Part shown: piece by piece, positions 1-61,080 of the stretch
Position numbering within the stretch: the stretch's first letter is position 1
Layout of the letters: each line of letters starts with the position of its first letter
Virus record (IMG/VR): IMGVR_UViG_3300038829_000267
Location: 1-61,080 of that record
Strand: one strand, 5' to 3'
Length of the DNA: 61,080 nucleotides
DNA from: a virus
Taxonomy: Duplodnaviria; Caudoviricetes
Made by a program: the position numbers and the translations under genes
The notes under the pieces: model-generated
What the model was told of the DNA's origin: nothing
What the model saw: only the letters and a program-made list of their open reading frames with translations
Databases searched by the model: none

Positions 1-354
1 ATGAGCAACTCGGTGAACGTGAACATCCTGGACCGCTGGCAGGACAAGGACGGGCGACACTGCCTGACCCTGGATGCCACCGGCAGAGTGCGGTACCACA
101 CCGAACGGGTCGGGTTCTGGTTTGCGATACCGGCTCGGCGTCACGCGATCCTGGCAGCCGAACGGGCCCGCTATCGACAGGCCTTGATCGAGGCAGTCGC
201 CGCCGCTCGTGTTCAGCTCGGCTCCGACCACCCGCTGACCAAGCAGCTCGAGGCCCCGCTCCTCACCGACATCCACGGGGCGGCGCCCCCTTCGAGGGAA
301 GGCGTAGCAGGAGTTCCTGCTGAGGCCCGCGAACCGCCGGAGGCGTCAGCGTGA
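1..354 (+). CDS. hypothetical protein
   Basis: 117-aa ORF; GTGA overlap with the next gene. Confidence 0.6.
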   Translation: MSNSVNVNILDRWQDKDGRHCLTLDATGRVRYHTERVGFWFAIPARRHAILAAERARYRQALIEAVAAARVQLGSDHPLTKQLEAPLLTDIHGAAPPSREGVAGVPAEAREPPEASA

Positions 355-1565
355 ACCGCCACCAGCGGAAGCACCTCGGGCGGATCCTCGCCGGCCGGCT
401 GATCTCGCTCACCACCAAGCTCGATCTTGCCGCGGCGGCGCTCCAGCGGCTGTCCGACGTCTGGAAGGACATGCTCGAGTCGATCCGCGAGCTCGGCGCC
501 GCGCTGGCGCGCGTGTTGCCCGTCCTCCCGTGGCGGTGGGCCCAGTTGCGACGGAGCGTCCGCAGCTGGGCGTTCCGCCTGTTGCGTAGCCGCCTCGGCC
601 TCCGCGTGCCGCTCGACGTGCGGTACGCCGCTTGGCTCGTGCTCGTCGCCTGCCTGCTGGCCTCGCAGGCGCAGGCTCAATCTACCTACCCCGCGCGTTG
701 CTCGTCGCTCAGTCGGTTCGTCACGTCTGAGCAAGCTGGCGAGCAGCGGCGAGTGTGCACCGCCGCCGGGGGCGGCTCGCTCGCGGATGATCCCGGCACC
801 CTTGCCAGAGGCCTCTGGCTGGACAGTGCGGAAAGGCGCTCTAACCCGTCGCCAATCGAAGCAGCGACGCCGGACGATGGTAACCGGCAGTTCCTCACCG
901 ATCCCTTCCTCGGTCCGGCCGACTGGTCCTCGCCCGCCTCGGCGTCGACCCCTGCTCACGCCGCCGTGCGCGTCCGCTCAGCTGTCTGGGACGGTGCCGC
1001 CTACCGCGTCGAGGTCGGGGTGGCACGTCCTGGCCCGACCGAGCTGACTCTCCTTCTGTGGTGCGACCTGGGCGGTGCGATGGCCGGCAGGATCGGCAGC
1101 TATCAGGCCATCGCCTCGCCGCTCGGCGTCGTCACCCTCACCGCGGTACGACAGCCGCAGGGTACCGGGCCCTGCACGGCTGCCGTCACGTGGCGCACCA
1201 CAGGAGCAGGGCCGTGGGTTGGCAAGCGCTGGCCAGCCCCGGCCCCGTCCCTGTCCCCTGTCGCCAAGGCGCGGCCGACGACCGCAGCCGCAGCTGCGCA
1301 GCCGGCCGAATACGTGGCTAGCCTGCCTTACCGGATCCGCATGGATCCGAACTACGCGCCCCGCGTCTCGGCCCTCGAGGTCTGCTACCTGAGCGGGGCG
1401 ACGACCAGACCGAACGGGCGCAACGACACGCCGATCTCGTGCCCTGACCCACGCCCCACCGTGGACGTCGGCGTCTGGTGCTCGGCGTTGCGGTTCGTGC
1501 CTGCTGATCAGGATGTGCCAGCGGCTGTGGTGGCTGCCATCAAGGCAGCGGGAGCGTGCCGATGA
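351..1565 (+). CDS. hypothetical protein with internal signal/TM segment and Cys-containing C-terminal domain
   Basis: 404-aa ORF coupled to the upstream gene; AAWLVLVACLLASQAQA resembles a signal peptide. Confidence 0.6.
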   Translation: MNRHQRKHLGRILAGRLISLTTKLDLAAAALQRLSDVWKDMLESIRELGAALARVLPVLPWRWAQLRRSVRSWAFRLLRSRLGLRVPLDVRYAAWLVLVACLLASQAQAQSTYPARCSSLSRFVTSEQAGEQRRVCTAAGGGSLADDPGTLARGLWLDSAERRSNPSPIEAATPDDGNRQFLTDPFLGPADWSSPASASTPAHAAVRVRSAVWDGAAYRVEVGVARPGPTELTLLLWCDLGGAMAGRIGSYQAIASPLGVVTLTAVRQPQGTGPCTAAVTWRTTGAGPWVGKRWPAPAPSLSPVAKARPTTAAAAAQPAEYVASLPYRIRMDPNYAPRVSALEVCYLSGATTRPNGRNDTPISCPDPRPTVDVGVWCSALRFVPADQDVPAAVVAAIKAAGACR

Positions 1566-1595
1566 CACCCCACCCGCCGAAAGAGGAGATCTGAG

Positions 1596-1697
1596 ATGCA
1601 CGAGCCAACTGTCGTTCCCGAGTCAGCTGTCGTGGTGATCGCCCCCACAGATGCGGCGCTAGCCGATGGTGGCTACGTGGTGTGGCCGCCGCGGTGA
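1596..1697 (+). CDS. small 33-aa Val-rich peptide (MHEPTVVPESAVVVIAPTDAALADGGYVVWPPR)
   Basis: Strong AGAGGAG RBS; stop overlaps the next GTG start (GTGA); too short for the ORF track. Confidence 0.6.
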   Translation: MHEPTVVPESAVVVIAPTDAALADGGYVVWPPR

Positions 1698-2095
1698 GCC
1701 AGCCCGACCCGATCCCGACCAGCGGCCCGGCGATTGCCGACCTGGTGCTCGCTGACCTAACCGCGCGCAAGGCCGAAGGCATCCGCCGCTACGGCGTGCC
1801 CCTACAGGCGCACAACGGGAGAGACGCACTGCAGGACGCCTATGAGGAGGCGCTCGACCTTGCCCTCTACCTGCGCCAGGCGATCGAGGAGAGACGACCC
1901 GCTGATCAGCCGTCGGTCTACAAGCTGGACGTGGAGGCCGGCGACACCGTCGTCGTCGAGTGCCAACGCTACCTGTCGCGCGACGCCCTGGACCGACTCG
2001 CAGAGCGCATCAAGACCGCCATGCCCGACGGGTGTCGGGTGCTGGTGCTCGACGAGAGCCTCCGCGTGCGGTCTTCAGCAGGGGGCCGGGACTGA
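1694..2095 (+). CDS. conserved phage hypothetical protein
   Basis: GIRRYGVPLQAHNGRDALQDAYEEALDLALYLRQ motif, familiar from phage proteins; coupled start and stop. Confidence 0.7.
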   Translation: MSQPDPIPTSGPAIADLVLADLTARKAEGIRRYGVPLQAHNGRDALQDAYEEALDLALYLRQAIEERRPADQPSVYKLDVEAGDTVVVECQRYLSRDALDRLAERIKTAMPDGCRVLVLDESLRVRSSAGGRD

Positions 2096-2412
2096 TGCGT
2101 TGCCGGAGGTGCGAGCGAGATGCCTACCTGATCCGGGGCATGTGCGCAGTCTGCGACCCCGAGCTGCACGCCTCTCGTCGTGCGGCGGCTGCCTGCTACG
2201 TGGAAGCTGAGCGCGCATACCAGAAGGAGACGGGGCGCACCGCGCTGGAGGCATGGCGCGACTTCATCGCATGGGTGGGGGGTCCACACCCCGCAGCAGT
2301 GGCCCTGGTGGCGGCGGCGGCCCGAGCCGAGTCAGCCACTCTTGCGAACGAGCTGCTGTACGGCTCGGGAAGCGGACGGCCTCGCGGCATCCTCGCAGGA
2401 GCCGGCGCCTGA
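2095..2412 (+). CDS. hypothetical protein, N-terminal Cys cluster
   Basis: CRRC...CAVC; TGATG coupling on both sides. Confidence 0.6.
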   Translation: MRCRRCERDAYLIRGMCAVCDPELHASRRAAAACYVEAERAYQKETGRTALEAWRDFIAWVGGPHPAAVALVAAAARAESATLANELLYGSGSGRPRGILAGAGA

Positions 2413-2879
2413 TGCCCATGCGCGCCCCCCGGCCCTGTCTGCACCCACGCTGCAAGAACTTGCAGCCCTGCGCGGAGCATCCGCCGGAAGCCCGACATCG
2501 CGCGCTCGACCAGGTGCGAGGCAGCTTCCGCGACCGCGACTACGACGCCAGCTGGGACAGAACCTCACTGCGCCATCGCGAAGAGGAGCCGCTGTGCCGC
2601 CTCTGCAAGGCCGCAGGTCGGCGCACCGCGGCGCAGCTGGTCGACCACATCGTGCCGAAGCGCGCGGGCGGGACCGACGACGGGAGCAACCTGCAGTCGC
2701 TCTGCCGTCGCTGCCACGACGCCAAGACGCGCCGTGACGCCGCGACCTACCCGGTAGGGGGTCAGGTCTCTGGGACCGCCGGGCTTCGGGCCGCCTTCGC
2801 GTCGCGCGCGCAGCGCCGCGATTCGTCAAAGAAAAAGTGCGGGTGCCTGGACCGATCAGTTTCGGGCCCGGAAACGTGA
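2412..2879 (+). CDS. phage packaging-associated HNH endonuclease
   Basis: PLCRLC...VDHIVPK..GG..D.SNLQSLCRRCHDAKT motif, directly upstream of terS. Confidence 0.92.
   Translation: MPMRAPRPCLHPRCKNLQPCAEHPPEARHRALDQVRGSFRDRDYDASWDRTSLRHREEEPLCRLCKAAGRRTAAQLVDHIVPKRAGGTDDGSNLQSLCRRCHDAKTRRDAATYPVGGQVSGTAGLRAAFASRAQRRDSSKKKCGCLDRSVSGPET
2755..2825. other. putative cos (cohesive end) region
   Basis: Located at the HNH 3' end just before terS; the GGGGGTCAGGTCTCTG...ACCGCC...CGCGCGCAGCGCCGCG pattern resembles cos regions of HNH-terS phages. Exact cut site cannot be determined. Confidence 0.4.
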
Positions 2880-2882
2880 TCG

Positions 2883-3362
2883 ATGCCGAGGCGCCGTACG
2901 CCGACCCAGATTCGTTTGGTCACCGGGAATCCGTCCAAGCGACCGCTTCCGAAGGGCGAGCCCAAGCCGCAGAGCGGGGCTCCTCCCCTTCCGCTGCACA
3001 TCGGCAAGAACAAGACCGCGGCCGGCGAGTGGCGGCGCATCTGCGGCCTCACCCAGCTCAAAAACGCCAACGTGCTGACGATCGCCGACGGCCCGATGCT
3101 CGAGGCGACCGTCTCGGCCTACGCCACGTTCCGGAAGGCGAACGACGAGATCACCAAGCACGGGTTCACCTACGAGAGCGTCGGTCAGAGCGGGGGAATC
3201 ATGCACCGCCAGCGGCCAGAGGTCGCGATCGCTGCCGACGCCTGGCGCCGCTACGTGGGTGGTCTGACCCACTTCGGCCTGTCACCGGCGACGCGGTCGA
3301 AGGTGCAAACCAATGACGAGCAGGAAGACGGCGACGAAGCGGAAGGCTTCTTCTCGCGATGA
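2883..3362 (+). CDS. terS: terminase small subunit, P27 family
   Basis: N-terminal PTQIRLVTGNPSKRPL and C-terminal FGLSPATRSKV, typical of P27-family TerS. Confidence 0.92.
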   Translation: MPRRRTPTQIRLVTGNPSKRPLPKGEPKPQSGAPPLPLHIGKNKTAAGEWRRICGLTQLKNANVLTIADGPMLEATVSAYATFRKANDEITKHGFTYESVGQSGGIMHRQRPEVAIAADAWRRYVGGLTHFGLSPATRSKVQTNDEQEDGDEAEGFFSR

Positions 3363-5139
3363 CGCCTCGAAGGGCAAGCCCGAAAAGCCTCGAGGCAAAA
3401 GGCCAGCCGCTGACCCGCCGGCGCCGTTCGACCCCGTCACGGCCTACGCACGCGACGCCGTCGACGGCAAGATCCTCGTCAACAAGTGGGTCCGGCTCGC
3501 GTGCGAGCGTCACCTCCGCGACCTCGAGCGCGAGGACCTGGTTTGGGACTTGGAGGCCTGCAACCGGGTCATCGCCTTCTTTCGCGTCGTGCTCCGGCTC
3601 AACGCCGGCGAGTTCGAGGGGCAGCCGTTCGTCCTGCAACCTTGGCAGGCCTTCATCGTCGGCTCGCTCTTCGGCTGGAAGGGACTGGATGGCTGGCGCC
3701 GGTTCCGGGTCGCCTACATCGAGATCGCCAAAGGCAACGGTAAGAGTCCGATGGCCGCTGGGATTGGTCTCTACATGCTGACCGCCGACGGCGAGGCGCG
3801 CGCTCAAGTCTTCGCCGCCGCTCGGACCAAGGACCAAGCCATGGTCCTCTTCCGAGACGCGGTGGCGATGGTCGAACAGAGCCCGCAACTGAAGCGGCGC
3901 CTCAAGCAGAGCGGCCTGGCTCCCAACGTGTGGTCTCTTGCTCACCTCGAAAGCCGCTCGTTCTTCAGGTCGGTCAGCAGCGAAGACGGCAAGAGCGGTC
4001 CGACGCCCCACTGCGCCCTGGTCGACGAGCTCCACGAGCACTCGGACGCGACGGTGGTCGACATGCTCCGGGCAGGCACGAAGAGCCGCCGCCAGGCGCT
4101 CATCGTCGAGATCACCAACAGCGGATTCGACCCTCACAGCGTGTGTGGCCAGCACCGAGACCACAGCGAGAAGGTGCTCGAGGGCATCTTCGACGACGAC
4201 AGTCGATTCGCCTTCGTCTGCGGGCTGGACGAGGGTGACGATTGGCTCGACGAGAGCGCGTGGCGCAAGGCCAATCCCAACCTGGGGGTGTCGATCCAGC
4301 TGAAGTACTTGCGGGAGTTGGTGCGCGAGGCCGAGATCTCACCCGCCAAGCAGAACACGGTGAAGCGGTTGAACTTCTGTATCTGGACACAACAGTCGAC
4401 CAGGTCGATCGACATGGTCGACTGGGACAAGCCAGCCGCCAAGGCGCCATTCGACCCGGAGTCCCTCCGCGGCCGCCGCTGCTTTGCCGGCCTCGACCTG
4501 GCTCGGATCCGCGATCTCTCGTCCCTGGGCCTCGTATTCCCTCCCGTGGAACAAGGCGAGCTCTGGAAGCTGCTCGCGTACTTCTGGGTGCCCGAGGAGG
4601 ACATCCTCCAGCGCTCCAAGCGGGACCACGTCCCCTACGACGTCTGGGCCCGCCAGGGCCTCGTCCGCACCACGCCTGGCAACACCACCGACTTCGACTT
4701 CATCTACGCCGACATCGTCGGGGTCGAGGCGCGTGAGGGCTTCCCGCGGCGCGAGGGTATTTCTGAGGTCTACGTGATCGAGGAGCTCGCCTTCGACCGG
4801 GTCTTCGCTGGCGAGCTCGTACTCAAGCTGGCTGACGCCGGGCTGTCGATGGTCGAGTTCGGCCAGGGCTTTCTGTCCATGGCTGAGCCCTGCGCCGCCT
4901 TTCACCGGATGGTGCGCGCTGGCGAGCTCCGGCACGGCGGCAATCCCGTTCTCACCTGGAACGTCAGCAACCTCTCGGTGAAGACCGACCCGGCCGGAAA
5001 CATGAAGCCCGACAAAGAGAAGTCGATCGAGCGCATCGACGGAGTCGTCGCCGTGACCATGGGGCTCGGTCGGGCCCTTCGCCATCAACCCGAGCGCTCG
5101 GGGTACGAAGACGACACTGAGGGCCTGATGCTCGTATGA
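3313..5139 (+). CDS. terL: terminase large subunit
   Basis: LQPWQAF, Walker A IAKGNGKS, Walker B ALVDELHEH, nuclease GLDLA...D and KSIERIDGVVA. Confidence 0.97.
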   Translation: MTSRKTATKRKASSRDDASKGKPEKPRGKRPAADPPAPFDPVTAYARDAVDGKILVNKWVRLACERHLRDLEREDLVWDLEACNRVIAFFRVVLRLNAGEFEGQPFVLQPWQAFIVGSLFGWKGLDGWRRFRVAYIEIAKGNGKSPMAAGIGLYMLTADGEARAQVFAAARTKDQAMVLFRDAVAMVEQSPQLKRRLKQSGLAPNVWSLAHLESRSFFRSVSSEDGKSGPTPHCALVDELHEHSDATVVDMLRAGTKSRRQALIVEITNSGFDPHSVCGQHRDHSEKVLEGIFDDDSRFAFVCGLDEGDDWLDESAWRKANPNLGVSIQLKYLRELVREAEISPAKQNTVKRLNFCIWTQQSTRSIDMVDWDKPAAKAPFDPESLRGRRCFAGLDLARIRDLSSLGLVFPPVEQGELWKLLAYFWVPEEDILQRSKRDHVPYDVWARQGLVRTTPGNTTDFDFIYADIVGVEAREGFPRREGISEVYVIEELAFDRVFAGELVLKLADAGLSMVEFGQGFLSMAEPCAAFHRMVRAGELRHGGNPVLTWNVSNLSVKTDPAGNMKPDKEKSIERIDGVVAVTMGLGRALRHQPERSGYEDDTEGLMLV

Positions 5140-5393
5140 GCGCCGCCGAACGCAGCAGCAAGAACGTCTCACCCGACGCTCCTATCCGCCGGCGACGAGT
5201 CCCGTCCGCCCCAGACCTGCATGCCTACGGAGGCCTGCTGGCCGCCTCGGCCGGCGCCGGACTCTACGCCGCGGATCAACCGGGCCCAGGCGCGGGTCTC
5301 CTGGTCGGTGGCGGTGGCCTCTTCCTCTTGTTCCTGCTCGCCTTGTGGCGAGCACACCTGTCGCACCAACGGCCACGGTCGGAGACCAACTAG
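5136..5393 (+). CDS. small membrane protein preceding portal
   Basis: Two hydrophobic segments; coupled to terL and portal. Confidence 0.65.
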   Translation: MSAAERSSKNVSPDAPIRRRRVPSAPDLHAYGGLLAASAGAGLYAADQPGPGAGLLVGGGGLFLLFLLALWRAHLSHQRPRSETN

Positions 5394-7142
5394 ATGCCGT
5401 TCTTCGAGAGCATGGTCCAACAGCTCGCCCCTCAGCCCGTCATGGCGAGTATGGAGAACCCCGAGGTCAGCCTGTTCGACGCCATCCTGGCGGCGAGCGA
5501 GGGAGAGCGCCTAGGGTCGGGCGTGAGGCTCTCCGAGCGCGGGGCGATGGGCGCCCTGGCTGCGGCGACCTGCGTGCATGTGCTCTCAGAGACCTTCGCC
5601 GGCCTTCCGTTCCACGTGATGCGCGTCGCCCCGGACGGGACGAAGGAGCCCGTACCCGACAACCCGTTCCGGGTGGCGATCGCCGGCGCCCCCAACGACG
5701 AGATGGACGGCTTCGTCTTCGGCGAGACCCTATGCGCTCACCTCCTCACCTGGGGAGTCTGCTACGCCTACATCGACTACGACCTCAGTGGCCGTGCCCT
5801 GCTTTGGCCGATCCCACCCGACCGGGCCCGCATTGAGGTGCTCGAGACGAATCAAGGGACGCTCGACAAGGTGGTGCTGATCCTCATCGCGGGACGCTGG
5901 TACGCATTGCCGCCGGAGAGGATGCTCGTGGTCACCTGGCTGGGATTCGACGGGCTGCGGGGGTACTCGCCGATCCGGATGGCGGCGCGCAATCTGGGAC
6001 TCTCGATCGCGATGGAGAAGTTCGCGGAGCGGTTCTTCGGCGCTGGCGCCTACGTCGCGGGCGTGGTGACGCACCCGAAGAAGCTCGAGCCGCCCACCAA
6101 AGCGCGGCTGCGCGAGAGCCTCGAGCATCTCCACTCCGGTCTCGAGCGCTCCCACCGCTTCGCGCTGCTCGACGACGGCATGAGCTTCACCCAGCTGCAG
6201 ATGCCGCTCGAGGACCTCCAGCTCCTCGAGTCACGCAGCTTCGCGCGTGCGGAGGTCGCTGGTCTATATCGCCTCACCCCCGATCGGGTGAACGTCTTCG
6301 AAAAGAGCGCCACGTACGCGTCCCTGGACGCAGCCGAGGGGCGCTTCGTGAAGGACGCGATCGCTCCTCTGGCGCTTCGCTTCGAGGCGGCGATCAACCG
6401 CCAGCTGCTCGGCACCTGGAGCGAAGACGTGGCGCGCCGCAACGGCGGCAGCATCCTCTACGGCCGGTTCAACCTTGATGGCGTTCTCAGGGGGGACCCC
6501 AAGGTGCGGGCCGAGGTCCAGGAGATCCGTCGCCGCTCGGGCATCCAGAACGCGAACGAGATCCGGGCCCAGGAGGACTGGGATCCCATCCCCGGCGCCG
6601 TCGGCGAGACGTACCTCTGGCTCGAGAACCAGCGGCCGGCCGATCTGCCCTATCCGACCAGCCGCGGCGGGACGGTCGCCGGCGCCGCCGCGGCGCCGCA
6701 GCAGGCCCAGGAGGGCGAGAATGCCAGCGCTCAAATCACGCCCACCGCCGAGCCAGCTCTCCGCGTGGTGCTGGCGGCGACCTGGGAGCGCGTCCTGCGC
6801 CGAGAGGGTCACGCGCTCGGGCGCCTCCTGGCCGCCAATCGCGACCCCAGTGCGACGCCGGCAACGCTCGCCGCTGCCTGGTACCAGGAACTCAGCGTCG
6901 AGTCTCTGGCCGGCGAGCTCAGTGTCGCCTTCGCGACCTACGCGGCGGCCTTGGGCACCGACGGCGGCGAGCTGGTGGCCGCCCATGCCCTGGCCCGCGC
7001 CGAGGTCTACCGCGAGTCGAGGGTGCGGAGCGCGCGTGACGGTGAGCACGGTTCCGCCGCGGCCGAGCTCGTGCACTTGGAAGTCGAAGCCGCAGTCCAG
7101 CAGCTCAAGCCGCGCCTCTTGGCGCTCGGGAGAACGCAGTGA
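5394..7142 (+). CDS. portal protein, HK97 family, with C-terminal extension
   Basis: GFDGLRGYSPI, ERFFGAGA, LLDDGM.F, QLLESR, NEIRAQED motifs. Confidence 0.95.
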   Translation: MPFFESMVQQLAPQPVMASMENPEVSLFDAILAASEGERLGSGVRLSERGAMGALAAATCVHVLSETFAGLPFHVMRVAPDGTKEPVPDNPFRVAIAGAPNDEMDGFVFGETLCAHLLTWGVCYAYIDYDLSGRALLWPIPPDRARIEVLETNQGTLDKVVLILIAGRWYALPPERMLVVTWLGFDGLRGYSPIRMAARNLGLSIAMEKFAERFFGAGAYVAGVVTHPKKLEPPTKARLRESLEHLHSGLERSHRFALLDDGMSFTQLQMPLEDLQLLESRSFARAEVAGLYRLTPDRVNVFEKSATYASLDAAEGRFVKDAIAPLALRFEAAINRQLLGTWSEDVARRNGGSILYGRFNLDGVLRGDPKVRAEVQEIRRRSGIQNANEIRAQEDWDPIPGAVGETYLWLENQRPADLPYPTSRGGTVAGAAAAPQQAQEGENASAQITPTAEPALRVVLAATWERVLRREGHALGRLLAANRDPSATPATLAAAWYQELSVESLAGELSVAFATYAAALGTDGGELVAAHALARAEVYRESRVRSARDGEHGSAAAELVHLEVEAAVQQLKPRLLALGRTQ

Positions 7143-8092
7143 CGATCGAAGCCATCGCCCAGCTCACCGACACCCAGCCCGCGCTGGGGCTGATGCCTCG
7201 CCTCCGTACGCTCTACCACGGGTCGATCTGGCTGCTCGAGCCTGATCTGGTCGCGATGCCGGCCTACGCCGATCGGCGGCGAGCTCTCGCCACCCTGGGC
7301 GACTCTGACGCCATCCTCGCGAAGCTCGACGCTCTCGAGAAGGACGGCCCGCCGAAGGTCGACCCGCTGGACGTCCGCGAGGGCGTCGCCGTCATCGAAG
7401 TCACCGGGATGCTCACCAAGCAACCCAGTCTCTACCGGCTGCTGGGCTGTAGCACCGAGGCGACGTACGGCGAGATCGGCGCCGCGGTGCGCCGAGCGGC
7501 CTCCACCCCCGGCGTCTACTCCATCCTCCTGCGCGTGGCGTCACCCGGTGGTGAGCTATTCGGCCTGCCGGAGGTTGGCGATGCGATCTACGAGGCGCGC
7601 CAGGCGGGGATCCGCGTGGCCGCCTACATCGAGGACATGGGGTGCTCCGCGGCCTACTGGATCGCTTCGCAGGCGAAGGAGGTCATGACCAACGAGGTTG
7701 GCCATGTGGGCTCGGTCGGAGTGATCTGCATCCTCGTCGACTCATCGAAGGCGGCCGAGATGGAAGGACTCCGCTTCGTGCCGATCGCCTCCACCCCCGG
7801 CAAGGTCGGGAACCGCCCCGGCGTACCCCTCTCGGACGAGGCGATCGCCGCGCGCCAGGGCCAGCTCGATCGGGTCGGCCAGCGCTTCGAGCTCGCTGTC
7901 GCCCGCGGCCGGCGCGTCGACGTCGCGATGGTTCGCGAGAAATGGCACGACGCGCGCGTCCACCTCGGCCAGGACGCTGTGGACATCGGGCTGGTCGATC
8001 GAGTCGTGCCCCGGGTCGACGAGGTCTTTGACGAGCTCGTGCGGTACGGCCGGGACAAGGCGGCGCGGCAGCGGCGGGTGTCGCGAATCTGA
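7139..8092 (+). CDS. S49-family prohead protease
   Basis: VASPGG, CSAAYWIASQA, VGSVGV motifs; between portal and capsid. Confidence 0.93.
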   Translation: MTIEAIAQLTDTQPALGLMPRLRTLYHGSIWLLEPDLVAMPAYADRRRALATLGDSDAILAKLDALEKDGPPKVDPLDVREGVAVIEVTGMLTKQPSLYRLLGCSTEATYGEIGAAVRRAASTPGVYSILLRVASPGGELFGLPEVGDAIYEARQAGIRVAAYIEDMGCSAAYWIASQAKEVMTNEVGHVGSVGVICILVDSSKAAEMEGLRFVPIASTPGKVGNRPGVPLSDEAIAARQGQLDRVGQRFELAVARGRRVDVAMVREKWHDARVHLGQDAVDIGLVDRVVPRVDEVFDELVRYGRDKAARQRRVSRI

Positions 8093-8100
8093 TTCGCGAC

Positions 8101-8148
8101 AAGTTGTCCCGCCTGGCGCTTGACGGCCGGGACAATTTGCCGCACACT
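8101..8148 (+). promoter_or_regulatory. putative capsid promoter with inverted-repeat operator
   Basis: TTGACG (8120-8125), 17 bp, CACACT (8143-8148); AAGTTGTCCCG (8101-8111) and CGGGACAATTT (8128-8138) form an inverted repeat with 1 mismatch around the -35. Confidence 0.5.
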
Positions 8149-8335
8149 ACGCGGCGGAGTAGGGAAATGGCGTCGTCAGTCCCGCCAGTGGCGCGGGAGC
8201 AGAGCTCGACCAGGGCTGACGACGTGACGTAGCGACCAACGGCGCACAGTCGCCGCACGGGGCTACCAGCAACCACATCAACGGTTGCCGGTGGCCCCGT
8301 TCTGCATTCAGGGGCACCCGGCGGGAGACGGGAAA

Positions 8336-9718
8336 ATGGCCCTGACGATCCACGAGATCATGCAGAAGCGGCGCTCGGCGAAGAACTTCTCCGAGAAGGC
8401 CAACGCCCTCCTCAAGGCCTCCGCGGGTCGGGACATGACCGCCGAGGAGGACTCGCAGTGGAACGGCTACATGGCCGAGGCCGAAAAGCTCGTCGGCGAG
8501 GCCAGCGCTGCGGAAACCGAGCTCGACGGCGAGCTCGCCCGCAAGGAGCGCGAGTACCGCGCCGGCGCCCTCTCGAACGAGGTCGCCCGCGGCGTAAGGG
8601 GCGCGATCGCCGAGCGCAGCCGCGTGATCGCCGCCGATCCCCTGGTTGCCGCCGCCATCACCGCCGAGGACGCCTCGCTGCGTTCGGCCGCGGCTCGGTC
8701 TTTCGGTGAGGACTATCGCCGGACCCTCTCGGTCTACCTCCGGGGTGGTTACTCCCAGCTCTCCCTCGAAGAGCGCGCCGTGCTCCGGCCGCCGCGCGAG
8801 TTCCTGGAGGAGCTCAAGCGCGAGGATCCCACCACCTACGCGGCCGTGGCCACCGGTGTCGACACGACGCTCGGCTACCTGGTCCCCCAGGAAGCCCTCC
8901 AGCCGATGGTGACCGCTACGAAGTACTACGGCGGAATGTATGAGGCGGCCGAGGTCATCCCAACCGACACCGGGCGCGAGATCCCGTACCCGACCACCGA
9001 CGACACCGCCACGATGGGGCGGTACATCGGCGAGAACCGGCCGGTCACCGAGGTCTCGGCCGGCACGGCTGGCGTCGTGCCGATCAAGGCGTACACCTGC
9101 ACCAGCGACATCGTGCTGGTGCCGCAGGAGTTCCTCCAGGATGTCGGCATCGATTTCGACGCCTGGCTGATGGCCCGCTTCGGGGAGCGGATCGGCCGAC
9201 GCCGCAACCTCGCCTGCACCACGGGCGACGGCTCGCTGGGCCCGCTCGGCGTCGTCCCCAGCGCCACTCTCGGCGTCACGGGCCCGACTGGCCAGACCAC
9301 CACAGTGACCTTCCTCGACCTGCTCGATCTCGAGGGCTCCGTCGATCGGACCTACCGCGACGGCGCCATCATCATGGCCGCCGACGGGACGATCACCAAG
9401 CTCAAGAAGCAGGTCGACGGGGTCGGTCGGCCGCTGTGGCAGCTCCGGGTCGACCTCCGCCAGCCGCCGACGATCAATGACTACCCCTACGTCGTCAACA
9501 GCGACGTGGCGACTTTGGCCGCCAGCGCCAAGTCGGTCCTCTTCGGGAACTTCAAGAACTACAAGCTGCGCGTCGTGCGGGCCCGGTGGGTGCGGCGCCT
9601 CGAGGAGCGTTACGCCGAGAACGGCCAGGTCGGTTTCATCATGTACGAGCGCCACGACGGTCGCCTGATCGACGCTGGCCAGCACCCCATCAAGTACTTC
9701 CAGAACCCCGCCAGCTAA
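8336..9718 (+). CDS. major capsid protein, HK97 fold
   Basis: N-terminal coiled-coil delta domain, GYLVPQE, GRPLW, VLFGNFKNY, GQVGF...RHDG. Confidence 0.96.
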   Translation: MALTIHEIMQKRRSAKNFSEKANALLKASAGRDMTAEEDSQWNGYMAEAEKLVGEASAAETELDGELARKEREYRAGALSNEVARGVRGAIAERSRVIAADPLVAAAITAEDASLRSAAARSFGEDYRRTLSVYLRGGYSQLSLEERAVLRPPREFLEELKREDPTTYAAVATGVDTTLGYLVPQEALQPMVTATKYYGGMYEAAEVIPTDTGREIPYPTTDDTATMGRYIGENRPVTEVSAGTAGVVPIKAYTCTSDIVLVPQEFLQDVGIDFDAWLMARFGERIGRRRNLACTTGDGSLGPLGVVPSATLGVTGPTGQTTTVTFLDLLDLEGSVDRTYRDGAIIMAADGTITKLKKQVDGVGRPLWQLRVDLRQPPTINDYPYVVNSDVATLAASAKSVLFGNFKNYKLRVVRARWVRRLEERYAENGQVGFIMYERHDGRLIDAGQHPIKYFQNPAS

Positions 9719-9750
9719 TCGCCCTCGGCTGAGGCGAAGAGGAGATCCCC

Positions 9751-10224
9751 ATGCTTCGAGGCCACAACCTCACCAGCGCCGTGCTGGTCAAGCGTCTGAA
9801 GGTCGACGGCACGAACTACACGGCCGCCGCCGGGCAGACCGCCCTCACCTCCGAATCCCACAACGTGGGGTGCCGCTCCTCGGCGCGGTTCCTCCTGAGC
9901 CTCGGCGCCATCACCTCGGGCGCCGTCACGTCGATCAAGGCGCAGCAGGCCGAGGACGACGGCGCCGGCTCGCCTCAGGCCAGCTGGGCGGACATCGAGG
10001 GCAGCTCGATCACGATCGCCGACACCGACGACAGCAAGACCGTCTCGCTCGAGATCGTGCACCCGGCCAAGCCCCACCTTCGCGTGGTCACTTCCAGGGC
10101 GACCCAGGACTCGGTCATCGACGCCCTGCACATCGAGGTCGCCGGCGACGCGGTCCCCGTCACCCAGCCCTCCAACTCGGTGGGAAACGAGATCCACGTC
10201 TGTCCGGACGAGGGGACGGCGTAA
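9751..10224 (+). CDS. probable capsid decoration / virion protein
   Basis: AGGAG RBS; beta-rich composition; directly after capsid. Confidence 0.65.
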   Translation: MLRGHNLTSAVLVKRLKVDGTNYTAAAGQTALTSESHNVGCRSSARFLLSLGAITSGAVTSIKAQQAEDDGAGSPQASWADIEGSSITIADTDDSKTVSLEIVHPAKPHLRVVTSRATQDSVIDALHIEVAGDAVPVTQPSNSVGNEIHVCPDEGTA

Positions 10225-10259
10225 ACCCGTCCCCGCGAGTGACAAGGAGCCGCCAAGCT

Positions 10260-11264
10260 ATGCGCAAGACGACCCTTCTGCTGGCTGCCTGCCTCCTGGC
10301 GGCAGCCAGTCCCAGTCTCGCCGAAGGCACCAACGCCAACAGTGCGACCAAGGTCTATCTGCAGGACGGTGGCAACACCCTCACCGTCGACAGCGGCGGC
10401 CTGATCGAAGTCCTGTCGGGCGGCGAGCTCGAGGTCGAGAGCGGCGGCAGCCTGACAGTCGCGGGCGCGACCGTCAGTACCACCGAGCTCCTGTACCTCG
10501 ACGGGCTCACCGCGGGCACCGTCACCGCCAGCAAGGCCTGCGTCGTCGACAGCAACAAGGACATCGGCGACTTCCGCAACCTCGACGTCACCAACCTGGA
10601 CGCCGGGGCCTCCGCGACCGCCGGTAGCGTCGACATCTTTCCGACGACGGCGAGCAGCGGAAAGCTGACGATTTCGGCGGCAGACAACGCCGGCAACACC
10701 ACCACCACCCTGACCAACCGGAGCCAGGCCGGGGCCCGAACGTACACCATCGGCGACGCGGGTGCCTCGGCTGACTTCGTGCTCGCCCGCGGGGCGACTG
10801 TGTCGGGCGTTGGGGCCGCCAAGGGCCTCGACGTGCTCCTGGTCGAGAAGACCGCGATCGCCGACAACACGGCGACCTCGGTCATCACCGTCACGGTGCC
10901 GAACGCCAACCACGCCGCGGCGATCCGCCTGACGCTGCTGGCGACCATGTCCACCGGCACTGACGCGTTCGAGTCGAGCCGGGTGGCCACCGGCACCATC
11001 GTCCTCTCCCGAACGACGGGAGCGAACGTGGTGGCCGCGGCGTCGACGATCGCTCAGGCCCAGATCGCCACGGTCTCGGGCGGCGGCACCATCACCCTCG
11101 CCTACGGCGTGAGCTCGGTGACCGGCGCCGTCGGCGCCACGAACACCTTCGACGTCCAGGTGACCATCGTGGTGACCGGCACCATTACCGACCACCGCGC
11201 GATCGTCCTGGCCGAGCTCATCAACAGCCAGGCCACCGGCGTGACGATGGCCGCCTCCCCGTAA
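10260..11264 (+). CDS. Thr/Ala/Gly-rich putative virion protein with N-terminal signal peptide
   Basis: AAGGAG RBS; MRKTTLLLAACLLAAASPSLA; TKVYLQDGGNTLTVDSGG resembles head-fibre starts. Confidence 0.7.
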   Translation: MRKTTLLLAACLLAAASPSLAEGTNANSATKVYLQDGGNTLTVDSGGLIEVLSGGELEVESGGSLTVAGATVSTTELLYLDGLTAGTVTASKACVVDSNKDIGDFRNLDVTNLDAGASATAGSVDIFPTTASSGKLTISAADNAGNTTTTLTNRSQAGARTYTIGDAGASADFVLARGATVSGVGAAKGLDVLLVEKTAIADNTATSVITVTVPNANHAAAIRLTLLATMSTGTDAFESSRVATGTIVLSRTTGANVVAAASTIAQAQIATVSGGGTITLAYGVSSVTGAVGATNTFDVQVTIVVTGTITDHRAIVLAELINSQATGVTMAASP

Positions 11265-11277
11265 AGCCGGCCGCCCC

Positions 11278-11649
11278 GTGATCATCCGGCAGAGCGTCAG
11301 CATCACAACGAACGGCAGCGGTGTCGGCTCCGGCCGCACCGCGCCGCTCAACGGTCGGCTGCTCGCGATCATCTACGCCAAGCCTGGGTCGGGCGGGTAC
11401 GACAACGGCGTGGTGTTCGCGATCACTAGCGGGACGACCTTGCAGGCGCTCTGGTCGGAGACCGGCGTCAACGCGTCGAAGACGGTGGTGCCGACCATCT
11501 CGACTCACGACACGCTGGGTTCGGCCCAGGCGACGCGGGACCTCGTGTCGCTGGCGGCTGACGGCGGAGCCGGCGAGACCATTGAGATCGCCGTCACCAG
11601 CGGCGGCAATGCCAAGACCGGCAGCTTCCAGGCGCTCGTCGAGGTTTGA
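11278..11649 (+). CDS. putative virion protein
   Basis: 123-aa beta-rich ORF in the head operon. Confidence 0.65.
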   Translation: MIIRQSVSITTNGSGVGSGRTAPLNGRLLAIIYAKPGSGGYDNGVVFAITSGTTLQALWSETGVNASKTVVPTISTHDTLGSAQATRDLVSLAADGGAGETIEIAVTSGGNAKTGSFQALVEV

Positions 11650-11653
11650 GGCC

Positions 11654-11860
11654 ATGGGCCGCCGCTTCCTCTCTCCGCTCCGCGCTCCGGTGGCTGCAGC
11701 GCCGACCCCGGCCGCACCGTCGAGTCCTGCGGACGCCCTGACCCAGGCGCTCACCGAGGTCGCCGCCGCCGAGCAGGCGCTCGCGCGGCAGAGGTCCAAG
11801 GCGGCCGCCAAGCGCCAGCCGGCCGCACCGAAGGCCGGTCGACGTCGAGGCGGCAAGTAG
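11654..11860 (+). CDS. small basic hypothetical protein
   Basis: GAGG RBS; Ala/Pro/Lys-rich; position before the head-tail adaptor. Confidence 0.55.
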   Translation: MGRRFLSPLRAPVAAAPTPAAPSSPADALTQALTEVAAAEQALARQRSKAAAKRQPAAPKAGRRRGGK

Positions 11861-11866
11861 ACCGCG

Positions 11867-12763
11867 ATGCTCGGCCACGTCACCGCCCTGGCTGCTCCTG
11901 CCTCGCTGCTCATCTGCAGCGTCGCCTCCGTCCGGGCCCAGCTCACCGAGATCGCGAGCGGCGACACGTCGCACGACAGCGAGCTCGCGCGCCTGATCCG
12001 TGTCGCGGCTGCCGCTGTCGCGGGCGCCGACGGCATCGCCCGTCCGCCCATGCGGGCGCGGTGGCAAGAGGCGCGGCCAGGGGACGGTGGGCACTACCTG
12101 CTGTTGTCCCGCTGGCCGATCGAGGTCGTGGCCGAGGTGACGTTCGGCGTGAGTGACCCCGCGGTCGTGTCGGCCGCGTGCTACTCGGTCGTCGGCGACG
12201 GTCCTCTTGGCTCGCCATGGGGGAGCCGCGACAAGCTCTACGCGCGCGCCGGCTGGTCCTACACCAGCGAGCGCTGCGCCCGTGGTGGTCTCGACCCCTT
12301 GCAGGCCGGCACCCGTCCGCTCGAGTACTCGGTCAGCTTCACGGCGGGCTGGATCGCCGCCGACCAGGTTGCGGACTGGAGCAGCTCCGCTGCAAAGACC
12401 GTCGGCCTGTTCGCCCGTCCGACGTCAGCCTCGAGCGCCGCAGCCACCCAGCTCCGGTACGAGTGCACCACCGCCGGCACCACCGGCGGCACCGAGCCGG
12501 CCTGGCCGACGACCGCCGGGGAGACGGTGACCGACGGCGGCGTGGTCTGGACGGCTCGCCAGGCGGCCGAGGTCCCCGAGGACGTGCAGCAGGCGGCGAT
12601 CGTCGCCGTCGTCGACTGGTACCGCGGCGGACTGTCAATGGTCGCAGGGATCCAAAGCGAACGCCACGGCACCACCCAGGTCGACTATGACTTCGTCGGC
12701 CTCCGCGAGGAGTTGCCGCCGCTCCCTCCCGCCTCGCGCGCGATCCTGAGGGCCTACCGGTGA
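11867..12763 (+). CDS. head-tail adaptor/connector with inserted small domain
   Basis: LSRWPI, YSVSFTAGW, VPEDVQQA, ILRAYR motifs; insert RYECTTAGTTGGTEPAWPTTAGETVTDGGVVW. Confidence 0.75.
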   Translation: MLGHVTALAAPASLLICSVASVRAQLTEIASGDTSHDSELARLIRVAAAAVAGADGIARPPMRARWQEARPGDGGHYLLLSRWPIEVVAEVTFGVSDPAVVSAACYSVVGDGPLGSPWGSRDKLYARAGWSYTSERCARGGLDPLQAGTRPLEYSVSFTAGWIAADQVADWSSSAAKTVGLFARPTSASSAAATQLRYECTTAGTTGGTEPAWPTTAGETVTDGGVVWTARQAAEVPEDVQQAAIVAVVDWYRGGLSMVAGIQSERHGTTQVDYDFVGLREELPPLPPASRAILRAYR

Positions 12764-13125
12764 GCGGCCTCGCGGCTCGCCTGGGCGGTCGCGTGCGGGC
12801 CATGGCAGCCCGCGAGGGCGCCGCGGCCACGCTCCAGAAGGTCGCCACCAGCTACGACCGGGACACGCGGCGCACGACCGAGACGCCGACGAATCACGCC
12901 TGCCGCGTGCTCCACGAGAGCCGCACGCGCCGCGACGCGAATGGCACCCTCGTGATGACCGAGCGCCTGCAGCTGTCGATCGTTGGGCTTGCGGCCGACG
13001 TCGAGCCGACCGAGGCCGACAAGCTGATCGTCGGGGCAACCACCTACCTGATCAAGGTCGCAGACCGCGAGTCGCCGGACGGCTCGACCATCATCGCCTG
13101 GCGCTGCGAGGTCACCGGCACGTGA
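12760..13125 (+). CDS. putative head closure (stopper) protein
   Basis: Synteny; 121 aa; EPTEADKLIVGATTYLI. Confidence 0.6.
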   Translation: MSGLAARLGGRVRAMAAREGAAATLQKVATSYDRDTRRTTETPTNHACRVLHESRTRRDANGTLVMTERLQLSIVGLAADVEPTEADKLIVGATTYLIKVADRESPDGSTIIAWRCEVTGT

Positions 13126-13547
13126 GCCGCCGGGTACGCGGTGCTCGCCAGGTCGGCCTGGGCCGGATGGACGAGATTGTGGGCGACGTCACGGCCGACG
13201 TCGTCGACTCGGTGCGCGAACAAGCTGGCAAGACGCTGAAGAGCGTCAAGGCCGAGGTCGAGCGCACCGCGCCGCGCGCCAGCGGGCGCTTCGCCGCGTC
13301 GTTCGAGGCGTACGTCGACACCCCGCCGACCGACGTGCCGTCCGAGGGCGACACCACGCCGCAGTCCTCGAGCGACGTCGACGCCGTCATCGCGTCGTGG
13401 CAGCCAGGGCAGGCGATGGGTCTGGTGACCAATGTGGCGCAGTCGCGCCGCCTCGCCTTTCACCGGTGGAGCAAGAAGGTTGCCGACGGCTGGTTCGAGC
13501 TCGCCGTGACTACCGGCGTGCGCGCCGCGGAGGCCGCCGGCCAATGA
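13122..13547 (+). CDS. putative neck protein (HK97 gp10-like)
   Basis: Synteny; APRASGRFAAS motif. Confidence 0.6.
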   Translation: MSRRVRGARQVGLGRMDEIVGDVTADVVDSVREQAGKTLKSVKAEVERTAPRASGRFAASFEAYVDTPPTDVPSEGDTTPQSSSDVDAVIASWQPGQAMGLVTNVAQSRRLAFHRWSKKVADGWFELAVTTGVRAAEAAGQ

Positions 13548-14335
13548 CCTTCCTCGAAGCCATCAAGGCGATCGCGGATCGCCTCGTCACCAACTTCACG
13601 ACGCTCACCGTTTACGACGACCCGAACGTCACCCGCGAGAATCCGCCGGCCGCCGGCTACGTCGGCATGCACATCGGCTTCGGCTCCGAGGACCAGATCG
13701 CGAGCGGCGGCGGGGCCCAGGCGCAGTTCCTTACCGCCGGTGTCGTCGACCTCGAGATCTACAGCCCGAAGAACGCGGGAGATGGATTGGCGTGGTCGGT
13801 GGTCGACGAGATCTCGGCCCTCTTCCGCACCTGGTACGACGTCGACATCGAGTTCACCCGCCTGCGCCCTGAGGACGTCGGCTGGACCGAGGACGAGCAG
13901 TACTACCAGGTGAACCTGCACCTGTTCTTCGACCTCGACAGCCACCACAACCTCAACCCCACCTTCGAGGCGCCGATCCCCATGGACCGCGTGTACGGCC
14001 GCCACACCCGAGTGGCGCACGGCTACAGCGTCGGCCAGGTCCTCGACAAGGACTTCGCCCCGGCGATCGCCACCGCGGAGACCACGCTCGGCCAGGTCAT
14101 CGTGACCCGGATCTGCACCGCCGACGTCATCGAGTGGACGAAGCTTGGCCGCGCACGCTTCCCTGCCCACGGCCTGGGCGCCGCCGGCACCCAGCTGTGC
14201 CTGTCCGCGTCGACCCCGGGGCTGATGGTCGCCACCACGGCGCCGGCGACTCCAAATACCTGGGCCCAGGGGCTGGGCTACGTCTACGACGCGGAGTCGC
14301 TCCTCTTCGCGGCAGCGCCGGGGCAGCGGAACTGA
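13544..14335 (+). CDS. putative tail terminator with C-terminal extra domain
   Basis: GVVDLEIYSPKNAG...ISALFR and YQVNL motifs; about 120-aa extension. Confidence 0.65.
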   Translation: MTFLEAIKAIADRLVTNFTTLTVYDDPNVTRENPPAAGYVGMHIGFGSEDQIASGGGAQAQFLTAGVVDLEIYSPKNAGDGLAWSVVDEISALFRTWYDVDIEFTRLRPEDVGWTEDEQYYQVNLHLFFDLDSHHNLNPTFEAPIPMDRVYGRHTRVAHGYSVGQVLDKDFAPAIATAETTLGQVIVTRICTADVIEWTKLGRARFPAHGLGAAGTQLCLSASTPGLMVATTAPATPNTWAQGLGYVYDAESLLFAAAPGQRN

Positions 14336-14337
14336 GC

Positions 14338-15582
14338 ATGCGGGCCGCAGTCGCCTCCAGTCTCATCGCGCTGGCGCTGGCCACGGTGCCGGCCCACGGC
14401 GGCCTCTACTGGCTGCCGCCTGTCGCTACCTCTGCCGCGTTGCCGGCGAGCGGCAACGTCCTCGGCGACAGTCGCATCACGCTGGACGACCTGTCCCGCT
14501 GGACCTGGGACGGCAATTCGTGGGAGCTACCGCCGTCGTCCGGTGGCGTGACCAACGTGGCCGCAACGGTGCCGGCGCCGTTCACGGTGTCGGGCTCGCC
14601 GATCACGTCGACCGGCACCCTCGCCATCACCTACTCGAACCAGGCCGCAAACAGCATCCTGGCTGGCCCGGCGAGCGGCAGCGCCGCTCAGCCGACGATG
14701 CGCGCCCTCGTCGCGGCCGACCTGCCGGCGGCGACCACCAGCGCCCGAGGCGGCGCCGTTCTCTCGACAGATGGCGAGTCGACCGCCGGAGAAGTGGTGC
14801 AAGCCACCGACGCGCGACTCAGCGACGCCCGGGCGCCTACGAGCCATACGCACGCCGCCGCAGCCATCATCAGCGGATTGATCGACCTGGCCAGGCTGGG
14901 CACAGGTACTGCCGACGCGACCACGTTCCTTCGCGGTGACGGGACCTGGGCGACGATCGTCGCCGGCGCCGGCGACGTAGCGGGCCCGTCATCGTCGGCC
15001 GACAACTGCTTGGCGACCTTCGACTCGACGACCGGCAAGCTGATTCAGTGCAACAGCACGCTCACGCTTTCCGACGCCGGAACGCTGACCACCACCACCA
15101 CCGACGGCAGCATCACTGTCTCGGGCAACGGCTCGGGATTCGCCTACATCCCGCGCATCGTCGTGGGCACACCCGGCGACGGCGGCGTTTTGCGGAACAA
15201 CGGCGGGAGCATCCGAGCCGACCAACAGATGGATTTGGCCGGCGGGTGGTGGTACGCGACCCAGATGTCCGTTGACGTCGCCGACTTCCCGCGGACAGTG
15301 CGGATGGAGAGCCGGGCGCGGATCTCCTGGGCCAACGATACCGACCGAAGCGCGACGCCGAGCATCGGCCTCGGGCGCGACAGCGATGCCGTCTTTCGGG
15401 CCTACGACGGCGCAAACGGCGTCGGGTACATGCGCGACGTGCCGACCGACACGCCGGTGGCCTGCGGCGACACGACTCGCGGCGTCCACTACTTCGACGA
15501 CTCGCTCGGCGAGGAGTGCTCGTGCAAAGGCGCTCTCGGAGCCGCGAGCTACCAACAGATGGACGGCGGCGGCGCTTGCTGA
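14338..15582 (+). CDS. fibre-like protein with N-terminal signal peptide
   Basis: SPITSTGTLA, DARAPTSHTH, GTADATTFLRGDGTW, GDVAGPSSSADN fibre-type motifs; hydrophobic N-terminus. Confidence 0.7.
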   Translation: MRAAVASSLIALALATVPAHGGLYWLPPVATSAALPASGNVLGDSRITLDDLSRWTWDGNSWELPPSSGGVTNVAATVPAPFTVSGSPITSTGTLAITYSNQAANSILAGPASGSAAQPTMRALVAADLPAATTSARGGAVLSTDGESTAGEVVQATDARLSDARAPTSHTHAAAAIISGLIDLARLGTGTADATTFLRGDGTWATIVAGAGDVAGPSSSADNCLATFDSTTGKLIQCNSTLTLSDAGTLTTTTTDGSITVSGNGSGFAYIPRIVVGTPGDGGVLRNNGGSIRADQQMDLAGGWWYATQMSVDVADFPRTVRMESRARISWANDTDRSATPSIGLGRDSDAVFRAYDGANGVGYMRDVPTDTPVACGDTTRGVHYFDDSLGEECSCKGALGAASYQQMDGGGAC

Positions 15583-15617
15583 CTGCCGAGTTGACCACCA
15601 CCAAAGGAGATCCCCCG

Positions 15618-15938
15618 ATGCGCACGCCCGCTCGACTCGCTCTCGCCCTGTTCGCCGTCCTCGCCATCGCCGGCGCGGCCTTCGCGGCGTTCCCCGCCTA
15701 TGCGCCCGTGCCGGACACCCCGGGCATCGTCGCCGAGCTCCACGGTGACGACCTGACCGTGCTCTGCCGCGACGCTCACGGTCTGCCGGCTGGCGAACTG
15801 CTGCGGGTCCACTGGGACGGCGGCGCCGTGATCGTCCAGGTCAGTACTGCGCCGCCCGGCGGGCCCTGCCCGGTGCCTCGAAACAGCAAGGGCGAACCGC
15901 TGATCTACGCCTCGAACGGCGACCACCTGAACCCGTAG
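15618..15938 (+). CDS. small protein with signal peptide
   Basis: AAAGGAG RBS; MRTPARLALALFAVLAIAGAAFA; two Cys. Confidence 0.65.
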   Translation: MRTPARLALALFAVLAIAGAAFAAFPAYAPVPDTPGIVAELHGDDLTVLCRDAHGLPAGELLRVHWDGGAVIVQVSTAPPGGPCPVPRNSKGEPLIYASNGDHLNP

Positions 15939-15987
15939 GGCCCGGGCCAGACCGCGCCCCCCTCTCTGACCCCACAGGAGACCCACC

Positions 15988-17193
15988 ATGAGCAGCAACA
16001 GCCAGAAGCGCATCCGCCGAATCCGGGAGGTCACCCAGGGCACCACGCCGGGCACGGCGATGGCGATCGTCCCGTTCGAGCGGTTCAAGCTGGCGAGCCC
16101 GGTCTCCCGTGAGGAGCCCGGCAACACCCAGTCCGACCGCCAGGTCGCCGACAACCCCGAAACCGACGTCAACATCACGGGCTCGGCCTCGACCGACTTC
16201 CTCCTCACCCAGCACTGGGAGATGAAGGAGGAGGCGTTCGACAACACCCGCTCGGCCGTTGCCACCACTGGGTCGCTGAGCATCTCCGCGGTGGCCTCGG
16301 GCAACAAGATCACCCGGGCCAGCGGCAGCTTCGTCAGCGACGGCTTCCTCGCTGGCCAACTGGCGCAGGTCACTGGGCTGTCGACCAACGGCGCCCACTT
16401 CCTGGCGCTGATCACCGCCGTCGCAGCCCTCGAGCTGACGATCGACACCAACTTCAAGACGTTGGTCAACGAAGGCCCGGTGGCGAGCTGCGTGGTCAAG
16501 CACGACAGCAACCTGACCCTCGGCACCTCAATGCTCACGGCCACCTACGAGGAATACAACACCTCGTCGGGCAAGGGCATGGTGTACAGGGGAGTCGGCG
16601 TCAACGACTTCGGCGTCGAGGGCACCTATCCGACCCGGATGAAGGAGACGTACGGCCTCGTCGGCATGACGATCGGCGAGCGGGTCAGCGCGGCCCTGGT
16701 CAACTCGTCGACGGCAGCTCTCACCCGCAAGATCGTGAACTTCAACAAGAACTTCGGCGACGGGGCCAACCCGACCTTCGGCTACGGCTTCCGCTACGCG
16801 GGTGCCCTGATGCCGAACCTGCGCATCAAGAAGCTCGGGCTCAAGCTCACCAATCCGCTGCTCGCCGACGGCGGCGCCGGCCACTTCGGCCCGCAGGACC
16901 TGACCCTCGACGGCCGCTTCAAGGTGATGCTCGACCTCGAGGTCCTGCGCAACACGAGCGACGCCGAGGATCTGATCGACGACGCGCTCGATCCGGCGAC
17001 CGAGGCCTCGATCGGCTTCGGCGTGCGGGACCGCAGCGGCAAGCGCGGCTACTACTACATGCCGCTGATGCACCCGATCGACTCGCCCGACATCTCGGAG
17101 GCCCAGCAGAGCGGCCGCGAAACGATCGGGCTCAAGTTCGTGGCGTCGCTGGACTCCGTCCACACGATGCTGCGGTACGCGGAGTTCCTGTAG
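15988..17193 (+). CDS. major tail tube protein
   Basis: AGGAG RBS; IREVTQGTTP, QSDRQVAD motifs; upstream of chaperone and tape measure. Confidence 0.8.
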   Translation: MSSNSQKRIRRIREVTQGTTPGTAMAIVPFERFKLASPVSREEPGNTQSDRQVADNPETDVNITGSASTDFLLTQHWEMKEEAFDNTRSAVATTGSLSISAVASGNKITRASGSFVSDGFLAGQLAQVTGLSTNGAHFLALITAVAALELTIDTNFKTLVNEGPVASCVVKHDSNLTLGTSMLTATYEEYNTSSGKGMVYRGVGVNDFGVEGTYPTRMKETYGLVGMTIGERVSAALVNSSTAALTRKIVNFNKNFGDGANPTFGYGFRYAGALMPNLRIKKLGLKLTNPLLADGGAGHFGPQDLTLDGRFKVMLDLEVLRNTSDAEDLIDDALDPATEASIGFGVRDRSGKRGYYYMPLMHPIDSPDISEAQQSGRETIGLKFVASLDSVHTMLRYAEFL

Positions 17194-17206
17194 GTCCCAT
17201 TCGCCG

Positions 17207-17236
17207 GGGGCGGATCGGGATTCACCGGTCCGCCCC
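17207..17236 (+). terminator. GC-rich stem-loop after tail tube gene (attenuator or mRNA-stabilising hairpin)
   Basis: GGGGCGGATCGG-gattca-CCGGTCCGCCCC; no U-tract. Confidence 0.5.
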
Positions 17237-17264
17237 ATCGGCTTCCCTTGCACTGGAGAGCACG

Positions 17265-17873
17265 ATGGCAACCAAGACCAGCCCCAAGAAGCACCAGGCC
17301 CCAGCTTCACCGCCCACGAGCTTCCTGCAGCCGCCGGCGGTGACCGGCGCCGCGCCCAAGGTGCGCGACATCAGCCAGGCCCACCGCCTGGCGACCGACG
17401 GCGAGCGCGTCGACCTGCCGGGCGGCGGCTACTTCATTCTGCGCGTGGGCAACCCCTACTTCCGGATGCTCACCCGCCTCGACGACCTCGAGCGCGAGTA
17501 CCGCGCTGCGTGGCGCGAGCGGCTCGAGCGCGAGTACCGCGAGGCACACGCCGTCGACGGCGCTCAGCCGGAGAGCGGGACGATCCCGCCCGAGGCCGTG
17601 GCGGTCATCCATGCCGAAGTCGAGCGCCGCATCCCCTTCGCTGATCACGTCGAGCTCCAGGCCAAGGCCTCTCTCGGCACGACGATCGCCGGCTGGGGCG
17701 GGTTCGTCCTCGAGGGCGTGGAGCTCGTCGACCGCACCCCGACCGGTGATCTGCACGTGGCCAACGGGGTCACGCTCCTTTCCCTGCCGGACATCAACGA
17801 CGAGGTCAAGTCGGCCTTCCGGAAGTTCGAGAAGAAGGTCGAGGCGGCTACCGAGGGCGCGGAAAAAAACTGA
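17265..17873 (+). CDS. tail assembly chaperone (gpG-like)
   Basis: Position; ends in slippery GAA AAA AAC TGA. Confidence 0.8.
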   Translation: MATKTSPKKHQAPASPPTSFLQPPAVTGAAPKVRDISQAHRLATDGERVDLPGGGYFILRVGNPYFRMLTRLDDLEREYRAAWRERLEREYREAHAVDGAQPESGTIPPEAVAVIHAEVERRIPFADHVELQAKASLGTTIAGWGGFVLEGVELVDRTPTGDLHVANGVTLLSLPDINDEVKSAFRKFEKKVEAATEGAEKN

Positions 17874-18385
17874 TTAGCGCCCTGAGCTGGCACCTCCAGC
17901 ACGGGGCGCTCCTCGAGTCATTGACCGGGTGGCGGCGCGACACCGACGAGACCTATGCCGAGCAGCGACAGATGGTCCTCGAGGGGAATCGTGAGGCGGG
18001 CTTCCGGTCACTCGAGGAGCTCGACGCCTGGTACGCAGGCCAGCACCTCCCGCAGTGGGACGACTACGTCGGCCCGCTGCCGTCGGTGCTCGAGATCTGG
18101 AACGGCTTCTGGGATCTCGACGGCGACAGGGCGGTGGTCGTGATCGCCGGCCCGATGGGCGGCGGCGTCACGATGCACCGCCGCATCCCCTACATCTCTC
18201 GCTCCAAGTGGCTCGATGACCAGGGCTTCGTAGGTCACGAGCGCCACCGCGCGAAGCGCCTGATCGACGCGATGGACGCCACCTTCGTCCGCGTGCGCAA
18301 CGCCGAAGGCGCTGACCCCGACGACGAAGACGACAGCGACGCGGCGATGGACGACTGCGACGAACTCGATGGTGACCTCGACTGA
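17864..18385 (+). CDS. tail assembly chaperone frameshift extension (gpT-like), reached by -1 frameshift at A AAA AAC (17864-17870)
   Basis: The -1 frame is open from the slippery site (KLISALSWHLQHG...) into ORF 17921-18385. Confidence 0.8.
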   Translation, partial: KKLISALSWHLQHGALLESLTGWRRDTDETYAEQRQMVLEGNREAGFRSLEELDAWYAGQHLPQWDDYVGPLPSVLEIWNGFWDLDGDRAVVVIAGPMGGGVTMHRRIPYISRSKWLDDQGFVGHERHRAKRLIDAMDATFVRVRNAEGADPDDEDDSDAAMDDCDELDGDLD

Positions 18386-21300
18386 TGGCTAAGTCGGTCG
18401 AGACCTCAGTCGTCATTCGAATGATCACCTCCTCCGTCAAGGAGGGGGAGGTCGCCGTGCGCGCTGCCATGGAGAGCATGGCGCGCGAAGGCGCGAAGAC
18501 GCAGGCGACCATCATGTCTGTGACCGAGCAGGCCGGTCGGGCTGCTCGCAAACAGGCGGCCGAGACCGACCGGGTCCGCCGCTCCTACGAGGACCTGGCT
18601 TCTCGACTCGACCCGGTCATCGGCAAGCAGCTGGCGCTCGCCAAGGCGACCGAGACGCTGGCCAAGGCCGAGAAGGCGGGCCTCGTCTCGAGCGAGGAGC
18701 GCTCGCGCTACCTCAAGCTCGCGCAGACCGAGTTCGGCGCCACCAGCGAGGGCGCCAGGGGTCTCGCGCGCAACGTCCTCAGCACGGTCGCCCCATGGCT
18801 GAGTCTCTTCGGTGCTGTGCAGCTCGGCTCCTCAGCCCTTCGTCAGGCGCGGGATGAGGCGCAGCAGCTGCGCTCGACGAACGCGCAGCTCGAGGCGGGC
18901 TTGAAGTCGACCGGCAACCAGGTCGGCTACACGGTGACGCAGCTTGGCGAAATGGCGCGGGGCCTCGAGGACGTCTCCACCGCCGACGACGCAACCATCG
19001 GGGGCGCGCTCAGTGTCCTCCTGACGTTCACCAAGATTGGGCACGACGCCTTCCCACAGGCAGCACAGGCCGCGCTCGACCTCTCGACCCGCATGGGCGG
19101 CGATCTCTCGAGCGCAGCCGTCCAGGTCGGCAAGGCCCTCCAGGATCCCGTCAACGGCATCACGGCCCTCAAGAAGCAGGGCATCAGCTTCGCGGCCGAA
19201 CAGCAAACCGTCATCGAGCGCCTGGTCAAGACGGGCGACGTAGCGGGTGCTCAGGCAGTCATCCTGAAGGAGCTGTCCGTCGAGGTGGGAGGCAGCGCCG
19301 CCGCTGCTCGCGCGGCCGCGGGCGGCGTGTTCGAGCTGGGCAAGGCTGGCGAGGACAGCTCAAAGCTGATCGGTGCGCAGCTCCTACCGGTGCTGGATGA
19401 GCTCGGGGCCAGCCTCGCCTCGAGGCTTCCTGCCGCGACCGAGGTCTTCTTGGGGGCATTCAGGGGCGTCAGCGATGTCCTGACCACCGTCCCGGGCAAG
19501 ATCGCGGCCGTCTCCCTTGGCCTGGCCGGGATGCAGGGCGCCTTCACGGTCGTCACGGCGTTCGTCGCTGCGAACCCGTTTGGCGCCCTGGCACTCGGGA
19601 TCGGGGCCGTCGGGCTGGCTCTGAACGCTTTGGTCACGAGGTGGGGGGCTGCCTCGTCGGCCGCGATCGACAACGACGTCGCCGTCACGAACGCCGCGGG
19701 CTCGATCGTCGGCCTGGCGCAGGCAGCCAAGGCCGGCGCCCCGGTCACCCAGGCCCTGTTCGACCAGGCCAAGGCCGGCGCCGACAAGCTGCGAACGAGC
19801 GTCGAGGCCGTCACCAAGCGACTGGCCGACCTCCGCGAGGAGCGCGCCAGGATGGCGAGCGCCTTCGGCGAAGGAAGCGTCGAGGTTGGTCGGGTCGACA
19901 TCCAGATCAACGCCAGCTCGGAGGAGCTGCGGAGTCTCCAGACGAATCTCAACAACCTGTCGGGCCTGCTCCGACAGGTGAAGGTCGACGCCGGCGCCGT
20001 CGGCGCGGCCATGATGGGGCCAGGCTCCCCGAGCGAGGGATTCCGCGAGCTCACCAAGGACCTCGAAAGCCAGATCGCCGAGCAGCAGAAGCTGCGCAGC
20101 GCCTGGGCCCAGGGCCAAGGCGCTGGCGACCGCATGGCGCGCGAAGTCGCGATCGCACGCGAGGTTGCAGAGGCGACCAAAGGGCTCACCGAGAGCGAAG
20201 CTGGCTACGTCGAGAGCCTGATCCGCCGCCGGGCCGCCCTCGAGGGGCAGGTCGCTGCTGAGCGCGAGCACCAGGAGCTGGTCAAGCAGACGGCCGCCGA
20301 CTTCAAGGCGCTCGAAGAGCGACTCGACCCGGCTGTCGCCGCGCAGCGCCGGTTCGACGAGGGGTTCACCAAGCTCACCGCCCAGCTCGCGGCTGGCGAG
20401 CTCCCCCTCGAGCGGTACCTGCTCCTCACCGCCAAGCTCCGCGACGAGCTCTATCCCGACACTGCCGGCCAGGGCAACTCCCTGGCCGACGAGCTGGCTC
20501 GCCTGCGGGCAGAGCAGCTGCGCGGCGCGATCGACGCCAGCAACCCCGGCGATGCCCTGCAGGGCGGTGGCTTCGGGGCGAAGATCCTGGCCGAGCTCCG
20601 CGAGCGGCAGAAGCTCGAGGAGAAGGCCAAGAAGACCGGCGAGGACCGGCTCAAGGACCAGCGCAAGGAGATCGACAACTGGTACGCGCTGGGCCAGATC
20701 GTTGCCGACGCCTTCAGCACCATGGACGAGGGCCTCGGCCGGGCGATCGGGCAGAGCGCCGCCCTGGCCGCCAACATCGCGGACGCCTACGCATCTTGGA
20801 AGGCCAGCGGCGGCAAGAACGGGTACAGCGCCGAGGGCGTCGCCGGCGGCATGCAAACCGGGCAGCAGGTGGGCAGCCTCGGCGAGCAGTTCGGCGCCTG
20901 GCAGGGCCAGCGCGGCGCCGGGCAGTACGGCGGCACCCTCTCGGGCGACTACGGCTCCACGGGGTCGATGGTCGGCGGTGCGATCGGCTCCTACTTTGGC
21001 CCAGTTGGCGGCCTGATCGGGAGCCTTCTCGGTGGCGTGATCGGCGGAGCCATCAAGACCGGCGCCGACGAGGGCCTCGGGCAGCTGCGCGACATCGGCA
21101 ACGACGTCGCCCTCCGCATCACGAGCGACGAGGGGGGACTGGGCAGCGTCGTCGCACGCATCGGGAACGCGATCGCCTCCGGGCTGGGGCGTATTTCAGA
21201 GGTCACCGGCGGGCTCTTCGCCAACATTCCGGATATCGACATCAAGGTCCGGGACGACGTCGTCTCGATCTTCGTCAACGGGATCGTCCGGCGGTTCAAG

Positions 21301-24300
21301 GACGTCAACGAGGCGATCGCCTTCGGCATCAACGAGGCGTTGCGCAGCGCCGACACCTCGGGACTGTCCGACAACCAGCAGCAGATCCTCCGCTACGCCG
21401 CCGCTCGCAACGCCGCCTCCCAGGCCGGCGGCCTGGCGAGCGAGGTTTCGCTCGACGACGTCACCAAGGGGCTCGACTTCGCGAAGTTGGTCGACCGGAT
21501 GGGCCTCGGCTCGATCGGGACCAAGCTGGCCAACGACATCGAGACGACGCGCAGGCAGCTGGCCGACGCCATCAAGTACGGCTTCGCGACCGAGGAAATC
21601 CAGAAGATCAAGGACCAGCTGGTGGGCTCGTTCCGCGACGTCCGAGAAGGCCTGTCGACGGAACTGGCAAACCTCTCGGGCACCTCCACCCAGGCCGGCG
21701 ACGCCGTGCTTGGTTGGTCCAAGCACGTCGACGACCTGCTGAAGGGCATTCGCGAGTACAACGCTGCCCTCACCCAACAGGCGGCGAAGGAGCGCGAGCG
21801 AGTCGCGGCCATTCATGCCGAGATCGCGGCCCAGACCCAGGCCGCGGCCGCCGCGCGCGCGAACGCAGCGCGCCTGCTCGCTGAAAGTCCCGACCCCGCC
21901 ACCGGCGGGCACGGCGGCCCTCGGACGCCTGGCGGCGGAGCTGGCGACGACGGCAGCCCCGGGACTGGAACCGGCACTGGTCCGACGCCATACCAGGAGC
22001 AGATCCTCGCGGCGCAGGCCGCCGACGAGGCGATCCGCCAGCTCACGGCCGAGCTCGACGGGCTCGGGGCGACCTCGGAGCAGACGGCGATCGACGTCAA
22101 CACGTCGATCCTCGCGCTCATTCACGGTAGCTCCCGGATCTTCGACGACTTCACGGCTCAGTTCCTTGATGGGCCGGTCGAGGCCTTCAACCGCCAGATC
22201 GAGCAATTCGGCGAGTACCGCGACGCCGCCAGCGACGTCTACGACGAGAACCTCCGGATCGCCGAGACCGACGAGCAGCGCTCGGCCGCCGCCACGGAGT
22301 TGCAGCACAGCCTCGACGAGCTCGCCGCAGCTCAGGACGCCTATCTGAAGTCGGTGGCCGACACCGCCCAGCTGGACCTCTTCAGCGGCCTCGCCGGCTT
22401 GCTGGCCGAGGGGCCGCAAAAGGAAGAGGCGATGCGCCGGTCGGCCGAGCTGCGCTACGACCTCGCGCGCGCCGAGCTGCGACTCAAGTACGAGGAGCTG
22501 AAGCTCGCCAACGAGAAGTACAAGGCCGAGCACGACGGCGTCCAACTGATCGCCCAGTCGACCCTCGACTGGATCAACGACACGCTGAACAGCCTCCCGG
22601 AGGACAAGGGCACCGGGGACGGGGGTGGCGACAGCGGCAACGGCTCGGGCGGCGGGCGCGGCGGCGGTGGCCGGCGCGACGCCCGCGAGAACCTCCTCGG
22701 GCAGCTCTCTGACGCGATGCGCGGCCCGCTCGGTACCTGGCAGAAGCAGGTGGCCGATTGGAAGCAGCAGACCGAGGACTGGCTGAAGGAAGCCAAGCGT
22801 CTCGGCATCTCGCTCGACGACGTGCGCAAGGCGAGCGAGGAAGTGCGCAAGCGGATGGCGGCCGACGCCCAGGCCCAGATCGACCAGATGATCCACCCGT
22901 CATCCTCGGCGGGAAAGCAGGTCATCGACCTCAAAAAGTGGCGCGCCGACCTCGACAAGGTGGCCAAGGAGCTCGGGCTCTCGGGCGCCGAGATCGCACA
23001 GGCCTACCGCGCCCAGTTCCGCCGGATCGTTGCCGAGGTACGCCAGGGCGTCGCCGAGTACGCCAACGTCTTCGGCGAGGGCGGGCTCAAGATCGCCTTG
23101 CTCGACAACGCCCGCCAGGCCGATGACCTGCGGCACAGCCTCGAGGACCTGAAGAAGGAGAACCCGCTCCTCGACATCACGGCCGACATGGAGGCGGTGA
23201 ACGAGGCTGAGCGCGAGCGCGCCCGGTTGCTCACTCAGCAGGCGAAGATCGGGGCCCTCGAGGGTCTCGACAAGTGGGTCGACGATGCGCGGTTGTCGAC
23301 CGAGCTCACGAAGCTCAAGGGGCAGCTTGAGATCGAGCAGCTGCGGGCCCAGATCGAAGGCTTGATCGTGGCTGGCCGGCTCGATGCCGAGCACCAGGCG
23401 CTTTACCTCGGGTGGCTCGACGAGGCCGAACGGAAGATCAGGGAGGCGTACAACGATCCCCCGCCAGGGGATCCCCCGCCGCCGATCGACACCAGCGGCG
23501 TCGAGGAGCAGATCGCCGGAATCTTCGACCCCACCGGAGGGCTGCGCGGCCGCATCGGCCAGATGCGGAAGGACTTCGATGGCATCCAGAAGGCCATCAA
23601 GGATCTGCACCTGCCGACGGCAGAAGAGACCCGGCTTCTCGCCGAGCTCGACGGCCAAATGGCTCGGTCCCGCGAAGCTGCCGGGCTCGAGGAGACGGCT
23701 GGGCTCTTCGAGGGCATTGCCCAGTACCTGCAGGACGGCACCGAGAAAGAGGAGTTGCTCCGTCGCGCCGCCGAGATTCGCTTCGACATGGAGCGCGCCT
23801 CGATGCAGGCGCGCCTCGACCTGCTGGTCGCCGAGCACCTCATCACCACTGAGAACCAGGCGCTCATCCAGAAGGGCCTGGACTGGATGCTCGAGCACCG
23901 CGACGAGATCCTCAGCGGGTTCGGCAGCAGCGGCGGGAGCGGTGGCGGTGGCGGTGGGTCAAGCAACTATGACGACGCCCAGGGTCTGATCGACAGCCTC
24001 CGCGGCATGCTCACGTCCGACCTGCCGGACGTGCAGCAGCGCTTCGCCGACCTCGACCTCGAGTTCGAGCGGATCCGCGAGCAGGCAGCGGCCCTCAACT
24101 TGGATCGGCTGCTTGGGCCTGGCGGCGGCGCGGCCCTCATCGACGAAGCCTACGCCGCCCGCATTCGCGCGCTGTGGGACGAGATCCTCCAGCCCCTCGA
24201 CGAGTTCGTGCACGGGCTCGACCTGTCTGCCCTCTCGCCGCTGACGCCGCAACAGCGGCTGGCCGAGGCCGCCAGCCAGTTCAACACCACCGCGCAGGCC

Positions 24301-24780
24301 GCCCTCGCCGGCGACGCCACTGCCGCCTCTCAGCTCGCCCAGATGGCGCAGCAGTACCTCCAGGAGGCCCAGGGTCTCGGCACCTCGACCGCGGCTTACC
24401 AGGCGATCTATGCCCAGGTCCTGGCGATCTCCCAGCAGGTACTGGCGATGCATGCCGGCGTGACCACGGTCCCGACGCCGATCGGCGCCCCGGCGGGCGG
24501 CGGTCCTGGCTCGAACGTGCTGTTGTTCCCCAGCCTCCCGGCCGGAAGCTCCTCGCCGACGTCGGTGGCCGCCGGCTACGAGCTCAGCATGCGGACCGAC
24601 GGTGCCATCACCGCGGCGATCAACCGCTTTGCCAACCAGAACCACGAGGATCTGCGCGACGTCCGCGGCGTGCTGGTCGACATTCGCGGCGTGCTGCAGG
24701 CGTCGACCGCGAATCGCAACTCTGCGCACGACCGGCTGATCGGCGGCGTCCAGCAGGTGGGCCTCCGGGGGCGGAGATAG
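18385..24780 (+). CDS. tail tape measure protein
   Basis: 2131-aa helical Ala-rich protein; LLTFTKIG, AAVQVGKALQDPVNGITAL motifs; follows chaperones. Confidence 0.95.
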   Translation: MAKSVETSVVIRMITSSVKEGEVAVRAAMESMAREGAKTQATIMSVTEQAGRAARKQAAETDRVRRSYEDLASRLDPVIGKQLALAKATETLAKAEKAGLVSSEERSRYLKLAQTEFGATSEGARGLARNVLSTVAPWLSLFGAVQLGSSALRQARDEAQQLRSTNAQLEAGLKSTGNQVGYTVTQLGEMARGLEDVSTADDATIGGALSVLLTFTKIGHDAFPQAAQAALDLSTRMGGDLSSAAVQVGKALQDPVNGITALKKQGISFAAEQQTVIERLVKTGDVAGAQAVILKELSVEVGGSAAAARAAAGGVFELGKAGEDSSKLIGAQLLPVLDELGASLASRLPAATEVFLGAFRGVSDVLTTVPGKIAAVSLGLAGMQGAFTVVTAFVAANPFGALALGIGAVGLALNALVTRWGAASSAAIDNDVAVTNAAGSIVGLAQAAKAGAPVTQALFDQAKAGADKLRTSVEAVTKRLADLREERARMASAFGEGSVEVGRVDIQINASSEELRSLQTNLNNLSGLLRQVKVDAGAVGAAMMGPGSPSEGFRELTKDLESQIAEQQKLRSAWAQGQGAGDRMAREVAIAREVAEATKGLTESEAGYVESLIRRRAALEGQVAAEREHQELVKQTAADFKALEERLDPAVAAQRRFDEGFTKLTAQLAAGELPLERYLLLTAKLRDELYPDTAGQGNSLADELARLRAEQLRGAIDASNPGDALQGGGFGAKILAELRERQKLEEKAKKTGEDRLKDQRKEIDNWYALGQIVADAFSTMDEGLGRAIGQSAALAANIADAYASWKASGGKNGYSAEGVAGGMQTGQQVGSLGEQFGAWQGQRGAGQYGGTLSGDYGSTGSMVGGAIGSYFGPVGGLIGSLLGGVIGGAIKTGADEGLGQLRDIGNDVALRITSDEGGLGSVVARIGNAIASGLGRISEVTGGLFANIPDIDIKVRDDVVSIFVNGIVRRFKDVNEAIAFGINEALRSADTSGLSDNQQQILRYAAARNAASQAGGLASEVSLDDVTKGLDFAKLVDRMGLGSIGTKLANDIETTRRQLADAIKYGFATEEIQKIKDQLVGSFRDVREGLSTELANLSGTSTQAGDAVLGWSKHVDDLLKGIREYNAALTQQAAKERERVAAIHAEIAAQTQAAAAARANAARLLAESPDPATGGHGGPRTPGGGAGDDGSPGTGTGTGPTPYQEQILAAQAADEAIRQLTAELDGLGATSEQTAIDVNTSILALIHGSSRIFDDFTAQFLDGPVEAFNRQIEQFGEYRDAASDVYDENLRIAETDEQRSAAATELQHSLDELAAAQDAYLKSVADTAQLDLFSGLAGLLAEGPQKEEAMRRSAELRYDLARAELRLKYEELKLANEKYKAEHDGVQLIAQSTLDWINDTLNSLPEDKGTGDGGGDSGNGSGGGRGGGGRRDARENLLGQLSDAMRGPLGTWQKQVADWKQQTEDWLKEAKRLGISLDDVRKASEEVRKRMAADAQAQIDQMIHPSSSAGKQVIDLKKWRADLDKVAKELGLSGAEIAQAYRAQFRRIVAEVRQGVAEYANVFGEGGLKIALLDNARQADDLRHSLEDLKKENPLLDITADMEAVNEAERERARLLTQQAKIGALEGLDKWVDDARLSTELTKLKGQLEIEQLRAQIEGLIVAGRLDAEHQALYLGWLDEAERKIREAYNDPPPGDPPPPIDTSGVEEQIAGIFDPTGGLRGRIGQMRKDFDGIQKAIKDLHLPTAEETRLLAELDGQMARSREAAGLEETAGLFEGIAQYLQDGTEKEELLRRAAEIRFDMERASMQARLDLLVAEHLITTENQALIQKGLDWMLEHRDEILSGFGSSGGSGGGGGGSSNYDDAQGLIDSLRGMLTSDLPDVQQRFADLDLEFERIREQAAALNLDRLLGPGGGAALIDEAYAARIRALWDEILQPLDEFVHGLDLSALSPLTPQQRLAEAASQFNTTAQAALAGDATAASQLAQMAQQYLQEAQGLGTSTAAYQAIYAQVLAISQQVLAMHAGVTTVPTPIGAPAGGGPGSNVLLFPSLPAGSSSPTSVAAGYELSMRTDGAITAAINRFANQNHEDLRDVRGVLVDIRGVLQASTANRNSAHDRLIGGVQQVGLRGRR

Positions 24781-24783
24781 GCC

Positions 24784-27777
24784 GTGGCGATCACCAACGG
24801 CCTCGACCGCTTCTTCGCCGACCCGGAGCGTGTCGAGCAGTGGCACGTCCAGTTCGGCGCCTACGACCCGGCAACCGATGGCGAGGTGACGCACGGGTTC
24901 GCCTACAACGGCGACGAGACCGGCTACCCGGCCGTCATCGCCAGCATCACCCCCTACCAGGTGGAGGCGCTAGCGAGTCGCGACCTGCTCGGCCTCGTTG
25001 CCGACCCGGTTCGCGCCAGCGGCGGCGGCGTCATCCGCTTGCTCAACGACCGTGGGCGCCTCGACTACCTGCGGACCAAGGGCTACATCTTCGACGGGCG
25101 CGCCGTCACCATCTGGGCCGGCGGCTACTTCTCGGACGGCACCGAGCAGGTCATGGCTCCCGTGCGACTCGGGATCATCGTTTCGGTCGACGTAGGCATC
25201 ACCGAGGTGGTGGTCACGTTCCGCGACCTCGGCGAGCGCCTGGAGCGGCCGGCGTCGCCACGGCGCTTCCACGGCTCGGACTGGGCGCTCTATTTCAACG
25301 GCGGGGACCGCGTCTCGATCGGCACGCCGACCAACCTGCAGCTCTCCGGCTACGGGGCGGTGACGTGGTTCTGTCGGTTCAGGGTCAAGACGCTGGCGAG
25401 CCAGAACGGCATTGCGTCCTGGCGGACCAACAACGGCGGCGTCACCACCGCCTGGCCGTGGTCCTTCGGGGTCAACGTCACGACCGGGAAGGTCTTCTTT
25501 TCGCACAGCGGCGCCACTACCTTGCAGACCACGGCAACGTGCTCGACCGAGGTCGTCTACGTCCTCGCGGTGACTGCCAACGGGACGACCGTCACCGTGC
25601 GCCTTGTCGACATGTTCGCGGCAGAGCTGACCGTCAACCGCGAGGCACTGACGCTGACGTCTGGCAACCGGCCGGCTCCTGCCGGCGGCACGCCGCAGCT
25701 CTGGCTCGCGTCCCACAACGGCACCGACGCCGGCGGGCTGGTCCTCGACTGGCTCTACGTCGCCGACGGCGAGACCACGGACGGAGAGGTGCTCGAGCTG
25801 GCGCGCCGGCAGCTCTCGGCGGCCGAGCTCGGCGACGTGCGGTTCTACGGCGCCTGGCGGATCGAGGATGGCTCCGGGACCACGATCGCCGACGCTTCGG
25901 CCAACGGCTACACCGGCACGTTTGCCGGCTCGCCTGCGTGGGTGAAGAGTCTCGAGGGCGGCGCCTCTCTCGAGGGTACGGCGAAGCGCGACTACTGGGG
26001 CCGCGTCGAGCGCGCCGAGTGCGTGCTGGTGGACTCCTTCACCCGGATCTATCTCGTCAGTGGGTACAAGTCGAGCGCCATCAACGGGGTCACGGAGGGC
26101 GGCGCGGCCGACACATTCGGCACTGCCTACACCGACCAGGAGACGTTCCTCGCGGCCACGACCACGGCTGCGCAGTACGACACCCTGATTTGGGCCGGCG
26201 GGACCTTCATCCGGTTGGGCTCGGACGCGACCAGGCCCTTGGCTGTCGACATCAGCGGGTCGCTCGACCACCTGGGGTCGTTCGCGTCGACTCCGGCCGA
26301 GATCATCACTGCCGTCTGGAACACGCGCGTGCCGAGCTTCCCGGCTTTCGGCGGCGGGGTGGGCGTCGACCTGGACGTGTCGGCCGATCTCACCGCGGCG
26401 CCGCAAGCGCTTGGCATTCCCGTCGGCGAGGACTGGTCGCTGCGGGACCTCATCGGCGCCGTGCTGCGCAGTGTCGGCGGCATGGCCTGGTGGTCGAGGG
26501 TGGATACCTCCACCCTCTACTGCAAGCTCACGTGCAAGCTCTTCACGGCTCTGCCGGCGACAGGCTACTCGGTGGCGACCACCCTGCAGGTCTCTCCAGG
26601 CGTCCCGGAGCCCCAGCAGTTAGACCCGCCGCCGGCCGCGCTCGTCGGGACCTACAAGCCCAATCCGGTGCCTCTGACGCCCGAGCAACAGTCGACGGCA
26701 ATCATGTTGACCGCCGCACAGCGCGACCTCGAGCTCGGGGTGCAGACCGCGACTCAGTACATCGAGATGAAGCGGCTCACCGGTGCGGTGCAGACGGTCG
26801 ACACATACCTGACGACGCGGGCCGATGCTCAGGCCGAGCTCCGCCGCCAGGCCGCCTTCTTTCGCCGCGGCGTGCCGCAGTTGCTCAAGCTGCCCGCGCC
26901 GGCGAACGCCTACGTGGTCGACATGCTCGACTTCGTTCGGTGGGCGTACGTCGACGCCGACGAGGGCGGCAACCTGCAATCGCGCCTGAACATCGGCCGG
27001 CCCGGGCGGTGCCAGTCGTACCTCCTCAACGGCACGTCATCGCAGATCTCGCTCGGGACCACGATCACCGCCCTGGCCGAGTTCACCGTCGAGGTTGTGT
27101 TCCGGTGCACCCTGCCGGCGTCCGGGTTCCGTGTTTTGTCGGCGCGCCAGAACAGCAGCTCCGACCGCAACTGGTGGCTCGGGCTGTGGGACGCCGGCAC
27201 TGCCGGCAACCAGGGCGGCGCACTCGTCGCGCGCTGGTCGGCCGGTGGCGTCGTCGGCAACCTCGCGATCCCGTGTGACATCCGCGACCTTGACTGGCAC
27301 ACGGCGACCCTCGCGTTCAACGACAAGGCCGCTGCCAGCCTCTGCCTCGACGGGATCTCGGTCGCGACCCGCACGGACGGACTGACCGTCGACAGCGCCG
27401 CCGGCGCCACGACCTACATCGGGTCGGAGGGCGGCTCCCGCTTCTGGGCCGGCGACATCGCCGAGTTCCGGCTGTGGAACTACGCCCGTTCGGCAGACGA
27501 GGTCTGGCGCTACCGGCATGGCCTGCCGGCATCGGCGGTCGACTCCTCGTTGCTCTCCTGGCTGCGGTTCACCGGTGGCAGCGGGGCCGGTGTTGCGTCG
27601 CCCGTCACCCCGATCGACCGCGGCAGCCTGGGCGTGGTGCCGTCGCTCACCGCGTGCACCGCCTACGACTACGGGCCGGCCTGGTACGACGCCTGGCGGG
27701 TTGTCGGGATCAGCGACAACAACGACCCGGCCGACGGGTCCGGCGAGGTCGAGCTCGACCTCTGGAGGCCGTGGTGA
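24784..27777 (+). CDS. tail tip protein with two LamG/concanavalin A-like domains
   Basis: ALYFNGGDRVSIG...WRIEDGSGTTIADAS and YLLNGTSSQI...FWAGDIAEFRLWNYARS. Confidence 0.8.
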   Translation: MAITNGLDRFFADPERVEQWHVQFGAYDPATDGEVTHGFAYNGDETGYPAVIASITPYQVEALASRDLLGLVADPVRASGGGVIRLLNDRGRLDYLRTKGYIFDGRAVTIWAGGYFSDGTEQVMAPVRLGIIVSVDVGITEVVVTFRDLGERLERPASPRRFHGSDWALYFNGGDRVSIGTPTNLQLSGYGAVTWFCRFRVKTLASQNGIASWRTNNGGVTTAWPWSFGVNVTTGKVFFSHSGATTLQTTATCSTEVVYVLAVTANGTTVTVRLVDMFAAELTVNREALTLTSGNRPAPAGGTPQLWLASHNGTDAGGLVLDWLYVADGETTDGEVLELARRQLSAAELGDVRFYGAWRIEDGSGTTIADASANGYTGTFAGSPAWVKSLEGGASLEGTAKRDYWGRVERAECVLVDSFTRIYLVSGYKSSAINGVTEGGAADTFGTAYTDQETFLAATTTAAQYDTLIWAGGTFIRLGSDATRPLAVDISGSLDHLGSFASTPAEIITAVWNTRVPSFPAFGGGVGVDLDVSADLTAAPQALGIPVGEDWSLRDLIGAVLRSVGGMAWWSRVDTSTLYCKLTCKLFTALPATGYSVATTLQVSPGVPEPQQLDPPPAALVGTYKPNPVPLTPEQQSTAIMLTAAQRDLELGVQTATQYIEMKRLTGAVQTVDTYLTTRADAQAELRRQAAFFRRGVPQLLKLPAPANAYVVDMLDFVRWAYVDADEGGNLQSRLNIGRPGRCQSYLLNGTSSQISLGTTITALAEFTVEVVFRCTLPASGFRVLSARQNSSSDRNWWLGLWDAGTAGNQGGALVARWSAGGVVGNLAIPCDIRDLDWHTATLAFNDKAAASLCLDGISVATRTDGLTVDSAAGATTYIGSEGGSRFWAGDIAEFRLWNYARSADEVWRYRHGLPASAVDSSLLSWLRFTGGSGAGVASPVTPIDRGSLGVVPSLTACTAYDYGPAWYDAWRVVGISDNNDPADGSGEVELDLWRPW

Positions 27778-29129
27778 CCGACCGCAACGCGATGATCTTC
27801 GGGGCACCGAACCGGCTGCTCAACGCCGCGTTCTCGGGCCCCACCGTCTACACCGATGCCTCGGGCAACTTCCCGAGCAACCGACCCAACGAGGACGCAC
27901 TGTCGTTTGGGAACACGTCGCCCCGGAACACCTGGTTGAAGCTGGTGCCGCCGGTCACGACGTACCCGATGAGCTCGGACGGAATCGGCCTTGTGCACGT
28001 CCCGAGCAGCGCGTCGACCGGCCTCAACGGATGGTCGCCAACGGCGCAGTACCGCGTCATCACCGGGCTCGGAATCACGCCCCGCCTCGAGCGGGTCGCG
28101 CCGAACGCCGTCACGGTGACGAGCTACAGCGGCGCCGTGGGCGACATCGACGAACAGCCGTGGTTCGAGGACACCAGCGCGGCCGTGATGGCGGAGACGG
28201 CGGCCACCGGCCCTACCGTGCTCCTTGTCGACTTCGCGACGCCGGCCAACACGCCGATGGTCGGAGCGAGTCTCCAGTGCTTTGCGGTCGAGGCCAAGTC
28301 CTCGTCGACCTCGCCGAGCTGGACGGTCGAGCTCTACGAGAGCGGATCGCTCAAGGCATCGCTGGGGACCATGAGCTTCACGGCGGCGAACACCTACAAG
28401 AAGTTCGTCTTCTACTGGAACGCGAGCCTGCTGGCCACGGCGAGCGGCGCCAACGCACAGATCCGGATCTCACGCGCCGGGTCGACGCCGTCGGGGACCC
28501 TAAGCGTGGCGGCCGTCGAGTGGATCGCGGACACCTCGTCCGGCGCGATTTCCGAGGACAGCGGCTACGTCACGTTCCCGGCCTGGGACACCGACCCCCT
28601 GCTGGGGTGGACCGACCCGATGCCCTACGGCATCGCGCCGCAGCGCACGATCATGCACATCTGGGCGGCAACCCGGAGCTACGTCGACAACTACGGCGTG
28701 TTCATCCGGGACCCGATCCTCACCGGCAACGACGAGAGCCGGACGCTCGGGACGGTCGTGGCAGGGGAGGCGTGGACGCCGTCCAGGGTCAACTTCGCCC
28801 GCAGCGGGGCCTATGTGAAGTGGCGGGATCCGGCTCAGAGGAAGCGCACGCCTGCTGGGTCCGTGTCCGCCGCGTACCGCCGGCGGTTCCGTGAGCTCAC
28901 GCTGGCGTTCAACTCGTTGCCGAAGAACCAGACTTGGTCGGCATTCGATCGGATCGACGCACGGCTTGGTGCCGGCACCCCGCTTCTGGTCTGCGCGTAC
29001 CCGGACGGAACCCACGTCTACGAGCGCAGCAACACCACCCTGTTCGCGCGGCTCAAGGACGACGCTGAGTTCTCGCACGGCTCCCACCAGCGCACACGCA
29101 GGACCTATGTCTTCGAGGAGGCCTTCTGA
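27774..29129 (+). CDS. putative tail/virion protein
   Basis: Coupled to the previous gene; beta-rich. Confidence 0.7.
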   Translation: MTDRNAMIFGAPNRLLNAAFSGPTVYTDASGNFPSNRPNEDALSFGNTSPRNTWLKLVPPVTTYPMSSDGIGLVHVPSSASTGLNGWSPTAQYRVITGLGITPRLERVAPNAVTVTSYSGAVGDIDEQPWFEDTSAAVMAETAATGPTVLLVDFATPANTPMVGASLQCFAVEAKSSSTSPSWTVELYESGSLKASLGTMSFTAANTYKKFVFYWNASLLATASGANAQIRISRAGSTPSGTLSVAAVEWIADTSSGAISEDSGYVTFPAWDTDPLLGWTDPMPYGIAPQRTIMHIWAATRSYVDNYGVFIRDPILTGNDESRTLGTVVAGEAWTPSRVNFARSGAYVKWRDPAQRKRTPAGSVSAAYRRRFRELTLAFNSLPKNQTWSAFDRIDARLGAGTPLLVCAYPDGTHVYERSNTTLFARLKDDAEFSHGSHQRTRRTYVFEEAF

Positions 29130-29247
29130 TGGGCACCTCCTCTCACGGAATGACAAGGGGCGGTTCCCTTTCCGAAGGCGCGTCGTCCGCCCCGGCCCGC
29201 GTGGCCTCCTCCAGCGGCGCGCCTGACTTCTTCCTGGAGACGCACGC

Positions 29248-29829
29248 ATGATGCGCCCCCGCGCCATCCGCCCGCTGATCGCCCTGCTTGCCGTGGCGAT
29301 CGTCGCCCTCGTACCGCTCACCCTGGTGGCGGTGGCGCAGGCGCCGCCGGCCGCCAGCGACGCAGAGCACGCCAGCTCGAGCAGTAGCCACCCAGACGAT
29401 CCCCTCGGCAGCTCGACCGCCTGGGTGGCGCTGATCTCCTCGCTGACGGTGGCCCTGCAGACCTGGACAAGGCATCAGGCGGGCAAGCGCTACAAGGACG
29501 GCACCGATGCCCGGGTGCTCGCGATCGAGTCGACGATCGGGCCGATGGCGGCACAGCTTGCCGAGCTGCACCGCTTCAGCGTCACGGCCGACCCGCACGA
29601 CGGTTCGTCGACCAGCCGCATGCGCCTCCTCCACCTCGAGGTCCTCAACAAGCTGGCGTCGGTCGAGGAGCAGCGGGCCGGCTCGGACGCCAAGATGGCG
29701 ACGGCGATCGGGCACCTCACCACCATGGTGCAGAGCCTCGAGACGCGTCTCTCCTCTGTCGAGGGGGTCAAGGGAGACGGCGAGCGCCCGCCGCCGCCGC
29801 GACGCCGGCGACAGGGCGGTGCTGCATGA
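29248..29829 (+). CDS. membrane protein, putative holin/antiholin
   Basis: Two hydrophobic segments and a coiled coil; directly upstream of endolysin. Confidence 0.55.
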   Translation: MMRPRAIRPLIALLAVAIVALVPLTLVAVAQAPPAASDAEHASSSSSHPDDPLGSSTAWVALISSLTVALQTWTRHQAGKRYKDGTDARVLAIESTIGPMAAQLAELHRFSVTADPHDGSSTSRMRLLHLEVLNKLASVEEQRAGSDAKMATAIGHLTTMVQSLETRLSSVEGVKGDGERPPPPRRRRQGGAA

Positions 29830-30320
29830 CTACCCAGGTCGGGCTCGACGCCTCGCAGTTCAGGCTGCACATCGTGAGGCCGACGCTTCTGCTGCTCGGT
29901 CTCTGGTCGCGACCGGCCGAGGAGTTGGTCATGGGTACGGCCGCGGCGGAGAGTCAGCTCCGGTACGTGCGCCAGGTCGGCGCCGGCCCGGCGCTGGGGC
30001 TCTATCAGTGCGAGCCCGCAACTCACGCGGACATCCTGGCGAACTTCCTGCGCTTCCGCGCACCGTTGGCAGCGACGGTGTCGACGTTGCTGTGCCCTGG
30101 CGTCGGCCGCCTCGAGCAGCTGCAGGGGAACCTTCCGTACGCGACCGCCATCTGCCGGATCCACTACCTGCGGGTGCCGGCGCCTTTGCCCGGCGAGTCC
30201 GACGTCGCCGGCCAGGCCGCCTACTGGCTCGAGCACTACAACGCCGGCGGCAAGGGCACCGTCGCCCACTACGTCTCCGCCTATCGCGCGCTGATCGGCG
30301 CCGCGCCGACGGGGGTCTGA
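29826..30320 (+). CDS. putative endolysin (lysozyme/transglycosylase-like)
   Basis: GTAAAES, GPALGLYQCEPATH, YWLEHYNAGG motifs. Confidence 0.8.
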   Translation: MTTQVGLDASQFRLHIVRPTLLLLGLWSRPAEELVMGTAAAESQLRYVRQVGAGPALGLYQCEPATHADILANFLRFRAPLAATVSTLLCPGVGRLEQLQGNLPYATAICRIHYLRVPAPLPGESDVAGQAAYWLEHYNAGGKGTVAHYVSAYRALIGAAPTGV

Positions 30321-30661
30321 TGGCCGCCAAGGTCCACCAGCGCCAGCCCGGTCACTGGGCCTTCCACTGCCCGGGATGCCGCGAGGACCACCATTTCGCG
30401 GTGCCTCGCTGGGCGCGGGACGGGTCGATCGACCGGCCGACCTTCTCGCCGTCGCTGCTCGTGACCTCTGGCCACTACTGCGCCGGCTTCAACGCCGACG
30501 ACAGCTGCTGGTGCACCCGCAACGCCGAGCACCCTGACGACGCTGTCTTCGGGTGCTACCGCTGCCACAGCTTCGTCCGAGATGGCCGCATCGAGTTCCT
30601 CTCGGATTGCACCCATGCGCTCGCCGGCCAGACCGTCGAGCTGCCGGACTGGGAGACCTGA
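30320..30661 (+). CDS. DUF6527-like Cys/His-rich protein
   Basis: FHCPGC...H, PTFSPSLLV, CHSFVRDGRIEFLSDCTHALAGQTV. Confidence 0.75.
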   Translation: MAAKVHQRQPGHWAFHCPGCREDHHFAVPRWARDGSIDRPTFSPSLLVTSGHYCAGFNADDSCWCTRNAEHPDDAVFGCYRCHSFVRDGRIEFLSDCTHALAGQTVELPDWET

Positions 30662-30664
30662 GTC

Positions 30665-31825
30665 ATGCACACCACCGAAGCCACCGAAGCCGCAGACGTG
30701 GCCGAGCTCGACGACCTGGCCAAGGCCGGTCGTCACGACCGCAACGACGTCGACGAGCGGGGCGTACCCGAGGGCCGGGCCCTGAAGGCGATCGCCCTGG
30801 GCCAGTACGACCCAGCCACGATGCGCGAGTGGTGGGACAACCGCAAGCTGTTGGGCCCAGACCGGATGCTGCCGGGCCACAACGGCTCCTGGAACCACGG
30901 GCCCGGCGCTCGGGCGTGCGAGTACCGCCTCGGGCTGTCCGACGGCGTCTACTTCATCACCTACGGGCAGGACCAGACGACGGGCGTCACCGGCCTCAAC
31001 GGGAAGGAGGCCGGCCGGCCGAACTACGGCAGCTTCCCCGACGGGGCCATGTCCCAGGTGATCCTCGAGGCAGACCTCCGCCTGCAGAAGAACCCGGCCG
31101 ACAAGCAGGCGGAGGCGGTCCGCGCCGGCGCCACCAAGGCGCTGCGGCATTCGCTCGTCTTCTCGGCCCTGTGTGCCGCTCCGGGCTCCCTCGGCGCCGG
31201 CAAAGCCGACAACCTGACGAGCGCGTGCACCGTGCAGGCCTTCGGCGAGCGCGTGCAGCTCAAGCCCTTCACCAACCTCTCGCCGCAGCTCGCCCTGGCG
31301 CTCGGCCTCCAGGTCGACGTCACCCAGATCGAGCACCAGCCCCGCTGCTGGCCGGCGTTCGTCTTCATGCGAGGCGCCGGCGCCACGGTGTTCTCCGCCG
31401 AGGAGCGCTTCGCCCTCCGCCGCCTGGTGCTGCAGGGCGACATCGCCGCGGTGCAGGCGGTGCCGAGCCTGAAGCAGATCCTGGGCGAGCTCCGCATCCT
31501 GCGGCCGCTCGAGATCGCACGCTTCGAGGGCGGCGGCTACGCGGCGCTGCTGGCCAGCCGCAACTGCGAGTCCGTGCCGACCTACGTCACGACCTGGACG
31601 CCGAGGTCTTACAGCTCGCTCGCCGTCGACGGCGACGTGCGCGGCGCCGAGAACATCGACCCGGGCGACTGCACGATCACCGACGACCACGGAGTGTTGA
31701 CCTTCACCGCCACCACCCTGCCGAACGGCCGCTCCAAGTCCCTGACCTTCGACACCCGGCCGCTCGGCCGACTGCTCTTCCGCGTGATCGTCCCGGCCAT
31801 GGGGCCGTTCGAGATCCGCCGGTAA
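30665..31825 (+). CDS. hypothetical protein
   Basis: 386-aa ORF with typical GC3-rich codons, inside the lysis cassette. Confidence 0.7.
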   Translation: MHTTEATEAADVAELDDLAKAGRHDRNDVDERGVPEGRALKAIALGQYDPATMREWWDNRKLLGPDRMLPGHNGSWNHGPGARACEYRLGLSDGVYFITYGQDQTTGVTGLNGKEAGRPNYGSFPDGAMSQVILEADLRLQKNPADKQAEAVRAGATKALRHSLVFSALCAAPGSLGAGKADNLTSACTVQAFGERVQLKPFTNLSPQLALALGLQVDVTQIEHQPRCWPAFVFMRGAGATVFSAEERFALRRLVLQGDIAAVQAVPSLKQILGELRILRPLEIARFEGGGYAALLASRNCESVPTYVTTWTPRSYSSLAVDGDVRGAENIDPGDCTITDDHGVLTFTATTLPNGRSKSLTFDTRPLGRLLFRVIVPAMGPFEIRR

Positions 31826-31849
31826 ACCCGGCTCCCAAGGAGACCAAGA

Positions 31850-32572
31850 ATGGACACCCCTCCGCTCCTCACCACCGTCGGCGCCGCGATCGCCACGATC
31901 CTCCTCCCTCTCCTCACCAGCCAGGTCAAGCGCCTGCCCTGGCCCTGGCTCGCGGGCCAAGGCGTCGTCATCAACGCGGTGCTCTCGGTGCTGGCGTTCG
32001 CCCTGGGCTGGCTCGTCGACGGCGCCACGACCGCTCAGGCCGGGCAGTACCTGTGGACAGCGCTGATCGTCGCGGGGCTCGGGAGTGCCGGCCACTCGGT
32101 GCTGGTGAACGGGCCGGAGAAGCGGAGTCTCGTCGCCGGCGTCCGCCGACGTCGGACAGCTGCTCTGGTGGCGCTGCTGGCTGTCGGCCTGGCGACTGCC
32201 GGCTGCAGCTCGGCACCGGTGCGCATGGTGCGGGCGGTCGAGATCGGCGCCGACCTGCACCGCGAGACCATGATCGCCGCCGGCGCCGCGTCCGTGCCGG
32301 TGCTCGCTGCCGACGGCAGCGTCGCGCGGCCACCGCTGATCGACCAAGTCGAGCTCGAGCAGATCCGCGACGTCGGCCGAAAGACCGAGCTCACCCTCCG
32401 CGGCGCGCAGGCCGCGGTCGACCTGTACCTCGCTGCGCTGCAGCTGAAGGCGGGCGGAGGTGCGGCTGCCGCCGGCGCCGTCGCCGCGGCTGCCGAGCTG
32501 CAGGCGGCACTCATGGACCTGGTGCGGGTCGCCATCCAGATTGGGCTGGAGGTGCACCGTGCAGGTGGGTGA
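31850..32572 (+). CDS. holin-like multi-TM protein fused to a lipobox-bearing domain (spanin candidate)
   Basis: AAGGAG RBS; about 3 TM helices, then RRRR-hydrophobic-TAGC. Confidence 0.6.
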   Translation: MDTPPLLTTVGAAIATILLPLLTSQVKRLPWPWLAGQGVVINAVLSVLAFALGWLVDGATTAQAGQYLWTALIVAGLGSAGHSVLVNGPEKRSLVAGVRRRRTAALVALLAVGLATAGCSSAPVRMVRAVEIGADLHRETMIAAGAASVPVLAADGSVARPPLIDQVELEQIRDVGRKTELTLRGAQAAVDLYLAALQLKAGGGAAAAGAVAAAAELQAALMDLVRVAIQIGLEVHRAGG

Positions 32573-32768
32573 GCTGCTCGCCAGCCTGACCGCGCCGCAG
32601 GCGCTGGCCCTGGTCGATCTGACCATCAAGGCCGGCCAGGCCGTGGCGCACCGCCTGGCTGAAGCCAAGGCCGAGGACCTGGCCGCCCTCCGTGACCAGC
32701 TGCACGCGGTGGTGATCAGCGACACCGACGCGGCGATCGACGTCGGCCGACACCAAGCCGGCGGCTAG
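32559..32768 (+). CDS. small hypothetical protein (spanin-associated?)
   Basis: GGAGG RBS, GTG start, overlaps the previous gene. Confidence 0.55.
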   Translation: MQVGELLASLTAPQALALVDLTIKAGQAVAHRLAEAKAEDLAALRDQLHAVVISDTDAAIDVGRHQAGG

Positions 32769-32986
32769 TCCCCGCAGAACGGACAGAGCATGCCGTCGTC
32801 ACTGCCGGCGGCATCGAACAGGTCCTCTGCCAGCTCTACGGCGAACCGCGCGGCTTCCGGTGTTCCGCGGATCGACCTGAGCAGCGCGGTCGCCTGCTCA
32901 AGCGCCTCGCGCGCACCCGCCTTCTTGATCTCCAGCATGCGAGCACCGAGGGTTAGTGGCTCGACGGTCGATGGGGAGTCGCTCAT
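32765..32986 (-). CDS. hypothetical protein
   Basis: MSDSPSTVEP...LCPFCGD; coupled to the upstream minus-strand gene. Confidence 0.55.
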   Translation of the reverse strand: MSDSPSTVEPLTLGARMLEIKKAGAREALEQATALLRSIRGTPEAARFAVELAEDLFDAAGSDDGMLCPFCGD

Positions 32987-33321
32987 GCCACCGCCTTTCG
33001 TGCGTCTTGCCATCGGCGCCAATGCTCCGCAAGGGTCGACCGCTCGATGCCGAGGTCGCGGGCTTGTCGCAGCGCCCGTGCTGTCTCGGCGAGATCCCGC
33101 CGTTCGTCGCGCCCAGCAAACGTGACGACGTACGCGCGCAGCCGTCGGACGGCAGCGCGCCGGCCGCGGCGCTGCCACCATGTCGACAGGAGTCCTGCCA
33201 GCCAGGCCTCGTGGCGTGAGCGCTCGCCGGCAGGCGCCTTGGCCACGGCCAGCGCGGCCGCCTCGAACACCTCGCGATCGGGCTCGTTCGTCAGCTCGAG
33301 CACCGCCTCGGGGACCATCAA
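32983..33321 (-). CDS. hypothetical protein
   Basis: 112 aa; coupled minus-strand operon. Confidence 0.55.
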   Translation of the reverse strand: MMVPEAVLELTNEPDREVFEAAALAVAKAPAGERSRHEAWLAGLLSTWWQRRGRRAAVRRLRAYVVTFAGRDERRDLAETARALRQARDLGIERSTLAEHWRRWQDARKAVA

Positions 33322-33620
33322 TTGGCGATGGACTCGTTGAGGTTTCGGAGGCGTTCGGCGTCGTCACGGAGCTGGTCGACGGCCCATGGGATCGCGCGGA
33401 ATGCGCTCTCACCGGGACGCAGCCCGCCGTAGAGCCGCGCCAGGTCCTGGATGCCGTTGACGGCGCCCGGGGCGGAATCGAAGTCCTCGCCGACGATCGC
33501 CAGCCCGAGCACGGCGCGCAGGTCGCCGACAAGTTCGTCTCGATCGGCGATCGCCGCGGCGGGGTCAGCGCCGGCTACAAGGTCGGTGATGAGCTTCGCG
33601 ACTCGCTCCTTCGGGGTCAT
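33318..33620 (-). CDS. hypothetical protein
   Basis: MTPKERVAKL...; coupled. Confidence 0.55.
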   Translation of the reverse strand: MTPKERVAKLITDLVAGADPAAAIADRDELVGDLRAVLGLAIVGEDFDSAPGAVNGIQDLARLYGGLRPGESAFRAIPWAVDQLRDDAERLRNLNESIAN

Positions 33621-33994
33621 GACTGAACCTCGGACAGCTCGCTGAGGATGACCGCGCACTCAGCGCGCAGGCGGGCGGCGAAGGCCTCCCGTGTCGCGCG
33701 GACGCCTTGCACCAGCTCGGCGACGTTGATGCCTCTGAGCCGCGCGTCCTGCAGCTCGAGCGCCAGCTTCCTGATCGTGTAGCGCCAGTGGCGCCGCATC
33801 GCGAGCGGCAACATCGGCGTGTCGATGGCCGGCTCGGCAAGCTGCTCGAGCCGGTGCTCACAGAGCGTGATCAGCCGAGCGATCCGGCCGCGGCGGTATT
33901 CGACGGGCCCAACGATCGCCTTGTGGGCGGCGCGCAGAGACGCCATGTCCTCGTCGGTGAAGCGCAGGGCGTTGACTTGCTCCATGTCGACCAT
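33617..33994 (-). CDS. hypothetical protein
   Basis: AAGGAG RBS before MVDMEQVNAL; helical. Confidence 0.6.
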   Translation of the reverse strand: MVDMEQVNALRFTDEDMASLRAAHKAIVGPVEYRRGRIARLITLCEHRLEQLAEPAIDTPMLPLAMRRHWRYTIRKLALELQDARLRGINVAELVQGVRATREAFAARLRAECAVILSELSEVQS

Positions 33995-34107
33995 CGCGGT
34001 CTCCTTCTCGCCGGCGTCGCCCGGCAGCGGCATCAGTTTACGACCACTCGAACGACGAGGCGCCTGCCTCACTCGAACCGCAGCGTGATCCGCTCGCCGA
34101 GCGCCGC

Positions 34108-34956
34108 TTACGAGGGCGCGTGCTTCCCGTGCTCTTCGTGCATCAAGCGGTCCATCTCGTCCACGAAGCCAAGGAGCTGGGACTCCAGCACGATCTCGTG
34201 CGGGCAAGCCATGCGGTCAAGGATCGCGCACCCGTCGTCGAAGGCGCCCTTCAGCTCCGGCGCCGACGGCGGCGCCACGATGAGATGCGCCTTGAAGGGC
34301 TCCCGGCTCGCCCTGAGCAAGGTCCCGCGTCCCAACCACTTGGTGGCCTTGTCCAGGATGGACTGCGGCTCGAGGAGGTCGAAAGACACGGCGTCGCAGG
34401 CGTGCCAGAGCCCGTTCTTGTAGGCCAAAGGGAAAGTGTGGGTGACTCGCAGGTCTCCCACGATCTCCTTTGACTCCATCCTCGACAGCAGCTTCCTGTC
34501 GGATAGCGGTCGCCGGACAGCGTTGAGCACTTGGGCATCGTCGCGCCGCGCGTTCGCCTGATCGGCATGGCGCTCGACGTAGCGGGTGAATAGACGCGCC
34601 AGGAGCGCGTCGAGGTCCTGAGTCAGGCCGGCCCCGCCGGTCACGAACTGGACGGCGGAGTCGTCGTGCGGGAACACGCGGGCGATGCAGTCCTCCGCTG
34701 TCCGCGGAGCTCGAAGGGGGTGCTTCTCCAGGTCCCTTGCTAGTCGGCGAAGGCCCTTCTCCACGCCGTCGAGCGTGGCCCTCAGGCCTCGTTTGTCGAA
34801 GTGTCCGAAGAAGTCGGTGAGACGCGAGACATGAGTTGAAACCTTGAACAGTAGAGACCCGCTCTGCGGGCAGTACAGGACCACGCCTACGTTGGCAAAT
34901 TCGGCGGCAACGAGGTCCGGGATGTATCTGATGAGCGCGAAGCTGTAGGTCTTCAT
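34108..34956 (-). CDS. DUF3037-domain protein
   Basis: YSFALIRYIPDLVAAEFANVGVVLYCP N-terminus. Confidence 0.85.
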   Translation of the reverse strand: MKTYSFALIRYIPDLVAAEFANVGVVLYCPQSGSLLFKVSTHVSRLTDFFGHFDKRGLRATLDGVEKGLRRLARDLEKHPLRAPRTAEDCIARVFPHDDSAVQFVTGGAGLTQDLDALLARLFTRYVERHADQANARRDDAQVLNAVRRPLSDRKLLSRMESKEIVGDLRVTHTFPLAYKNGLWHACDAVSFDLLEPQSILDKATKWLGRGTLLRASREPFKAHLIVAPPSAPELKGAFDDGCAILDRMACPHEIVLESQLLGFVDEMDRLMHEEHGKHAPS

Positions 34957-35756
34957 TGCAGCGCTCTCCTCACGGCGTTGACGAATGGCTTCCTCTCGCG
35001 ACGTGCGCGCTCGAGGCGCTCCGTCACCAGCGCCAGTATGCGCTCGTCTCGCAGGTCATGCGGAATCGGCGAGAAAAGACGCTGCACCGCCAGGGGAGTC
35101 AGGCGCGCCAGGTCCTTGGCGAACCCGTCCAGCTCTGGGGCAAGCCTTGTCCGCAGGATAGCAGCCGCCACCGGGTGCGTGCCGATGCAAGCCAGCGCCG
35201 GCCCAATCCAGTCGCCGCCCCCGCCTCCAAGCGCGTAGCAGAAGGCGAATGCGCTCTCGTGGTCGATAGCGACGATGCGCCCCTGGTGATTCAGCAGGTT
35301 GGGCTTGTCGAGCCTTCGGTCGGCGTGTTCAACCAGCATGTCGAAGGCGACGACGCGCGAGGCACCGTCGGCATCATCGAGCCGAACTCTTGAATCGTGG
35401 CCCCATGTCGTCGTGTCCCTGAGGTAGCGCGAGCCGAACATCGGCTGCGTCGCAACGGCGAGCATGCTGCCGACCCTTCCCGGCACCGTGGCCACAAGGC
35501 CATCCGCGAGCGAGACGAGGCAGGGTTCGGGTGTTCGGATCCTGAAGTAGTTGGCCAGTAGGGCGCCGAGGATCTCGAGGCATCGAGCCGGTGGCTCCAG
35601 GAATTTCGCCACCACCTCGAACGGAGGTTCTCCGGGCGATTCGCACTCGAGCAGACAGGGGCAGGTGCGACCGCTCGGGAAGGGGACATCCCTCCACGCG
35701 ACCGCGGTCACGGCCCGCATGGGCATAGGCAGGGATGGCGACCTAAGTCTTACCAT
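34953..35756 (-). CDS. HipA-like Ser/Thr kinase
   Basis: GRTCP loop, VVAKF, FGSRY, AFDMLVEHADRR..PNLL, IVAIDHESAF; start could be 35756, 35726 or 35720. Confidence 0.85.
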   Translation of the reverse strand: MVRLRSPSLPMPMRAVTAVAWRDVPFPSGRTCPCLLECESPGEPPFEVVAKFLEPPARCLEILGALLANYFRIRTPEPCLVSLADGLVATVPGRVGSMLAVATQPMFGSRYLRDTTTWGHDSRVRLDDADGASRVVAFDMLVEHADRRLDKPNLLNHQGRIVAIDHESAFAFCYALGGGGGDWIGPALACIGTHPVAAAILRTRLAPELDGFAKDLARLTPLAVQRLFSPIPHDLRDERILALVTERLERARRERKPFVNAVRRALQ

Positions 35757-35992
35757 TCAGGACTCAACTTTCGCTTCTCCGCCCACCTAAGCGTCTCGAT
35801 CAACTCTCGGCGCTCGTCCTTCGTGTGGGGTCCGAGCTCGAACAGGATCGCCCGCGTGTCCTGCGCGAGCCGCGTGTAGAACTCGGCCGGCGGCACGTAC
35901 GGCTCCTGGGAGGCCACCAGGTCGGCGAGCGTCAAGACCGCGCCTCCCTGGTCGTTGTCCTCGAGCAGCAGAATCCGCGGACCGTTGCTCAT
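35750..35992 (-). CDS. hypothetical protein
   Basis: 80 aa MSNGPRILL...; overlaps neighbours. Confidence 0.5.
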   Translation of the reverse strand: MSNGPRILLLEDNDQGGAVLTLADLVASQEPYVPPAEFYTRLAQDTRAILFELGPHTKDERRELIETLRWAEKRKLSPEW

Positions 35993-36316
35993 CACGGCCC
36001 ACCCCGCGGCGCCCACAGCCCAACGCCGCCCTGCCGCGCCGTCGCCTCGAGCGCGTCGTACGCGGCCGCCCGGTCGCACTTTCCCTTGTGCCAGGTCACC
36101 CCGAGCCCGCTCGAGATGATCGCGGCACCAAGGTCGCTGCCGGCCTCGAGGTAGTACTCGACCCGTACAGAGCCCAGCCCCGGGCTCGCCTCCAGCGTGA
36201 TCACCAGGTCGGTCACGTCCTCGCCCGGTGTCGGCGTCCAGCAGGCGGAAGTGGGCGGCCGGGTCGTCGGGGTCCGGGTCGGTGACCTCGACGCGGGCGG
36301 GGATGGCGGCGGGCAC
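35992..36316 (-). pseudogene. probably frameshifted gene with thermonuclease (SNase)-like C-terminus
   Basis: DLGAAIISSGLG...ALEATARQGGVGLWA; removing one base near 36223-36226 joins RLLDADTG to EDVTDLVITLE. Confidence 0.45.
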
Positions 36317-36317
36317 C

Positions 36318-36857
36318 TCAGTCGTCCTTCACCCGAAGGGTCAGACGAAGCGTCGGGCCTGGCTCGGCCTCATACGCCGCCGCGAAGGCTCCCTCCTCGA
36401 CCGCCAAGCGCGAGGTGAAGATCCGAGAGCGCTTCTCCTCGACCTGTCCAGACACCGGCGCGGCTGTCGCCAGCACCTTGCCGGCGGACACGAACTCGAT
36501 CAGGACGTCGACCAGCTTGTCGTGGGAGGGCTGAACCGCAACGGTCGCGAGCACGTCGAACACCGCGCTCTTCTTCCCGGCGACCTTCTTCGACTTCCGC
36601 TTCAGCATCACCGAGATCGCCTGAAAGTAGGCGTTCTCGCAGATGTAGCCGTCGACGTCCTTGAGCAGGCGCGAGCCGTTCTCGGGGAAGCGCAGGAGCG
36701 GCGGCGCGGGGAACTCGAGGATCATCGGCGATTGGAACTGCTGCTGAACCGCGCCCTGGGTCGCTACGACCTGGGCGTTGCCCGCACCCAAGGGCGCGAT
36801 CAGGGCTGCCGACCACAGCGCGAGCAGTCTGGCTAGGCGGCGTCTTCGGTACGGCAT
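36318..36857 (-). CDS. secreted/periplasmic protein of unknown function
   Basis: MPYRRRRLARLLALWSAALIAPLGAGNA signal peptide; beta-rich body. Confidence 0.7.
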   Translation of the reverse strand: MPYRRRRLARLLALWSAALIAPLGAGNAQVVATQGAVQQQFQSPMILEFPAPPLLRFPENGSRLLKDVDGYICENAYFQAISVMLKRKSKKVAGKKSAVFDVLATVAVQPSHDKLVDVLIEFVSAGKVLATAAPVSGQVEEKRSRIFTSRLAVEEGAFAAAYEAEPGPTLRLTLRVKDD

Positions 36858-36976
36858 GGTCGTCCCCCCTTGGTTGAATAGGTGCCGGCCGACGCGAAAA
36901 TCTGACACGCCTGGGCCGCCGGAAACGTCTATCGGAAGCGGGATGCTACACCCGGCAGGTGCCTAGAGTGCGAGCC

Positions 36977-37792
36977 ATGACCAACCAACCTCGCGCGTCC
37001 CTCACTGTCGTCGGCACGGGCATCGCCGTCGGCGCCCAGACCACCCTCGAGGCTCGACTGGCGATCGAGCAGGCCGATCGGCTCCTGCACCTGGTGGCCG
37101 ACCCGGTGGCGGAGGCCTGGCTCGGCCGACGCCACTCCGCCGGGGAGAGCCTGCGCGACTGCTACCGGGAGGGCCGGCCGCGCCGCGACTCCTATGCCGA
37201 GATGGTCGCGCGGGTTCTGGCCGCCCTCGCCGCCGGCGGCCGCGTGGTCTGGGCGACATACGGACACCCGGGCGTCTTCGCCGGCGCCTGCCACCAGGCC
37301 CTTCAGGCGGCGAGGGCCGCCGGCTATCCGGCGCGCATGCAGGCTGGTGTCGGTGCCGACAGCTGCATCTGGGCAGACCTCGAGGTGGATCCTGGGCAGC
37401 ACGGCGTGCAGCAGTGGGAGGCCACGGACTGGCTGTTACGGCGCCGCGGCTGGGACGCGACGTCGCTGCTCGTGCTCTGGCAGGTCGGGGCGATCGGGCA
37501 GGGAGGTTGGAGCGAGTCGGGGTGGGACATGCGCCGCGGCCTGGGCGTGCTGGCTCGGCGCCTCCTCGAGCAGTACCCCGCCCGGCACCAGGCGTGCCTC
37601 TACGAGGCAGCGGTGTCGCCGGCGCTGCGGCCGCGCCGTGACCTGGTGGCGATCGAGGACCTCGCCGGCGCCGCCGTGAGCACCGCGACGACCCTGGTTG
37701 TCTTCCCGCTGCCCCCGCGCCCGTGGGACAGATCTGTAGCAGATGATGTCGGTCTGTCAGATTTCGGTGGCGAGCGGCACTATACGGGGTAG
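36977..37792 (+). CDS. borosin-type SAM-dependent peptide alpha-N-methyltransferase (tetrapyrrole methylase fold)
   Basis: SLTVVGTGI, ADP, CY-x5-R-x3-Y (Y63/R69/Y73), YGHPGVF, GVGADSCIWADLEVDP, EATDWL, LWQVG, LYEAA match OphMA/SonM-type enzymes as I recall them. TAGAGT lies 7 nt before the ATG (possible leaderless transcript). Confidence 0.88.
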   Translation: MTNQPRASLTVVGTGIAVGAQTTLEARLAIEQADRLLHLVADPVAEAWLGRRHSAGESLRDCYREGRPRRDSYAEMVARVLAALAAGGRVVWATYGHPGVFAGACHQALQAARAAGYPARMQAGVGADSCIWADLEVDPGQHGVQQWEATDWLLRRRGWDATSLLVLWQVGAIGQGGWSESGWDMRRGLGVLARRLLEQYPARHQACLYEAAVSPALRPRRDLVAIEDLAGAAVSTATTLVVFPLPPRPWDRSVADDVGLSDFGGERHYTG

Positions 37793-37850
37793 GGGTCACT
37801 GTCGGCCCCTGGTATGGGGCTCGCCCAGTCTGGCCCCTGGAGTCGCACCA

Positions 37851-37979
37851 ATGGACCTCGACCAGCTCCTCGACCTTGCCGACGCCCCAACGCTCGATGC
37901 AATCGAGGCCGCCCAGGACCTCGCCTTGGCGGCGCCGGCAGGCCACGCACCGCTGCTGATCATCCTCGCTGACGAATGA
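37851..37979 (+). CDS. 42-aa peptide, candidate borosin precursor
   Basis: GGAG RBS; MDLDQLLDLADAPTLDAIEAAQDLALAAPAGHAPLLIILADE; ATGA overlap with the next gene. Confidence 0.6.
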   Translation: MDLDQLLDLADAPTLDAIEAAQDLALAAPAGHAPLLIILADE

Positions 37980-38569
37980 CACCCGCTGCCCGAGCGCTCG
38001 CCATTCGTGGCGCGCTCGAGCTCGCCGGTGTCGAGTCCACCGTTGAACCCGGCGGGCTCGGTCGCGTGGCCGAGCTCGCCGGCGCGATGGGAGAGCATCC
38101 GCTCGGCCTGGGCTGCATGGCCGTCAGCGAGCGGTTTGGCGAACGAGCGACAGACGCGGCCGAGCTCGGTGCTCCAACGACCGAGGTGGTCCTCGTGCGT
38201 CTGGCCGGCTCCTGGTACGTGAGCGATGGCGAGGAGCTCGAGCGCCAAGGTCTGGCTGGCCGCGAGCTCACGACCATCCTGCCTGCCTCGATCGCGGGTC
38301 AGACGTTGCGCCTGCTCGACCTCGCTCTAGAGGGCGACCCTAGGGCAACCCGACCGACCATCAAGCGGGTTGTCACCGCCTGTTGCGGCGTCGTCGAGGC
38401 GGCGACGTCCTATGAATTCGAGCCCGCCGGCGGGGGCGTGGCTGTGCGCTACCGGTATTGGTTCCTGGCCCACCACGGGTGGCCGACCGTCTCGCCCGAC
38501 GAAATGCTGCGGCGCCGGCTAATGCGGCTTGCCGACCAGCTCTCGAGGTTTCGAGATCAGCTCGACTGA
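37976..38569 (+). CDS. hypothetical protein, possible PAS-like C-terminal domain
   Basis: LAGRELTTILP...LLDLALEG followed by beta strands; coupled start. Confidence 0.55.
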   Translation: MTPAARALAIRGALELAGVESTVEPGGLGRVAELAGAMGEHPLGLGCMAVSERFGERATDAAELGAPTTEVVLVRLAGSWYVSDGEELERQGLAGRELTTILPASIAGQTLRLLDLALEGDPRATRPTIKRVVTACCGVVEAATSYEFEPAGGGVAVRYRYWFLAHHGWPTVSPDEMLRRRLMRLADQLSRFRDQLD

Positions 38570-38916
38570 CCGGACGGTCCCGGGCCGAGCCGCTTCTTCA
38601 GCTCGGTGAACTCGCGCTCGACGACATCGAGCATCTTGTGAATCGCCAGCAGGCGCTCCGCCTCCTCATCGCCCGCCGCCCTTGCTTCGGCGGACAGGGC
38701 ATCTGCCGTGCCGAGCAGATAGTCCGCTGAGATCTTGAGCTCGCGGCAGAGCCGCACCAGGGCGTCGGGATCAGGCGAGCGCCGCCCCGAGGCCCAGTGA
38801 GACAGGGTGCTTGGGTCGACGTTGATCGCCCGGGCGATCTCGGCCCGCGACGCGCGCCCTTTGGTGACGGCCTCGTCAAGGGCCTCATCGAGTCGCCGGG
38901 CGCCAGTCCATGACAT
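38557..38916 (-). CDS. XRE-family HTH repressor (cI-like)
   Basis: SRAEIARAINVDPSTLSHWASGRRSP...ISADYLLG; divergent from cro-like gene. Confidence 0.9.
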   Translation of the reverse strand: MSWTGARRLDEALDEAVTKGRASRAEIARAINVDPSTLSHWASGRRSPDPDALVRLCRELKISADYLLGTADALSAEARAAGDEEAERLLAIHKMLDVVEREFTELKKRLGPGPSGQSS

Positions 38917-38950
38917 AGCGCCAAGTCTGCGCGCACTTTCGTGCACTTGC

Positions 38951-39000
38951 TGTTGACAATTCGCCAACACTGACCTAGATTCGTTGACGAAATGTCAACG
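38951..39000 (+). promoter_or_regulatory. early rightward promoter with two 19-bp palindromic operators
   Basis: TTGACA (38953-38958), 17 bp, TAGATT (38976-38981); operators TGTTGACAATTCGCCAACA (38951-38969) and CGTTGACGAAATGTCAACG (38982-39000). Confidence 0.85.
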
Positions 39001-39240
39001 CCACTTGCCGATGTGCTCGCCCGTTGCGGCATCACCCAGTCCGATGTGGCTCTCGCGCTGGGTGTAGACAACTCGACCATCAGTCACAAGCTCGCCGGTC
39101 GGCGACGCTGGTCTCAGCCGGAGGTCACCGTCCTGCTCGCCCTGATCCGGCGGAAGGACCCGATGGTCGGCTACGACGATCTGTTCGCGGCCTCCGAGGT
39201 GGAGGCCGAAGCGCTCGTTACAGACCCGGTGGAGGCGTAG
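38992..39240 (+). CDS. Cro-like HTH regulator
   Basis: ITQSDVALALGVDNSTISHKLAGRRRW. Confidence 0.88.
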   Translation: MSTPLADVLARCGITQSDVALALGVDNSTISHKLAGRRRWSQPEVTVLLALIRRKDPMVGYDDLFAASEVEAEALVTDPVEA

Positions 39241-39552
39241 ATGCCCGCTCTCCAGGCCCGCGAGGCAAACGCCGCCGTCGGGATGGTCATGGACGAGCGG
39301 TGGCGCCAGCTCCGCCTGTATCCCATCCAGCACGACGACACCCACGACGCAGGCGAGATCGCCCAGGCCGCCGCTGCGTACGCCCTCGCCTCGGCCGCCG
39401 AGACCGACCTCGAGCGCGAGATCGCCGTCGACACTTGGCCCTGGGAGCTGGACGACTTCAAGCCGTCGACTCCACTCGCCGACCTGATCCGCGCCGGCGC
39501 GCTCCTGCTTGCCGAGATCGAGCGCCGCCTCCGGGCGGGAGAGGAGGCCTAG
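39241..39552 (+). CDS. conserved phage hypothetical protein
   Basis: ERWRQ...HDD, AAAYAL, WPW...FKP...LIRAGALLLAEIER. Confidence 0.75.
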   Translation: MPALQAREANAAVGMVMDERWRQLRLYPIQHDDTHDAGEIAQAAAAYALASAAETDLEREIAVDTWPWELDDFKPSTPLADLIRAGALLLAEIERRLRAGEEA

Positions 39553-39555
39553 GCC

Positions 39556-39837
39556 GTGGTCACCACCAACCACGACGGCGCGGAGCGCTGCTGCTGCGAC
39601 CGGTGCTGCCGCAAGGACCCCAGCCGGGGGCTGACTGCCGCTCAGGACGCGCTGCTGGTCGACCTGGTGATTGCCGGCTCCGACGGGATCAGCAGTGCCG
39701 ACTTCGATAGCGGGATGACCGGCCGCAGCTGGCGGCCACTGGTCGAACGCGGCCTGGTCGAGTTCAAGCCGGCGACGGCGCCGGCCACGTTCGTCGTCAC
39801 CACTGCGGGACGCGAAGTACTCGCCGCGAGGAGCTGA
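39556..39837 (+). CDS. hypothetical protein (possible winged HTH)
   Basis: LTAAQ...LVERGLVE...VTTAGREVL. Confidence 0.55.
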   Translation: MVTTNHDGAERCCCDRCCRKDPSRGLTAAQDALLVDLVIAGSDGISSADFDSGMTGRSWRPLVERGLVEFKPATAPATFVVTTAGREVLAARS

Positions 39838-39840
39838 CCC

Positions 39841-41058
39841 GTGGCGCCCCCATTCACCAGCCCCGAGGACCGACCGATGACCGCCGAACCGAAATCCGCC
39901 TTGCTGCCGTCTCGCCTGGAGGCTCTCGCCACCATCACGCTCCAGCACGGAGGCCACCCGAGCTTCGCCGCCGGGCACTGCGCACTGGAGACGGTCGCAT
40001 GGCTGGCCGGCGGCCCGCACACCGATCACCCCGACTGCGTCTCGCCGGTGATCGCGGCGTTCGTCCGGAACTGGAACGACGGCCTCCTGACCGACGATGA
40101 CCGGAACCGCCTGCTGCGTCCGATCCTGCCTGAGCTGGTCGGTACTGCGACGACCGTCGCGGACGAGGAGACGCGGGCCTGGCTGCTGGTGGATTGGCTG
40201 GCGCGTGTACAGGCCCCGGCGTGGCTGAGCCTCACTGCTGGCCTGGCGCCGCACGCTGCGGTCCTCAAGGCGCTGCCGGCGATCGCCGACGCGGCCAGCG
40301 CAGCGACGGCCCGCGGGCCACTGGCCGCCGCCAGGGCCGCCGCCAGGGCCGCCGCCAGGGCCGCCGCCAGGGCCGCCGCCTGGGACGCCGCCTGGGACGC
40401 CGCCTGGGACGCCGCCTGGGCCGCCGCCAGGGACGCCGCCAGGGACGCCGCCAGGGCCGCCGCCAGGGCCGCCGCCTGGGACGCCGCCTGGGCCGCCGCC
40501 AGGGACGCCGCCAGGGACGCCGCCAGGGCCGCCGCCAGGGCCGCCGCCAGGGCCGCCGCCTGGGACGCCGCCAGGGCCGCCGCCTGGGCCGCCGCCAGGG
40601 ACGCCGCCAGGGACGCCGCCTGGGACGCCGCCAGGGCCGCCGCCAGGGCCGCCGCCTGGGCCGCCGCCAGGGACGCCGCCAGGGACGCCGCCTGGGCCGC
40701 CGCCAGGGACGCCGCCAGGGACGCCGCCAGGGACGCCGCCAGGGACGCCGCCTGGGCCGCCGCCAGGGACGCCGCCAGGGACGCCGCCAGGGACGCCGCC
40801 AGGGACGCCGCCAGGGACGCCGCCTGGGCCGCCGCCAGGGACGCCGCCAGGGACGCCGCCAGGGACGCCGCCAGGGACGCCGCCAGGGACGCCGCCTGGG
40901 CCGCCGCCAGGGACGCCGCCAGGGACGCCGCCTGGGCCGCCGCCAGGGACGCCGCCAGGGACGCCGCCAGGGACGCGCTCGCACCTACGGTGCTCGCGCT
41001 CCAGGCCTCCGCCGTCGAGTTGATCCGCACGATGTGCGTCGTCGGCCGGGCGGCCTGA
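39841..41058 (+). CDS. phage protein with AA(R/W)(A/D) tetrapeptide repeats
   Basis: Globular N-terminus (HCALETVAWLAGGPHTDHPDCVSPVIAAF) then repeat; start may be 39877. Confidence 0.8.
   Translation: MAPPFTSPEDRPMTAEPKSALLPSRLEALATITLQHGGHPSFAAGHCALETVAWLAGGPHTDHPDCVSPVIAAFVRNWNDGLLTDDDRNRLLRPILPELVGTATTVADEETRAWLLVDWLARVQAPAWLSLTAGLAPHAAVLKALPAIADAASAATARGPLAAARAAARAAARAAARAAAWDAAWDAAWDAAWAAARDAARDAARAAARAAAWDAAWAAARDAARDAARAAARAAARAAAWDAARAAAWAAARDAARDAAWDAARAAARAAAWAAARDAARDAAWAAARDAARDAARDAARDAAWAAARDAARDAARDAARDAARDAAWAAARDAARDAARDAARDAARDAAWAAARDAARDAAWAAARDAARDAARDALAPTVLALQASAVELIRTMCVVGRAA
40327..40974. repeat. tandem array of 54 x 12-bp units GCCGCC[A/T]GGG[A/C]C
   Basis: Read directly; 648 bp; only unit positions 7 and 11 vary. 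Confidence 0.95.
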
Positions 41059-41061
41059 GCC

Positions 41062-41559
41062 ATGGGCATGCCTCTCGCCGAGCAGTTCGAGCACCTGGGC
41101 GGATCCCGGGTCACGTTCCCCTCTGTCCGCCGCTGTCGCGTCTGCGGCTGCACCGACGCCGACTGCAGCAGCTGCATCGAGCGCACGGGCATGCCCTGCT
41201 CGTGGGTCGAGCCGGATCTCTGCTCCGCGCGCGAGGAGCGGCCCGAGGCGGACGTCGACCTCCAGGCCGCCGCGGTCGAGGTCGCGACTCCTGCCGGCGC
41301 TCCCGCGCTGACCGCCCTCCCGTGGAAGGTGGGGGCGGACGCGATCTTCGACCTGGCGGTCGAGGCCTCCGATGGGCTGGCGGTGGCCTACATCCTCGAC
41401 TGCCCTGACGCCGTCGACGTCGCTCGCCTCCTCGCTGCCGCACCTGACCTCCTGGCCGCCGCCGAGGCCGCGCTGGAGCTCATTGCCAGACCGCCTGTAC
41501 ACGCGACCGGGCCGGTCATGCGCCAGCTCCAGGCGGCCGTCGCCAAGGCGAGGGGCTGA
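41062..41559 (+). CDS. hypothetical protein with Cys-rich zinc finger
   Basis: CRVCGCTDADC...CSWVEPDLCSA; ARLLAAAPDLL. Confidence 0.7.
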   Translation: MGMPLAEQFEHLGGSRVTFPSVRRCRVCGCTDADCSSCIERTGMPCSWVEPDLCSAREERPEADVDLQAAAVEVATPAGAPALTALPWKVGADAIFDLAVEASDGLAVAYILDCPDAVDVARLLAAAPDLLAAAEAALELIARPPVHATGPVMRQLQAAVAKARG

Positions 41560-41562
41560 CCG

Positions 41563-42366
41563 ATGGCCCTCACCACCAAGCAGATCCCTGTCGCCGTGCT
41601 TGAGGTCCTCGCGGCCGGCACGTCGAGCGGCAATGCCTTCTTCCTGCCGCCTGGCCAGCTCGACCGGAAGCTGTATCAGGCCGTCGACCAGGTGCTGCAG
41701 GCGCTCGGCAGCAAGTGGAATCGGTCGCGGTCCGGACACGTGTTCGGCGGTCTGGTTCCCGGGGAGGCCGTCGAGGCCGCTGATCGCATAGCCGCCGCAG
41801 TTGCCAGCGGCAGCTACGACGACCCGAAGGCGCTCGCCTTCTTCGAGACGCCATCCGCGCTCGCGGCGCAGCTGGTTGCGGAGGCCGGCGTCCGCCGAGG
41901 TGACCGCTGCCTCGAGCCATCGGCCGGCGAGGCCGCCATCGCGAGGTGGTTGGCCGCCGCGGGCGGGCTCGACAACCTCGTCTGTGTCGAGGTGAATGCC
42001 CACCGCCAGCAGAGGCTCATCCAGAAGGGATTTAACCCGGTCTACGGCGGTGACTTCCTGTCGATGCAGCCGCCGACCGATGACGTCGACCGCTTCGCGC
42101 GGATCGTGATGAACCCGCCTTTCTCGCTGCCCGGGCAATCGCAAGCCGACATCGAGCACGTGACACACGCGCTGCGCTTCCTTGCTCCGGGCGGCAGCCT
42201 CGTTGCGGTGATATCGCGCGGCGTGCTCTTCCGCGGAAACGCGCGCACCCGAGACTTTGTCGAGCTGGTGAATCGCCACAAGGGTTCTATCGGCCTGCTG
42301 CCGGATGACGCCTTCGAGGTCTCGGGCACCAGCGTGCGGACCGCGGTTCTTCGGGTGGGGTGCTGA
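41563..42366 (+). CDS. N6-adenine-type DNA methyltransferase (class I SAM)
   Basis: FFETP, LEPSAG, GDFL, IVMNPPF. Confidence 0.85.
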   Translation: MALTTKQIPVAVLEVLAAGTSSGNAFFLPPGQLDRKLYQAVDQVLQALGSKWNRSRSGHVFGGLVPGEAVEAADRIAAAVASGSYDDPKALAFFETPSALAAQLVAEAGVRRGDRCLEPSAGEAAIARWLAAAGGLDNLVCVEVNAHRQQRLIQKGFNPVYGGDFLSMQPPTDDVDRFARIVMNPPFSLPGQSQADIEHVTHALRFLAPGGSLVAVISRGVLFRGNARTRDFVELVNRHKGSIGLLPDDAFEVSGTSVRTAVLRVGC

Positions 42367-42369
42367 CCG

Positions 42370-42939
42370 ATGGCCAGCATCTACCTCGCCGCCCGCTACG
42401 GCCGCCGCGCCGAGCTCCAGGAGGTCGCCGCCCGCCTGCGCGACTTCGGCCACGCGATCACCAGCCGGTGGATCCACGGCGGCCACGACCTGGTCGACGA
42501 CGGCTCGCCGGCCTTTGCCGCCGCCAGCGCCCGGTTCGCCGAGGAGGACTGGTCCGACCTCGTGGCGGCCGACGTGTTCATCGCCTTCACCGAGGCGCCA
42601 GGGGCCCCAGGCCGCGGCCGCGGCGGTCGCCGCGTCGAGCTCGGCGCCGCACTCGCGCTGCGCAAGACGGTCATCGTCGCCGGCCCCCGCGAGAACATCT
42701 TCGCCTTCCTCCCGCAGGTCATCTGGTTCGGCACGACCGAGAGCCTGCTGGCCCTGGCGCCGTTCATCGCCGCCACGCCGGCCTGGACACCTCGGACCAC
42801 GTACCGCAACCTGACCGTCTACGGCTGCAACTGCGTCGTCACCGCTGTCGAGACGACCTCCCGCTCCATTCGCCGCGTCGCCGGCTCCTGCCCCAAGTGC
42901 GTCGCATCCACGGCCGCCTGGGCCGAGCGGAGCGTCTGA
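42370..42939 (+). CDS. nucleoside 2-deoxyribosyltransferase-like protein
   Basis: IYLAARY, ITSRWI, D..D...AD, GGRRVELGAA. Confidence 0.7.
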   Translation: MASIYLAARYGRRAELQEVAARLRDFGHAITSRWIHGGHDLVDDGSPAFAAASARFAEEDWSDLVAADVFIAFTEAPGAPGRGRGGRRVELGAALALRKTVIVAGPRENIFAFLPQVIWFGTTESLLALAPFIAATPAWTPRTTYRNLTVYGCNCVVTAVETTSRSIRRVAGSCPKCVASTAAWAERSV

Positions 42940-42942
42940 GCC

Positions 42943-43203
42943 ATGACCCCCGCGCAGCGCGCCGAGCTCGACAGCTACCGGGTGAAGGTCGCCCAGGTGC
43001 AGCACCTCGAGCAGTTCATCGCCTGGCTGATGGAGCAGGACATCTACCTGGGCGAGCCATCCGGCCCGAGGTCGCTGGCCTACGCCAGCGTGCACGTTCC
43101 CCACCTCGTCGCGCGCTACCTCGGCATCACACCGGCCGAGCTGCAGCGCATGCAGACCGCCCTGTTCGAGTACGACCGCGACTCGTCGCGGGATGACAGC
43201 TGA
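42943..43203 (+). CDS. hypothetical protein
   Basis: ORF in the early operon. Confidence 0.55.
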   Translation: MTPAQRAELDSYRVKVAQVQHLEQFIAWLMEQDIYLGEPSGPRSLAYASVHVPHLVARYLGITPAELQRMQTALFEYDRDSSRDDS

Positions 43204-43224
43204 CCCCGAGAGAGGACCCGGCAC

Positions 43225-43545
43225 ATGACACGCACATGGTCGATCGACCTGCACCCCGCCCTGCTCTTCGGCTTCGCCTGCAAGATCGGGCGGACGCTCG
43301 GGCACCTGCCCGACGGCACCAAGCTGATCGCCAATGACTACCTGGCGATCGAGGCGCACCTCGGCCCGCTGGTGATCCGCCTGCGCTGCTGCTGGTGTCC
43401 CAGCTGCTGCGCCCCAAAGGCCGCAGCCGGCGAGACCCAGGGCCAGCAGCAGGCCGCATCTGCCCCGGCTGCCCAGCCCGACCTGCGGCTCGTCTGGGCC
43501 GGCCCGCTGGGCGTCCGCCAGCCCCGCCGCGAGGAGCTCAACTAG
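43225..43545 (+). CDS. hypothetical protein
   Basis: GAGG RBS. Confidence 0.5.
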   Translation: MTRTWSIDLHPALLFGFACKIGRTLGHLPDGTKLIANDYLAIEAHLGPLVIRLRCCWCPSCCAPKAAAGETQGQQQAASAPAAQPDLRLVWAGPLGVRQPRREELN

Positions 43546-43548
43546 GCC

Positions 43549-43824
43549 ATGCGCGTTTGGGTGCTCACCACGCGCCACCACCGCGAGCAGGCCGCCCTCG
43601 GCTACGCCGAGTACGCGCTGGCGTGCCGCGGCTTCCTCGCCGCCGGCGAGCCCACCCGCGACAACCGGAGCCGCGGTCGCTTCGTGCTCCGCACCTGGTG
43701 GCTCGTCGACCCGGGTTGCTCGATCGACGAGGAGCTGGTCACCGCTGAGGTGACGCGCCGGCAGGTCGAGCGCCTGCTCGCCGCCCGGCGGGAGTCCCGC
43801 CGTACCAGTCGGAGGGCTGCTTAG
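43549..43824 (+). CDS. hypothetical protein
   Basis: Tightly packed ORF. Confidence 0.5.
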   Translation: MRVWVLTTRHHREQAALGYAEYALACRGFLAAGEPTRDNRSRGRFVLRTWWLVDPGCSIDEELVTAEVTRRQVERLLAARRESRRTSRRAA

Positions 43825-44079
43825 ATGCGGCACTCCCCGCGGGCTCTCCTCCTCCACATCGCGGCTCGCCACGCGGCGGCCAGCCTCGCGCTCGAGCAGG
43901 GCGAGCCGCGGCGGCTCCAGGTCCTCTCGTACCGCGCGCTCGAGGCGATGCCGCGGATCCGCGGCCGCCGTCCGGCGATAGCGCCGCGCCTGCCGGTCGA
44001 GACGTACGGCGCGCTCCTCGAGCGGCTGCCCAGCCTGGTGACGACGGCGCGGCAGCGGAGAGCCGGAGAGCTGACGTGA
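43825..44079 (+). CDS. hypothetical protein
   Basis: GGAGG RBS; adjacent start. Confidence 0.5.
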   Translation: MRHSPRALLLHIAARHAAASLALEQGEPRRLQVLSYRALEAMPRIRGRRPAIAPRLPVETYGALLERLPSLVTTARQRRAGELT

Positions 44080-44227
44080 TGACCCTTCCTGTCGCCGTGC
44101 ACCGCGTGACGTTCGCCGCCGCCCTCGCCGGTGCGGCGCTGGCTGCCGCCCTGCTGATCCTGGTCGGGATCCTGGTGCACGCGCTCTGCGGGCGCTGGCC
44201 TGGCGACTCTGGGAACTCTGAGGAGCA

Positions 44228-44803
44228 ATGAGCATGGGACGCACTCTCTCGTCGGGCGCGGGCTCGGGTAAGCCACAGGACTGCTTCGGATTGGATTCCG
44301 ACCGGCACGAGCGCCTGCTGGGGGCTCTCCGCGAGTCGGCTCTCGACGGCGCCGCCAAGTCGATCGCCGGCGAGCTGACCCTCACGGCCAACACGGTCTA
44401 TCACCAGGTCGACGGCCAGCTCGGCACCTGCTTCCACAAGGTGATGCTCTGGCTCGACGGTGCGCTGCGCGGCAAGGGGCAGACGCCCGACGGCCGGCAG
44501 AAGGCCCTGGCGCCCCTCCACCTGCTGAACGAGCTGTACCTGATCGAGGCTGGTGTCCAGGCCAACCAGGGGGCGGTCAACGCAGCGCTCGGACGACTCC
44601 TGCTGAATGTCGGGCGCGTGACCTCGGTCACCTCGGAGGCGGCTGCGGACGGTTCCTTCACGCCCCCGGAACAGCAGGCGATCCTCCGCGCCCTGGTCCC
44701 GCTGGTCGCCGAGATCCCAGCCCTGGCCGGCCTCATCGGCATCACCGTGCCGCCGTCGGCCGCCGCCACTGACGGCACTGACGACCGGGTGACCGTCTCG
44801 TGA
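44228..44803 (+). CDS. putative CII-like regulatory protein
   Basis: GAGGAG RBS; N-terminal HTH-like segment, C-terminal AAADGSFTPPE helical bundle. Confidence 0.5.
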   Translation: MSMGRTLSSGAGSGKPQDCFGLDSDRHERLLGALRESALDGAAKSIAGELTLTANTVYHQVDGQLGTCFHKVMLWLDGALRGKGQTPDGRQKALAPLHLLNELYLIEAGVQANQGAVNAALGRLLLNVGRVTSVTSEAAADGSFTPPEQQAILRALVPLVAEIPALAGLIGITVPPSAAATDGTDDRVTVS

Positions 44804-44997
44804 TCGACGTCACCACTGCCCCGTCCGGCGACCTGGTGCCGATCGTCATCGGCCTCCTGTGCCTCGTCGGCGCCGCCGGCATCGCTGTCGGCTGCTCTGC
44901 CCTCTTCTCGCTCGACCCACCGGCGGAGCGTCCGCCGGCCCCTCGAACCATCGCCGGCGGCAAGCCGGATCAGGAGGACACATGCTCCTCGACGTAG
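44800..44997 (+). CDS. small membrane protein
   Basis: Single TM segment; coupled. Confidence 0.45.
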   Translation: MIDVTTAPSGDLVPIVIGLLCLVGAAGIAVGCSALFSLDPPAERPPAPRTIAGGKPDQEDTCSST

Positions 44998-45368
44998 AGC
45001 GCCCCCGCGGGATTCGCGGCCTGTACGGCCAGGTCGTCATCCCGCCCGCTCCGGCCTCCCCTGAGCTCCAGGCCAGTAAGGTCCTGGAGGCCGTCCAGCA
45101 GCTCCTGCCGGTCGCGCATCAGCACCTGGTCGGCCGGAGCGAGGGTGCTCGAGAGCGCCTGCGGAAGATCGCGATCGAGGTGAGGGCGTTGCGCACCGAG
45201 CTCGCCGCCGGCGAGGTGACGGAGCCCACCGACGGGGCGTCGCCCTCGCTGCTACCGCCCGGCACCAGGCCCGCTGTCTTCGGGGTCGCGGTGTTCGGCG
45301 GCTGGCTCTTGGCCTTCTGGGCGATCACCCTCGCCGTCCATGCCTGGGCCTTCGGTGGCACGCCGTGA
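44982..45368 (+). CDS. hypothetical membrane protein
   Basis: AGGAGG RBS; C-terminal TM. Confidence 0.55.
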   Translation: MLLDVERPRGIRGLYGQVVIPPAPASPELQASKVLEAVQQLLPVAHQHLVGRSEGARERLRKIAIEVRALRTELAAGEVTEPTDGASPSLLPPGTRPAVFGVAVFGGWLLAFWAITLAVHAWAFGGTP

Positions 45369-45619
45369 CGACGGCTGACCGTCCGATCGACGCCCCGGTC
45401 TGCACCGACTGCGGCCAGCACTTCGTCGCGCGCCACAAGGACTCCGTGTACGCGCACCTGTCGGTGTGTAGGAGCTGCAACGGAGAAAAGCCGCATGGGC
45501 CGGCTCCCTGGCCAGCGGCCGCACCAGCGCCGCGGAAGCGCACCCGCAAGCCCAAGCCAGCCTCGAGCTCGAAGGTGGTCTCCATTCAGCGCCCCCACGG
45601 GAGTGCCGCCCGCTCGTGA
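45365..45619 (+). CDS. small zinc-ribbon protein
   Basis: CTDC...CRSC. Confidence 0.55.
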   Translation: MTTADRPIDAPVCTDCGQHFVARHKDSVYAHLSVCRSCNGEKPHGPAPWPAAAPAPRKRTRKPKPASSSKVVSIQRPHGSAARS

Positions 45620-46767
45620 CTTGGATCCGCATCGAGACCGACCTCGAGGCCCACCACAAGGTGGCGAAGCTCGCGCGCCTAACCGGCGAGCGAAATGCCG
45701 GGGTGTACCTCCTCCGGCTCTGGTCTTGGGCGGCACGGTGCGCCCGAGACGGCAACCTCGAGAACGTCGACATCGAGGACATCGCGACGGCCTGTCGCTG
45801 GGAGGGGGCGGCCGAGACCCTGGTGGCGGCGCTGGTCGCTGCCCGGTGGCTCGATCGCGACAGCACCTACGTAGCCGGCGACCTCAAGACCGGCGAAACC
45901 ATGGTGCACCCGTCCTCGCTCGTGATCCATGAGTGGTGGGAGTACCAGGGGCAGCACATCTTCAAGGCCCTGCGCGACGCCCAGAGGAAGCGACACCTAC
46001 GTGCCGGCGCGGATCAAGACGAGGAAACGGCGGGCGCGCGGCAAGCGCCCGGCCCCGGAGCGGCGCAGGAGCGGCGCGCGCCAGGCGCGCGCCGTGGCGA
46101 GGACGGGCGCGCGCCGCTCCGCGGACAGTCCTCGGACGGTCCAGCGCCTGGCGCGCGGACGGCGCAGGTACGTAACGGAGAAGACGGAGAGGACAAACAG
46201 AACAGACCTTCTCCCGTTGACGGTGACGGTGTATGTCGCACGCACGCGAGGCCGTCGCCGGCGACACCGGCGGCGACTGGGCCTGACAGCGAAGTTCAAA
46301 CCCCGGGATCGGAAGGCCCGGTGCAGGCGATCGGCAGGATCTACCGCGGGCTGGGCTTGGCGCCGCCCCCGCTAGCCGCCCTGGAGCGTTGGCTCACCCG
46401 AGCCGGCAGCGGCCAGGCGCTCGTGACCGTGATCCAGGATCTGGCCAGCCGGGGCGGGCTCGAGAAGGGGCAGCCTTACGTCTGGCGGACGATCGAGCGG
46501 GTCGCAAGCGGCGAGCCCCTGGGCTTCCCTTCGCCGGCGCCGCGAAACCTTCCGGAGCCGGAGGACGCCGAGACCATCCTGAATCGGGAGCGGGTCCTGG
46601 CCGTCCTCGACCTCGAGCCGCTGTTCAGCCGCACGCCGGATCCCGACGACACCCGCGACGCCTTTCGCGACGAGATCTTCGCCACGACCAGCAGCGAAGA
46701 CGTCGGACGCGTCAAGGCGCGCTGGCGCGCCGACCTGGCGCATTCCCCGGGGCCACTCTGTGTCTGA
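45616..46767 (+). CDS. putative replication initiation protein
   Basis: MTWIRIE...HHKV...LLRLWSWA...LVAARWLD...IHEWWEYQ N-terminus, low-complexity linker, helical C-terminus. Confidence 0.65.
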   Translation: MTWIRIETDLEAHHKVAKLARLTGERNAGVYLLRLWSWAARCARDGNLENVDIEDIATACRWEGAAETLVAALVAARWLDRDSTYVAGDLKTGETMVHPSSLVIHEWWEYQGQHIFKALRDAQRKRHLRAGADQDEETAGARQAPGPGAAQERRAPGARRGEDGRAPLRGQSSDGPAPGARTAQVRNGEDGEDKQNRPSPVDGDGVCRTHARPSPATPAATGPDSEVQTPGSEGPVQAIGRIYRGLGLAPPPLAALERWLTRAGSGQALVTVIQDLASRGGLEKGQPYVWRTIERVASGEPLGFPSPAPRNLPEPEDAETILNRERVLAVLDLEPLFSRTPDPDDTRDAFRDEIFATTSSEDVGRVKARWRADLAHSPGPLCV

Positions 46768-46820
46768 CCCCGCTGCCGCTGGATTCCGCCGGCTGGTCCG
46801 GCTCGCTCGAACCTCACAAG

Positions 46821-46923
46821 AAGGGGAGCGCTGGCCGCGTGTTAGAGCACGCGACCAGCACCCTCCGACCACAGCTCGCACTGTGGCCCTCAGGCCGATG
46901 GCTCCCCTTGCCCCGATCGGAGC
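46821..46923 (-). ncRNA. putative structured antisense / cis-regulatory RNA upstream of methylase
   Basis: Perfect 9-bp outer stem enclosing two hairpins; minus-strand TTGGGT-18-TAGACT promoter candidate at 46959-46930. Confidence 0.45.
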
Positions 46924-46975
46924 GCGCGGAGTCTACCGGCCAACCCCAACACCACCCAAGGGAGGCCACACCCGC

Positions 46976-47767
46976 ATGCTGAGTCCCGTGCCCTGGATGG
47001 GATCCAAGCGCCGCCTGGCGCCGAGGATCCTGCCGCTCATCCCCGACCACACCTGCTACGTCGAGGTCTTCGCCGGCTCCGCGGCGCTGCTCTTCGCCCG
47101 CGAGGAGCCCTCCGCCGTCGAGGTGATCAATGACCTGGACGGCGAGCTCGTGAACCTCTTCCGGGTGCTCAAGCATCACCTCGAGGAGTTCTGCAACCAG
47201 TTCAAGTGGGCGGTGGTGAGCCGGCAGATCTTCGAGTGGTCGAAGCAGACACCGCCTGAGGTCCTCACTGACATCCAGCGCGCAGCCCGCTTCTACTACC
47301 TGCAGCGCCTGTGCTTCGGCTCGAAGGCGACGGGTCGGACCTTCGGCTACTCGCCGACGACCAGGCCCCGTCTCAACCTGGTGCGCATCGAGGAGGGCCT
47401 GTCCGAGGTCCACGCCCGCCTGCACCAGGTGGTGATCGAGAACCTGACCTGGGAATCGTGCATCGCGCGCTACGACCGGCCGGGGACGTTCTTCTTCGTC
47501 GACCCCCCGTACCTCGGCCTCGCCGGCTACGAGGCCGGCGGCCGGTGGGAGGTCCCTGACTTCGAGCGCTTGGCTGCCACCCTCGCCGGCATCCAGGGCA
47601 AGGCGCTGCTGACCATCAACGACCACCCCGAGATGCGTCGGGTGTTCGCCGCCTTCCACGCGACGACGCTCAAGACCCGCTACACCGTCGGCCGTTCGGA
47701 TGCCTCTCGCGCCGAGGCGTCGGAGCTGCTGTTCCAGACCTGGTCGCCGGAGAAGAGGGATGGCTGA
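46976..47767 (+). CDS. Dam/D12-class DNA adenine methyltransferase
   Basis: GGAGG RBS; PWMGSKRRL, YVEVFAG, VINDLD, FVDPPY. Confidence 0.93.
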   Translation: MLSPVPWMGSKRRLAPRILPLIPDHTCYVEVFAGSAALLFAREEPSAVEVINDLDGELVNLFRVLKHHLEEFCNQFKWAVVSRQIFEWSKQTPPEVLTDIQRAARFYYLQRLCFGSKATGRTFGYSPTTRPRLNLVRIEEGLSEVHARLHQVVIENLTWESCIARYDRPGTFFFVDPPYLGLAGYEAGGRWEVPDFERLAATLAGIQGKALLTINDHPEMRRVFAAFHATTLKTRYTVGRSDASRAEASELLFQTWSPEKRDG

Positions 47768-47990
47768 GCAGGCGGTGCTCGAGCAGCTCGGCCCGTATGC
47801 CGCGGACGAGGCAGCGGCCTACGACGCCGGCTACGCCGCGAAGTTGGCCGGCTGGGACCGCGAGGCCTGGCCGCCCGAGGGTGCGGCCGAGAGCGGGCTC
47901 GTTCGGAGCTGGCTGCAGGGCTGGGACGCGGCCGAGCAGGCGCTCTATCACCGAGTCATGCAGCTCAAGAGGGAGGCAACGCGTGGCTGA
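47760..47990 (+). CDS. hypothetical protein
   Basis: AYDAGY...SWLQGW (Rmf/CrpP-like pattern). Confidence 0.55.
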   Translation: MAEQAVLEQLGPYAADEAAAYDAGYAAKLAGWDREAWPPEGAAESGLVRSWLQGWDAAEQALYHRVMQLKREATRG

Positions 47991-48984
47991 CCAGCGCAAG
48001 GGCGGGATCGGCTGGGCCGACGAGACCTGGAATCCGGTCCGGGGCTGCTCTCGGGTCAGCCCGGAGTGCCTCAGATGCTACGCCGAGGACCAGGCGCTCC
48101 GGATCGCACGGTTCGACCGCGGCCGCGGCGTACCGGAGGGCCAGGGTGCGTACGACGGCCTGGTGAAGGCGGTCGACGGCGACGCTCGCTGGACGGGCAA
48201 GGTCCGATTCGTCCGCGAGCACCTCTCGGACCCGCTTCGGTGGCGTCGCCCTCGCCGGATCTTCGTCAACTCGATGAGCGACCTCTTCCACGAGGAGCTC
48301 ACCGACGACCAGATCGCCGCCGTGTTCGGCGCGATGCTGCTGGCACCGCAGCACACCTTCATCGTGCTGACCAAGCGAGCCCGGCGGATGCGCGAGTGGT
48401 TCGCCCAGGCGAGCCTGACCGATTGCGTCGCGTGTTACTGCGTCGAGGGCGGACCTGACGTCTACGCGGGCGGCTGGGAGCTGGGGCGGAAAGAGGTCCT
48501 GACGGCGGTCAATACCGGCTGGCCGGCGAGCAACGTCTGGTTGGTGGTCTCGGCCGGCGCGCAGCCATACGCCGACCAGCGGATCCACGAGCTGCTCCTG
48601 ACGCCGGCGGCAGTCCGGGGCGTGAGCTACGAGCCGATGATCGGGCCGCTCAATCTCGAGAGCGTTGCCGCGCCGCTCGCCTCGACGCCGGGACTGATCA
48701 ACGCGCTGTCGGGCGACTTCTGGCCGGCCCTCGGAGACGTCGAACTCGAGCACGAGCGTCGCTATGAGCTGCCGAAGCTGGACTGGGTGATCGCCGGCGG
48801 CGAGAGCGGGCCGGGCCACCGGGTGATGGATCCGGCCTGGCTGGCGTCGATCGACGAGCAGACACGGAACGGCGGCACAGCGCTCTTCGTGAAACAGGAC
48901 TCCGGCCACCGCGACGGCCAGCAGGGGCGGATACCTGACGCCATCTGGGCCCGGAAAGAGTTCCCCAAGGGCGGTGCTGCGTGA
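47983..48984 (+). CDS. DUF5131 / Gp37Gp68-family radical-SAM-like protein
   Basis: TWNPVRGCSRVSPECLRCYA, IFVNSMSDLFH, LTKR, SYEP, DWVIAGGESGP. Confidence 0.92.
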   Translation: MADQRKGGIGWADETWNPVRGCSRVSPECLRCYAEDQALRIARFDRGRGVPEGQGAYDGLVKAVDGDARWTGKVRFVREHLSDPLRWRRPRRIFVNSMSDLFHEELTDDQIAAVFGAMLLAPQHTFIVLTKRARRMREWFAQASLTDCVACYCVEGGPDVYAGGWELGRKEVLTAVNTGWPASNVWLVVSAGAQPYADQRIHELLLTPAAVRGVSYEPMIGPLNLESVAAPLASTPGLINALSGDFWPALGDVELEHERRYELPKLDWVIAGGESGPGHRVMDPAWLASIDEQTRNGGTALFVKQDSGHRDGQQGRIPDAIWARKEFPKGGAA

Positions 48985-49153
48985 AGCGCCTCCTCGCCGC
49001 CATCGGGTCCCTGCTGGACCGCTTGTTCGGACGCCGCCCGCCGCGCCCGCCGGCGCTGCCCAGTCCACTGTCGCCTGATCGCGCCGAGCTCGAGCACCAG
49101 CTCATGGAGTACCGGCGGAAGCTGGCAGAGAAGGCGAAGCAGGGGACGCTTTC

Positions 49154-49519
49154 GTGACCCAGCTCACCCTGCTCGCCGGCGCCGCGCTCCCGATCGTCGC
49201 CCTGCCTGACGTCCTGACGGGCCGCGCCTGGACGCGCGTCGTCAACATCCGCCGCGAGGCCTGCGACGTCTACGTCGGCCGCCCGGGCAAGGGTCTCGGC
49301 GGGCCGTTCGGCAACCCCTACAGCGTCCACCAGCACGGCTACCGGGCGCTCGACCTCTTCCGGACGTACTTCCTGGAGCGAGTAGATCGCGACGTCGACT
49401 TCCGGGCGGCCGCCCTCGCGCTCCGCGGCAAGCGCCTCGGTTGCTTCTGCGCGCCCGGGCCCTGTCACGGCGACGTCATCGCCGCTTGGGTTGACGCCCA
49501 ACCGGAGGCGGGCTCGTGA
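49154..49519 (+). CDS. DUF4326-family protein
   Basis: DVYVGRP...FGNPY...LRGKRLGCFCAPGPCHGDVI. Confidence 0.88.
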   Translation: MTQLTLLAGAALPIVALPDVLTGRAWTRVVNIRREACDVYVGRPGKGLGGPFGNPYSVHQHGYRALDLFRTYFLERVDRDVDFRAAALALRGKRLGCFCAPGPCHGDVIAAWVDAQPEAGS

Positions 49520-50130
49520 CGGTCACCGCCTACCCGCTCGCTTGGCCTGCCGCCTGGCCACGGACGGCTCCTGCCGCTCGCACTCGCGCTCGCTTCGGCA
49601 AGGGCTACAGAAACGGCGCGCTGCAGTCGACAGCCGAGTCGCACCTCCTCGAGGAGCTCCGACGCCTGGGCGCCCGCGACGTCGTGATCTCGACCAACGT
49701 CGAGCTCCGGCGTGACGGCCTGCCCTACGCCAACCGTCGCCAGCCCGACGACCAGGGCGTGGCGGTGTACTTCACCCGCCGGGTCAATGGCCGGGCCGTC
49801 CAGCAGTGCATCCCCTGCGATCGCTGGGACCGGATCGCCGACAACATGTACGCGATCGCCCTCTCGATCGACGCGATGCGAGGGCTCGAGCGTTGGGGCG
49901 CGAAGTCGATGGTCGACGCCGCCTTTTCTGGCTTCAAGGCTCTCCCTGAGCGCGCCGGCGGCACGCCCTGGTGGGAAGTACTGGGCGTGGCGTCGACGGC
50001 CACCGCGGACGAGATCCGCGCCGCCTACCGCCTGCGAGCGAAGGAGTCGCACCCCGACGCCGGCGGCTCGGCCGAAGCCTTCGTGGCAGTGCAAGAAGCT
50101 TTCAAGCAGGGACTGGCGGCCCGCTCGTGA
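49516..50130 (+). CDS. phage protein with C-terminal J-domain
   Basis: AYPLAWP N-terminus; WWEVLGV...AYR...HPDAGGS. Confidence 0.88.
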   Translation: MTVTAYPLAWPAAWPRTAPAARTRARFGKGYRNGALQSTAESHLLEELRRLGARDVVISTNVELRRDGLPYANRRQPDDQGVAVYFTRRVNGRAVQQCIPCDRWDRIADNMYAIALSIDAMRGLERWGAKSMVDAAFSGFKALPERAGGTPWWEVLGVASTATADEIRAAYRLRAKESHPDAGGSAEAFVAVQEAFKQGLAARS

Positions 50131-50576
50131 CCGCTCGCCACACCACCCCGACCCTGAAGCCGGCCGAGCTCCACAAGCTGCTCGGCGTCGCTCCGCCGCC
50201 GCGCGCCGGCGCCGGGGCCCCGCAGGGCGGCCGACCCGTCCGCCACGTGAACGGCCGGATGAACAAGACCGAGCTGCTCTATGCGACCGAGCAGCTCGAG
50301 CCGCGGCGGATCCTGGGCGAGATCCGCGCCTACGAGTTCGAGGCGATGAAGCTGCGGCTCGGCGCCGACTGGAAGACCACCTACACGCCTGACTTCCTGG
50401 TGACCATGGCCGACTGGCAGCTCGAGGTCCACGAGGTCAAAGGCGGGCATTGGGAGGACGACGCCCGCGTGAAGATCAAAGTCGCAGCCCGCCTCTACCC
50501 CCAGTTTCACTTCGTCGCGTTCCGCCGACTCTCCGCCGCACAGGGCGGCGGGTGGTCGGCGGAGCGTTTCTCGTGA
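50127..50576 (+). CDS. DUF1064-like PD-(D/E)XK nuclease / resolvase
   Basis: MNKTE, YTPDFLV, HEVKGG, DDARVKIK. Confidence 0.8.
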   Translation: MTARHTTPTLKPAELHKLLGVAPPPRAGAGAPQGGRPVRHVNGRMNKTELLYATEQLEPRRILGEIRAYEFEAMKLRLGADWKTTYTPDFLVTMADWQLEVHEVKGGHWEDDARVKIKVAARLYPQFHFVAFRRLSAAQGGGWSAERFS

Positions 50577-51211
50577 CCGTAGCCGGAGACCACCAGGTGA
50601 CGTTCAACATGGCTCTGCAGATCGGCCGCTCCGAGGGCGGCTACACCGTGCGGCACTTCTCGGACCACATCAAGGTCTTCGGGTCGCTGCCGGTCAGCGA
50701 CTTCGCCGCGCTCGCCAAGGCGTGGGCAGAACGGGGATACACCGACGTTGCAAACGGGTCGGCGATCGGCGAACACGACGTCGCCTACGTCGTCGCCAAC
50801 CGCGAGACCTTCGAACGGCTGAAGGCCCTGGCGACGATCGAAGCGGACCAGGTCGCCGCCGGCGACCGGGAGTACGCCTGGTTCCTCGGCCCGGACACCG
50901 GCACCTCGAGCCTGACGATCTTCTCCGTCCTGTCGCTGCGCCACGCGAAGGTCGCCTGCGTGCGCCTCGAGGGCGGGCGCGGCCCCAGCGTTCCCCTGGA
51001 TGCGGGTGACTTCGGGCGCTGTCATCGCCTCCTCGAGGCGGCGGGCTGGTCCGCCCAGCAGCTCGGCAAGGTGGCCGACTACTACCCGGCCTGGCGACCG
51101 CTGGTGGACGCATGGGATGAGCTCACGGCGCTCTATCTCGAGGAGCTGCCGACCGACACGTTCCCGCGCCTGTGCGCCCGCATCACCGAGCTACGGAAGG
51201 CCGATCGGTGA
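50573..51211 (+). CDS. hypothetical protein
   Basis: DTGTSS...PLDAGDFGRCHRLLE motif familiar from phage proteins. Confidence 0.65.
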   Translation: MTVAGDHQVTFNMALQIGRSEGGYTVRHFSDHIKVFGSLPVSDFAALAKAWAERGYTDVANGSAIGEHDVAYVVANRETFERLKALATIEADQVAAGDREYAWFLGPDTGTSSLTIFSVLSLRHAKVACVRLEGGRGPSVPLDAGDFGRCHRLLEAAGWSAQQLGKVADYYPAWRPLVDAWDELTALYLEELPTDTFPRLCARITELRKADR

Positions 51212-52119
51212 GCCCGGTCGACCCTCTCAGCCGCGTCGTCGTGGTACGGCCAGGACTCGACCCGGAGCGCCGGCCAACCGCACCGCCCCCGAAGAAGGGG
51301 AGCGGCCGGGTGGCAGCGCCACCGCCAGCCACCGCGCCGCGCCCATCGGCCCGGCCGAGCGCCGCAGCTGCCGCCGAGATCGAGCGGGAGGCAAGCCGCC
51401 GGCGGGATCAGGCGATCCGCGACATCAGGGCGCAGCGACAGGGCGACGTCGTACAAGCGTCCGCGCCGCGTGCGACCTCACCAACCACCGCCGAACCGAC
51501 CCCGGCCCCCGCCCCGGCGGCGAAGGCTGTGCCGCCGTGGCACTACAGCCGAACCGGGATCTCGCGCGAGGAGATGGCGAGGAGGATCCGAGCGGGTAAG
51601 GAGCGCGCCGCTGCAAGGCGAGCGGACGAGATGGCTGCCGCCCGCGGCGATGCCCCGAGCGCCGCCGTCGCCGCGGCGCCCGAGGCAGCAGCTCCTCCCA
51701 GCGCGATCGAGGCCACCGCTCCATCGCCGCCTGACCCTGCCCCGCCGGCAGCTCTCGTCGCGGCTGAGCCGGCGCTGACTGCCGCCACACCGCCCATACC
51801 CCCCCCTCTGAGCTGGCCAGCAGGAGCGCACGTGGTCGTCGAGCGGCTTGACGTGCGCTCCAGCGAGGTCGCCCTCGAGGTCGATCTGCAGGGTGGGTTC
51901 CGCTGTCGCCTGGCGCGCTCGCTCCGGCCGGCGGATCAGTCGCCATGCGTCGCCCTCCGCCTGCACGACGTCGAGCTGACGAGCGCCCTCGACCCTGACC
52001 GGGCGCGCCTGATCGCCGGCCACCTCCTGACCGCCGCAGACCTCGCCGCGGCCCTGCTCGCTGTCCCCGAGTCCCAACTGGCCGCCGCCGTCCTAGGCAG
52101 CCTCGTCTCGCCCGCCTGA
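51208..52119 (+). CDS. Pro/Ala-rich hypothetical protein
   Basis: Coupled ORF. Confidence 0.55.
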   Translation: MSPVDPLSRVVVVRPGLDPERRPTAPPPKKGSGRVAAPPPATAPRPSARPSAAAAAEIEREASRRRDQAIRDIRAQRQGDVVQASAPRATSPTTAEPTPAPAPAAKAVPPWHYSRTGISREEMARRIRAGKERAAARRADEMAAARGDAPSAAVAAAPEAAAPPSAIEATAPSPPDPAPPAALVAAEPALTAATPPIPPPLSWPAGAHVVVERLDVRSSEVALEVDLQGGFRCRLARSLRPADQSPCVALRLHDVELTSALDPDRARLIAGHLLTAADLAAALLAVPESQLAAAVLGSLVSPA

Positions 52120-52128
52120 GGAGATCAG

Positions 52129-53886
52129 ATGGAAACTGCCACCGCCCCGGCCTTGCCGGCTACCGAAGCACCCGTCCCCAGCGCCGCCATCGCGAGCCCC
52201 ACTGGGTTCCACGTCGACCTCATCCCGCTCGGCGCCATCCGCCCGAGCCCCAACAACCCCCGCCGCATCCAGCCCGACTCCGACCCGGGCCTGGTCGAGC
52301 TGGCCGCGTCGATCCGACAGCACGGCGTCATCCAGCCCATCGTCGTGCGGGCCTTCAGCACGGACGAGCTGCTCGAACTGCCGCTGAGTGAGGGTGCAAC
52401 CTACGAGCTCGTCGCCGGCGAGCGCCGGTGGCACGCGTCGCGCCTCGCTGGTGTCGACACCATCCCCGCCGTGGTGCGCACCGACCTCGACGCCACCGCG
52501 GCGCTCGAGCTGACGGTGACCGAGAACCTGCAGCGCGAGGACCTCCACCCGCTCGAGGAGGCCGCCGGCGTCCAGGCGCTGATGGACCGCGCCGGCTGGA
52601 CGGCGGAGGCGGTTGCCGATCGGCTCGGCCGCCCGCTCTCCTGGGTGGTTCGGCGAGCCCGACTGCGCACGCTGACCGCCGGCTGGCGCGACGCCATGGA
52701 GACCGACTGGGAGGTGAGCCAGTGGAGCGTCACCCACCTCGAGCTCGTCGCTCGCCTCGAACCCGCCATGCAGGACCGGTACCTCCACGAGGAGGTGGCT
52801 GTGCATGGCGGGCTACGCAGCCGCTGGAACGGGCAGGAGAGGGTGCGCAGCCCGCGGGAGGTGGCCCTGGAGCTGGCCGAGTACACCCGGGAGCTCTCCC
52901 GCACGCCCTGGGATCGCGACGACGTCACCCTCGAGCCGGTTGCAGGCGCCTGCAGCGCGTGCCCGAAGCGGTCCTCCTGCACGCCCGGTCTGTTCGACGA
53001 GGAGGAAGAGCTGCTCGACCAGGCGAAGCCCGTGCGTGGCGATCGCTGCCTCGACCGTGCCTGCTGGGACCGCAAGACGTCGGCGCACGTCGGGCGGCTG
53101 AAGGCGGCAGCACGGGAGAAGTATGGCGACCGGCTGGTGCTGGTCACCGAGACGAACGACAAGCCGCCAGCCGGTGAGAGCTGGGCGAACCATTGGGAGG
53201 CCCCCAGAGAGGCGAAGGGCGGCAAGGTGCCCTGCCTCGTGGTGTCCGGCCCCAGCGCGGGTCGCTTCTTCCTTGCCGCAGAAAGCCGAACGACTGCAGC
53301 CCGGGCCAAGCCAGCAGGGACGAAGGCCAAGCCAGGCGAGCCGGCCACCTCGCTCGAGGAGCGCCAGGCAAAGCTCGCCCTCCGTCGGCGCGCTCACGCG
53401 ATCCGGGCCCTGCAGGCGACGTTGAAGGAGAACGCCCGGCAACCCGCCGACCACCTGGTGATCGCCTTCGCCGCGTCGTTCGGCACGCAGGGCCGAGCCA
53501 CCCAGGGCGTCTTCTACGGACTCGACTTGTCGTCGCAGTCGGCGACATCGTTGTTTGACCGGCTCGGGTCCGAGCATGAGCCGGCGATCGCCCGGCTGTG
53601 GCAGATGGTCAAGCCCATCCTCGTCGAGAACATCGAGGTGATGGGCCTCGACCAGGTCGAGCGCACCTGGGAAGTCGCCAAGCGGATCGCGGCGGCCACC
53701 AGCGTCAATCTGGCCCAGCTCATGGAGGCAGCGGAGGGGGCGATCCCGACGCCTCGGGCCTGGTCCATCGCACCCCCTGCCGCGAAGGCCACGCCGGCCA
53801 AGCGCGGCGGCCGCAAGCTCGCCAGCCGGCCCACGCCCGGTGCAACCGCGAAGCAGCGCGACAAGAACCGAGGTCGGCGGGCGTGA
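52129..53886 (+). CDS. ParB/Spo0J-family protein
   Basis: PSPNNPR, LAASIRQHGVIQPIVVR, LVAGERRW, ENLQREDLHPLEEA; Cys-rich CSACPKR. Confidence 0.92.
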   Translation: METATAPALPATEAPVPSAAIASPTGFHVDLIPLGAIRPSPNNPRRIQPDSDPGLVELAASIRQHGVIQPIVVRAFSTDELLELPLSEGATYELVAGERRWHASRLAGVDTIPAVVRTDLDATAALELTVTENLQREDLHPLEEAAGVQALMDRAGWTAEAVADRLGRPLSWVVRRARLRTLTAGWRDAMETDWEVSQWSVTHLELVARLEPAMQDRYLHEEVAVHGGLRSRWNGQERVRSPREVALELAEYTRELSRTPWDRDDVTLEPVAGACSACPKRSSCTPGLFDEEEELLDQAKPVRGDRCLDRACWDRKTSAHVGRLKAAAREKYGDRLVLVTETNDKPPAGESWANHWEAPREAKGGKVPCLVVSGPSAGRFFLAAESRTTAARAKPAGTKAKPGEPATSLEERQAKLALRRRAHAIRALQATLKENARQPADHLVIAFAASFGTQGRATQGVFYGLDLSSQSATSLFDRLGSEHEPAIARLWQMVKPILVENIEVMGLDQVERTWEVAKRIAAATSVNLAQLMEAAEGAIPTPRAWSIAPPAAKATPAKRGGRKLASRPTPGATAKQRDKNRGRRA

Positions 53887-55430
53887 GCACGATCGTCGGA
53901 GAGTTCCGGATTCTGCTGCGGGCCCGCAACTCACTCATCTGGGTGGTCACGGGCGAGGAGCGGCGTGCCGAGCGCATGCTCGCCAACGCGGCCGCGACGG
54001 ACGGCTGGGCGGTGCGCTTCTGGGACTGCGCCACCGGCGCGTATGACCTCGAGCGCAACCCGATCCCGCTGAACGACCTCAGCCCCCACGCGGTCTTCGG
54101 GAAGATCCGTGACCGCGAGAAGGCCGCTGTGTGGATCCTGAGGGACCTCCATCCCTGGCTCGCCGACTTCACGGTGGAGCGTGCGCTCAAGTCGCTCGCC
54201 CGTGACCTGCAGGACGAGCACGACCAGTCGAAGATCCAAGCGATCGTCGTGCTGTCGCCGTCGCCGGAGATCCCCCTCGGCCTGCGCTCGAGCACGATGG
54301 TGCTGGACTGGCCACTGCCCGATCGCAAGGCCATCACCAGGCTGGTCGAGCGGGTCGCCGAGAACAACGAAGTGCAGCTAGCGGTCGAGGACAAAGAGAA
54401 GCTGATCGATGCGGCCGCCGGCTTGGCCGCAAGCGACATCGAAGGTGCCCTGGCGCGCTCGCTGGTCGAGTTTCAACGCTTCGAGCCCGGGATGGTGGCG
54501 ACCGAGAAGAAGCGCATCATCGACCGAGAGCGCGTGTTGACTTGGTACCCGCCGGATCCGCGCGGAATGTCGGCGATCGGCGGCCTCGACAACCTCAAGC
54601 GGTGGCTCGCGCGCCGTCGCCTGGCATTCAGCCAGGAAGCCCGTGACTACGGCCTGCCGACTCCCCGGGGCATCCTCCTGGTCGGCCCGCCGGGATGCGG
54701 CAAGAGTGCCTCGGCCAAGGCCATCCCGACGGCCTGGGGCGGCATGCCGCTGCTGCGGCTCGACCTCGGAGCAACGAAGGGCTCGCTGGTGGGGCAGTCC
54801 GAGGGGAACATCCGACGCGCCCTCAAGATCGCCGAGGCCGTCGCTCCCGCCGTGCTGTGGCTCGACGAGATCGAGAAGGCGATGGCTGGGGCAACGGGCT
54901 ACTCGGGCGACAGCGGCGTCTCCGCTGACCAGCTCGGCGCCGTGCTCACGTGGCTGCAGGAGCGTCAGGGCGATGTCTTCGTGGTGGCCACCGCGAATGA
55001 CGTCCGCGCCCTTCCTCCCGAGCTCAGCCGCAAGGGGCGGTTCGACGAGGTGTTCTTCATCGACCTGCCCACGCCAACCGAGCGCACCGAAATCCTCGCC
55101 ACCGCCCTCGTGCGCTTCGGCCGCGATCCAGGCCTGTTCAACCTGGCGTCGATCGGCACGGCGACCGAGGGCTACTCCGGCGCGGAGGTAGCGGAGCTGG
55201 TGCCGACGGCCATGTTCCAGGCATTTGCCGATGACGGCCGGCCGCTCCGTGACGAGGACCTGGTCGCTGCCGCAGCCGCGACCGTCCCCATGGCGACGTC
55301 GGCCAAGGCGCGCATCGACGAGCTTCGCGAGTGGGCGAAGGGGCGGGCTGTCCGCGCCTCCGACGTCGAGGGACCACCACCAACTCAGACCAACGGCGGC
55401 CCTGTCCGCCTGATCAGGGAGGCATATTGA
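53883..55430 (+). CDS. AAA+ ATPase, Ycf46-like
   Basis: IGGLDNLKRW, GPPGCGKS, LWLDEIEK, ATAND, LPPELSRKGRFDEVFFIDLP. Confidence 0.92.
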   Translation: MSTIVGEFRILLRARNSLIWVVTGEERRAERMLANAAATDGWAVRFWDCATGAYDLERNPIPLNDLSPHAVFGKIRDREKAAVWILRDLHPWLADFTVERALKSLARDLQDEHDQSKIQAIVVLSPSPEIPLGLRSSTMVLDWPLPDRKAITRLVERVAENNEVQLAVEDKEKLIDAAAGLAASDIEGALARSLVEFQRFEPGMVATEKKRIIDRERVLTWYPPDPRGMSAIGGLDNLKRWLARRRLAFSQEARDYGLPTPRGILLVGPPGCGKSASAKAIPTAWGGMPLLRLDLGATKGSLVGQSEGNIRRALKIAEAVAPAVLWLDEIEKAMAGATGYSGDSGVSADQLGAVLTWLQERQGDVFVVATANDVRALPPELSRKGRFDEVFFIDLPTPTERTEILATALVRFGRDPGLFNLASIGTATEGYSGAEVAELVPTAMFQAFADDGRPLRDEDLVAAAAATVPMATSAKARIDELREWAKGRAVRASDVEGPPPTQTNGGPVRLIREAY

Positions 55431-56251
55431 GCGATCCCATCAAGCTCCGCCCCGGCATGCTCGTGACGATCGGCACGAGGATCGACGGCGGCTGCAAGTA
55501 CGACCGCGAAGACCTGGGGCACACCGAGGACGAGGTCGGTGGCGCCATCCAGGATGTCAGCCAGTGGAAGACCGTCCGGACGATCGACGATCTCGAGGAA
55601 TTCACTCGCGCCAGCAAGGTGCGCAGCGAGGCGCGGACTCTGATCGTCAGCGCCTGTATCGCTACGCCCTTCGGCTTCCACCTTTGCCCGACGGAGGGGG
55701 AGCCGCTACTCGACGAGCGGGTTGCGCAGGCGAACGCCCTCGTGGAGCTGTTCAACTCCGGCTCGAGCCACTCGAAGGTTCGCGTGGTGACGATGCGCGG
55801 CGCGATCGCCGAAAGCCGCACCGAGGCCCTCGTGGCCGTGCGCCAAGAGCTCTCCTCGTTGGTCGGGCAGCTCGAGCAGGCGGTTGGTGTCGGCAACGTA
55901 ACCACGATCCGCGAGCTCGTAGGCCGCGCCCAGCAGGTGGGCAAGCTGCTCGACCAGCAGAGCGCGGCCAAGGGCGCTCTCGGGCGGGCCGTCGCGGCCG
56001 CGCGGCTCATCGCCAAGACGATCGTCAAGCGCGTCGAGCAGCAAGGCGAGCAAATCGCGGACGTGCTGGAGGAGGCGAACCTCTCCCCCATCTCTGAGGC
56101 GCGGTTCATGTTCGCTCCCTCGAGCGGCGGCGACGTCGACGAAGACGGCCTGTCCGACGTGTCGCTCGAGCGGTTCGCTGCGCTGGGGACTCCGACCCCG
56201 CCACCACCACCCGAAGCGCCCGATCAGGCGGCTGCGGCGGAGGCGGGCTGA
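55427..56251 (+). CDS. hypothetical helical protein associated with AAA ATPase
   Basis: GGAGG RBS, TTG start, coupled. Confidence 0.65.
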   Translation: MSDPIKLRPGMLVTIGTRIDGGCKYDREDLGHTEDEVGGAIQDVSQWKTVRTIDDLEEFTRASKVRSEARTLIVSACIATPFGFHLCPTEGEPLLDERVAQANALVELFNSGSSHSKVRVVTMRGAIAESRTEALVAVRQELSSLVGQLEQAVGVGNVTTIRELVGRAQQVGKLLDQQSAAKGALGRAVAAARLIAKTIVKRVEQQGEQIADVLEEANLSPISEARFMFAPSSGGDVDEDGLSDVSLERFAALGTPTPPPPPEAPDQAAAAEAG

Positions 56252-56724
56252 TGTCTCACGTCGTCACGATGAAGACGGAGGTCACCGACCTCTCCGCGCT
56301 GTCTGAGGCCTGCGCGACGCTGGACCTCGAGCTGGTGCAAGGCCAGACGACCTATCACTGGTTCGGCGACGTCTCGGTGAACCGGAGCAACTGGGAGGAG
56401 CGGTCGCGCGGCGAGTTGCCTACCGGGTTCACCGTTGAGGACCTCGGCAAGGGTGACCACGCGATCAGGCGCCGCGGCGCCGAACCGGGACGGGGCTACG
56501 AAATCGGCCTCGTGGCCCGGCGGGATGGCCGCCCTGGCTGGCTCCTGATGTGCGACGCCGACGTCGTGCACTCCCTGCCGACGGCAGGCATTCGAGCCAA
56601 CCGCCTCCTCGCCGAGTACACCGGCCGCGTGGCCACGAAGAAAGCGGTCGCGCTGGGCCATCGGGTCTCTGCGCAGCGCCGCCCCGACGGGTCCCTCGAG
56701 AAGCTCACCATCATCACGCGATAG
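56251..56724 (+). CDS. DUF1257 (Ycf35)-like protein
   Basis: MSHVVTMKTEVTDLSALSEACATL, YEIGLV. Confidence 0.75.
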   Translation: MSHVVTMKTEVTDLSALSEACATLDLELVQGQTTYHWFGDVSVNRSNWEERSRGELPTGFTVEDLGKGDHAIRRRGAEPGRGYEIGLVARRDGRPGWLLMCDADVVHSLPTAGIRANRLLAEYTGRVATKKAVALGHRVSAQRRPDGSLEKLTIITR

Positions 56725-56734
56725 GCGGATGCCC

Positions 56735-56932
56735 ATGCCAAAGACGATCGAGATCACGTTCGACGAGCACGGCGAGGCGAGGATCGAAGCGAAGGGCTAT
56801 CGCGGCCGCAGCTGCGCTACGGACACCCGACCCTTCGAGGAGGCGCTCGGGGTCGTGGCCGGGCCTCGGCACCTCAAGCCCGAGTTCCACCAGGTGGCCG
56901 AGAGCACGGTCAAGGCGGGAGGTGGTCGGTGA
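56735..56932 (+). CDS. DUF2997-like protein
   Basis: KTIEITFDEHGEARIEAKGYRGRSC...EEALG...KPEF. Confidence 0.85.
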   Translation: MPKTIEITFDEHGEARIEAKGYRGRSCATDTRPFEEALGVVAGPRHLKPEFHQVAESTVKAGGGR

Positions 56933-57459
56933 GCGTTGATGCCCAGGACATCGCGCGCCGTGCGAACGGTCTGGCGCTGAACGTTCTCGGCCTCGGCCGC
57001 GTGACAATCGGGACCGGTTTCAACCTCTCGACAGGCCGGATGCTCCTCGACGTCACTACCAGCGCGGGAGTGACTCTGGTGGATGCCGATATCGAGGAGA
57101 GCGACCTAGCCCAGGTCGTCGTGACCATCGCCGCCGCGAATCAGCGAGCCAGGGTCGTTCTCTGCTGCTATTGCGGGGGGACGATCCCCGGTCTCGACCC
57201 GAGTCGTCCGGAGGAAGCCCGGGCAGCAATGGCCGCCCATGACCAGGACTGCCAGGAGAACCCAGTGGCAATGCGGCTCGCCGCGTTCGAGCCCTTCGTG
57301 CGGCGGATCGCTGCGGCGAGAGACGCCGTCGTCGGCTACGCCGCGTCGACCACCGACATGCACCCGACGCGGCACGGCCGCGAGCTGCAGGCGGAGCTCG
57401 ACACCGCGGTGATGCTGCTGTGCGACGCCTTCAACGCTGCTGAAGGCGGTGAGCCTTGA
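56929..57459 (+). CDS. hypothetical protein
   Basis: Coupled; CYCG...HDQDC. Confidence 0.55.
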   Translation: MSVDAQDIARRANGLALNVLGLGRVTIGTGFNLSTGRMLLDVTTSAGVTLVDADIEESDLAQVVVTIAAANQRARVVLCCYCGGTIPGLDPSRPEEARAAMAAHDQDCQENPVAMRLAAFEPFVRRIAAARDAVVGYAASTTDMHPTRHGRELQAELDTAVMLLCDAFNAAEGGEP

Positions 57460-57821
57460 GCGTGTCGCAGGTCGACCATCGGAAGGTCTTCGGCGCTGGC
57501 TTCCACGCTGGCCTTCGTGCCGCCGAGACCGAGGAGCGTGACCGGCTGCCCGACTCCACACAGGTGATGCTGTCCTGGGAAGGAGGGTCTGGCGGCAAGG
57601 TCAAGCTCGTATCCTGGCCTGACCCTCAGGACCGAGCCTTTCTCTATACCGCGCTGGCCTGCGATTGCGCGCAACATCAGATGTCGCCGCGCGATCGCCA
57701 GCTGTCGGTCCTGCGCTGGGCGCTGCTCCTGGTGGTGCACTTCGACTGCTCACCGACGGCGGTTCACCGTGCCCTTCTCGGGCTGCGGGAGTACCACGAG
57801 CTGGGGATGGCGAACCCGTGA
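57456..57821 (+). CDS. hypothetical protein
   Basis: Coupled ORF. Confidence 0.5.
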   Translation: MSVSQVDHRKVFGAGFHAGLRAAETEERDRLPDSTQVMLSWEGGSGGKVKLVSWPDPQDRAFLYTALACDCAQHQMSPRDRQLSVLRWALLLVVHFDCSPTAVHRALLGLREYHELGMANP

Positions 57822-58678
57822 CCGGCACGATCGCCCTCGAGCGCACGTACCTGCACCCGGACATGGCGCGCGAGCTCGCCGCGCCGGTCCGGTCGCACAA
57901 CAGCCTTCCTCCGGCACCACCCGCGGGCGCCTTCCGCTACTGGACGACGCGCGAGATCGCGATCCTCCGCGAGACCTACCCGTCGGGCATCCAGGTCGCC
58001 ATGGCAGCGCTGCCGGGGCGCACGCCCTCGGCGATCTACGGCAAGGCCGGCCAGCTCAAGCTGCACGGCCCGGTGGACCAGAGCGGCCGCCGCGGCGGCC
58101 GCAAGCAGGTGCACCGCCCCACCCCGTCGATCGACCAGCTCATCCGAGAGGTCTACCAGGGCACTCCGGTGCTCGGAGCCGTTCGCGACCTGGCCCGGAA
58201 GATCGGCAAGCCCTCCTGGTGGGTGAAGAAGCGCGCGGTCGCCCTGGGTTTCGTGGTGCCACGGTTCAAGCAGCCCGAGTGGACGGCAACCGAGGACGCC
58301 ATCATCGAGGCAGCCGCCCACCTCCACCCGAAGGCGATCCGCAAGCGCCTCGTGGCCGCCGGCTTGCGTCGCTCCGAGACCGCCATCGTCGTGCACCGGA
58401 CCCGCCTCGGCCTCAGCAGCAAGAATCCGGATCACCACACCGCAAACGACTTGGCCAAGTGCCTGGGAGTCGACCCGTCGACGGTGGCCAACTGGATCAC
58501 CAGGGGCTGGCTGCAGGCGACGAAGCGCGGGACTGAGCGGACGCCTCAGCAGGGCGGTGACCAGTGGTGGATCCACCGGAGTGCCGTCCGGCGGTTCATC
58601 ATCGATCACGCCGCGGTGGTGGACCTGCGCAAGGTCGATCGCTTCTGGTTCATCGACCTCCTGGCGGGCCCAGCATGA
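57818..58678 (+). CDS. DNA-binding protein with Myb-like repeats and C-terminal HTH
   Basis: YWTTRE, EWTATED; LAKCLGVDPSTVANWITRGWL. Confidence 0.7.
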   Translation: MTGTIALERTYLHPDMARELAAPVRSHNSLPPAPPAGAFRYWTTREIAILRETYPSGIQVAMAALPGRTPSAIYGKAGQLKLHGPVDQSGRRGGRKQVHRPTPSIDQLIREVYQGTPVLGAVRDLARKIGKPSWWVKKRAVALGFVVPRFKQPEWTATEDAIIEAAAHLHPKAIRKRLVAAGLRRSETAIVVHRTRLGLSSKNPDHHTANDLAKCLGVDPSTVANWITRGWLQATKRGTERTPQQGGDQWWIHRSAVRRFIIDHAAVVDLRKVDRFWFIDLLAGPA

Positions 58679-58932
58679 GCGTCGAGCTGTTCTTCGGCGC
58701 TGACGGCGTCGCACGGGCGATCTACACCGACGACGTCGACCTACGCGAGCTCGCCACCGCCATCGGCGAATACTCGATCGAGCGCGCCAGCCATGTGGAG
58801 CCTGACCAGGACGGCCGGTGGCGCGCCTGCCTGTCGCCACAGGGCGGCCCGCACCTCGGACCGTTCGCCCGCCGCGCCGACGCCCTGGCCGCCGAGACCG
58901 CATGGCTCCGAGAAAGGCTGGCCACGTCGTGA
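58675..58932 (+). CDS. small conserved protein (RASHVEP motif)
   Basis: AIYTDD.DL...RASHVEPD..GRW...GPF..R.DAL.AE..WL. Confidence 0.7.
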   Translation: MSVELFFGADGVARAIYTDDVDLRELATAIGEYSIERASHVEPDQDGRWRACLSPQGGPHLGPFARRADALAAETAWLRERLATS

Positions 58933-59594
58933 GGACGATCAGCGAGGCAGCTCGTGCCGCCGTCATCGTCGAGTACTCGGTGTCGCAGTCGGTCACCAAG
59001 GCGGCCGCGGCCGCAGGCGTCGGCCGCACGTCCGCGCACCGAGCGCTGCAGGCGGTGGGGGCGATCGCGCGCCCGACGCCGATCTATCCGGTGGCCCTGG
59101 CCAGGGAGGCTGTGCGACTGCACGACGAGGGTCTCACCCAGACCGCGATCGCCGAGCGGCTCGGAGGGCCCTCACGGGCGTGGGTCGGGGAGCAGGTCGC
59201 GCGCGCCGGCCGGAGCCGCACTCAGAGCGAGACGGTCGAGCTGGCGCAGCTGGTGCGCCACGGACGTGACTACGCGCCGCTGCGGCGCCGAGCGAAGGAG
59301 CTCCGCGCGAAGGGCTGGACACTCAAGCGGATCTCCATCGAGCTCGGGGTCTGCGGCCACAGCGTGAAGCGGTGGCTCGGCCTCCAGGGCGTGCCTGTCG
59401 AGTACCACTACTGGGAGGCGCCCACCGTCGAGGCGGCAGCCCGCCGCGCTCGCCGTCGGCGCGTGATGGCCCTCTGGATGGCCGGCCGGGGTACGCGGGA
59501 GATCGCCCAGGCAGTCAGGGCGAGCCGGTCGACCGTGCAAAACGATCTGCGTGCCGAGGGTCTGCTCGAGCGTCGGCCGAGGAGGGCAGCGTGA
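58929..59594 (+). CDS. multi-HTH DNA-binding protein
   Basis: Four tandem HTH-like segments. Confidence 0.7.
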   Translation: MRTISEAARAAVIVEYSVSQSVTKAAAAAGVGRTSAHRALQAVGAIARPTPIYPVALAREAVRLHDEGLTQTAIAERLGGPSRAWVGEQVARAGRSRTQSETVELAQLVRHGRDYAPLRRRAKELRAKGWTLKRISIELGVCGHSVKRWLGLQGVPVEYHYWEAPTVEAAARRARRRRVMALWMAGRGTREIAQAVRASRSTVQNDLRAEGLLERRPRRAA

Positions 59595-59926
59595 GTGCAC
59601 TGAGGCCTGTCGAACAACTGGACGCCGACGCCCGCAGACTTCTGCGCCCGGCTGAGCTCCTGGAGAGGTATCCGGGCCTCAAGGCTCGGACGCTCGAGTA
59701 CTGGATCAAGCGCGCGGCAACGCGGCGCGTGGTGCTGAACGGCCGGGAACGCGTGCTCGAAGGGAACGGTCTCGAGCCTGCGATCCTCCGAAAGGGCCGC
59801 ATGGTCTGGATCCGCACCGAGCTGTTCCTCCGCTGGTGGCTCGAGGGCGACATCGAGACGCCCCTGCCGCCAGGCCGAGCCGAGGCGTTCGAGCGCAAAC
59901 CGCTTCCCAGCCGCGCGGAGGGCTAG
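59591..59926 (+). CDS. putative excisionase / DNA-binding protein
   Basis: LLRPAEL...TLEYWI...GRMVWI; converges on the integrase. Confidence 0.55.
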   Translation: MSALRPVEQLDADARRLLRPAELLERYPGLKARTLEYWIKRAATRRVVLNGRERVLEGNGLEPAILRKGRMVWIRTELFLRWWLEGDIETPLPPGRAEAFERKPLPSRAEG

Positions 59927-61080
59927 TTGACGAGCTCGGACTCCGCCACGGCTGCGGCGACCTCGGTGACGGTCGCCGCCACCACCGCGGCGCCCTTCCG
60001 GCCGTGCTCGGCGGACATGTGGGCATAGCGCATCACCGACCTGGTGTCCTTGTGACGAGAGACGCCCATGAGGTCGGGGAGCGACATGCCGGACATCCGG
60101 GCCCAGGACATCGCGGTGTGACGCAGGTCGTGCGGCCTGAAGTCCGCGATCTTGGCCTTGCGAAGGGCTACCAGCCAGGCGCTGCGCGGGAAGCTCGGCA
60201 GGTGCCCGCCCTTGGCGCCATTCCGACCCGTCCGAAGCCGCGGGAAGACCCATGGAGAGCCGCCCGCCGGCGCGTCGATCCGCGTCTTCATCACCTCGAG
60301 CGCGAGGCCCTCGAGCGCGACGTAGCCGGGTTCGTCGGTCTTCGTCTCGGTGGCGCGCAGGGTGAAGCAGGCGTCAGCGATCCGCACGTCCGTCCTGCGG
60401 AGGGACAGCAATTCGTCGACCCGGCAGGCCGTGCAGACCAACAGGACCACCAGATCGTAGAGCACGTCGCTTCGGCTCTGGCTGCAGGCGGCCAAGAGGC
60501 GCTCGAGCTCGGACAGTCCGTCGCCCTCGGCGACGTCGACCGGCCGCGACAGCCAGCGAGTGCGCTCGACCTCGTCCTGGCGAGTCACCAACTTGGCGGG
60601 GTTCTGGACACTCACGAGACCGATCTCCGGCCGCGCGGCCCAGCTGAACACGCTCGAGATCGTCTGCAGGTAGCGATTGACCGTCATGCCCGAGAGCGTG
60701 CGCCCGGCTGCGCGCCGGGAGGGCTTCCGCAACAGTCGGTCGCGACAGGTCGCCAGGTCCTTCGGAGTGATGCTGGCCATCTCGCGCTTGCCGAGCTGCT
60801 CGACCCAGAACACCAGGTGGTTGCGATAGAGGCCGGCCGAGTCGGGGATCTCCGGCAAGTAGCGCTCGTCGAACTCCTTGACCACCTGGGCGAGCGTCAG
60901 CCCCTTGTTGCCCGGGTCGAGCCCAGCTCGGAGGGCGATCTCCGCGTCGCGAGCGCAGGTACGGCGGCACTCGGCCGAGGGACAGGTGCCGTAGGCCTTT
61001 CGTCCCTTGAAGCTGGCGCGCCATGGCCAGCGCCACTCGCCGCTCGACTTGGACTTCCTCTTCGGGAGGTAGGTCGGCAT
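59923..61080 (-). CDS. int: tyrosine recombinase / phage integrase
   Basis: TVNRYL, ACRVDELL, TKT, FRPHDLRH, H...MRYAH. Confidence 0.95.
   Translation of the reverse strand: MPTYLPKRKSKSSGEWRWPWRASFKGRKAYGTCPSAECRRTCARDAEIALRAGLDPGNKGLTLAQVVKEFDERYLPEIPDSAGLYRNHLVFWVEQLGKREMASITPKDLATCRDRLLRKPSRRAAGRTLSGMTVNRYLQTISSVFSWAARPEIGLVSVQNPAKLVTRQDEVERTRWLSRPVDVAEGDGLSELERLLAACSQSRSDVLYDLVVLLVCTACRVDELLSLRRTDVRIADACFTLRATETKTDEPGYVALEGLALEVMKTRIDAPAGGSPWVFPRLRTGRNGAKGGHLPSFPRSAWLVALRKAKIADFRPHDLRHTAMSWARMSGMSLPDLMGVSRHKDTRSVMRYAHMSAEHGRKGAAVVAATVTEVAAAVAESELVN

Follow-up and report, generated by a model that had tools for sequence, protein, structure and literature searches.

What does a peptide-modifying methyltransferase do in the genome of a temperate phage, and where would its substrate come from? 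Backbone N-methylation gives peptides protease resistance and membrane passage, and to our knowledge the borosin alpha-N-methyltransferases (NMTs) are the only ribosomal route to it. The question is raised by a gene on a 61,080-nt stretch of DNA, an IMG/VR provirus that we call the window, in which an initial annotation made from the letters alone had recognised a borosin-type enzyme. The gene and its neighbours are as follows.

34108-34956, minus strand: DUF3037 protein (Pfam DUF3037, 5.7e-19)
34953-35756, minus strand: HipA_2 kinase (Pfam HipA_2, 2.5e-9)
36318-36908, minus strand: P0004, divergent 196-aa ORF whose translation has a signal-peptide-like N-terminus
36977-37792, plus strand: P0001, by its translation a 271-aa stand-alone borosin-family alpha-N-methyltransferase (SonM/OphMA-like)
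37851-37979, plus strand: P0002, 42-aa ORF (MDLDQ...APLLIILADE) 58 nt 3' of the NMT gene, candidate minimal substrate peptide
37976-38569, plus strand: P0003, 197-aa ORFan, translationally coupled to P0002
38557-38970, minus strand: cI-like HTH repressor (Pfam HTH_3, 1.5e-10; PHROG transcriptional regulator and repressor families)
38992-39240, plus strand: Cro-like HTH protein (Pfam HTH_31 and HTH_3; PHROG repressor families), which starts the rightward early operon

The provirus carries genes for TerL, portal, major head and tape-measure and, at 59923-61080, an integrase. Its nearest TerL relatives are below 50% identity and come from phages of Halomonas, Klebsiella and Ralstonia; a search of the window for tRNA genes was negative. 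The NMT gene has tail/lysis genes with a candidate defence pair on one side and a cI/cro-like immunity switch on the other. The pair consists of the DUF3037 and HipA_2 genes (34108-35756, minus strand), which match the PADLOC candidate defence system PDC-M66 (PDC-M66B 3e-57, PDC-M66A 7.4e-29), and the cI-like repressor gene is convergent with P0003, overlapping it by 13 nt. A promoter and terminator scan, which looks for sigma-70 consensus sites and has little power in 70% GC DNA, returned none for the NMT operon; the only sigma-70-like site within 35500-39400 is at 38953-38981 (plus strand). P0004 has no Pfam, PHROG or PADLOC family and is probably context only, outside the cassette.

The NMT gene itself is well defined. 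Homologue N-termini favour its ATG at 36977 over the GTG further upstream at 36959, the frame is open for just 33 codons upstream of the start, and its GC at the three codon positions (0.77/0.56/0.86) is the coding signature of the surrounding 70% GC element.

To which family does the protein belong? In a phmmer search of the PDB, 25 of the 26 matches at E<=1 are SonM, OphMA, dbOphMA or MroMA (4.6e-44 to 1.7e-34), spanning P0001 residues ~5-260. The best SonM match has an E of 4.8e-44 and OphMA follows at about 7e-42 to 9e-42, while no tetrapyrrole or diphthine methylase (CobA, CysG, Dph5, RsmI) appears at E<=1. The remaining match is noise (E 0.39). An AF2 model of P0001 (pLDDT 86.4) was compared with the PDB using Foldseek, and among the matches listed (33 rows, ranks 1-47) all are SonM, OphA, dbOphMA or MroMA, with a TMq of 0.78-0.82 and E of 1.5e-26 to 2.6e-22. 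In a quick IQ-TREE tree of 91 rows (81 NMT rows and 10 CobA, CobI, CobJ, CobM and RsmI domains; L037 was left out since its HSP contained a stop), the NMTs, with P0001 nested inside them, separate from these domains (SH-aLRT 98). For YabN and Dph5 the comparison consisted of HMM and PDB scores. The sister of P0001 is L007 (support 88, unstarred), and its neighbours are precursor-bearing NMTs of Acidobacteriota/Thermoanaerobaculia. The end branch of P0001 is long (1.11 compared to a median of 0.33); the tree tool warned of long branches and flagged the amino-acid composition of P0001 as odd.

That P0001 might instead be an ordinary tetrapyrrole (CobA/CysG/precorrin), YabN/MazG-type or diphthine methylase, misread as a borosin enzyme, is a reading we regard as barely credible. 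It could draw on Pfam, which gives only the general TP_methylase family (1e-14), and on the source annotations of relatives, which say 'YabN', 'precorrin methylase' and similar. The PDB matches contain no such enzyme, however, and NCBIfam scores are far under the cut-offs both for YabN (25.3 bits compared to 525) and for the precorrin methylases (15-18 bits compared to 163-391; for example, 17.6/391 for precorrin-3B and 15.2/163 for CobI). MazG domain and cobalamin genes are absent from the provirus. P0001 reads YGHP at the site where those families read xGDP, and the NMT signature is found in none of the 10 outgroup domains. With the tree split, this identity is refuted by PDB, NCBIfam, motif and tree tests alike. 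Thus the HMM comparison and structure prediction that the initial annotation had proposed place P0001 with the borosin enzymes, and rather than clustering with tetrapyrrole or diphthine methylases it lies inside the NMT clade by sequence, predicted fold and tree. On these sequence and model data, its membership of the borosin NMT family is confirmed.

The residues expected of the active site are in place. The translation of 36977-37792 contains the complete motif set that had been read from it: Y63, R69 and Y73 (Y63-x5-R69-x3-Y73), YGHPGVF at 95-101, ADLEVDP at 133-139, EATDWL at 148-153 and LWQVG at 167-171. The claimed OphMA-like spacing also holds, the x5 matching the residue numbers of the OphA mutants (Y66F, R72A and Y76F) that PDB entries carry in their titles. 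Across the alignment columns of 80 related NMTs, Y63 is present in 65, R69 in 78 and Y73 in 78, and Y95, G96, H97, P98, E148 and Q169 are present in all 80. As previously asserted, tetrapyrrole-type methylases lack this signature: Y95 or H97, the W168-Q169 pair and the full Y63+R69+Y73 set each occur in 0 of the 10 CobA/CobI/CobJ/CobM/RsmI domains. At the YGHP site, 8 of these read GD(P/L) and two RsmI domains read GMP or GTP. In the PDB phmmer alignment, P0001 Y63, R69, Y73, Y95, F101, W168, Q169 and E148 align to SonM Y58, R67, Y71, Y93, F99, W166, Q167 and E146. According to the accessible text of the SonM study, mutation of Y58, R67, Y71 or Y93 lowers or abolishes activity, and F99, W166, Q167 and E146 are among the residues mutated or discussed (PMC8429565). 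P0001 thus retains Y63, R69, Y73, Y95, H97, F101, E148, W168 and Q169, and agrees with the family at 52 of the 60 columns whose conservation reaches 90% or more.

The other eight of these columns deviate, compared to a median of 2, a count tied for third-highest among 81. Five of the eight changes (P123A, S126G, E128D, D129S and L131I) lie in the PG(I/V)S-AEDCLFAD stretch, and at the column of S126G all 80 relatives have Ser. Around ADLEVDP, the sequence of P0001 is AGVGADSCIWADL, against a family consensus of PG(I/V)SAEDCLFADL. In class III methyltransferases the loop of this region contacts SAM; because of this, the activity of P0001 could, judging from its sequence, be weakened or changed. 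The antiSMASH BorosinMT rule rests on two signature motifs, YGHP and DCLFAD (10.1101/2021.12.24.474128), of which P0001 has the first intact (YGHPGVF) and the second in the altered form DSCIWAD. The statement that P0001 shares the downstream motifs of OphMA accordingly holds in part, the DCLFAD/SAM-loop motif being changed.

P0001 also has the build of a stand-alone NMT of ~250-300 aa without fused BBD (binding domain) or core. Its NMT domain occupies residues ~8-260 of 271, the chain ends ~10 residues past the domain, and there is neither a match to the BBD profile nor a counterpart of OphMA 323-375, the region that matches this profile. The initial annotation was therefore right that no clasp or core is fused to it. 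In this it differs from the fungal type I fused borosins OphMA and dbOphMA, which have the NMT domain in common with it (query residues 5-250) but carry a C-terminal clasp/BBD and core peptide on the same chain, so that OphMA methylates itself.

The closest known system is SonM/SonA of Shewanella oneidensis, a type IV 'split' borosin (PDB 7LTC, 7LTE; product shewanellamide A) whose stand-alone NMT is, like P0001, ~260-270 aa. P0001 aligns with SonM along the full length (E 4.8e-44) and shares its fold (TMq 0.79-0.80). The two differ in detail: an insertion of 3 residues separates the first Tyr from the Arg in SonM (Y-x8-R, against Y-x5-R in P0001), the SonM top-lock residue E173 corresponds to Q175, and SonM S124 to G126. 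The SonM gene is chromosomal, with signalling genes around it, and that of P0001 belongs to a provirus. Moreover, the SonM gene adjoins that of SonA, whose five-helix BBD docks on the enzyme, while the window has no BBD ORF.

This last difference matters, as BBD docking has been called crucial for type IV recognition (bioRxiv 10.1101/2021.12.24.474128). A 42-sequence SonA-like HMM run on all six-frame pieces of the 61-kb window found no SonA-type BBD precursor (best E 1.7), and a second precursor-family model gave a best E of 2.5 on the same pieces. The neighbour-family BBD profile was validated on SonA chains (1.5e-14 to 3.7e-13). Of 81 related loci from cellular relatives, 53 (47 plus 6 more) carry a SonA-like precursor ORF within 2.5 kb of the NMT. 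Since no such precursor is present in the provirus, the locus fails the defining feature of a type IV split borosin cluster, and the earlier label 'split' applies to the stand-alone enzyme but not to its surroundings, either beside the gene or elsewhere in the provirus. For the same reason, we infer rather than observe that P0001 needs a substrate in trans.

Other leads were discarded. TALE proteins heading the PDB list of the BBD profile are an artefact of summed weak repeat matches, with 0 stretches passing. A large '52-locus' neighbour cluster is no single partner family: single linkage has brought together several signalling proteins (Ser/Thr kinase, cyclase with GAF and FHA, TPR-LuxR). 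Finally, the Ala/Arg/Asp repeat protein at 39841-41058 was set aside as a repeat-core substrate since 39553-41061 is missing from a related phage in which the NMT region is retained.

The two ORFs directly downstream of the NMT gene offer another possibility. P0002 has a GGAG 8 nt 5' of its ATG, its stop overlaps the P0003 start as ATGA, and public gene callers call it as a gene (a 1-member cluster on 3 contigs). Coding periodicity shifts into the P0002 frame at P0002 and supports the frames of both ORFs; the GC1/2/3 of P0003 is 0.75/0.54/0.78. The position of P0002 resembles the precursor site in six gammaproteobacterial relatives, ~60-100 nt after the NMT. P0002 is acidic in its N-terminal part, then has a Pro/Gly linker, and closes with LLIIL-ADE; this ending, a hydrophobic stretch and then acidic residues, is like that of the precursors of those six relatives. 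Of the 923 six-frame pieces of the window, 4 have a C-terminal hydrophobic run of at least 5, a feature picked after P0002 was seen and present in just 5 of 50 precursor-family ORFs. Profile and hhalign comparisons found no similarity of P0002 to SonA-type leaders: it scores -1.3 and -0.9 bits against two precursor models, and the hhalign probability against the BBD profile is 0.2% (0.3% for P0003). A complex prediction with two NMT copies and P0002, run without controls, gave scores of 0.29 and 0.00, the mark being 0.32. Based on its position and layout, P0002 is a candidate minimal substrate peptide.

Both ORFs stand alone in the databases. A homologue search with P0002 returned P0002 only, degenerate DNA patterns for both of its ends had no match in IMG/VR, and P0003 matches itself alone among 5.8e9 proteins; two P0003 matches among 1.84e9 representatives are repeat-protein artefacts. 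PDB searches with P0002 and P0003 gave no match, nor did comparison of P0002, P0003 and P0004 with the 81 related loci (best E 0.46). P0003 gives a weak SRPBCC-like hint (Pfam Polyketide_cyc2, E 0.036; Atlas TM 0.36 with an Atlas model pLDDT of 0.35), and its AF2 model, built without an alignment, is unusable (pLDDT 38.4).

As both ORFs are without relatives, their conservation can be tested only on short contigs of a related phage from a second study, which we compared by difference counts rather than base by base. Contigs from two runs of that study cover 36881-37161, including the NMT start, with 16 differences in 281. Another covers 37804-38061, and with it P0002, at 6 differences and one 1-nt gap, its place not given, in 258 nt. 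Two more cover 37867-38162 (7 differences in 296) and 38297-38664, part of P0003 (54 differences in 368). The beginning of the NMT gene thus recurs in a related phage of another study, along with P0002 and portions of P0003. This phage is unlike the window upstream of 36881, and lacks 41554-42362 as well as the repeat-protein region.

Outside this phage, borosin NMTs carried by phages look very rare. A tblastn search with P0001 of 50,697 phage records and a megablast search with 30000-45000 of phage records both gave no match, P0001 has no PHROG family, and its close relatives are absent in a single-protein IMG/VR search and in JGI metagenome contigs. A full-text literature search on borosins in prophages, with the supplementary datasets of borosin surveys outside its scope, returned no relevant report; on phages, the accessible part of a 2024 preprint mentions just nearby integrases, in Shewanella and Legionella clusters, as their association with mobile elements (10.1101/2024.01.09.574750). 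Those clusters lie near an integrase, whereas P0001 lies within a phage genome. A motif-based scan of 2.9 million IMG/VR contigs yielded one other NMT contig, L002, the only other viral relative found (38% identity to P0001, E 2e-47). Like P0001 it is in the accessory region of a temperate phage, although the two phages are unrelated, one P2-like and the other siphovirus-like. L002 sits between a gpA-like replication gene and a gpQ-like portal gene, an interval type described in the available text of PMC9122126 as a defence hotspot of P2-like phages. Unlike the unfused P0001, it is a fused BBD-acidic linker-NMT ORF with a SonA-like leader at the N-terminus (36 bits, E 2.5e-13), a layout resembling the 'type 0' outlined in the accessible part of the 2024 preprint (10.1101/2024.01.09.574750).

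With the substrate in mind, we weighed two further accounts of P0001. The phage NMT may act on a SonA-type precursor in the host chromosome, hijacking or complementing a host borosin pathway, with P0002 and P0003 as unrelated accessory genes. Our precursor search covered the 61-kb provirus and the host chromosome lies outside it; a 257,860-nt contig encodes a protein identical to P0001. In the tree, the closest neighbours (L007, L013, L075, L043 and L044) all have a SonA-like precursor beside the NMT, and therefore the ancestral enzyme would have recognised a BBD. The 2024 preprint, in its accessible part, counts 733 NMTs to which no precursor is assigned and names distal precursors as one explanation, next to new architectures and non-borosin function (10.1101/2024.01.09.574750). 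However, the tight P0002-P0003 array right after the NMT suggests a functional unit, as does the finding that the array recurs in a relative despite loss or exchange of other neighbours, and the long P0001 branch suggests adaptation away from the ancestral partner. We consider action on a host precursor possible, but on the unlikely side.

Less favoured is a decaying or repurposed passenger, which would have kept the fold while the altered SAM loop abolished or changed its methyltransferase activity, leaving perhaps only a peptide-binding or regulatory protein. The excess of deviations at conserved columns, their clustering in one loop, the S126G change, the long end branch and the missing partner precursor would all fit such decay. 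Nevertheless, the frame is intact with a GC3 like that of phage core genes, all nine active-site and signature residues (Y63 to Q169) are kept along with most conserved columns, and the 5' part of the NMT gene is ~94% identical in the related phage. SonM too has A and W at two positions of the DCLFAD-region motif, and part of the motif therefore tolerates change. On balance we find decay quite improbable.

Our preferred reading, to which we assign a probability of about 70%, is that P0001 is a SonM-type NMT carried as a moron by a temperate tailed phage, methylating in trans, together with downstream ORFans, for lysogenic conversion. Under this proposal P0001 would, with SAM as methyl donor, modify backbone amides of a substrate (peptide or protein) that is provided in trans, and the target amide would be held between Y63/Y73 and R69, as in SonM and OphMA. 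The gene most likely derived from a cellular type IV borosin locus whose precursor was left behind, and may now work with the two co-oriented ORFans, the 42-aa product of P0002 being the best candidate substrate. Its part in lysogenic conversion would probably be played via competition or defence. With its type IV size and no recognisable BBD partner, P0001 resembles the precursor-less split NMTs and BBD-less Legionellales clusters described in the accessible text of 10.1101/2024.01.09.574750, but in the tree it is not close to the single Coxiellaceae row.

A more specific version, which we hold to be rather unlikely, is that the NMT, P0002 and P0003 form a minimal phage-borne borosin system, with a BBD-less 42-aa precursor, an ORFan partner and an N-methylated peptide product. 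The 197-aa ORFan would then act as a carrier, immunity or processing partner, and the peptide made by the lysogen, N-methylated on its backbone, would serve as a weapon, a signal or an anti-phage effector. The location of L002 in a P2 defence hotspot and of P0001 beside PDC-M66 and the immunity switch is consistent with an accessory, conflict-related role.

If P0001 acts on a host precursor or is inactive, it is an ordinary orphan NMT, of which hundreds have already been counted. The minimal system, if it exists, would supply the first backbone-N-methylated RiPP from a virus, as well as the first case of this NMT clade recognising a substrate independently of a BBD. There is demand for trans-acting enzymes that accept short substrates as tools, and if P0002 is the substrate, a phage NMT that has shed its bulky binding-domain partner could hint at a recognition element of much smaller size. 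More generally, a phage-borne NMT would lengthen the list of natural-product enzymes moved between hosts by temperate phages.

We find that a gene of the provirus encodes a new, divergent member of the known borosin alpha-N-methyltransferase (NMT) family, followed by two smaller genes:

36977-37792, plus strand: P0001, the NMT (translation, 271 aa)
37851-37979, plus strand: P0002 (42 aa), MDLDQLLDLADAPTLDAIEAAQDLALAAPAGHAPLLIILADE
37976-38569, plus strand: P0003 (197 aa)

All the elements listed in the initial annotation are present in the translated P0001: Y63, R69 and Y73, YGHPGVF (95-101), ADLEVDP (133-139), EATDWL (148-153) and LWQVG (167-171). An alternative GTG start at 36959 would give six extra residues; the ATG start fits the N-termini of 23 homologues better. 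The GC content at its codon positions (0.77/0.56/0.86) is typical for real genes of an element of about 70% GC. General TP_methylase is the one Pfam family seen (1e-14), and the NCBIfam models score below their cut-offs, both for YabN (25.3 bits vs 525) and for precorrin methylases (15-18 bits vs 163-391). When P0001 is compared by phmmer with all PDB sequences, 25 of the 26 distinct sequences at E<=1 are borosin NMTs: six variants of SonM, the split borosin NMT of Shewanella oneidensis (4.6e-44 to 2.7e-43), thirteen constructs of the fungal OphMA/OphA (about 7e-42 to 1.6e-40), two of dbOphMA and four of MroMA (1.7e-34). Chains of CobA, CysG, CbiL, RsmI and Dph5 are absent from these matches; the 26th match (E 0.39) is noise. 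At the sequence level, we consider this result decisive for the assignment of P0001 as a borosin NMT.

The predicted fold and the phylogeny point in the same direction as the PDB matches. An AF2 model (24-row alignment, mean pLDDT 86.4) resembles borosin NMTs, and the 33 Foldseek matches listed within ranks 1-47 are all SonM, OphA, dbOphMA or MroMA (TMq 0.78-0.82). For a quick IQ-TREE of 91 rows, we combined P0001, the best 80 of 585 confirmed genome loci and the IMG/VR relative L002, leaving out L037 (stop inside the HSP), with ten NCBIfam-labelled TP_methylase domains from three of the same genomes as outgroups (three CobA, one of them CobA-like, two CobI, two CobM, one CobJ and two RsmI). 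The 81 NMT rows are split from the outgroups at SH-aLRT 98. P0001 is nested among the NMTs and apart from CobA/I/J/M and RsmI in this tree, from which YabN and Dph5 are absent; the clustering with other methylases named as the counter-case is therefore not seen and the assignment stands.

In the phmmer alignment, Y63, R69, Y73 and Y95 of P0001 correspond to Y58, R67, Y71 and Y93 of SonM, and F101, E148, W168 and Q169 to F99, E146, W166 and Q167. According to the main text of PMC8429565, SonM loses its activity altogether with R67A and is 14- to 98-fold less efficient as a catalyst with Y58F, R67K or Y71F; Y93 and F99 have a role in cofactor binding. Between its first Tyr and the Arg, SonM has a three-residue insertion that P0001 lacks; P0001 shares its x5 spacing with 23 aligned relatives and, judging by the mutants Y66F, R72A and Y76F named in PDB titles, with OphA. 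The Y-x5-R-x3-Y spacing is the family norm, and is less interesting than the location of the gene and its missing partner. Among 80 related NMTs aligned with 10 outgroup domains, Y95, G96, H97, P98, E148 and Q169 are invariant, R69 and Y73 are each kept by 78 and Y63 by 65. No outgroup domain carries Y95 or H97, and none has the W168-Q169 pair or the complete Y63/R69/Y73 triad. Model and alignments together show a predicted borosin NMT fold and active site in P0001.

Within the tree, P0001 lies in a subclade consisting mostly of Acidobacteriota and Thermoanaerobaculia, with the genome locus L007 as its sister (support 88, unstarred); the tree tool warned of long branches and of the composition of P0001. 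Its end branch has 1.11 changes per column compared to a median of 0.33, and its highest identity to any database protein is 51%. Of the 60 columns with an identity of 90% or more in the other 80 NMTs, P0001 keeps 52 and deviates at eight (family median 2), tied third-highest of the 81 NMTs. Five of the eight deviations (P123A, S126G, E128D, D129S and L131I) fall within the PG(I/V)SAEDCLFAD stretch, which we take to contribute to SAM binding, as in class III methyltransferases. At position 126, P0001 has Gly where the 80 relatives without exception, and also SonM (S124 in the phmmer alignment), have Ser. The main text of PMC8429565 does not mention the residues at the deviating loop positions. 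The altered stretch contains DCLFAD, which together with YGHP makes up the two motifs for borosin NMT detection (10.1101/2021.12.24.474128).

IMG/VR lists the window (61,080 bases) as a provirus and estimates it to be 75% complete. The tail and late genes are followed by a leftward block that includes both components of the candidate defence system PDC-M66 (PADLOC: B 3e-57, A 7.4e-29), and the NMT cassette (P0001, P0002 and P0003) lies on the plus strand between this block and the cI/Cro-like genes.

Landmarks of the provirus around the NMT cassette
3313-5139: TerL
5394-7142: portal
8285-9718: major head protein
18385-24780: tape measure
34108-34956, minus strand: DUF3037 protein (Pfam), PDC-M66 component
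34953-35756, minus strand: HipA_2-type kinase (Pfam), PDC-M66 component
38557-38970, minus strand: cI-like HTH gene
38992-39240, plus strand: Cro-like gene, start of the early operon
59923-61080: tyrosine integrase

This layout makes the NMT an accessory gene well inside a temperate phage, in the zone where temperate phages keep conversion and exclusion genes.

Other features of the provirus include a 4-nt overlap between the DUF3037 and HipA_2 genes and, among the late genes, a Cys/His-rich 113-aa ORF (30320-30661, plus strand; DUF6527 match 2.3e-6). A 405-aa ORF (39841-41058, plus strand) consists mostly of four-residue Ala/Arg/Asp(/Trp) repeats; its tandem array at 40326-40976 (12-nt unit x54, 92% match, local GC 77%) also leaves the opposite strand and the other frames open, giving spurious long ORFs. 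It is followed on the same strand by a DNA methyltransferase-like gene (41563-42366; PHROG families, best 1.1e-38) and a 189-aa ORF (42370-42939) with a weak nucleoside 2-deoxyribosyltransferase match under the Pfam cut-off (1.3e-4).

What is the partner of this NMT? Close to the NMT, no more than 2.5 kb away, 47 of 81 related loci carry an ORF of about 70-100 aa whose conserved leader follows the consensus ...FL..L..DP.....F..DP...M..AGLS.EE..LL.SGD...IR..LGDE and whose C-terminus varies and is often hydrophobic. A profile of 26 such precursor ORFs matches the SonA chains of SonM-SonA crystal structures in the PDB (1.5e-14 to 3.7e-13) and residues 323-375 of OphMA (about 9e-5); these ORFs therefore form the borosin binding domain (BBD) family. 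Six further loci (Xanthomonadales, Alteromonadales) have a divergent BBD branch directly downstream of the NMT, bringing the loci with a BBD-type precursor beside the NMT to 53 of 81. In the window, no six-frame piece scores better than E 1.7 with an HMM of 42 precursor ORFs, and the best for the divergent family is only E 2.5. P0002 scores -1.3 and -0.9 bits with the two precursor models, and hhalign against the BBD profile gives 0.2% for P0002 and 0.3% for P0003. The locus therefore lacks the partner that defines a type IV split cluster. The description of P0001 as the stand-alone split type holds in that the protein carries no BBD, but the SonA-type precursor is absent from the window. Such cases have precedents: in the 2024 preprint (10.1101/2024.01.09.574750), no precursor could be identified for 733 NMTs, and clusters lacking a BBD are described from Legionellales.

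The related loci also vary in precursor architecture. Five precursors from one well-supported NMT subclade (L030 3845-4816, L034 9-215, L038 4402-4965, L059 4270-4917 and L035 4376-4924) have long short-repeat arrays after a SonA-like leader, with units such as HPQIFPQVV, PPQYVV and AGAVAPQ(V/I)A, and look like multi-core split borosins. In three loci (L007 4287-4933, L010 4264-4888 and L070 4532-4992), a single NMT gene is preceded by a tandem pair of SonA-like precursor genes; one of these loci, L007, is the tree sister of P0001.

Downstream of the NMT, P0002 starts after a gap of 58 nt with GGAG 8 nt upstream, its stop overlaps the P0003 start (ATGA), and P0003 runs 13 nt into the convergent cI-like gene. 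Along this stretch, codon-position GC changes frame in just the way that the two genes demand. Both are listed as called genes in a public protein collection, where each forms a cluster of one member and occurs on the three contigs that also carry the NMT; homologue searches found no relatives of either, and neither has a match in the 81 related loci. The placement of P0002 favours it as the substrate of P0001, since gammaproteobacterial precursors similarly start about 60-100 nt after the NMT. So does its C-terminus, in which acidic residues come after a hydrophobic stretch (LLIIL-ADE), resembling gammaproteobacterial precursor ends such as CMLIPAEDDD and CLVVPAENDE; a run of at least five I/L/V/F/M residues in the last 12 is found in 4 of 923 six-frame pieces of the window. 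However, this feature was picked after the fact and is seen in only 5 of 50 precursor-family ORFs, and a BBD is absent from both P0002 and P0001. We give the substrate role of P0002 a probability of about one in three.

A bioreactor metagenome from a study separate from the groundwater source study of the window contains, in two DNA runs, about 10% of the words of 36300-38600. Its contigs, placed on the window at >=80% likeness, come from a related phage.

Contigs of the related phage compared with the window
36881-37161: NMT start and upstream 96 nt, 16 differences and 1 gap in 281 (remaining 191 nt of the contig unlike the window)
37804-38061: whole P0002 and P0003 start, 6 differences and 1 gap in 258
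37867-38162: most of P0002 and P0003 start, 7 differences in 296
38297-38664: P0003 end, 54 differences in 368
38749-39113: immunity region, 46 differences in 365

The P0002 stretch is the best conserved piece. In the related phage, 39553 is joined to 41061 and 41554 to 42362, so it is without the repeat-protein gene and the DNA methyltransferase gene. The NMT start, P0002 and P0003 (at least both its ends) therefore travel together although the genes around them vary, which, coming from short contigs, supports selection without proving it.

Borosin NMTs appear to be rare in phages. A tblastn search of 50,697 phage records found no relatives of P0001, which also has no match among the PHROG families. 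A motif-plus-tblastn scan of IMG/VR gave, from 15 pattern matches, one further contig, L002, a lower bound as the two patterns miss some family members. This contig is a P2-like phage in which a single ORF (5416-6780, plus strand) combines a SonA-like leader (36 bits, E 2.5e-13), an acidic linker and a borosin NMT, between a gpA-like replication gene and a gpQ-like portal gene. For P2-like phages, Rousset et al. (PMC9122126) report a hotspot of anti-phage systems in that interval. The layout resembles 'type 0' as presented in part of the 2024 preprint (10.1101/2024.01.09.574750), but is phage-borne; the phage link drawn in that part is limited to nearby integrases. The linker is rich in D-I/V/L-D motifs, and the fused ORF adjoins a 437-aa ORF with a weak AAA-like match. 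A literature search for 'borosin' and 'prophage', outside the supplementary lists of borosin surveys, returned a single, unrelated paper. As far as searched, a phage-borne NMT with no BBD on either partner and with ORFan companions is a new arrangement.

By analogy with SonM and OphMA, P0001 would act as a homodimer, with SAM under Y95 and F101 and the target amide held by Y63, Y73 and R69, and would transfer methyl groups to backbone nitrogens, possibly iteratively and from N to C. Tree and gene order suggest that the phage acquired the NMT gene, but not the precursor gene that went with it, from a cellular type IV locus, and that the NMT gene then diverged fast and is now part of a three-gene cassette. 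RiPPs on prophages have a precedent in sublancin, encoded on the Bacillus prophage SPbeta. In line with this precedent, with the adjoining PDC-M66 pair and with the position of L002 in the P2 hotspot, we speculate that the product of the cassette may help the lysogen in competition or defence.

Follow-up and report, generated by a model that had tools for sequence, protein, structure and literature searches.

Genes and features of the locus

Three genes that share one orientation in the sequence and the ORF map, encoding a borosin-type methyltransferase, a 42-residue peptide and a 197-residue protein, form a compact cassette on the plus strand of a 61,080-nucleotide stretch of viral DNA, the whole of which is referred to here as the window (Table 1). 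The arrangement agrees with the preliminary description of this DNA, and the 13-bp convergent overlap that it noted between the last of these genes and the repressor gene is exact (38557-38569). The source is an IMG/VR provirus record with a CheckV completeness of 75%, which encodes TerS, TerL, a portal, a major head protein, a tail tube protein and an integrase. Structural genes flank the cassette on the left, and the repressor, a cro-like gene, early genes and the integrase follow on the right; the cassette lies in the accessory region of the phage, with the late genes on one side and the immunity repressor on the other. The provirus is siphovirus-like and comes from an uncultured groundwater bacterium. 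Its terminase has its nearest relatives among cultured phages at less than 50% identity, in phages of several Proteobacteria, and no tRNA gene was found in the window.

Table 1. Positions of the cassette genes, the neighbouring switch and the candidate defence genes in the window
Feature	Position	Strand or direction	Remarks
DUF3037 protein	34108-34956	-	Pfam PF11236/PF20613 pair; PADLOC PDC-M66B, E 3e-57
HipA_2-like kinase	34953-35756	-	Pfam PF11236/PF20613 pair; PADLOC PDC-M66A, E 7.4e-29
TAGAGT, -10-like hexamer	36964-36969	+	7 nt before the methyltransferase ATG
Methyltransferase gene	36977-37792	+	271 aa, without a fused BBD
42-aa ORF	37851-37979	+	ATG at 37851; GGAG at 37839-37842, 8 nt 5' of the start
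197-aa ORF	37976-38569	+	ORFan; its ATG overlaps the TGA of the 42-aa ORF (ATGA)
cI-like HTH repressor	38557-38970	-	HTH_3, E 1.5e-10; stop overlaps the 197-aa ORF by 13 bp
Operator-like sites, two of 17 bp	38952-38968, 38983-38999		GTTGAC-N5-GYCAAC
Sigma-70-like promoter	38953-38981	toward the cro-like gene	TTGACA-17-TAGATT
cro-like small HTH protein	38992-39240	+	divergent from the repressor; weak HTH_31/HTH_3, below Pfam cut-offs

The cassette is phage-borne and adjoins a real lysogeny switch, as had been proposed, since a repressor, a cro-like gene, a promoter and operators are all present. The repressor also gives weak matches to the RstR and DicA families and matches PHROG transcriptional repressors; its tabulated start is that of the longest ORF, and the ATG at 38916 is the likelier one. 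In a motif search of the window the operator-like motif was found without mismatch in the switch region only, and there is no copy of it at the cassette promoter. On the other side of the cassette, both the A and the B model of PDC-M66, a candidate defence system, are matched by adjacent, overlapping genes.

The hexamer TAGAGT had been read as the -10 element of a leaderless promoter. The hexamer itself is in place, whereas the promoter is a matter of interpretation and none was reported at this site by a two-hexamer sigma-70 scan. The spacing is unusual, given that the pattern TANNNT-N6-8-[AG]TG has just two occurrences when both strands of the 61-kb window are scanned, and that of 43 candidate gene starts only that of the methyltransferase shows it. 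TAGAGT could drive a leaderless methyltransferase transcript.

In base composition the cassette resembles the rest of the phage. The codon-position GC pattern of all three genes is that of the phage's other genes, and their GC3 values (0.86, 0.79 and 0.78) compare with 0.78-0.91 for the repressor, the cro-like gene, the capsid and the terminase. Together with the full-length methyltransferase frame and the retention of the segment in a relative from another study (see below), this speaks against a recent, decayed host fragment, a possibility that the preliminary description had raised.

The methyltransferase

The assignment of the first gene to the borosin-type alpha-N-methyltransferases is well supported. 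Its product matches PF00590, which has the tetrapyrrole-methylase fold (E 1e-14), and in a phmmer search of the PDB it matches SonM (7ltc, E 4.8e-44) over residues 8-260 of 271, followed by OphMA (5n0q, about 9e-42), with the matches to OphMA, dbOphM and MroMA spanning 1e-34 to 1e-42. Among 8000 scored candidates, 374 homologues were found at E 1e-10 or better. The active-site and lock residues of SonM have been probed by mutation and structure, according to the study that describes them (PMC8429565). By alignment, Y63, R69, Y73 and Y95 of the window enzyme correspond to the active-site residues Y58, R67, Y71 and Y93 of SonM, and F101, E148, W168 and Q169 to its lock residues F99, E146, W166 and Q167; all eight fall in columns that are invariant or at least 90% conserved. 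From these features the protein is clearly an intact member of the family, for which activity is predicted.

The enzyme is nevertheless a divergent member. Of the 57 columns with a conservation of 90% or more it keeps 51, and the six that are changed compare with a median of one among 82 sequences. Five of the six (P123A, S126G, E128D, D129S and L131I) cluster in the PG(I/V)SAED motif, and these changes could alter or weaken its function. In a quick tree its branch is unplaced and, at 1.13, long relative to the median of 0.29. Its identity to any relative is about 40-50%, and when short protein fragments of the enzyme were sought, none exceeded 56% identity.

The 42-residue peptide as a candidate precursor

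Most of the homologous methyltransferase loci carry a recognisable BBD. A BBD profile was built from 74 precursor ORFs of homologous loci, and an ORF that matches it at E 1e-3 or better is present in 72 of 81 homologous methyltransferase loci. A six-frame search of the window with this profile gave no match: the highest-ranking hit, to the cro-like ORF, has an E of 0.13, and the 41 best-ranked rows do not include the 42-aa ORF. The cassette, first taken for a split-borosin cassette, is accordingly not a canonical one, because neither a precursor nor the enzyme in the window bears a BBD.

The position and composition of the 42-aa ORF are consistent with a precursor gene. It uses the first start codon 3' of the methyltransferase stop, it is listed as a protein by the collection's own gene calling, and in 9 of the 81 homologous loci, too, the methyltransferase gene precedes that of the precursor. 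The peptide has an acidic, helical N-terminus and a hydrophobic C-terminus, with an LLIIL stretch in its final residues, PLLIILADE; the precursors at the homologous loci likewise finish in short hydrophobic cores. Among the 195 other ORFs of 30-60 aa in the window, one also has five or more aliphatic residues in succession within its last 12.

A complex modelled with two copies each of the enzyme and the peptide scored 0.79, against 0.26 for the best of three controls. Of 80 solved complexes, 58 attain the mark that it passed, and of 110 mismatched pairs, 2 do. The runs share at least 84% of their contacts, with a partner pLDDT of at least 65. In the model, residues 1-26 of the peptide contact residues 8-51, 89 and 214-218 of the enzyme. 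In SonM, loop 208-216 is described as being wrapped by the BBD of SonA, and this loop aligns with residues 211-219 of the window enzyme. The model is confident for the leader alone, and the C-terminal 16 residues are not placed confidently in the active site. Furthermore, SonM-SonA complexes have been solved, so that the pass may echo likeness to those structures and would then not be independent evidence.

No relative of the peptide was found in the protein collection, its best hit in the PDB is an ankyrin repeat at E 0.19, which is not a match, and its Atlas feature score of 0.83 is at chance level. With the case for it coming from its position, its composition and one model, the peptide is a credible candidate for a BBD-less substrate of the methyltransferase.

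The 197-residue protein

The third gene is apparently coupled translationally to the peptide gene, judging from the ATGA overlap. The designation of its product as PAS-like is not supported, as it has no Pfam match at E 0.01 or better and no confident PAS-like model. Searches of Pfam, NCBIfam, PHROG and PADLOC placed it in no family, the PDB gave no match by sequence, and a search of 1.84 billion representative proteins returned no credible relative besides the protein itself. Two further matches in that search ran in several stretches to much longer proteins and were judged spurious. Its single-sequence AlphaFold model has a pLDDT of 38, and its structure neighbours in the Atlas reach a TM of 0.36 or less, none of them a PAS protein.

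Distribution among phages and bacteria

Borosin methyltransferases are very rare on phages. The only other phage-borne example found, in an IMG/VR scan with two peptide patterns, is on one contig (L002), which belongs to a P2-like phage. Neither blastn of the region 36900-39300 against 50,697 phage records nor tblastn of the enzyme against the 50,697 phage genomes gave a match. IMG/VR scans with the single enzyme and with the repressor confirmed no relative, a scan of JGI metagenomes with the enzyme matched 160 pattern stretches of which none was confirmed, and an IMG/VR scan with the capsid protein returned relatives at 35-37% identity only. The statement that no phage borosin system has been characterised is upheld by the literature found, in which none is described.

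Conservation of the cassette in related phages, which had been put forward as a check, is borne out only by fragments of one relative. No close relative carries it in IMG/VR, INPHARED or the JGI contigs, but the segment is retained in a relative represented by contigs that another study obtained from a bioreactor metagenome. These contigs cover 36881-37161 with 16 differences, 37804-38061 with 6 differences and one gap of unlocated position, and 37867-38162 with 7 differences. The cassette segment is thus about 94-98% identical, while the flanks are more diverged and neighbouring genes are replaced or deleted. The single difference listed within the methyltransferase gene, 37216 T>C, lies at a third codon position and is synonymous.

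The rest of the cassette and its surroundings do not recur at the homologous loci. By tblastn, the products of the other two cassette genes, of the repressor gene and of the four upstream genes had no match at the 81 methyltransferase loci, and the phage hallmark proteins, integrases and candidate-defence proteins encoded by the window and by the P2-like phage likewise had none in the 80 cellular loci.

Comparison with known systems

The nearest characterised counterpart is the type IV split system SonM/SonA of Shewanella oneidensis (PDB 7LTC/7LTE, PMC8429565), as it is described there. Both have a stand-alone enzyme (about 265 aa in SonM) that can be aligned end to end and a separate small gene after the enzyme gene, whose product has a hydrophobic C-terminal stretch, and the modelled leader of the window peptide touches the loop that the BBD of SonA wraps. 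In contrast, SonA has a five-helix BBD (residues 1-53), whereas the window peptide has 42 residues and no match to the BBD profile, and the window enzyme is changed in PG(I/V)SAED and resides in a provirus.

Split borosin clusters that lack a BBD are described in Legionellales, and phage integrases are mentioned near many Legionella and Shewanella clusters (bioRxiv 10.1101/2024.01.09.574750). The Legionellales clusters resemble the cassette in being split, with a BBD on neither enzyme nor precursor. They differ, by the description given of them, in that their precursors bear conserved motifs of their own and in that they are chromosomal and not part of a phage genome. The window enzyme does not group with the sole Coxiellaceae locus (L058) in the tree.

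The methyltransferase of the P2-like phage is 38% identical to that of the window and is likewise of the borosin family and encoded inside a temperate-phage genome, which carries GPA, a terminase, a GPO scaffold and a P2 capsid. It also lies in an accessory locus, where it adjoins the PADLOC candidate defence gene PDC-S59 (E 6e-187), and it too forms a long branch (1.11). Unlike the window enzyme, it is a single fusion of 409-454 aa that carries a BBD at its N-terminus as well as an acidic linker and is similar to fused types described before ('type 0' or BBD-fused). Its locus has no homologue of the 42-aa or the 197-aa ORF, its phage lineage is unrelated, and there is no switch anywhere near it.

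Phages that encode RiPP or bacteriocin clusters are said to have been reported by Dragos and colleagues (Curr Biol, 2021). With these the cassette would share its nature as a small ribosomal-peptide biosynthetic unit carried as an accessory trait of a temperate phage; it differs in that its chemistry would be borosin backbone N-methylation and in that no export or immunity genes are recognised.

Interpretation

The reading that we favour, at a probability of about 0.5, takes the cassette for a 'moron', an accessory operon carried by a temperate phage, with the genes for a reduced split-borosin system. The methyltransferase would dimerise as SonM does and bind the acidic N-terminal part of the peptide, of about 26 residues, through a surface that includes the Domain-B loop 214-218. 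With SAM it would then methylate the backbone amides of the C-terminal LLIIL, and the coupled 197-aa ORFan may act on or with the product, in processing, immunity or target binding. Since the cassette lies beside a candidate defence pair and the enzyme of the P2-like phage beside a candidate defence gene, the likeliest role would be a benefit to the lysogen or a part in conflict, and not control of the switch itself; this link to defence genes is drawn from two phages and from candidate PADLOC families.

An alternative that we consider unlikely is that the enzyme is active on a substrate other than the product of the 42-aa ORF, in which case it would act in trans on a BBD precursor of the host or on another protein, and both downstream ORFs would be unrelated ORFans. 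The pairing of most of its closest relatives with BBD precursors and the lack of one in the window agree with this, as do the retention of the BBD-binding loop region in the enzyme alignment and the fact that ORFans such as the peptide and the 197-aa protein are common among phage genes. Against it, the peptide gene occupies the exact place of a precursor, with a ribosome-binding site and translational coupling, and the predicted complex, in which the BBD site is occupied by the leader, outscores the controls.

A functionless passenger is less likely still. A host enzyme would here have been captured without its precursor and would be drifting, with downstream ORFs that are present by chance or are unrelated. 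Such drift is consistent with the long terminal branch, the altered conserved columns clustered in one motif, the missing BBD and the absence of a close relative with the cassette from IMG/VR, INPHARED and the JGI contigs, but the frame is open over its full length with all tested catalytic residues present, the composition is like that of the phage, and the segment is retained in a relative whose neighbouring genes are replaced or deleted, with one listed and silent change in the gene.

Finally, an arbitrium-like communication signal, in which the methylated peptide would feed into the lysis-lysogeny decision as the preliminary description had suggested, is highly improbable: the cassette abuts the convergently transcribed repressor gene with no terminator-like site between them, and borosin clusters are described as often lying near signalling and regulatory genes, yet inspection of the 42-aa sequence gives no obvious signal peptide, no exporter, receptor or peptide-binding regulator is recognised among the genes of the window, the switch operator has no copy near the cassette promoter, and the methyltransferase of the P2-like phage is far from any switch.

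Significance

Borosins occur widely in bacteria, where one survey mined more than 2,500 clusters (bioRxiv 10.1101/2024.01.09.574750), and shewanellamide A is the sole bacterial borosin product to have been isolated, with no known activity or role. The phage accessory setting of the cassette, beside candidate defence genes, suggests where the function may lie, namely in lysogen fitness, superinfection or competition. If the peptide is the substrate, borosins would join the few RiPP classes that are known on phage genomes, and the engineering of peptides with N-methylated backbones would gain a very short recognition sequence that does without a BBD.

A bolder proposition, which we regard as rather doubtful, is that borosin chemistry serves temperate phages as an accessory means of attack or protection, and that the system of the window works with a BBD-less precursor of 42 residues. 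Two unrelated temperate phages carry the enzyme in accessory-gene hotspots, beside candidate defence genes, and if the proposition holds, N-methylated peptides would act in phage-host or phage-phage conflict. Such a precursor would then be smaller than any other recognition element known for enzymes of this class, and the role in conflict would provide the first functional clue for bacterial borosins.

Organization of the cassette and its setting

The preliminary description had placed three co-oriented genes within a phage, ending in a 13-bp convergent overlap with the repressor, and this layout proved accurate. All three are real ORFs with the codon-position GC pattern of the phage, and the stops of the 197-aa ORF and the repressor overlap by exactly 13 bp. 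The genes sit between a minus-strand accessory block and the divergent repressor/cro-like pair of an IMG/VR provirus record (61,080 bp, CheckV completeness 75%, G+C content 70%) that also carries terminase, portal and integrase genes. Given its size and position, the 2131-aa ORF is a putative tape-measure gene. The large terminase shares less than 50% identity with its counterparts in cultured phages; its best matches are in Halomonas, Klebsiella and Ralstonia phages, and it therefore gives no host inference.

Features of the window and segments compared with the related bioreactor phage
Feature	Position	Strand	Remarks
Small and large terminase subunits, portal, major head protein, tail tube	left part of window		
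Large terminase subunit	3313-5139	+	
2131-aa ORF	18385-24780		left part of window
Accessory gene block	33.6-36.9 kb	-	
PDC-M66 candidate defence pair	34108-35756	-	HipA_2-like kinase (E 7e-29), DUF3037 protein (E 3e-57), PADLOC
Gene for a protein without any family	36318-36857	-	divergent from methyltransferase
Methyltransferase (271 aa)	36977-37792	+	ORF confirmed
42-aa ORF	37851-37979	+	first start codon past methyltransferase stop; GGAG 8 nt upstream
197-aa ORF	37976-38569	+	ATG overlaps TGA of 42-aa ORF
Operator-like sites	38911-38999		
Third, weaker operator-like copy	38911-38929		overlaps likely repressor start, 38916
405-aa ORF	39841-41058	+	
Gene with weak N6 DNA methylase similarity	41563-42366	+	
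Early genes (DNA methylases, DUF5131, ParB-like protein, AAA ATPase)	right of repressor/cro-like pair		
D12-class adenine methylase	46760-47767		
DUF5131 gene	47797-48984		
Tyrosine integrase	right end of window		
Relative vs window	36881-37161		16 differences, 1 gap; contig's upstream 191 nt unlike window
Relative vs window	37804-38061		6 differences, 1 gap
Relative vs window	37867-38162		7 differences
Relative vs window	38297-38664		54 differences
Relative vs window	38749-39113		46 differences
Missing from relative	39554-41060		joint 39553>41061
Missing from relative	41555-42361		joint 41554>42362

A leaderless -10 element had also been proposed for the cassette. The hexamer TAGAGT is indeed found 7 nt 5' of the methyltransferase ATG, and the arrangement TANNNT-N6-8-start is rare: two instances exist across the entire window, and of 43 candidate gene starts 1 has it, so that it is no common chance feature. 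A two-hexamer promoter scan made no call there, and the leaderless promoter at this hexamer is putative. The ATG at 36857, a possible start of the divergent gene, has a strong AAGGGGGG ribosome-binding site, and a protein started there would begin with an Arg-rich stretch and a hydrophobic segment that by eye resemble a secretion signal.

The methyltransferase

The enzyme contains PF00590 and aligns end to end with solved borosin alpha-N-methyltransferases, including SonM of Shewanella oneidensis (E 4.8e-44), OphMA and dbOphM (both about 1e-41) and MroMA (1.7e-34). Residues Y58, R67, Y71 and Y93 of SonM, which mutational work shows to be important in catalysis and SAM binding (PMC8429565), correspond to Y63, R69, Y73 and Y95 of the window enzyme, and the SonM lock residues F99, E146, W166 and Q167 to F101, E148, W168 and Q169. 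All eight columns are invariant or at least 90% conserved in the alignments made here. Owing to these end-to-end matches and the conserved catalytic and lock residues, the protein is, on alignment evidence, a member of the borosin methyltransferase family, as had been claimed. Two points call for caution: a quick maximum-likelihood tree built from 82 sequences leaves the enzyme unplaced on a long branch (1.13 versus a median of 0.29), and the protein departs from 6 of 57 highly conserved columns (median, 1), five of these departures falling within the PG(I/V)SAED motif. In a search of 5.8 billion clustered proteins, the best relative reached 51% identity.

The 42-aa ORF as a candidate precursor

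A profile was built from the SonA-like precursors, in which a short hydrophobic core comes after a helical borosin binding domain (BBD), of 81 loci (80 cellular, 1 viral) that encode methyltransferase relatives. A BBD ORF was found in 72 of them at E <=1e-3: just upstream on the same strand in 36, divergent in 13, just downstream in 9, farther off in 12 and fused in 2. Among the nine loci without a match, two are cut at a contig edge, and inspection by eye or a weaker E reveals a BBD-like ORF in at least two. In the window, the unfiltered profile run over all six frames found no BBD precursor (top match E 0.13, in the cro-like ORF), and the enzyme bears no extra domain; on this search, then, the cassette does not form a type IV cluster of the canonical kind. 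Split borosins that lack a BBD have a precedent in Legionellales, according to a preprint (10.1101/2024.01.09.574750).

Several features favour the 42-aa ORF both as a gene and as a candidate substrate. A ribosome-binding site precedes it, and its translation is apparently coupled to that of the 197-aa ORF. Its C-terminus, PLLIILADE, is unusual, since of the window's 195 other small ORFs 1 has a five-aliphatic run within the last 12 residues, and it resembles the hydrophobic cores that close the family's precursors. The order of enzyme then precursor has precedent in 9 of the 81 loci. In addition, when two copies of the enzyme (with alignment A1) were modelled together with two copies of the peptide, the complex scored 0.79, the best of three controls reaching 0.26. 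It passed a mark that 58 of 80 solved complexes attain, as do 2 of 110 mismatched pairs. At least 84% of contacts agree between runs, with a partner pLDDT of at least 65, and the confident contacts join peptide residues 1-26 to enzyme residues 8-51, 89 and 214-218. The SonM loop 208-216, described as the main part wrapped by the BBD of SonA, aligns with window residues 211-219. This pass shows likeness to known complexes, not binding, and may partly be memorisation by the predictor, because SonM-SonA complexes are solved. The model placed the hydrophobic tail nowhere in the active site with confidence. Searches for relatives among proteins of 23-74 aa and for PDB matches found none, and Atlas similarity was no better than chance level. 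That the enzyme acts on another substrate is the best-placed alternative, and we consider it unlikely.

The 197-aa ORF had been called PAS-like, an identity that finds no support here: Pfam, NCBIfam, PHROGs and PADLOC assign it to no family, a search of 1.84 billion representatives gave no credible relative, and its structure models are of low confidence.

Conservation in a relative

No close relative of this phage was found in INPHARED, IMG/VR or JGI contigs, but two bioreactor metagenome runs from another study contain short contigs that fall on the cassette segment. This relative appears to retain the methyltransferase start, the peptide gene and the 197-aa ORF in altered surroundings, and within these fragments the peptide region is the best-conserved piece. 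Because cassette parts are kept while the neighbourhood has changed, the short contigs argue against a recent decaying fragment. That the cassette is a drifting passenger is unlikely, with somewhat lower odds than another substrate. The first missing segment is the region of the 405-aa ORF, whose translation is mostly alanine-rich repeats with AARDAARDAAW-like units, and the second removes the weak N6 DNA methylase homologue. Upstream of 36881, near the divergent gene, the relative's contig departs from the window.

The lysogeny switch

The region of the repressor and cro-like genes has the look of a working switch, with a TTGACA-17-TAGATT promoter and two 17-bp GTTGAC-N5-GYCAAC sites found nowhere else in the window without mismatch. 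The operator-like sites form a three-site layout reminiscent of lambdoid switches. The adjacency of the cassette to this switch is real, but no tie to the lysis-lysogeny decision was found, and the putative cassette promoter has no such operator. No terminator-like site lies between the convergent 197-aa ORF and repressor. A switch-linked signal is very improbable, and while the preliminary observation was largely right, its functional reading is speculative.

Rarity and a shared neighbourhood

A tblastn search of 50,697 phage records found no homologue of the enzyme. In IMG/VR, two scans that used the near-invariant motif YGHPGV(F/L) together with a second motif gave 12 and 15 pattern matches with a single other confirmed contig, a count that is a lower bound because the scans are limited by their patterns. 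This contig, L002, is a P2-like phage (GPA, terminase, GPO scaffold, P2 capsid, GPD) and has, between its replication and portal/terminase genes, a BBD-linker-methyltransferase fusion, whereas the window enzyme stands alone. The fusion (9416-10780, +) belongs to the borosin family and shares 38% identity with the window enzyme, and the G+C of its gene appears by eye below that of the flanks. It adjoins the PADLOC candidate defence gene PDC-S59 (7438-8751, -; E 6e-187). Two genes upstream of the window's methyltransferase, the accessory block carries overlapping genes for a DUF3037 protein and a HipA_2-like kinase, which match both PDC-M66 components. Two unrelated temperate phages thus share this kind of neighbourhood, a methyltransferase near candidate defence genes, which is suggestive only.

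RiPP clusters belonging to other classes are known from phages, and Dragos et al. reportedly described such non-borosin clusters in 2021. Full-text literature on borosin with phage or prophage yielded no description of a phage-encoded borosin, as had been supposed. The nearest statement places phage integrases near many Shewanella and Legionella split borosin clusters, and an earlier preprint notes that ssrA adjoins the S. oneidensis cluster. The sole isolated bacterial borosin is without known activity. The most likely reading, with a probability of about 0.5, is that the cassette is a phage accessory operon encoding a split-borosin-like system that lacks a BBD, of which the 42-aa ORF would be the precursor.
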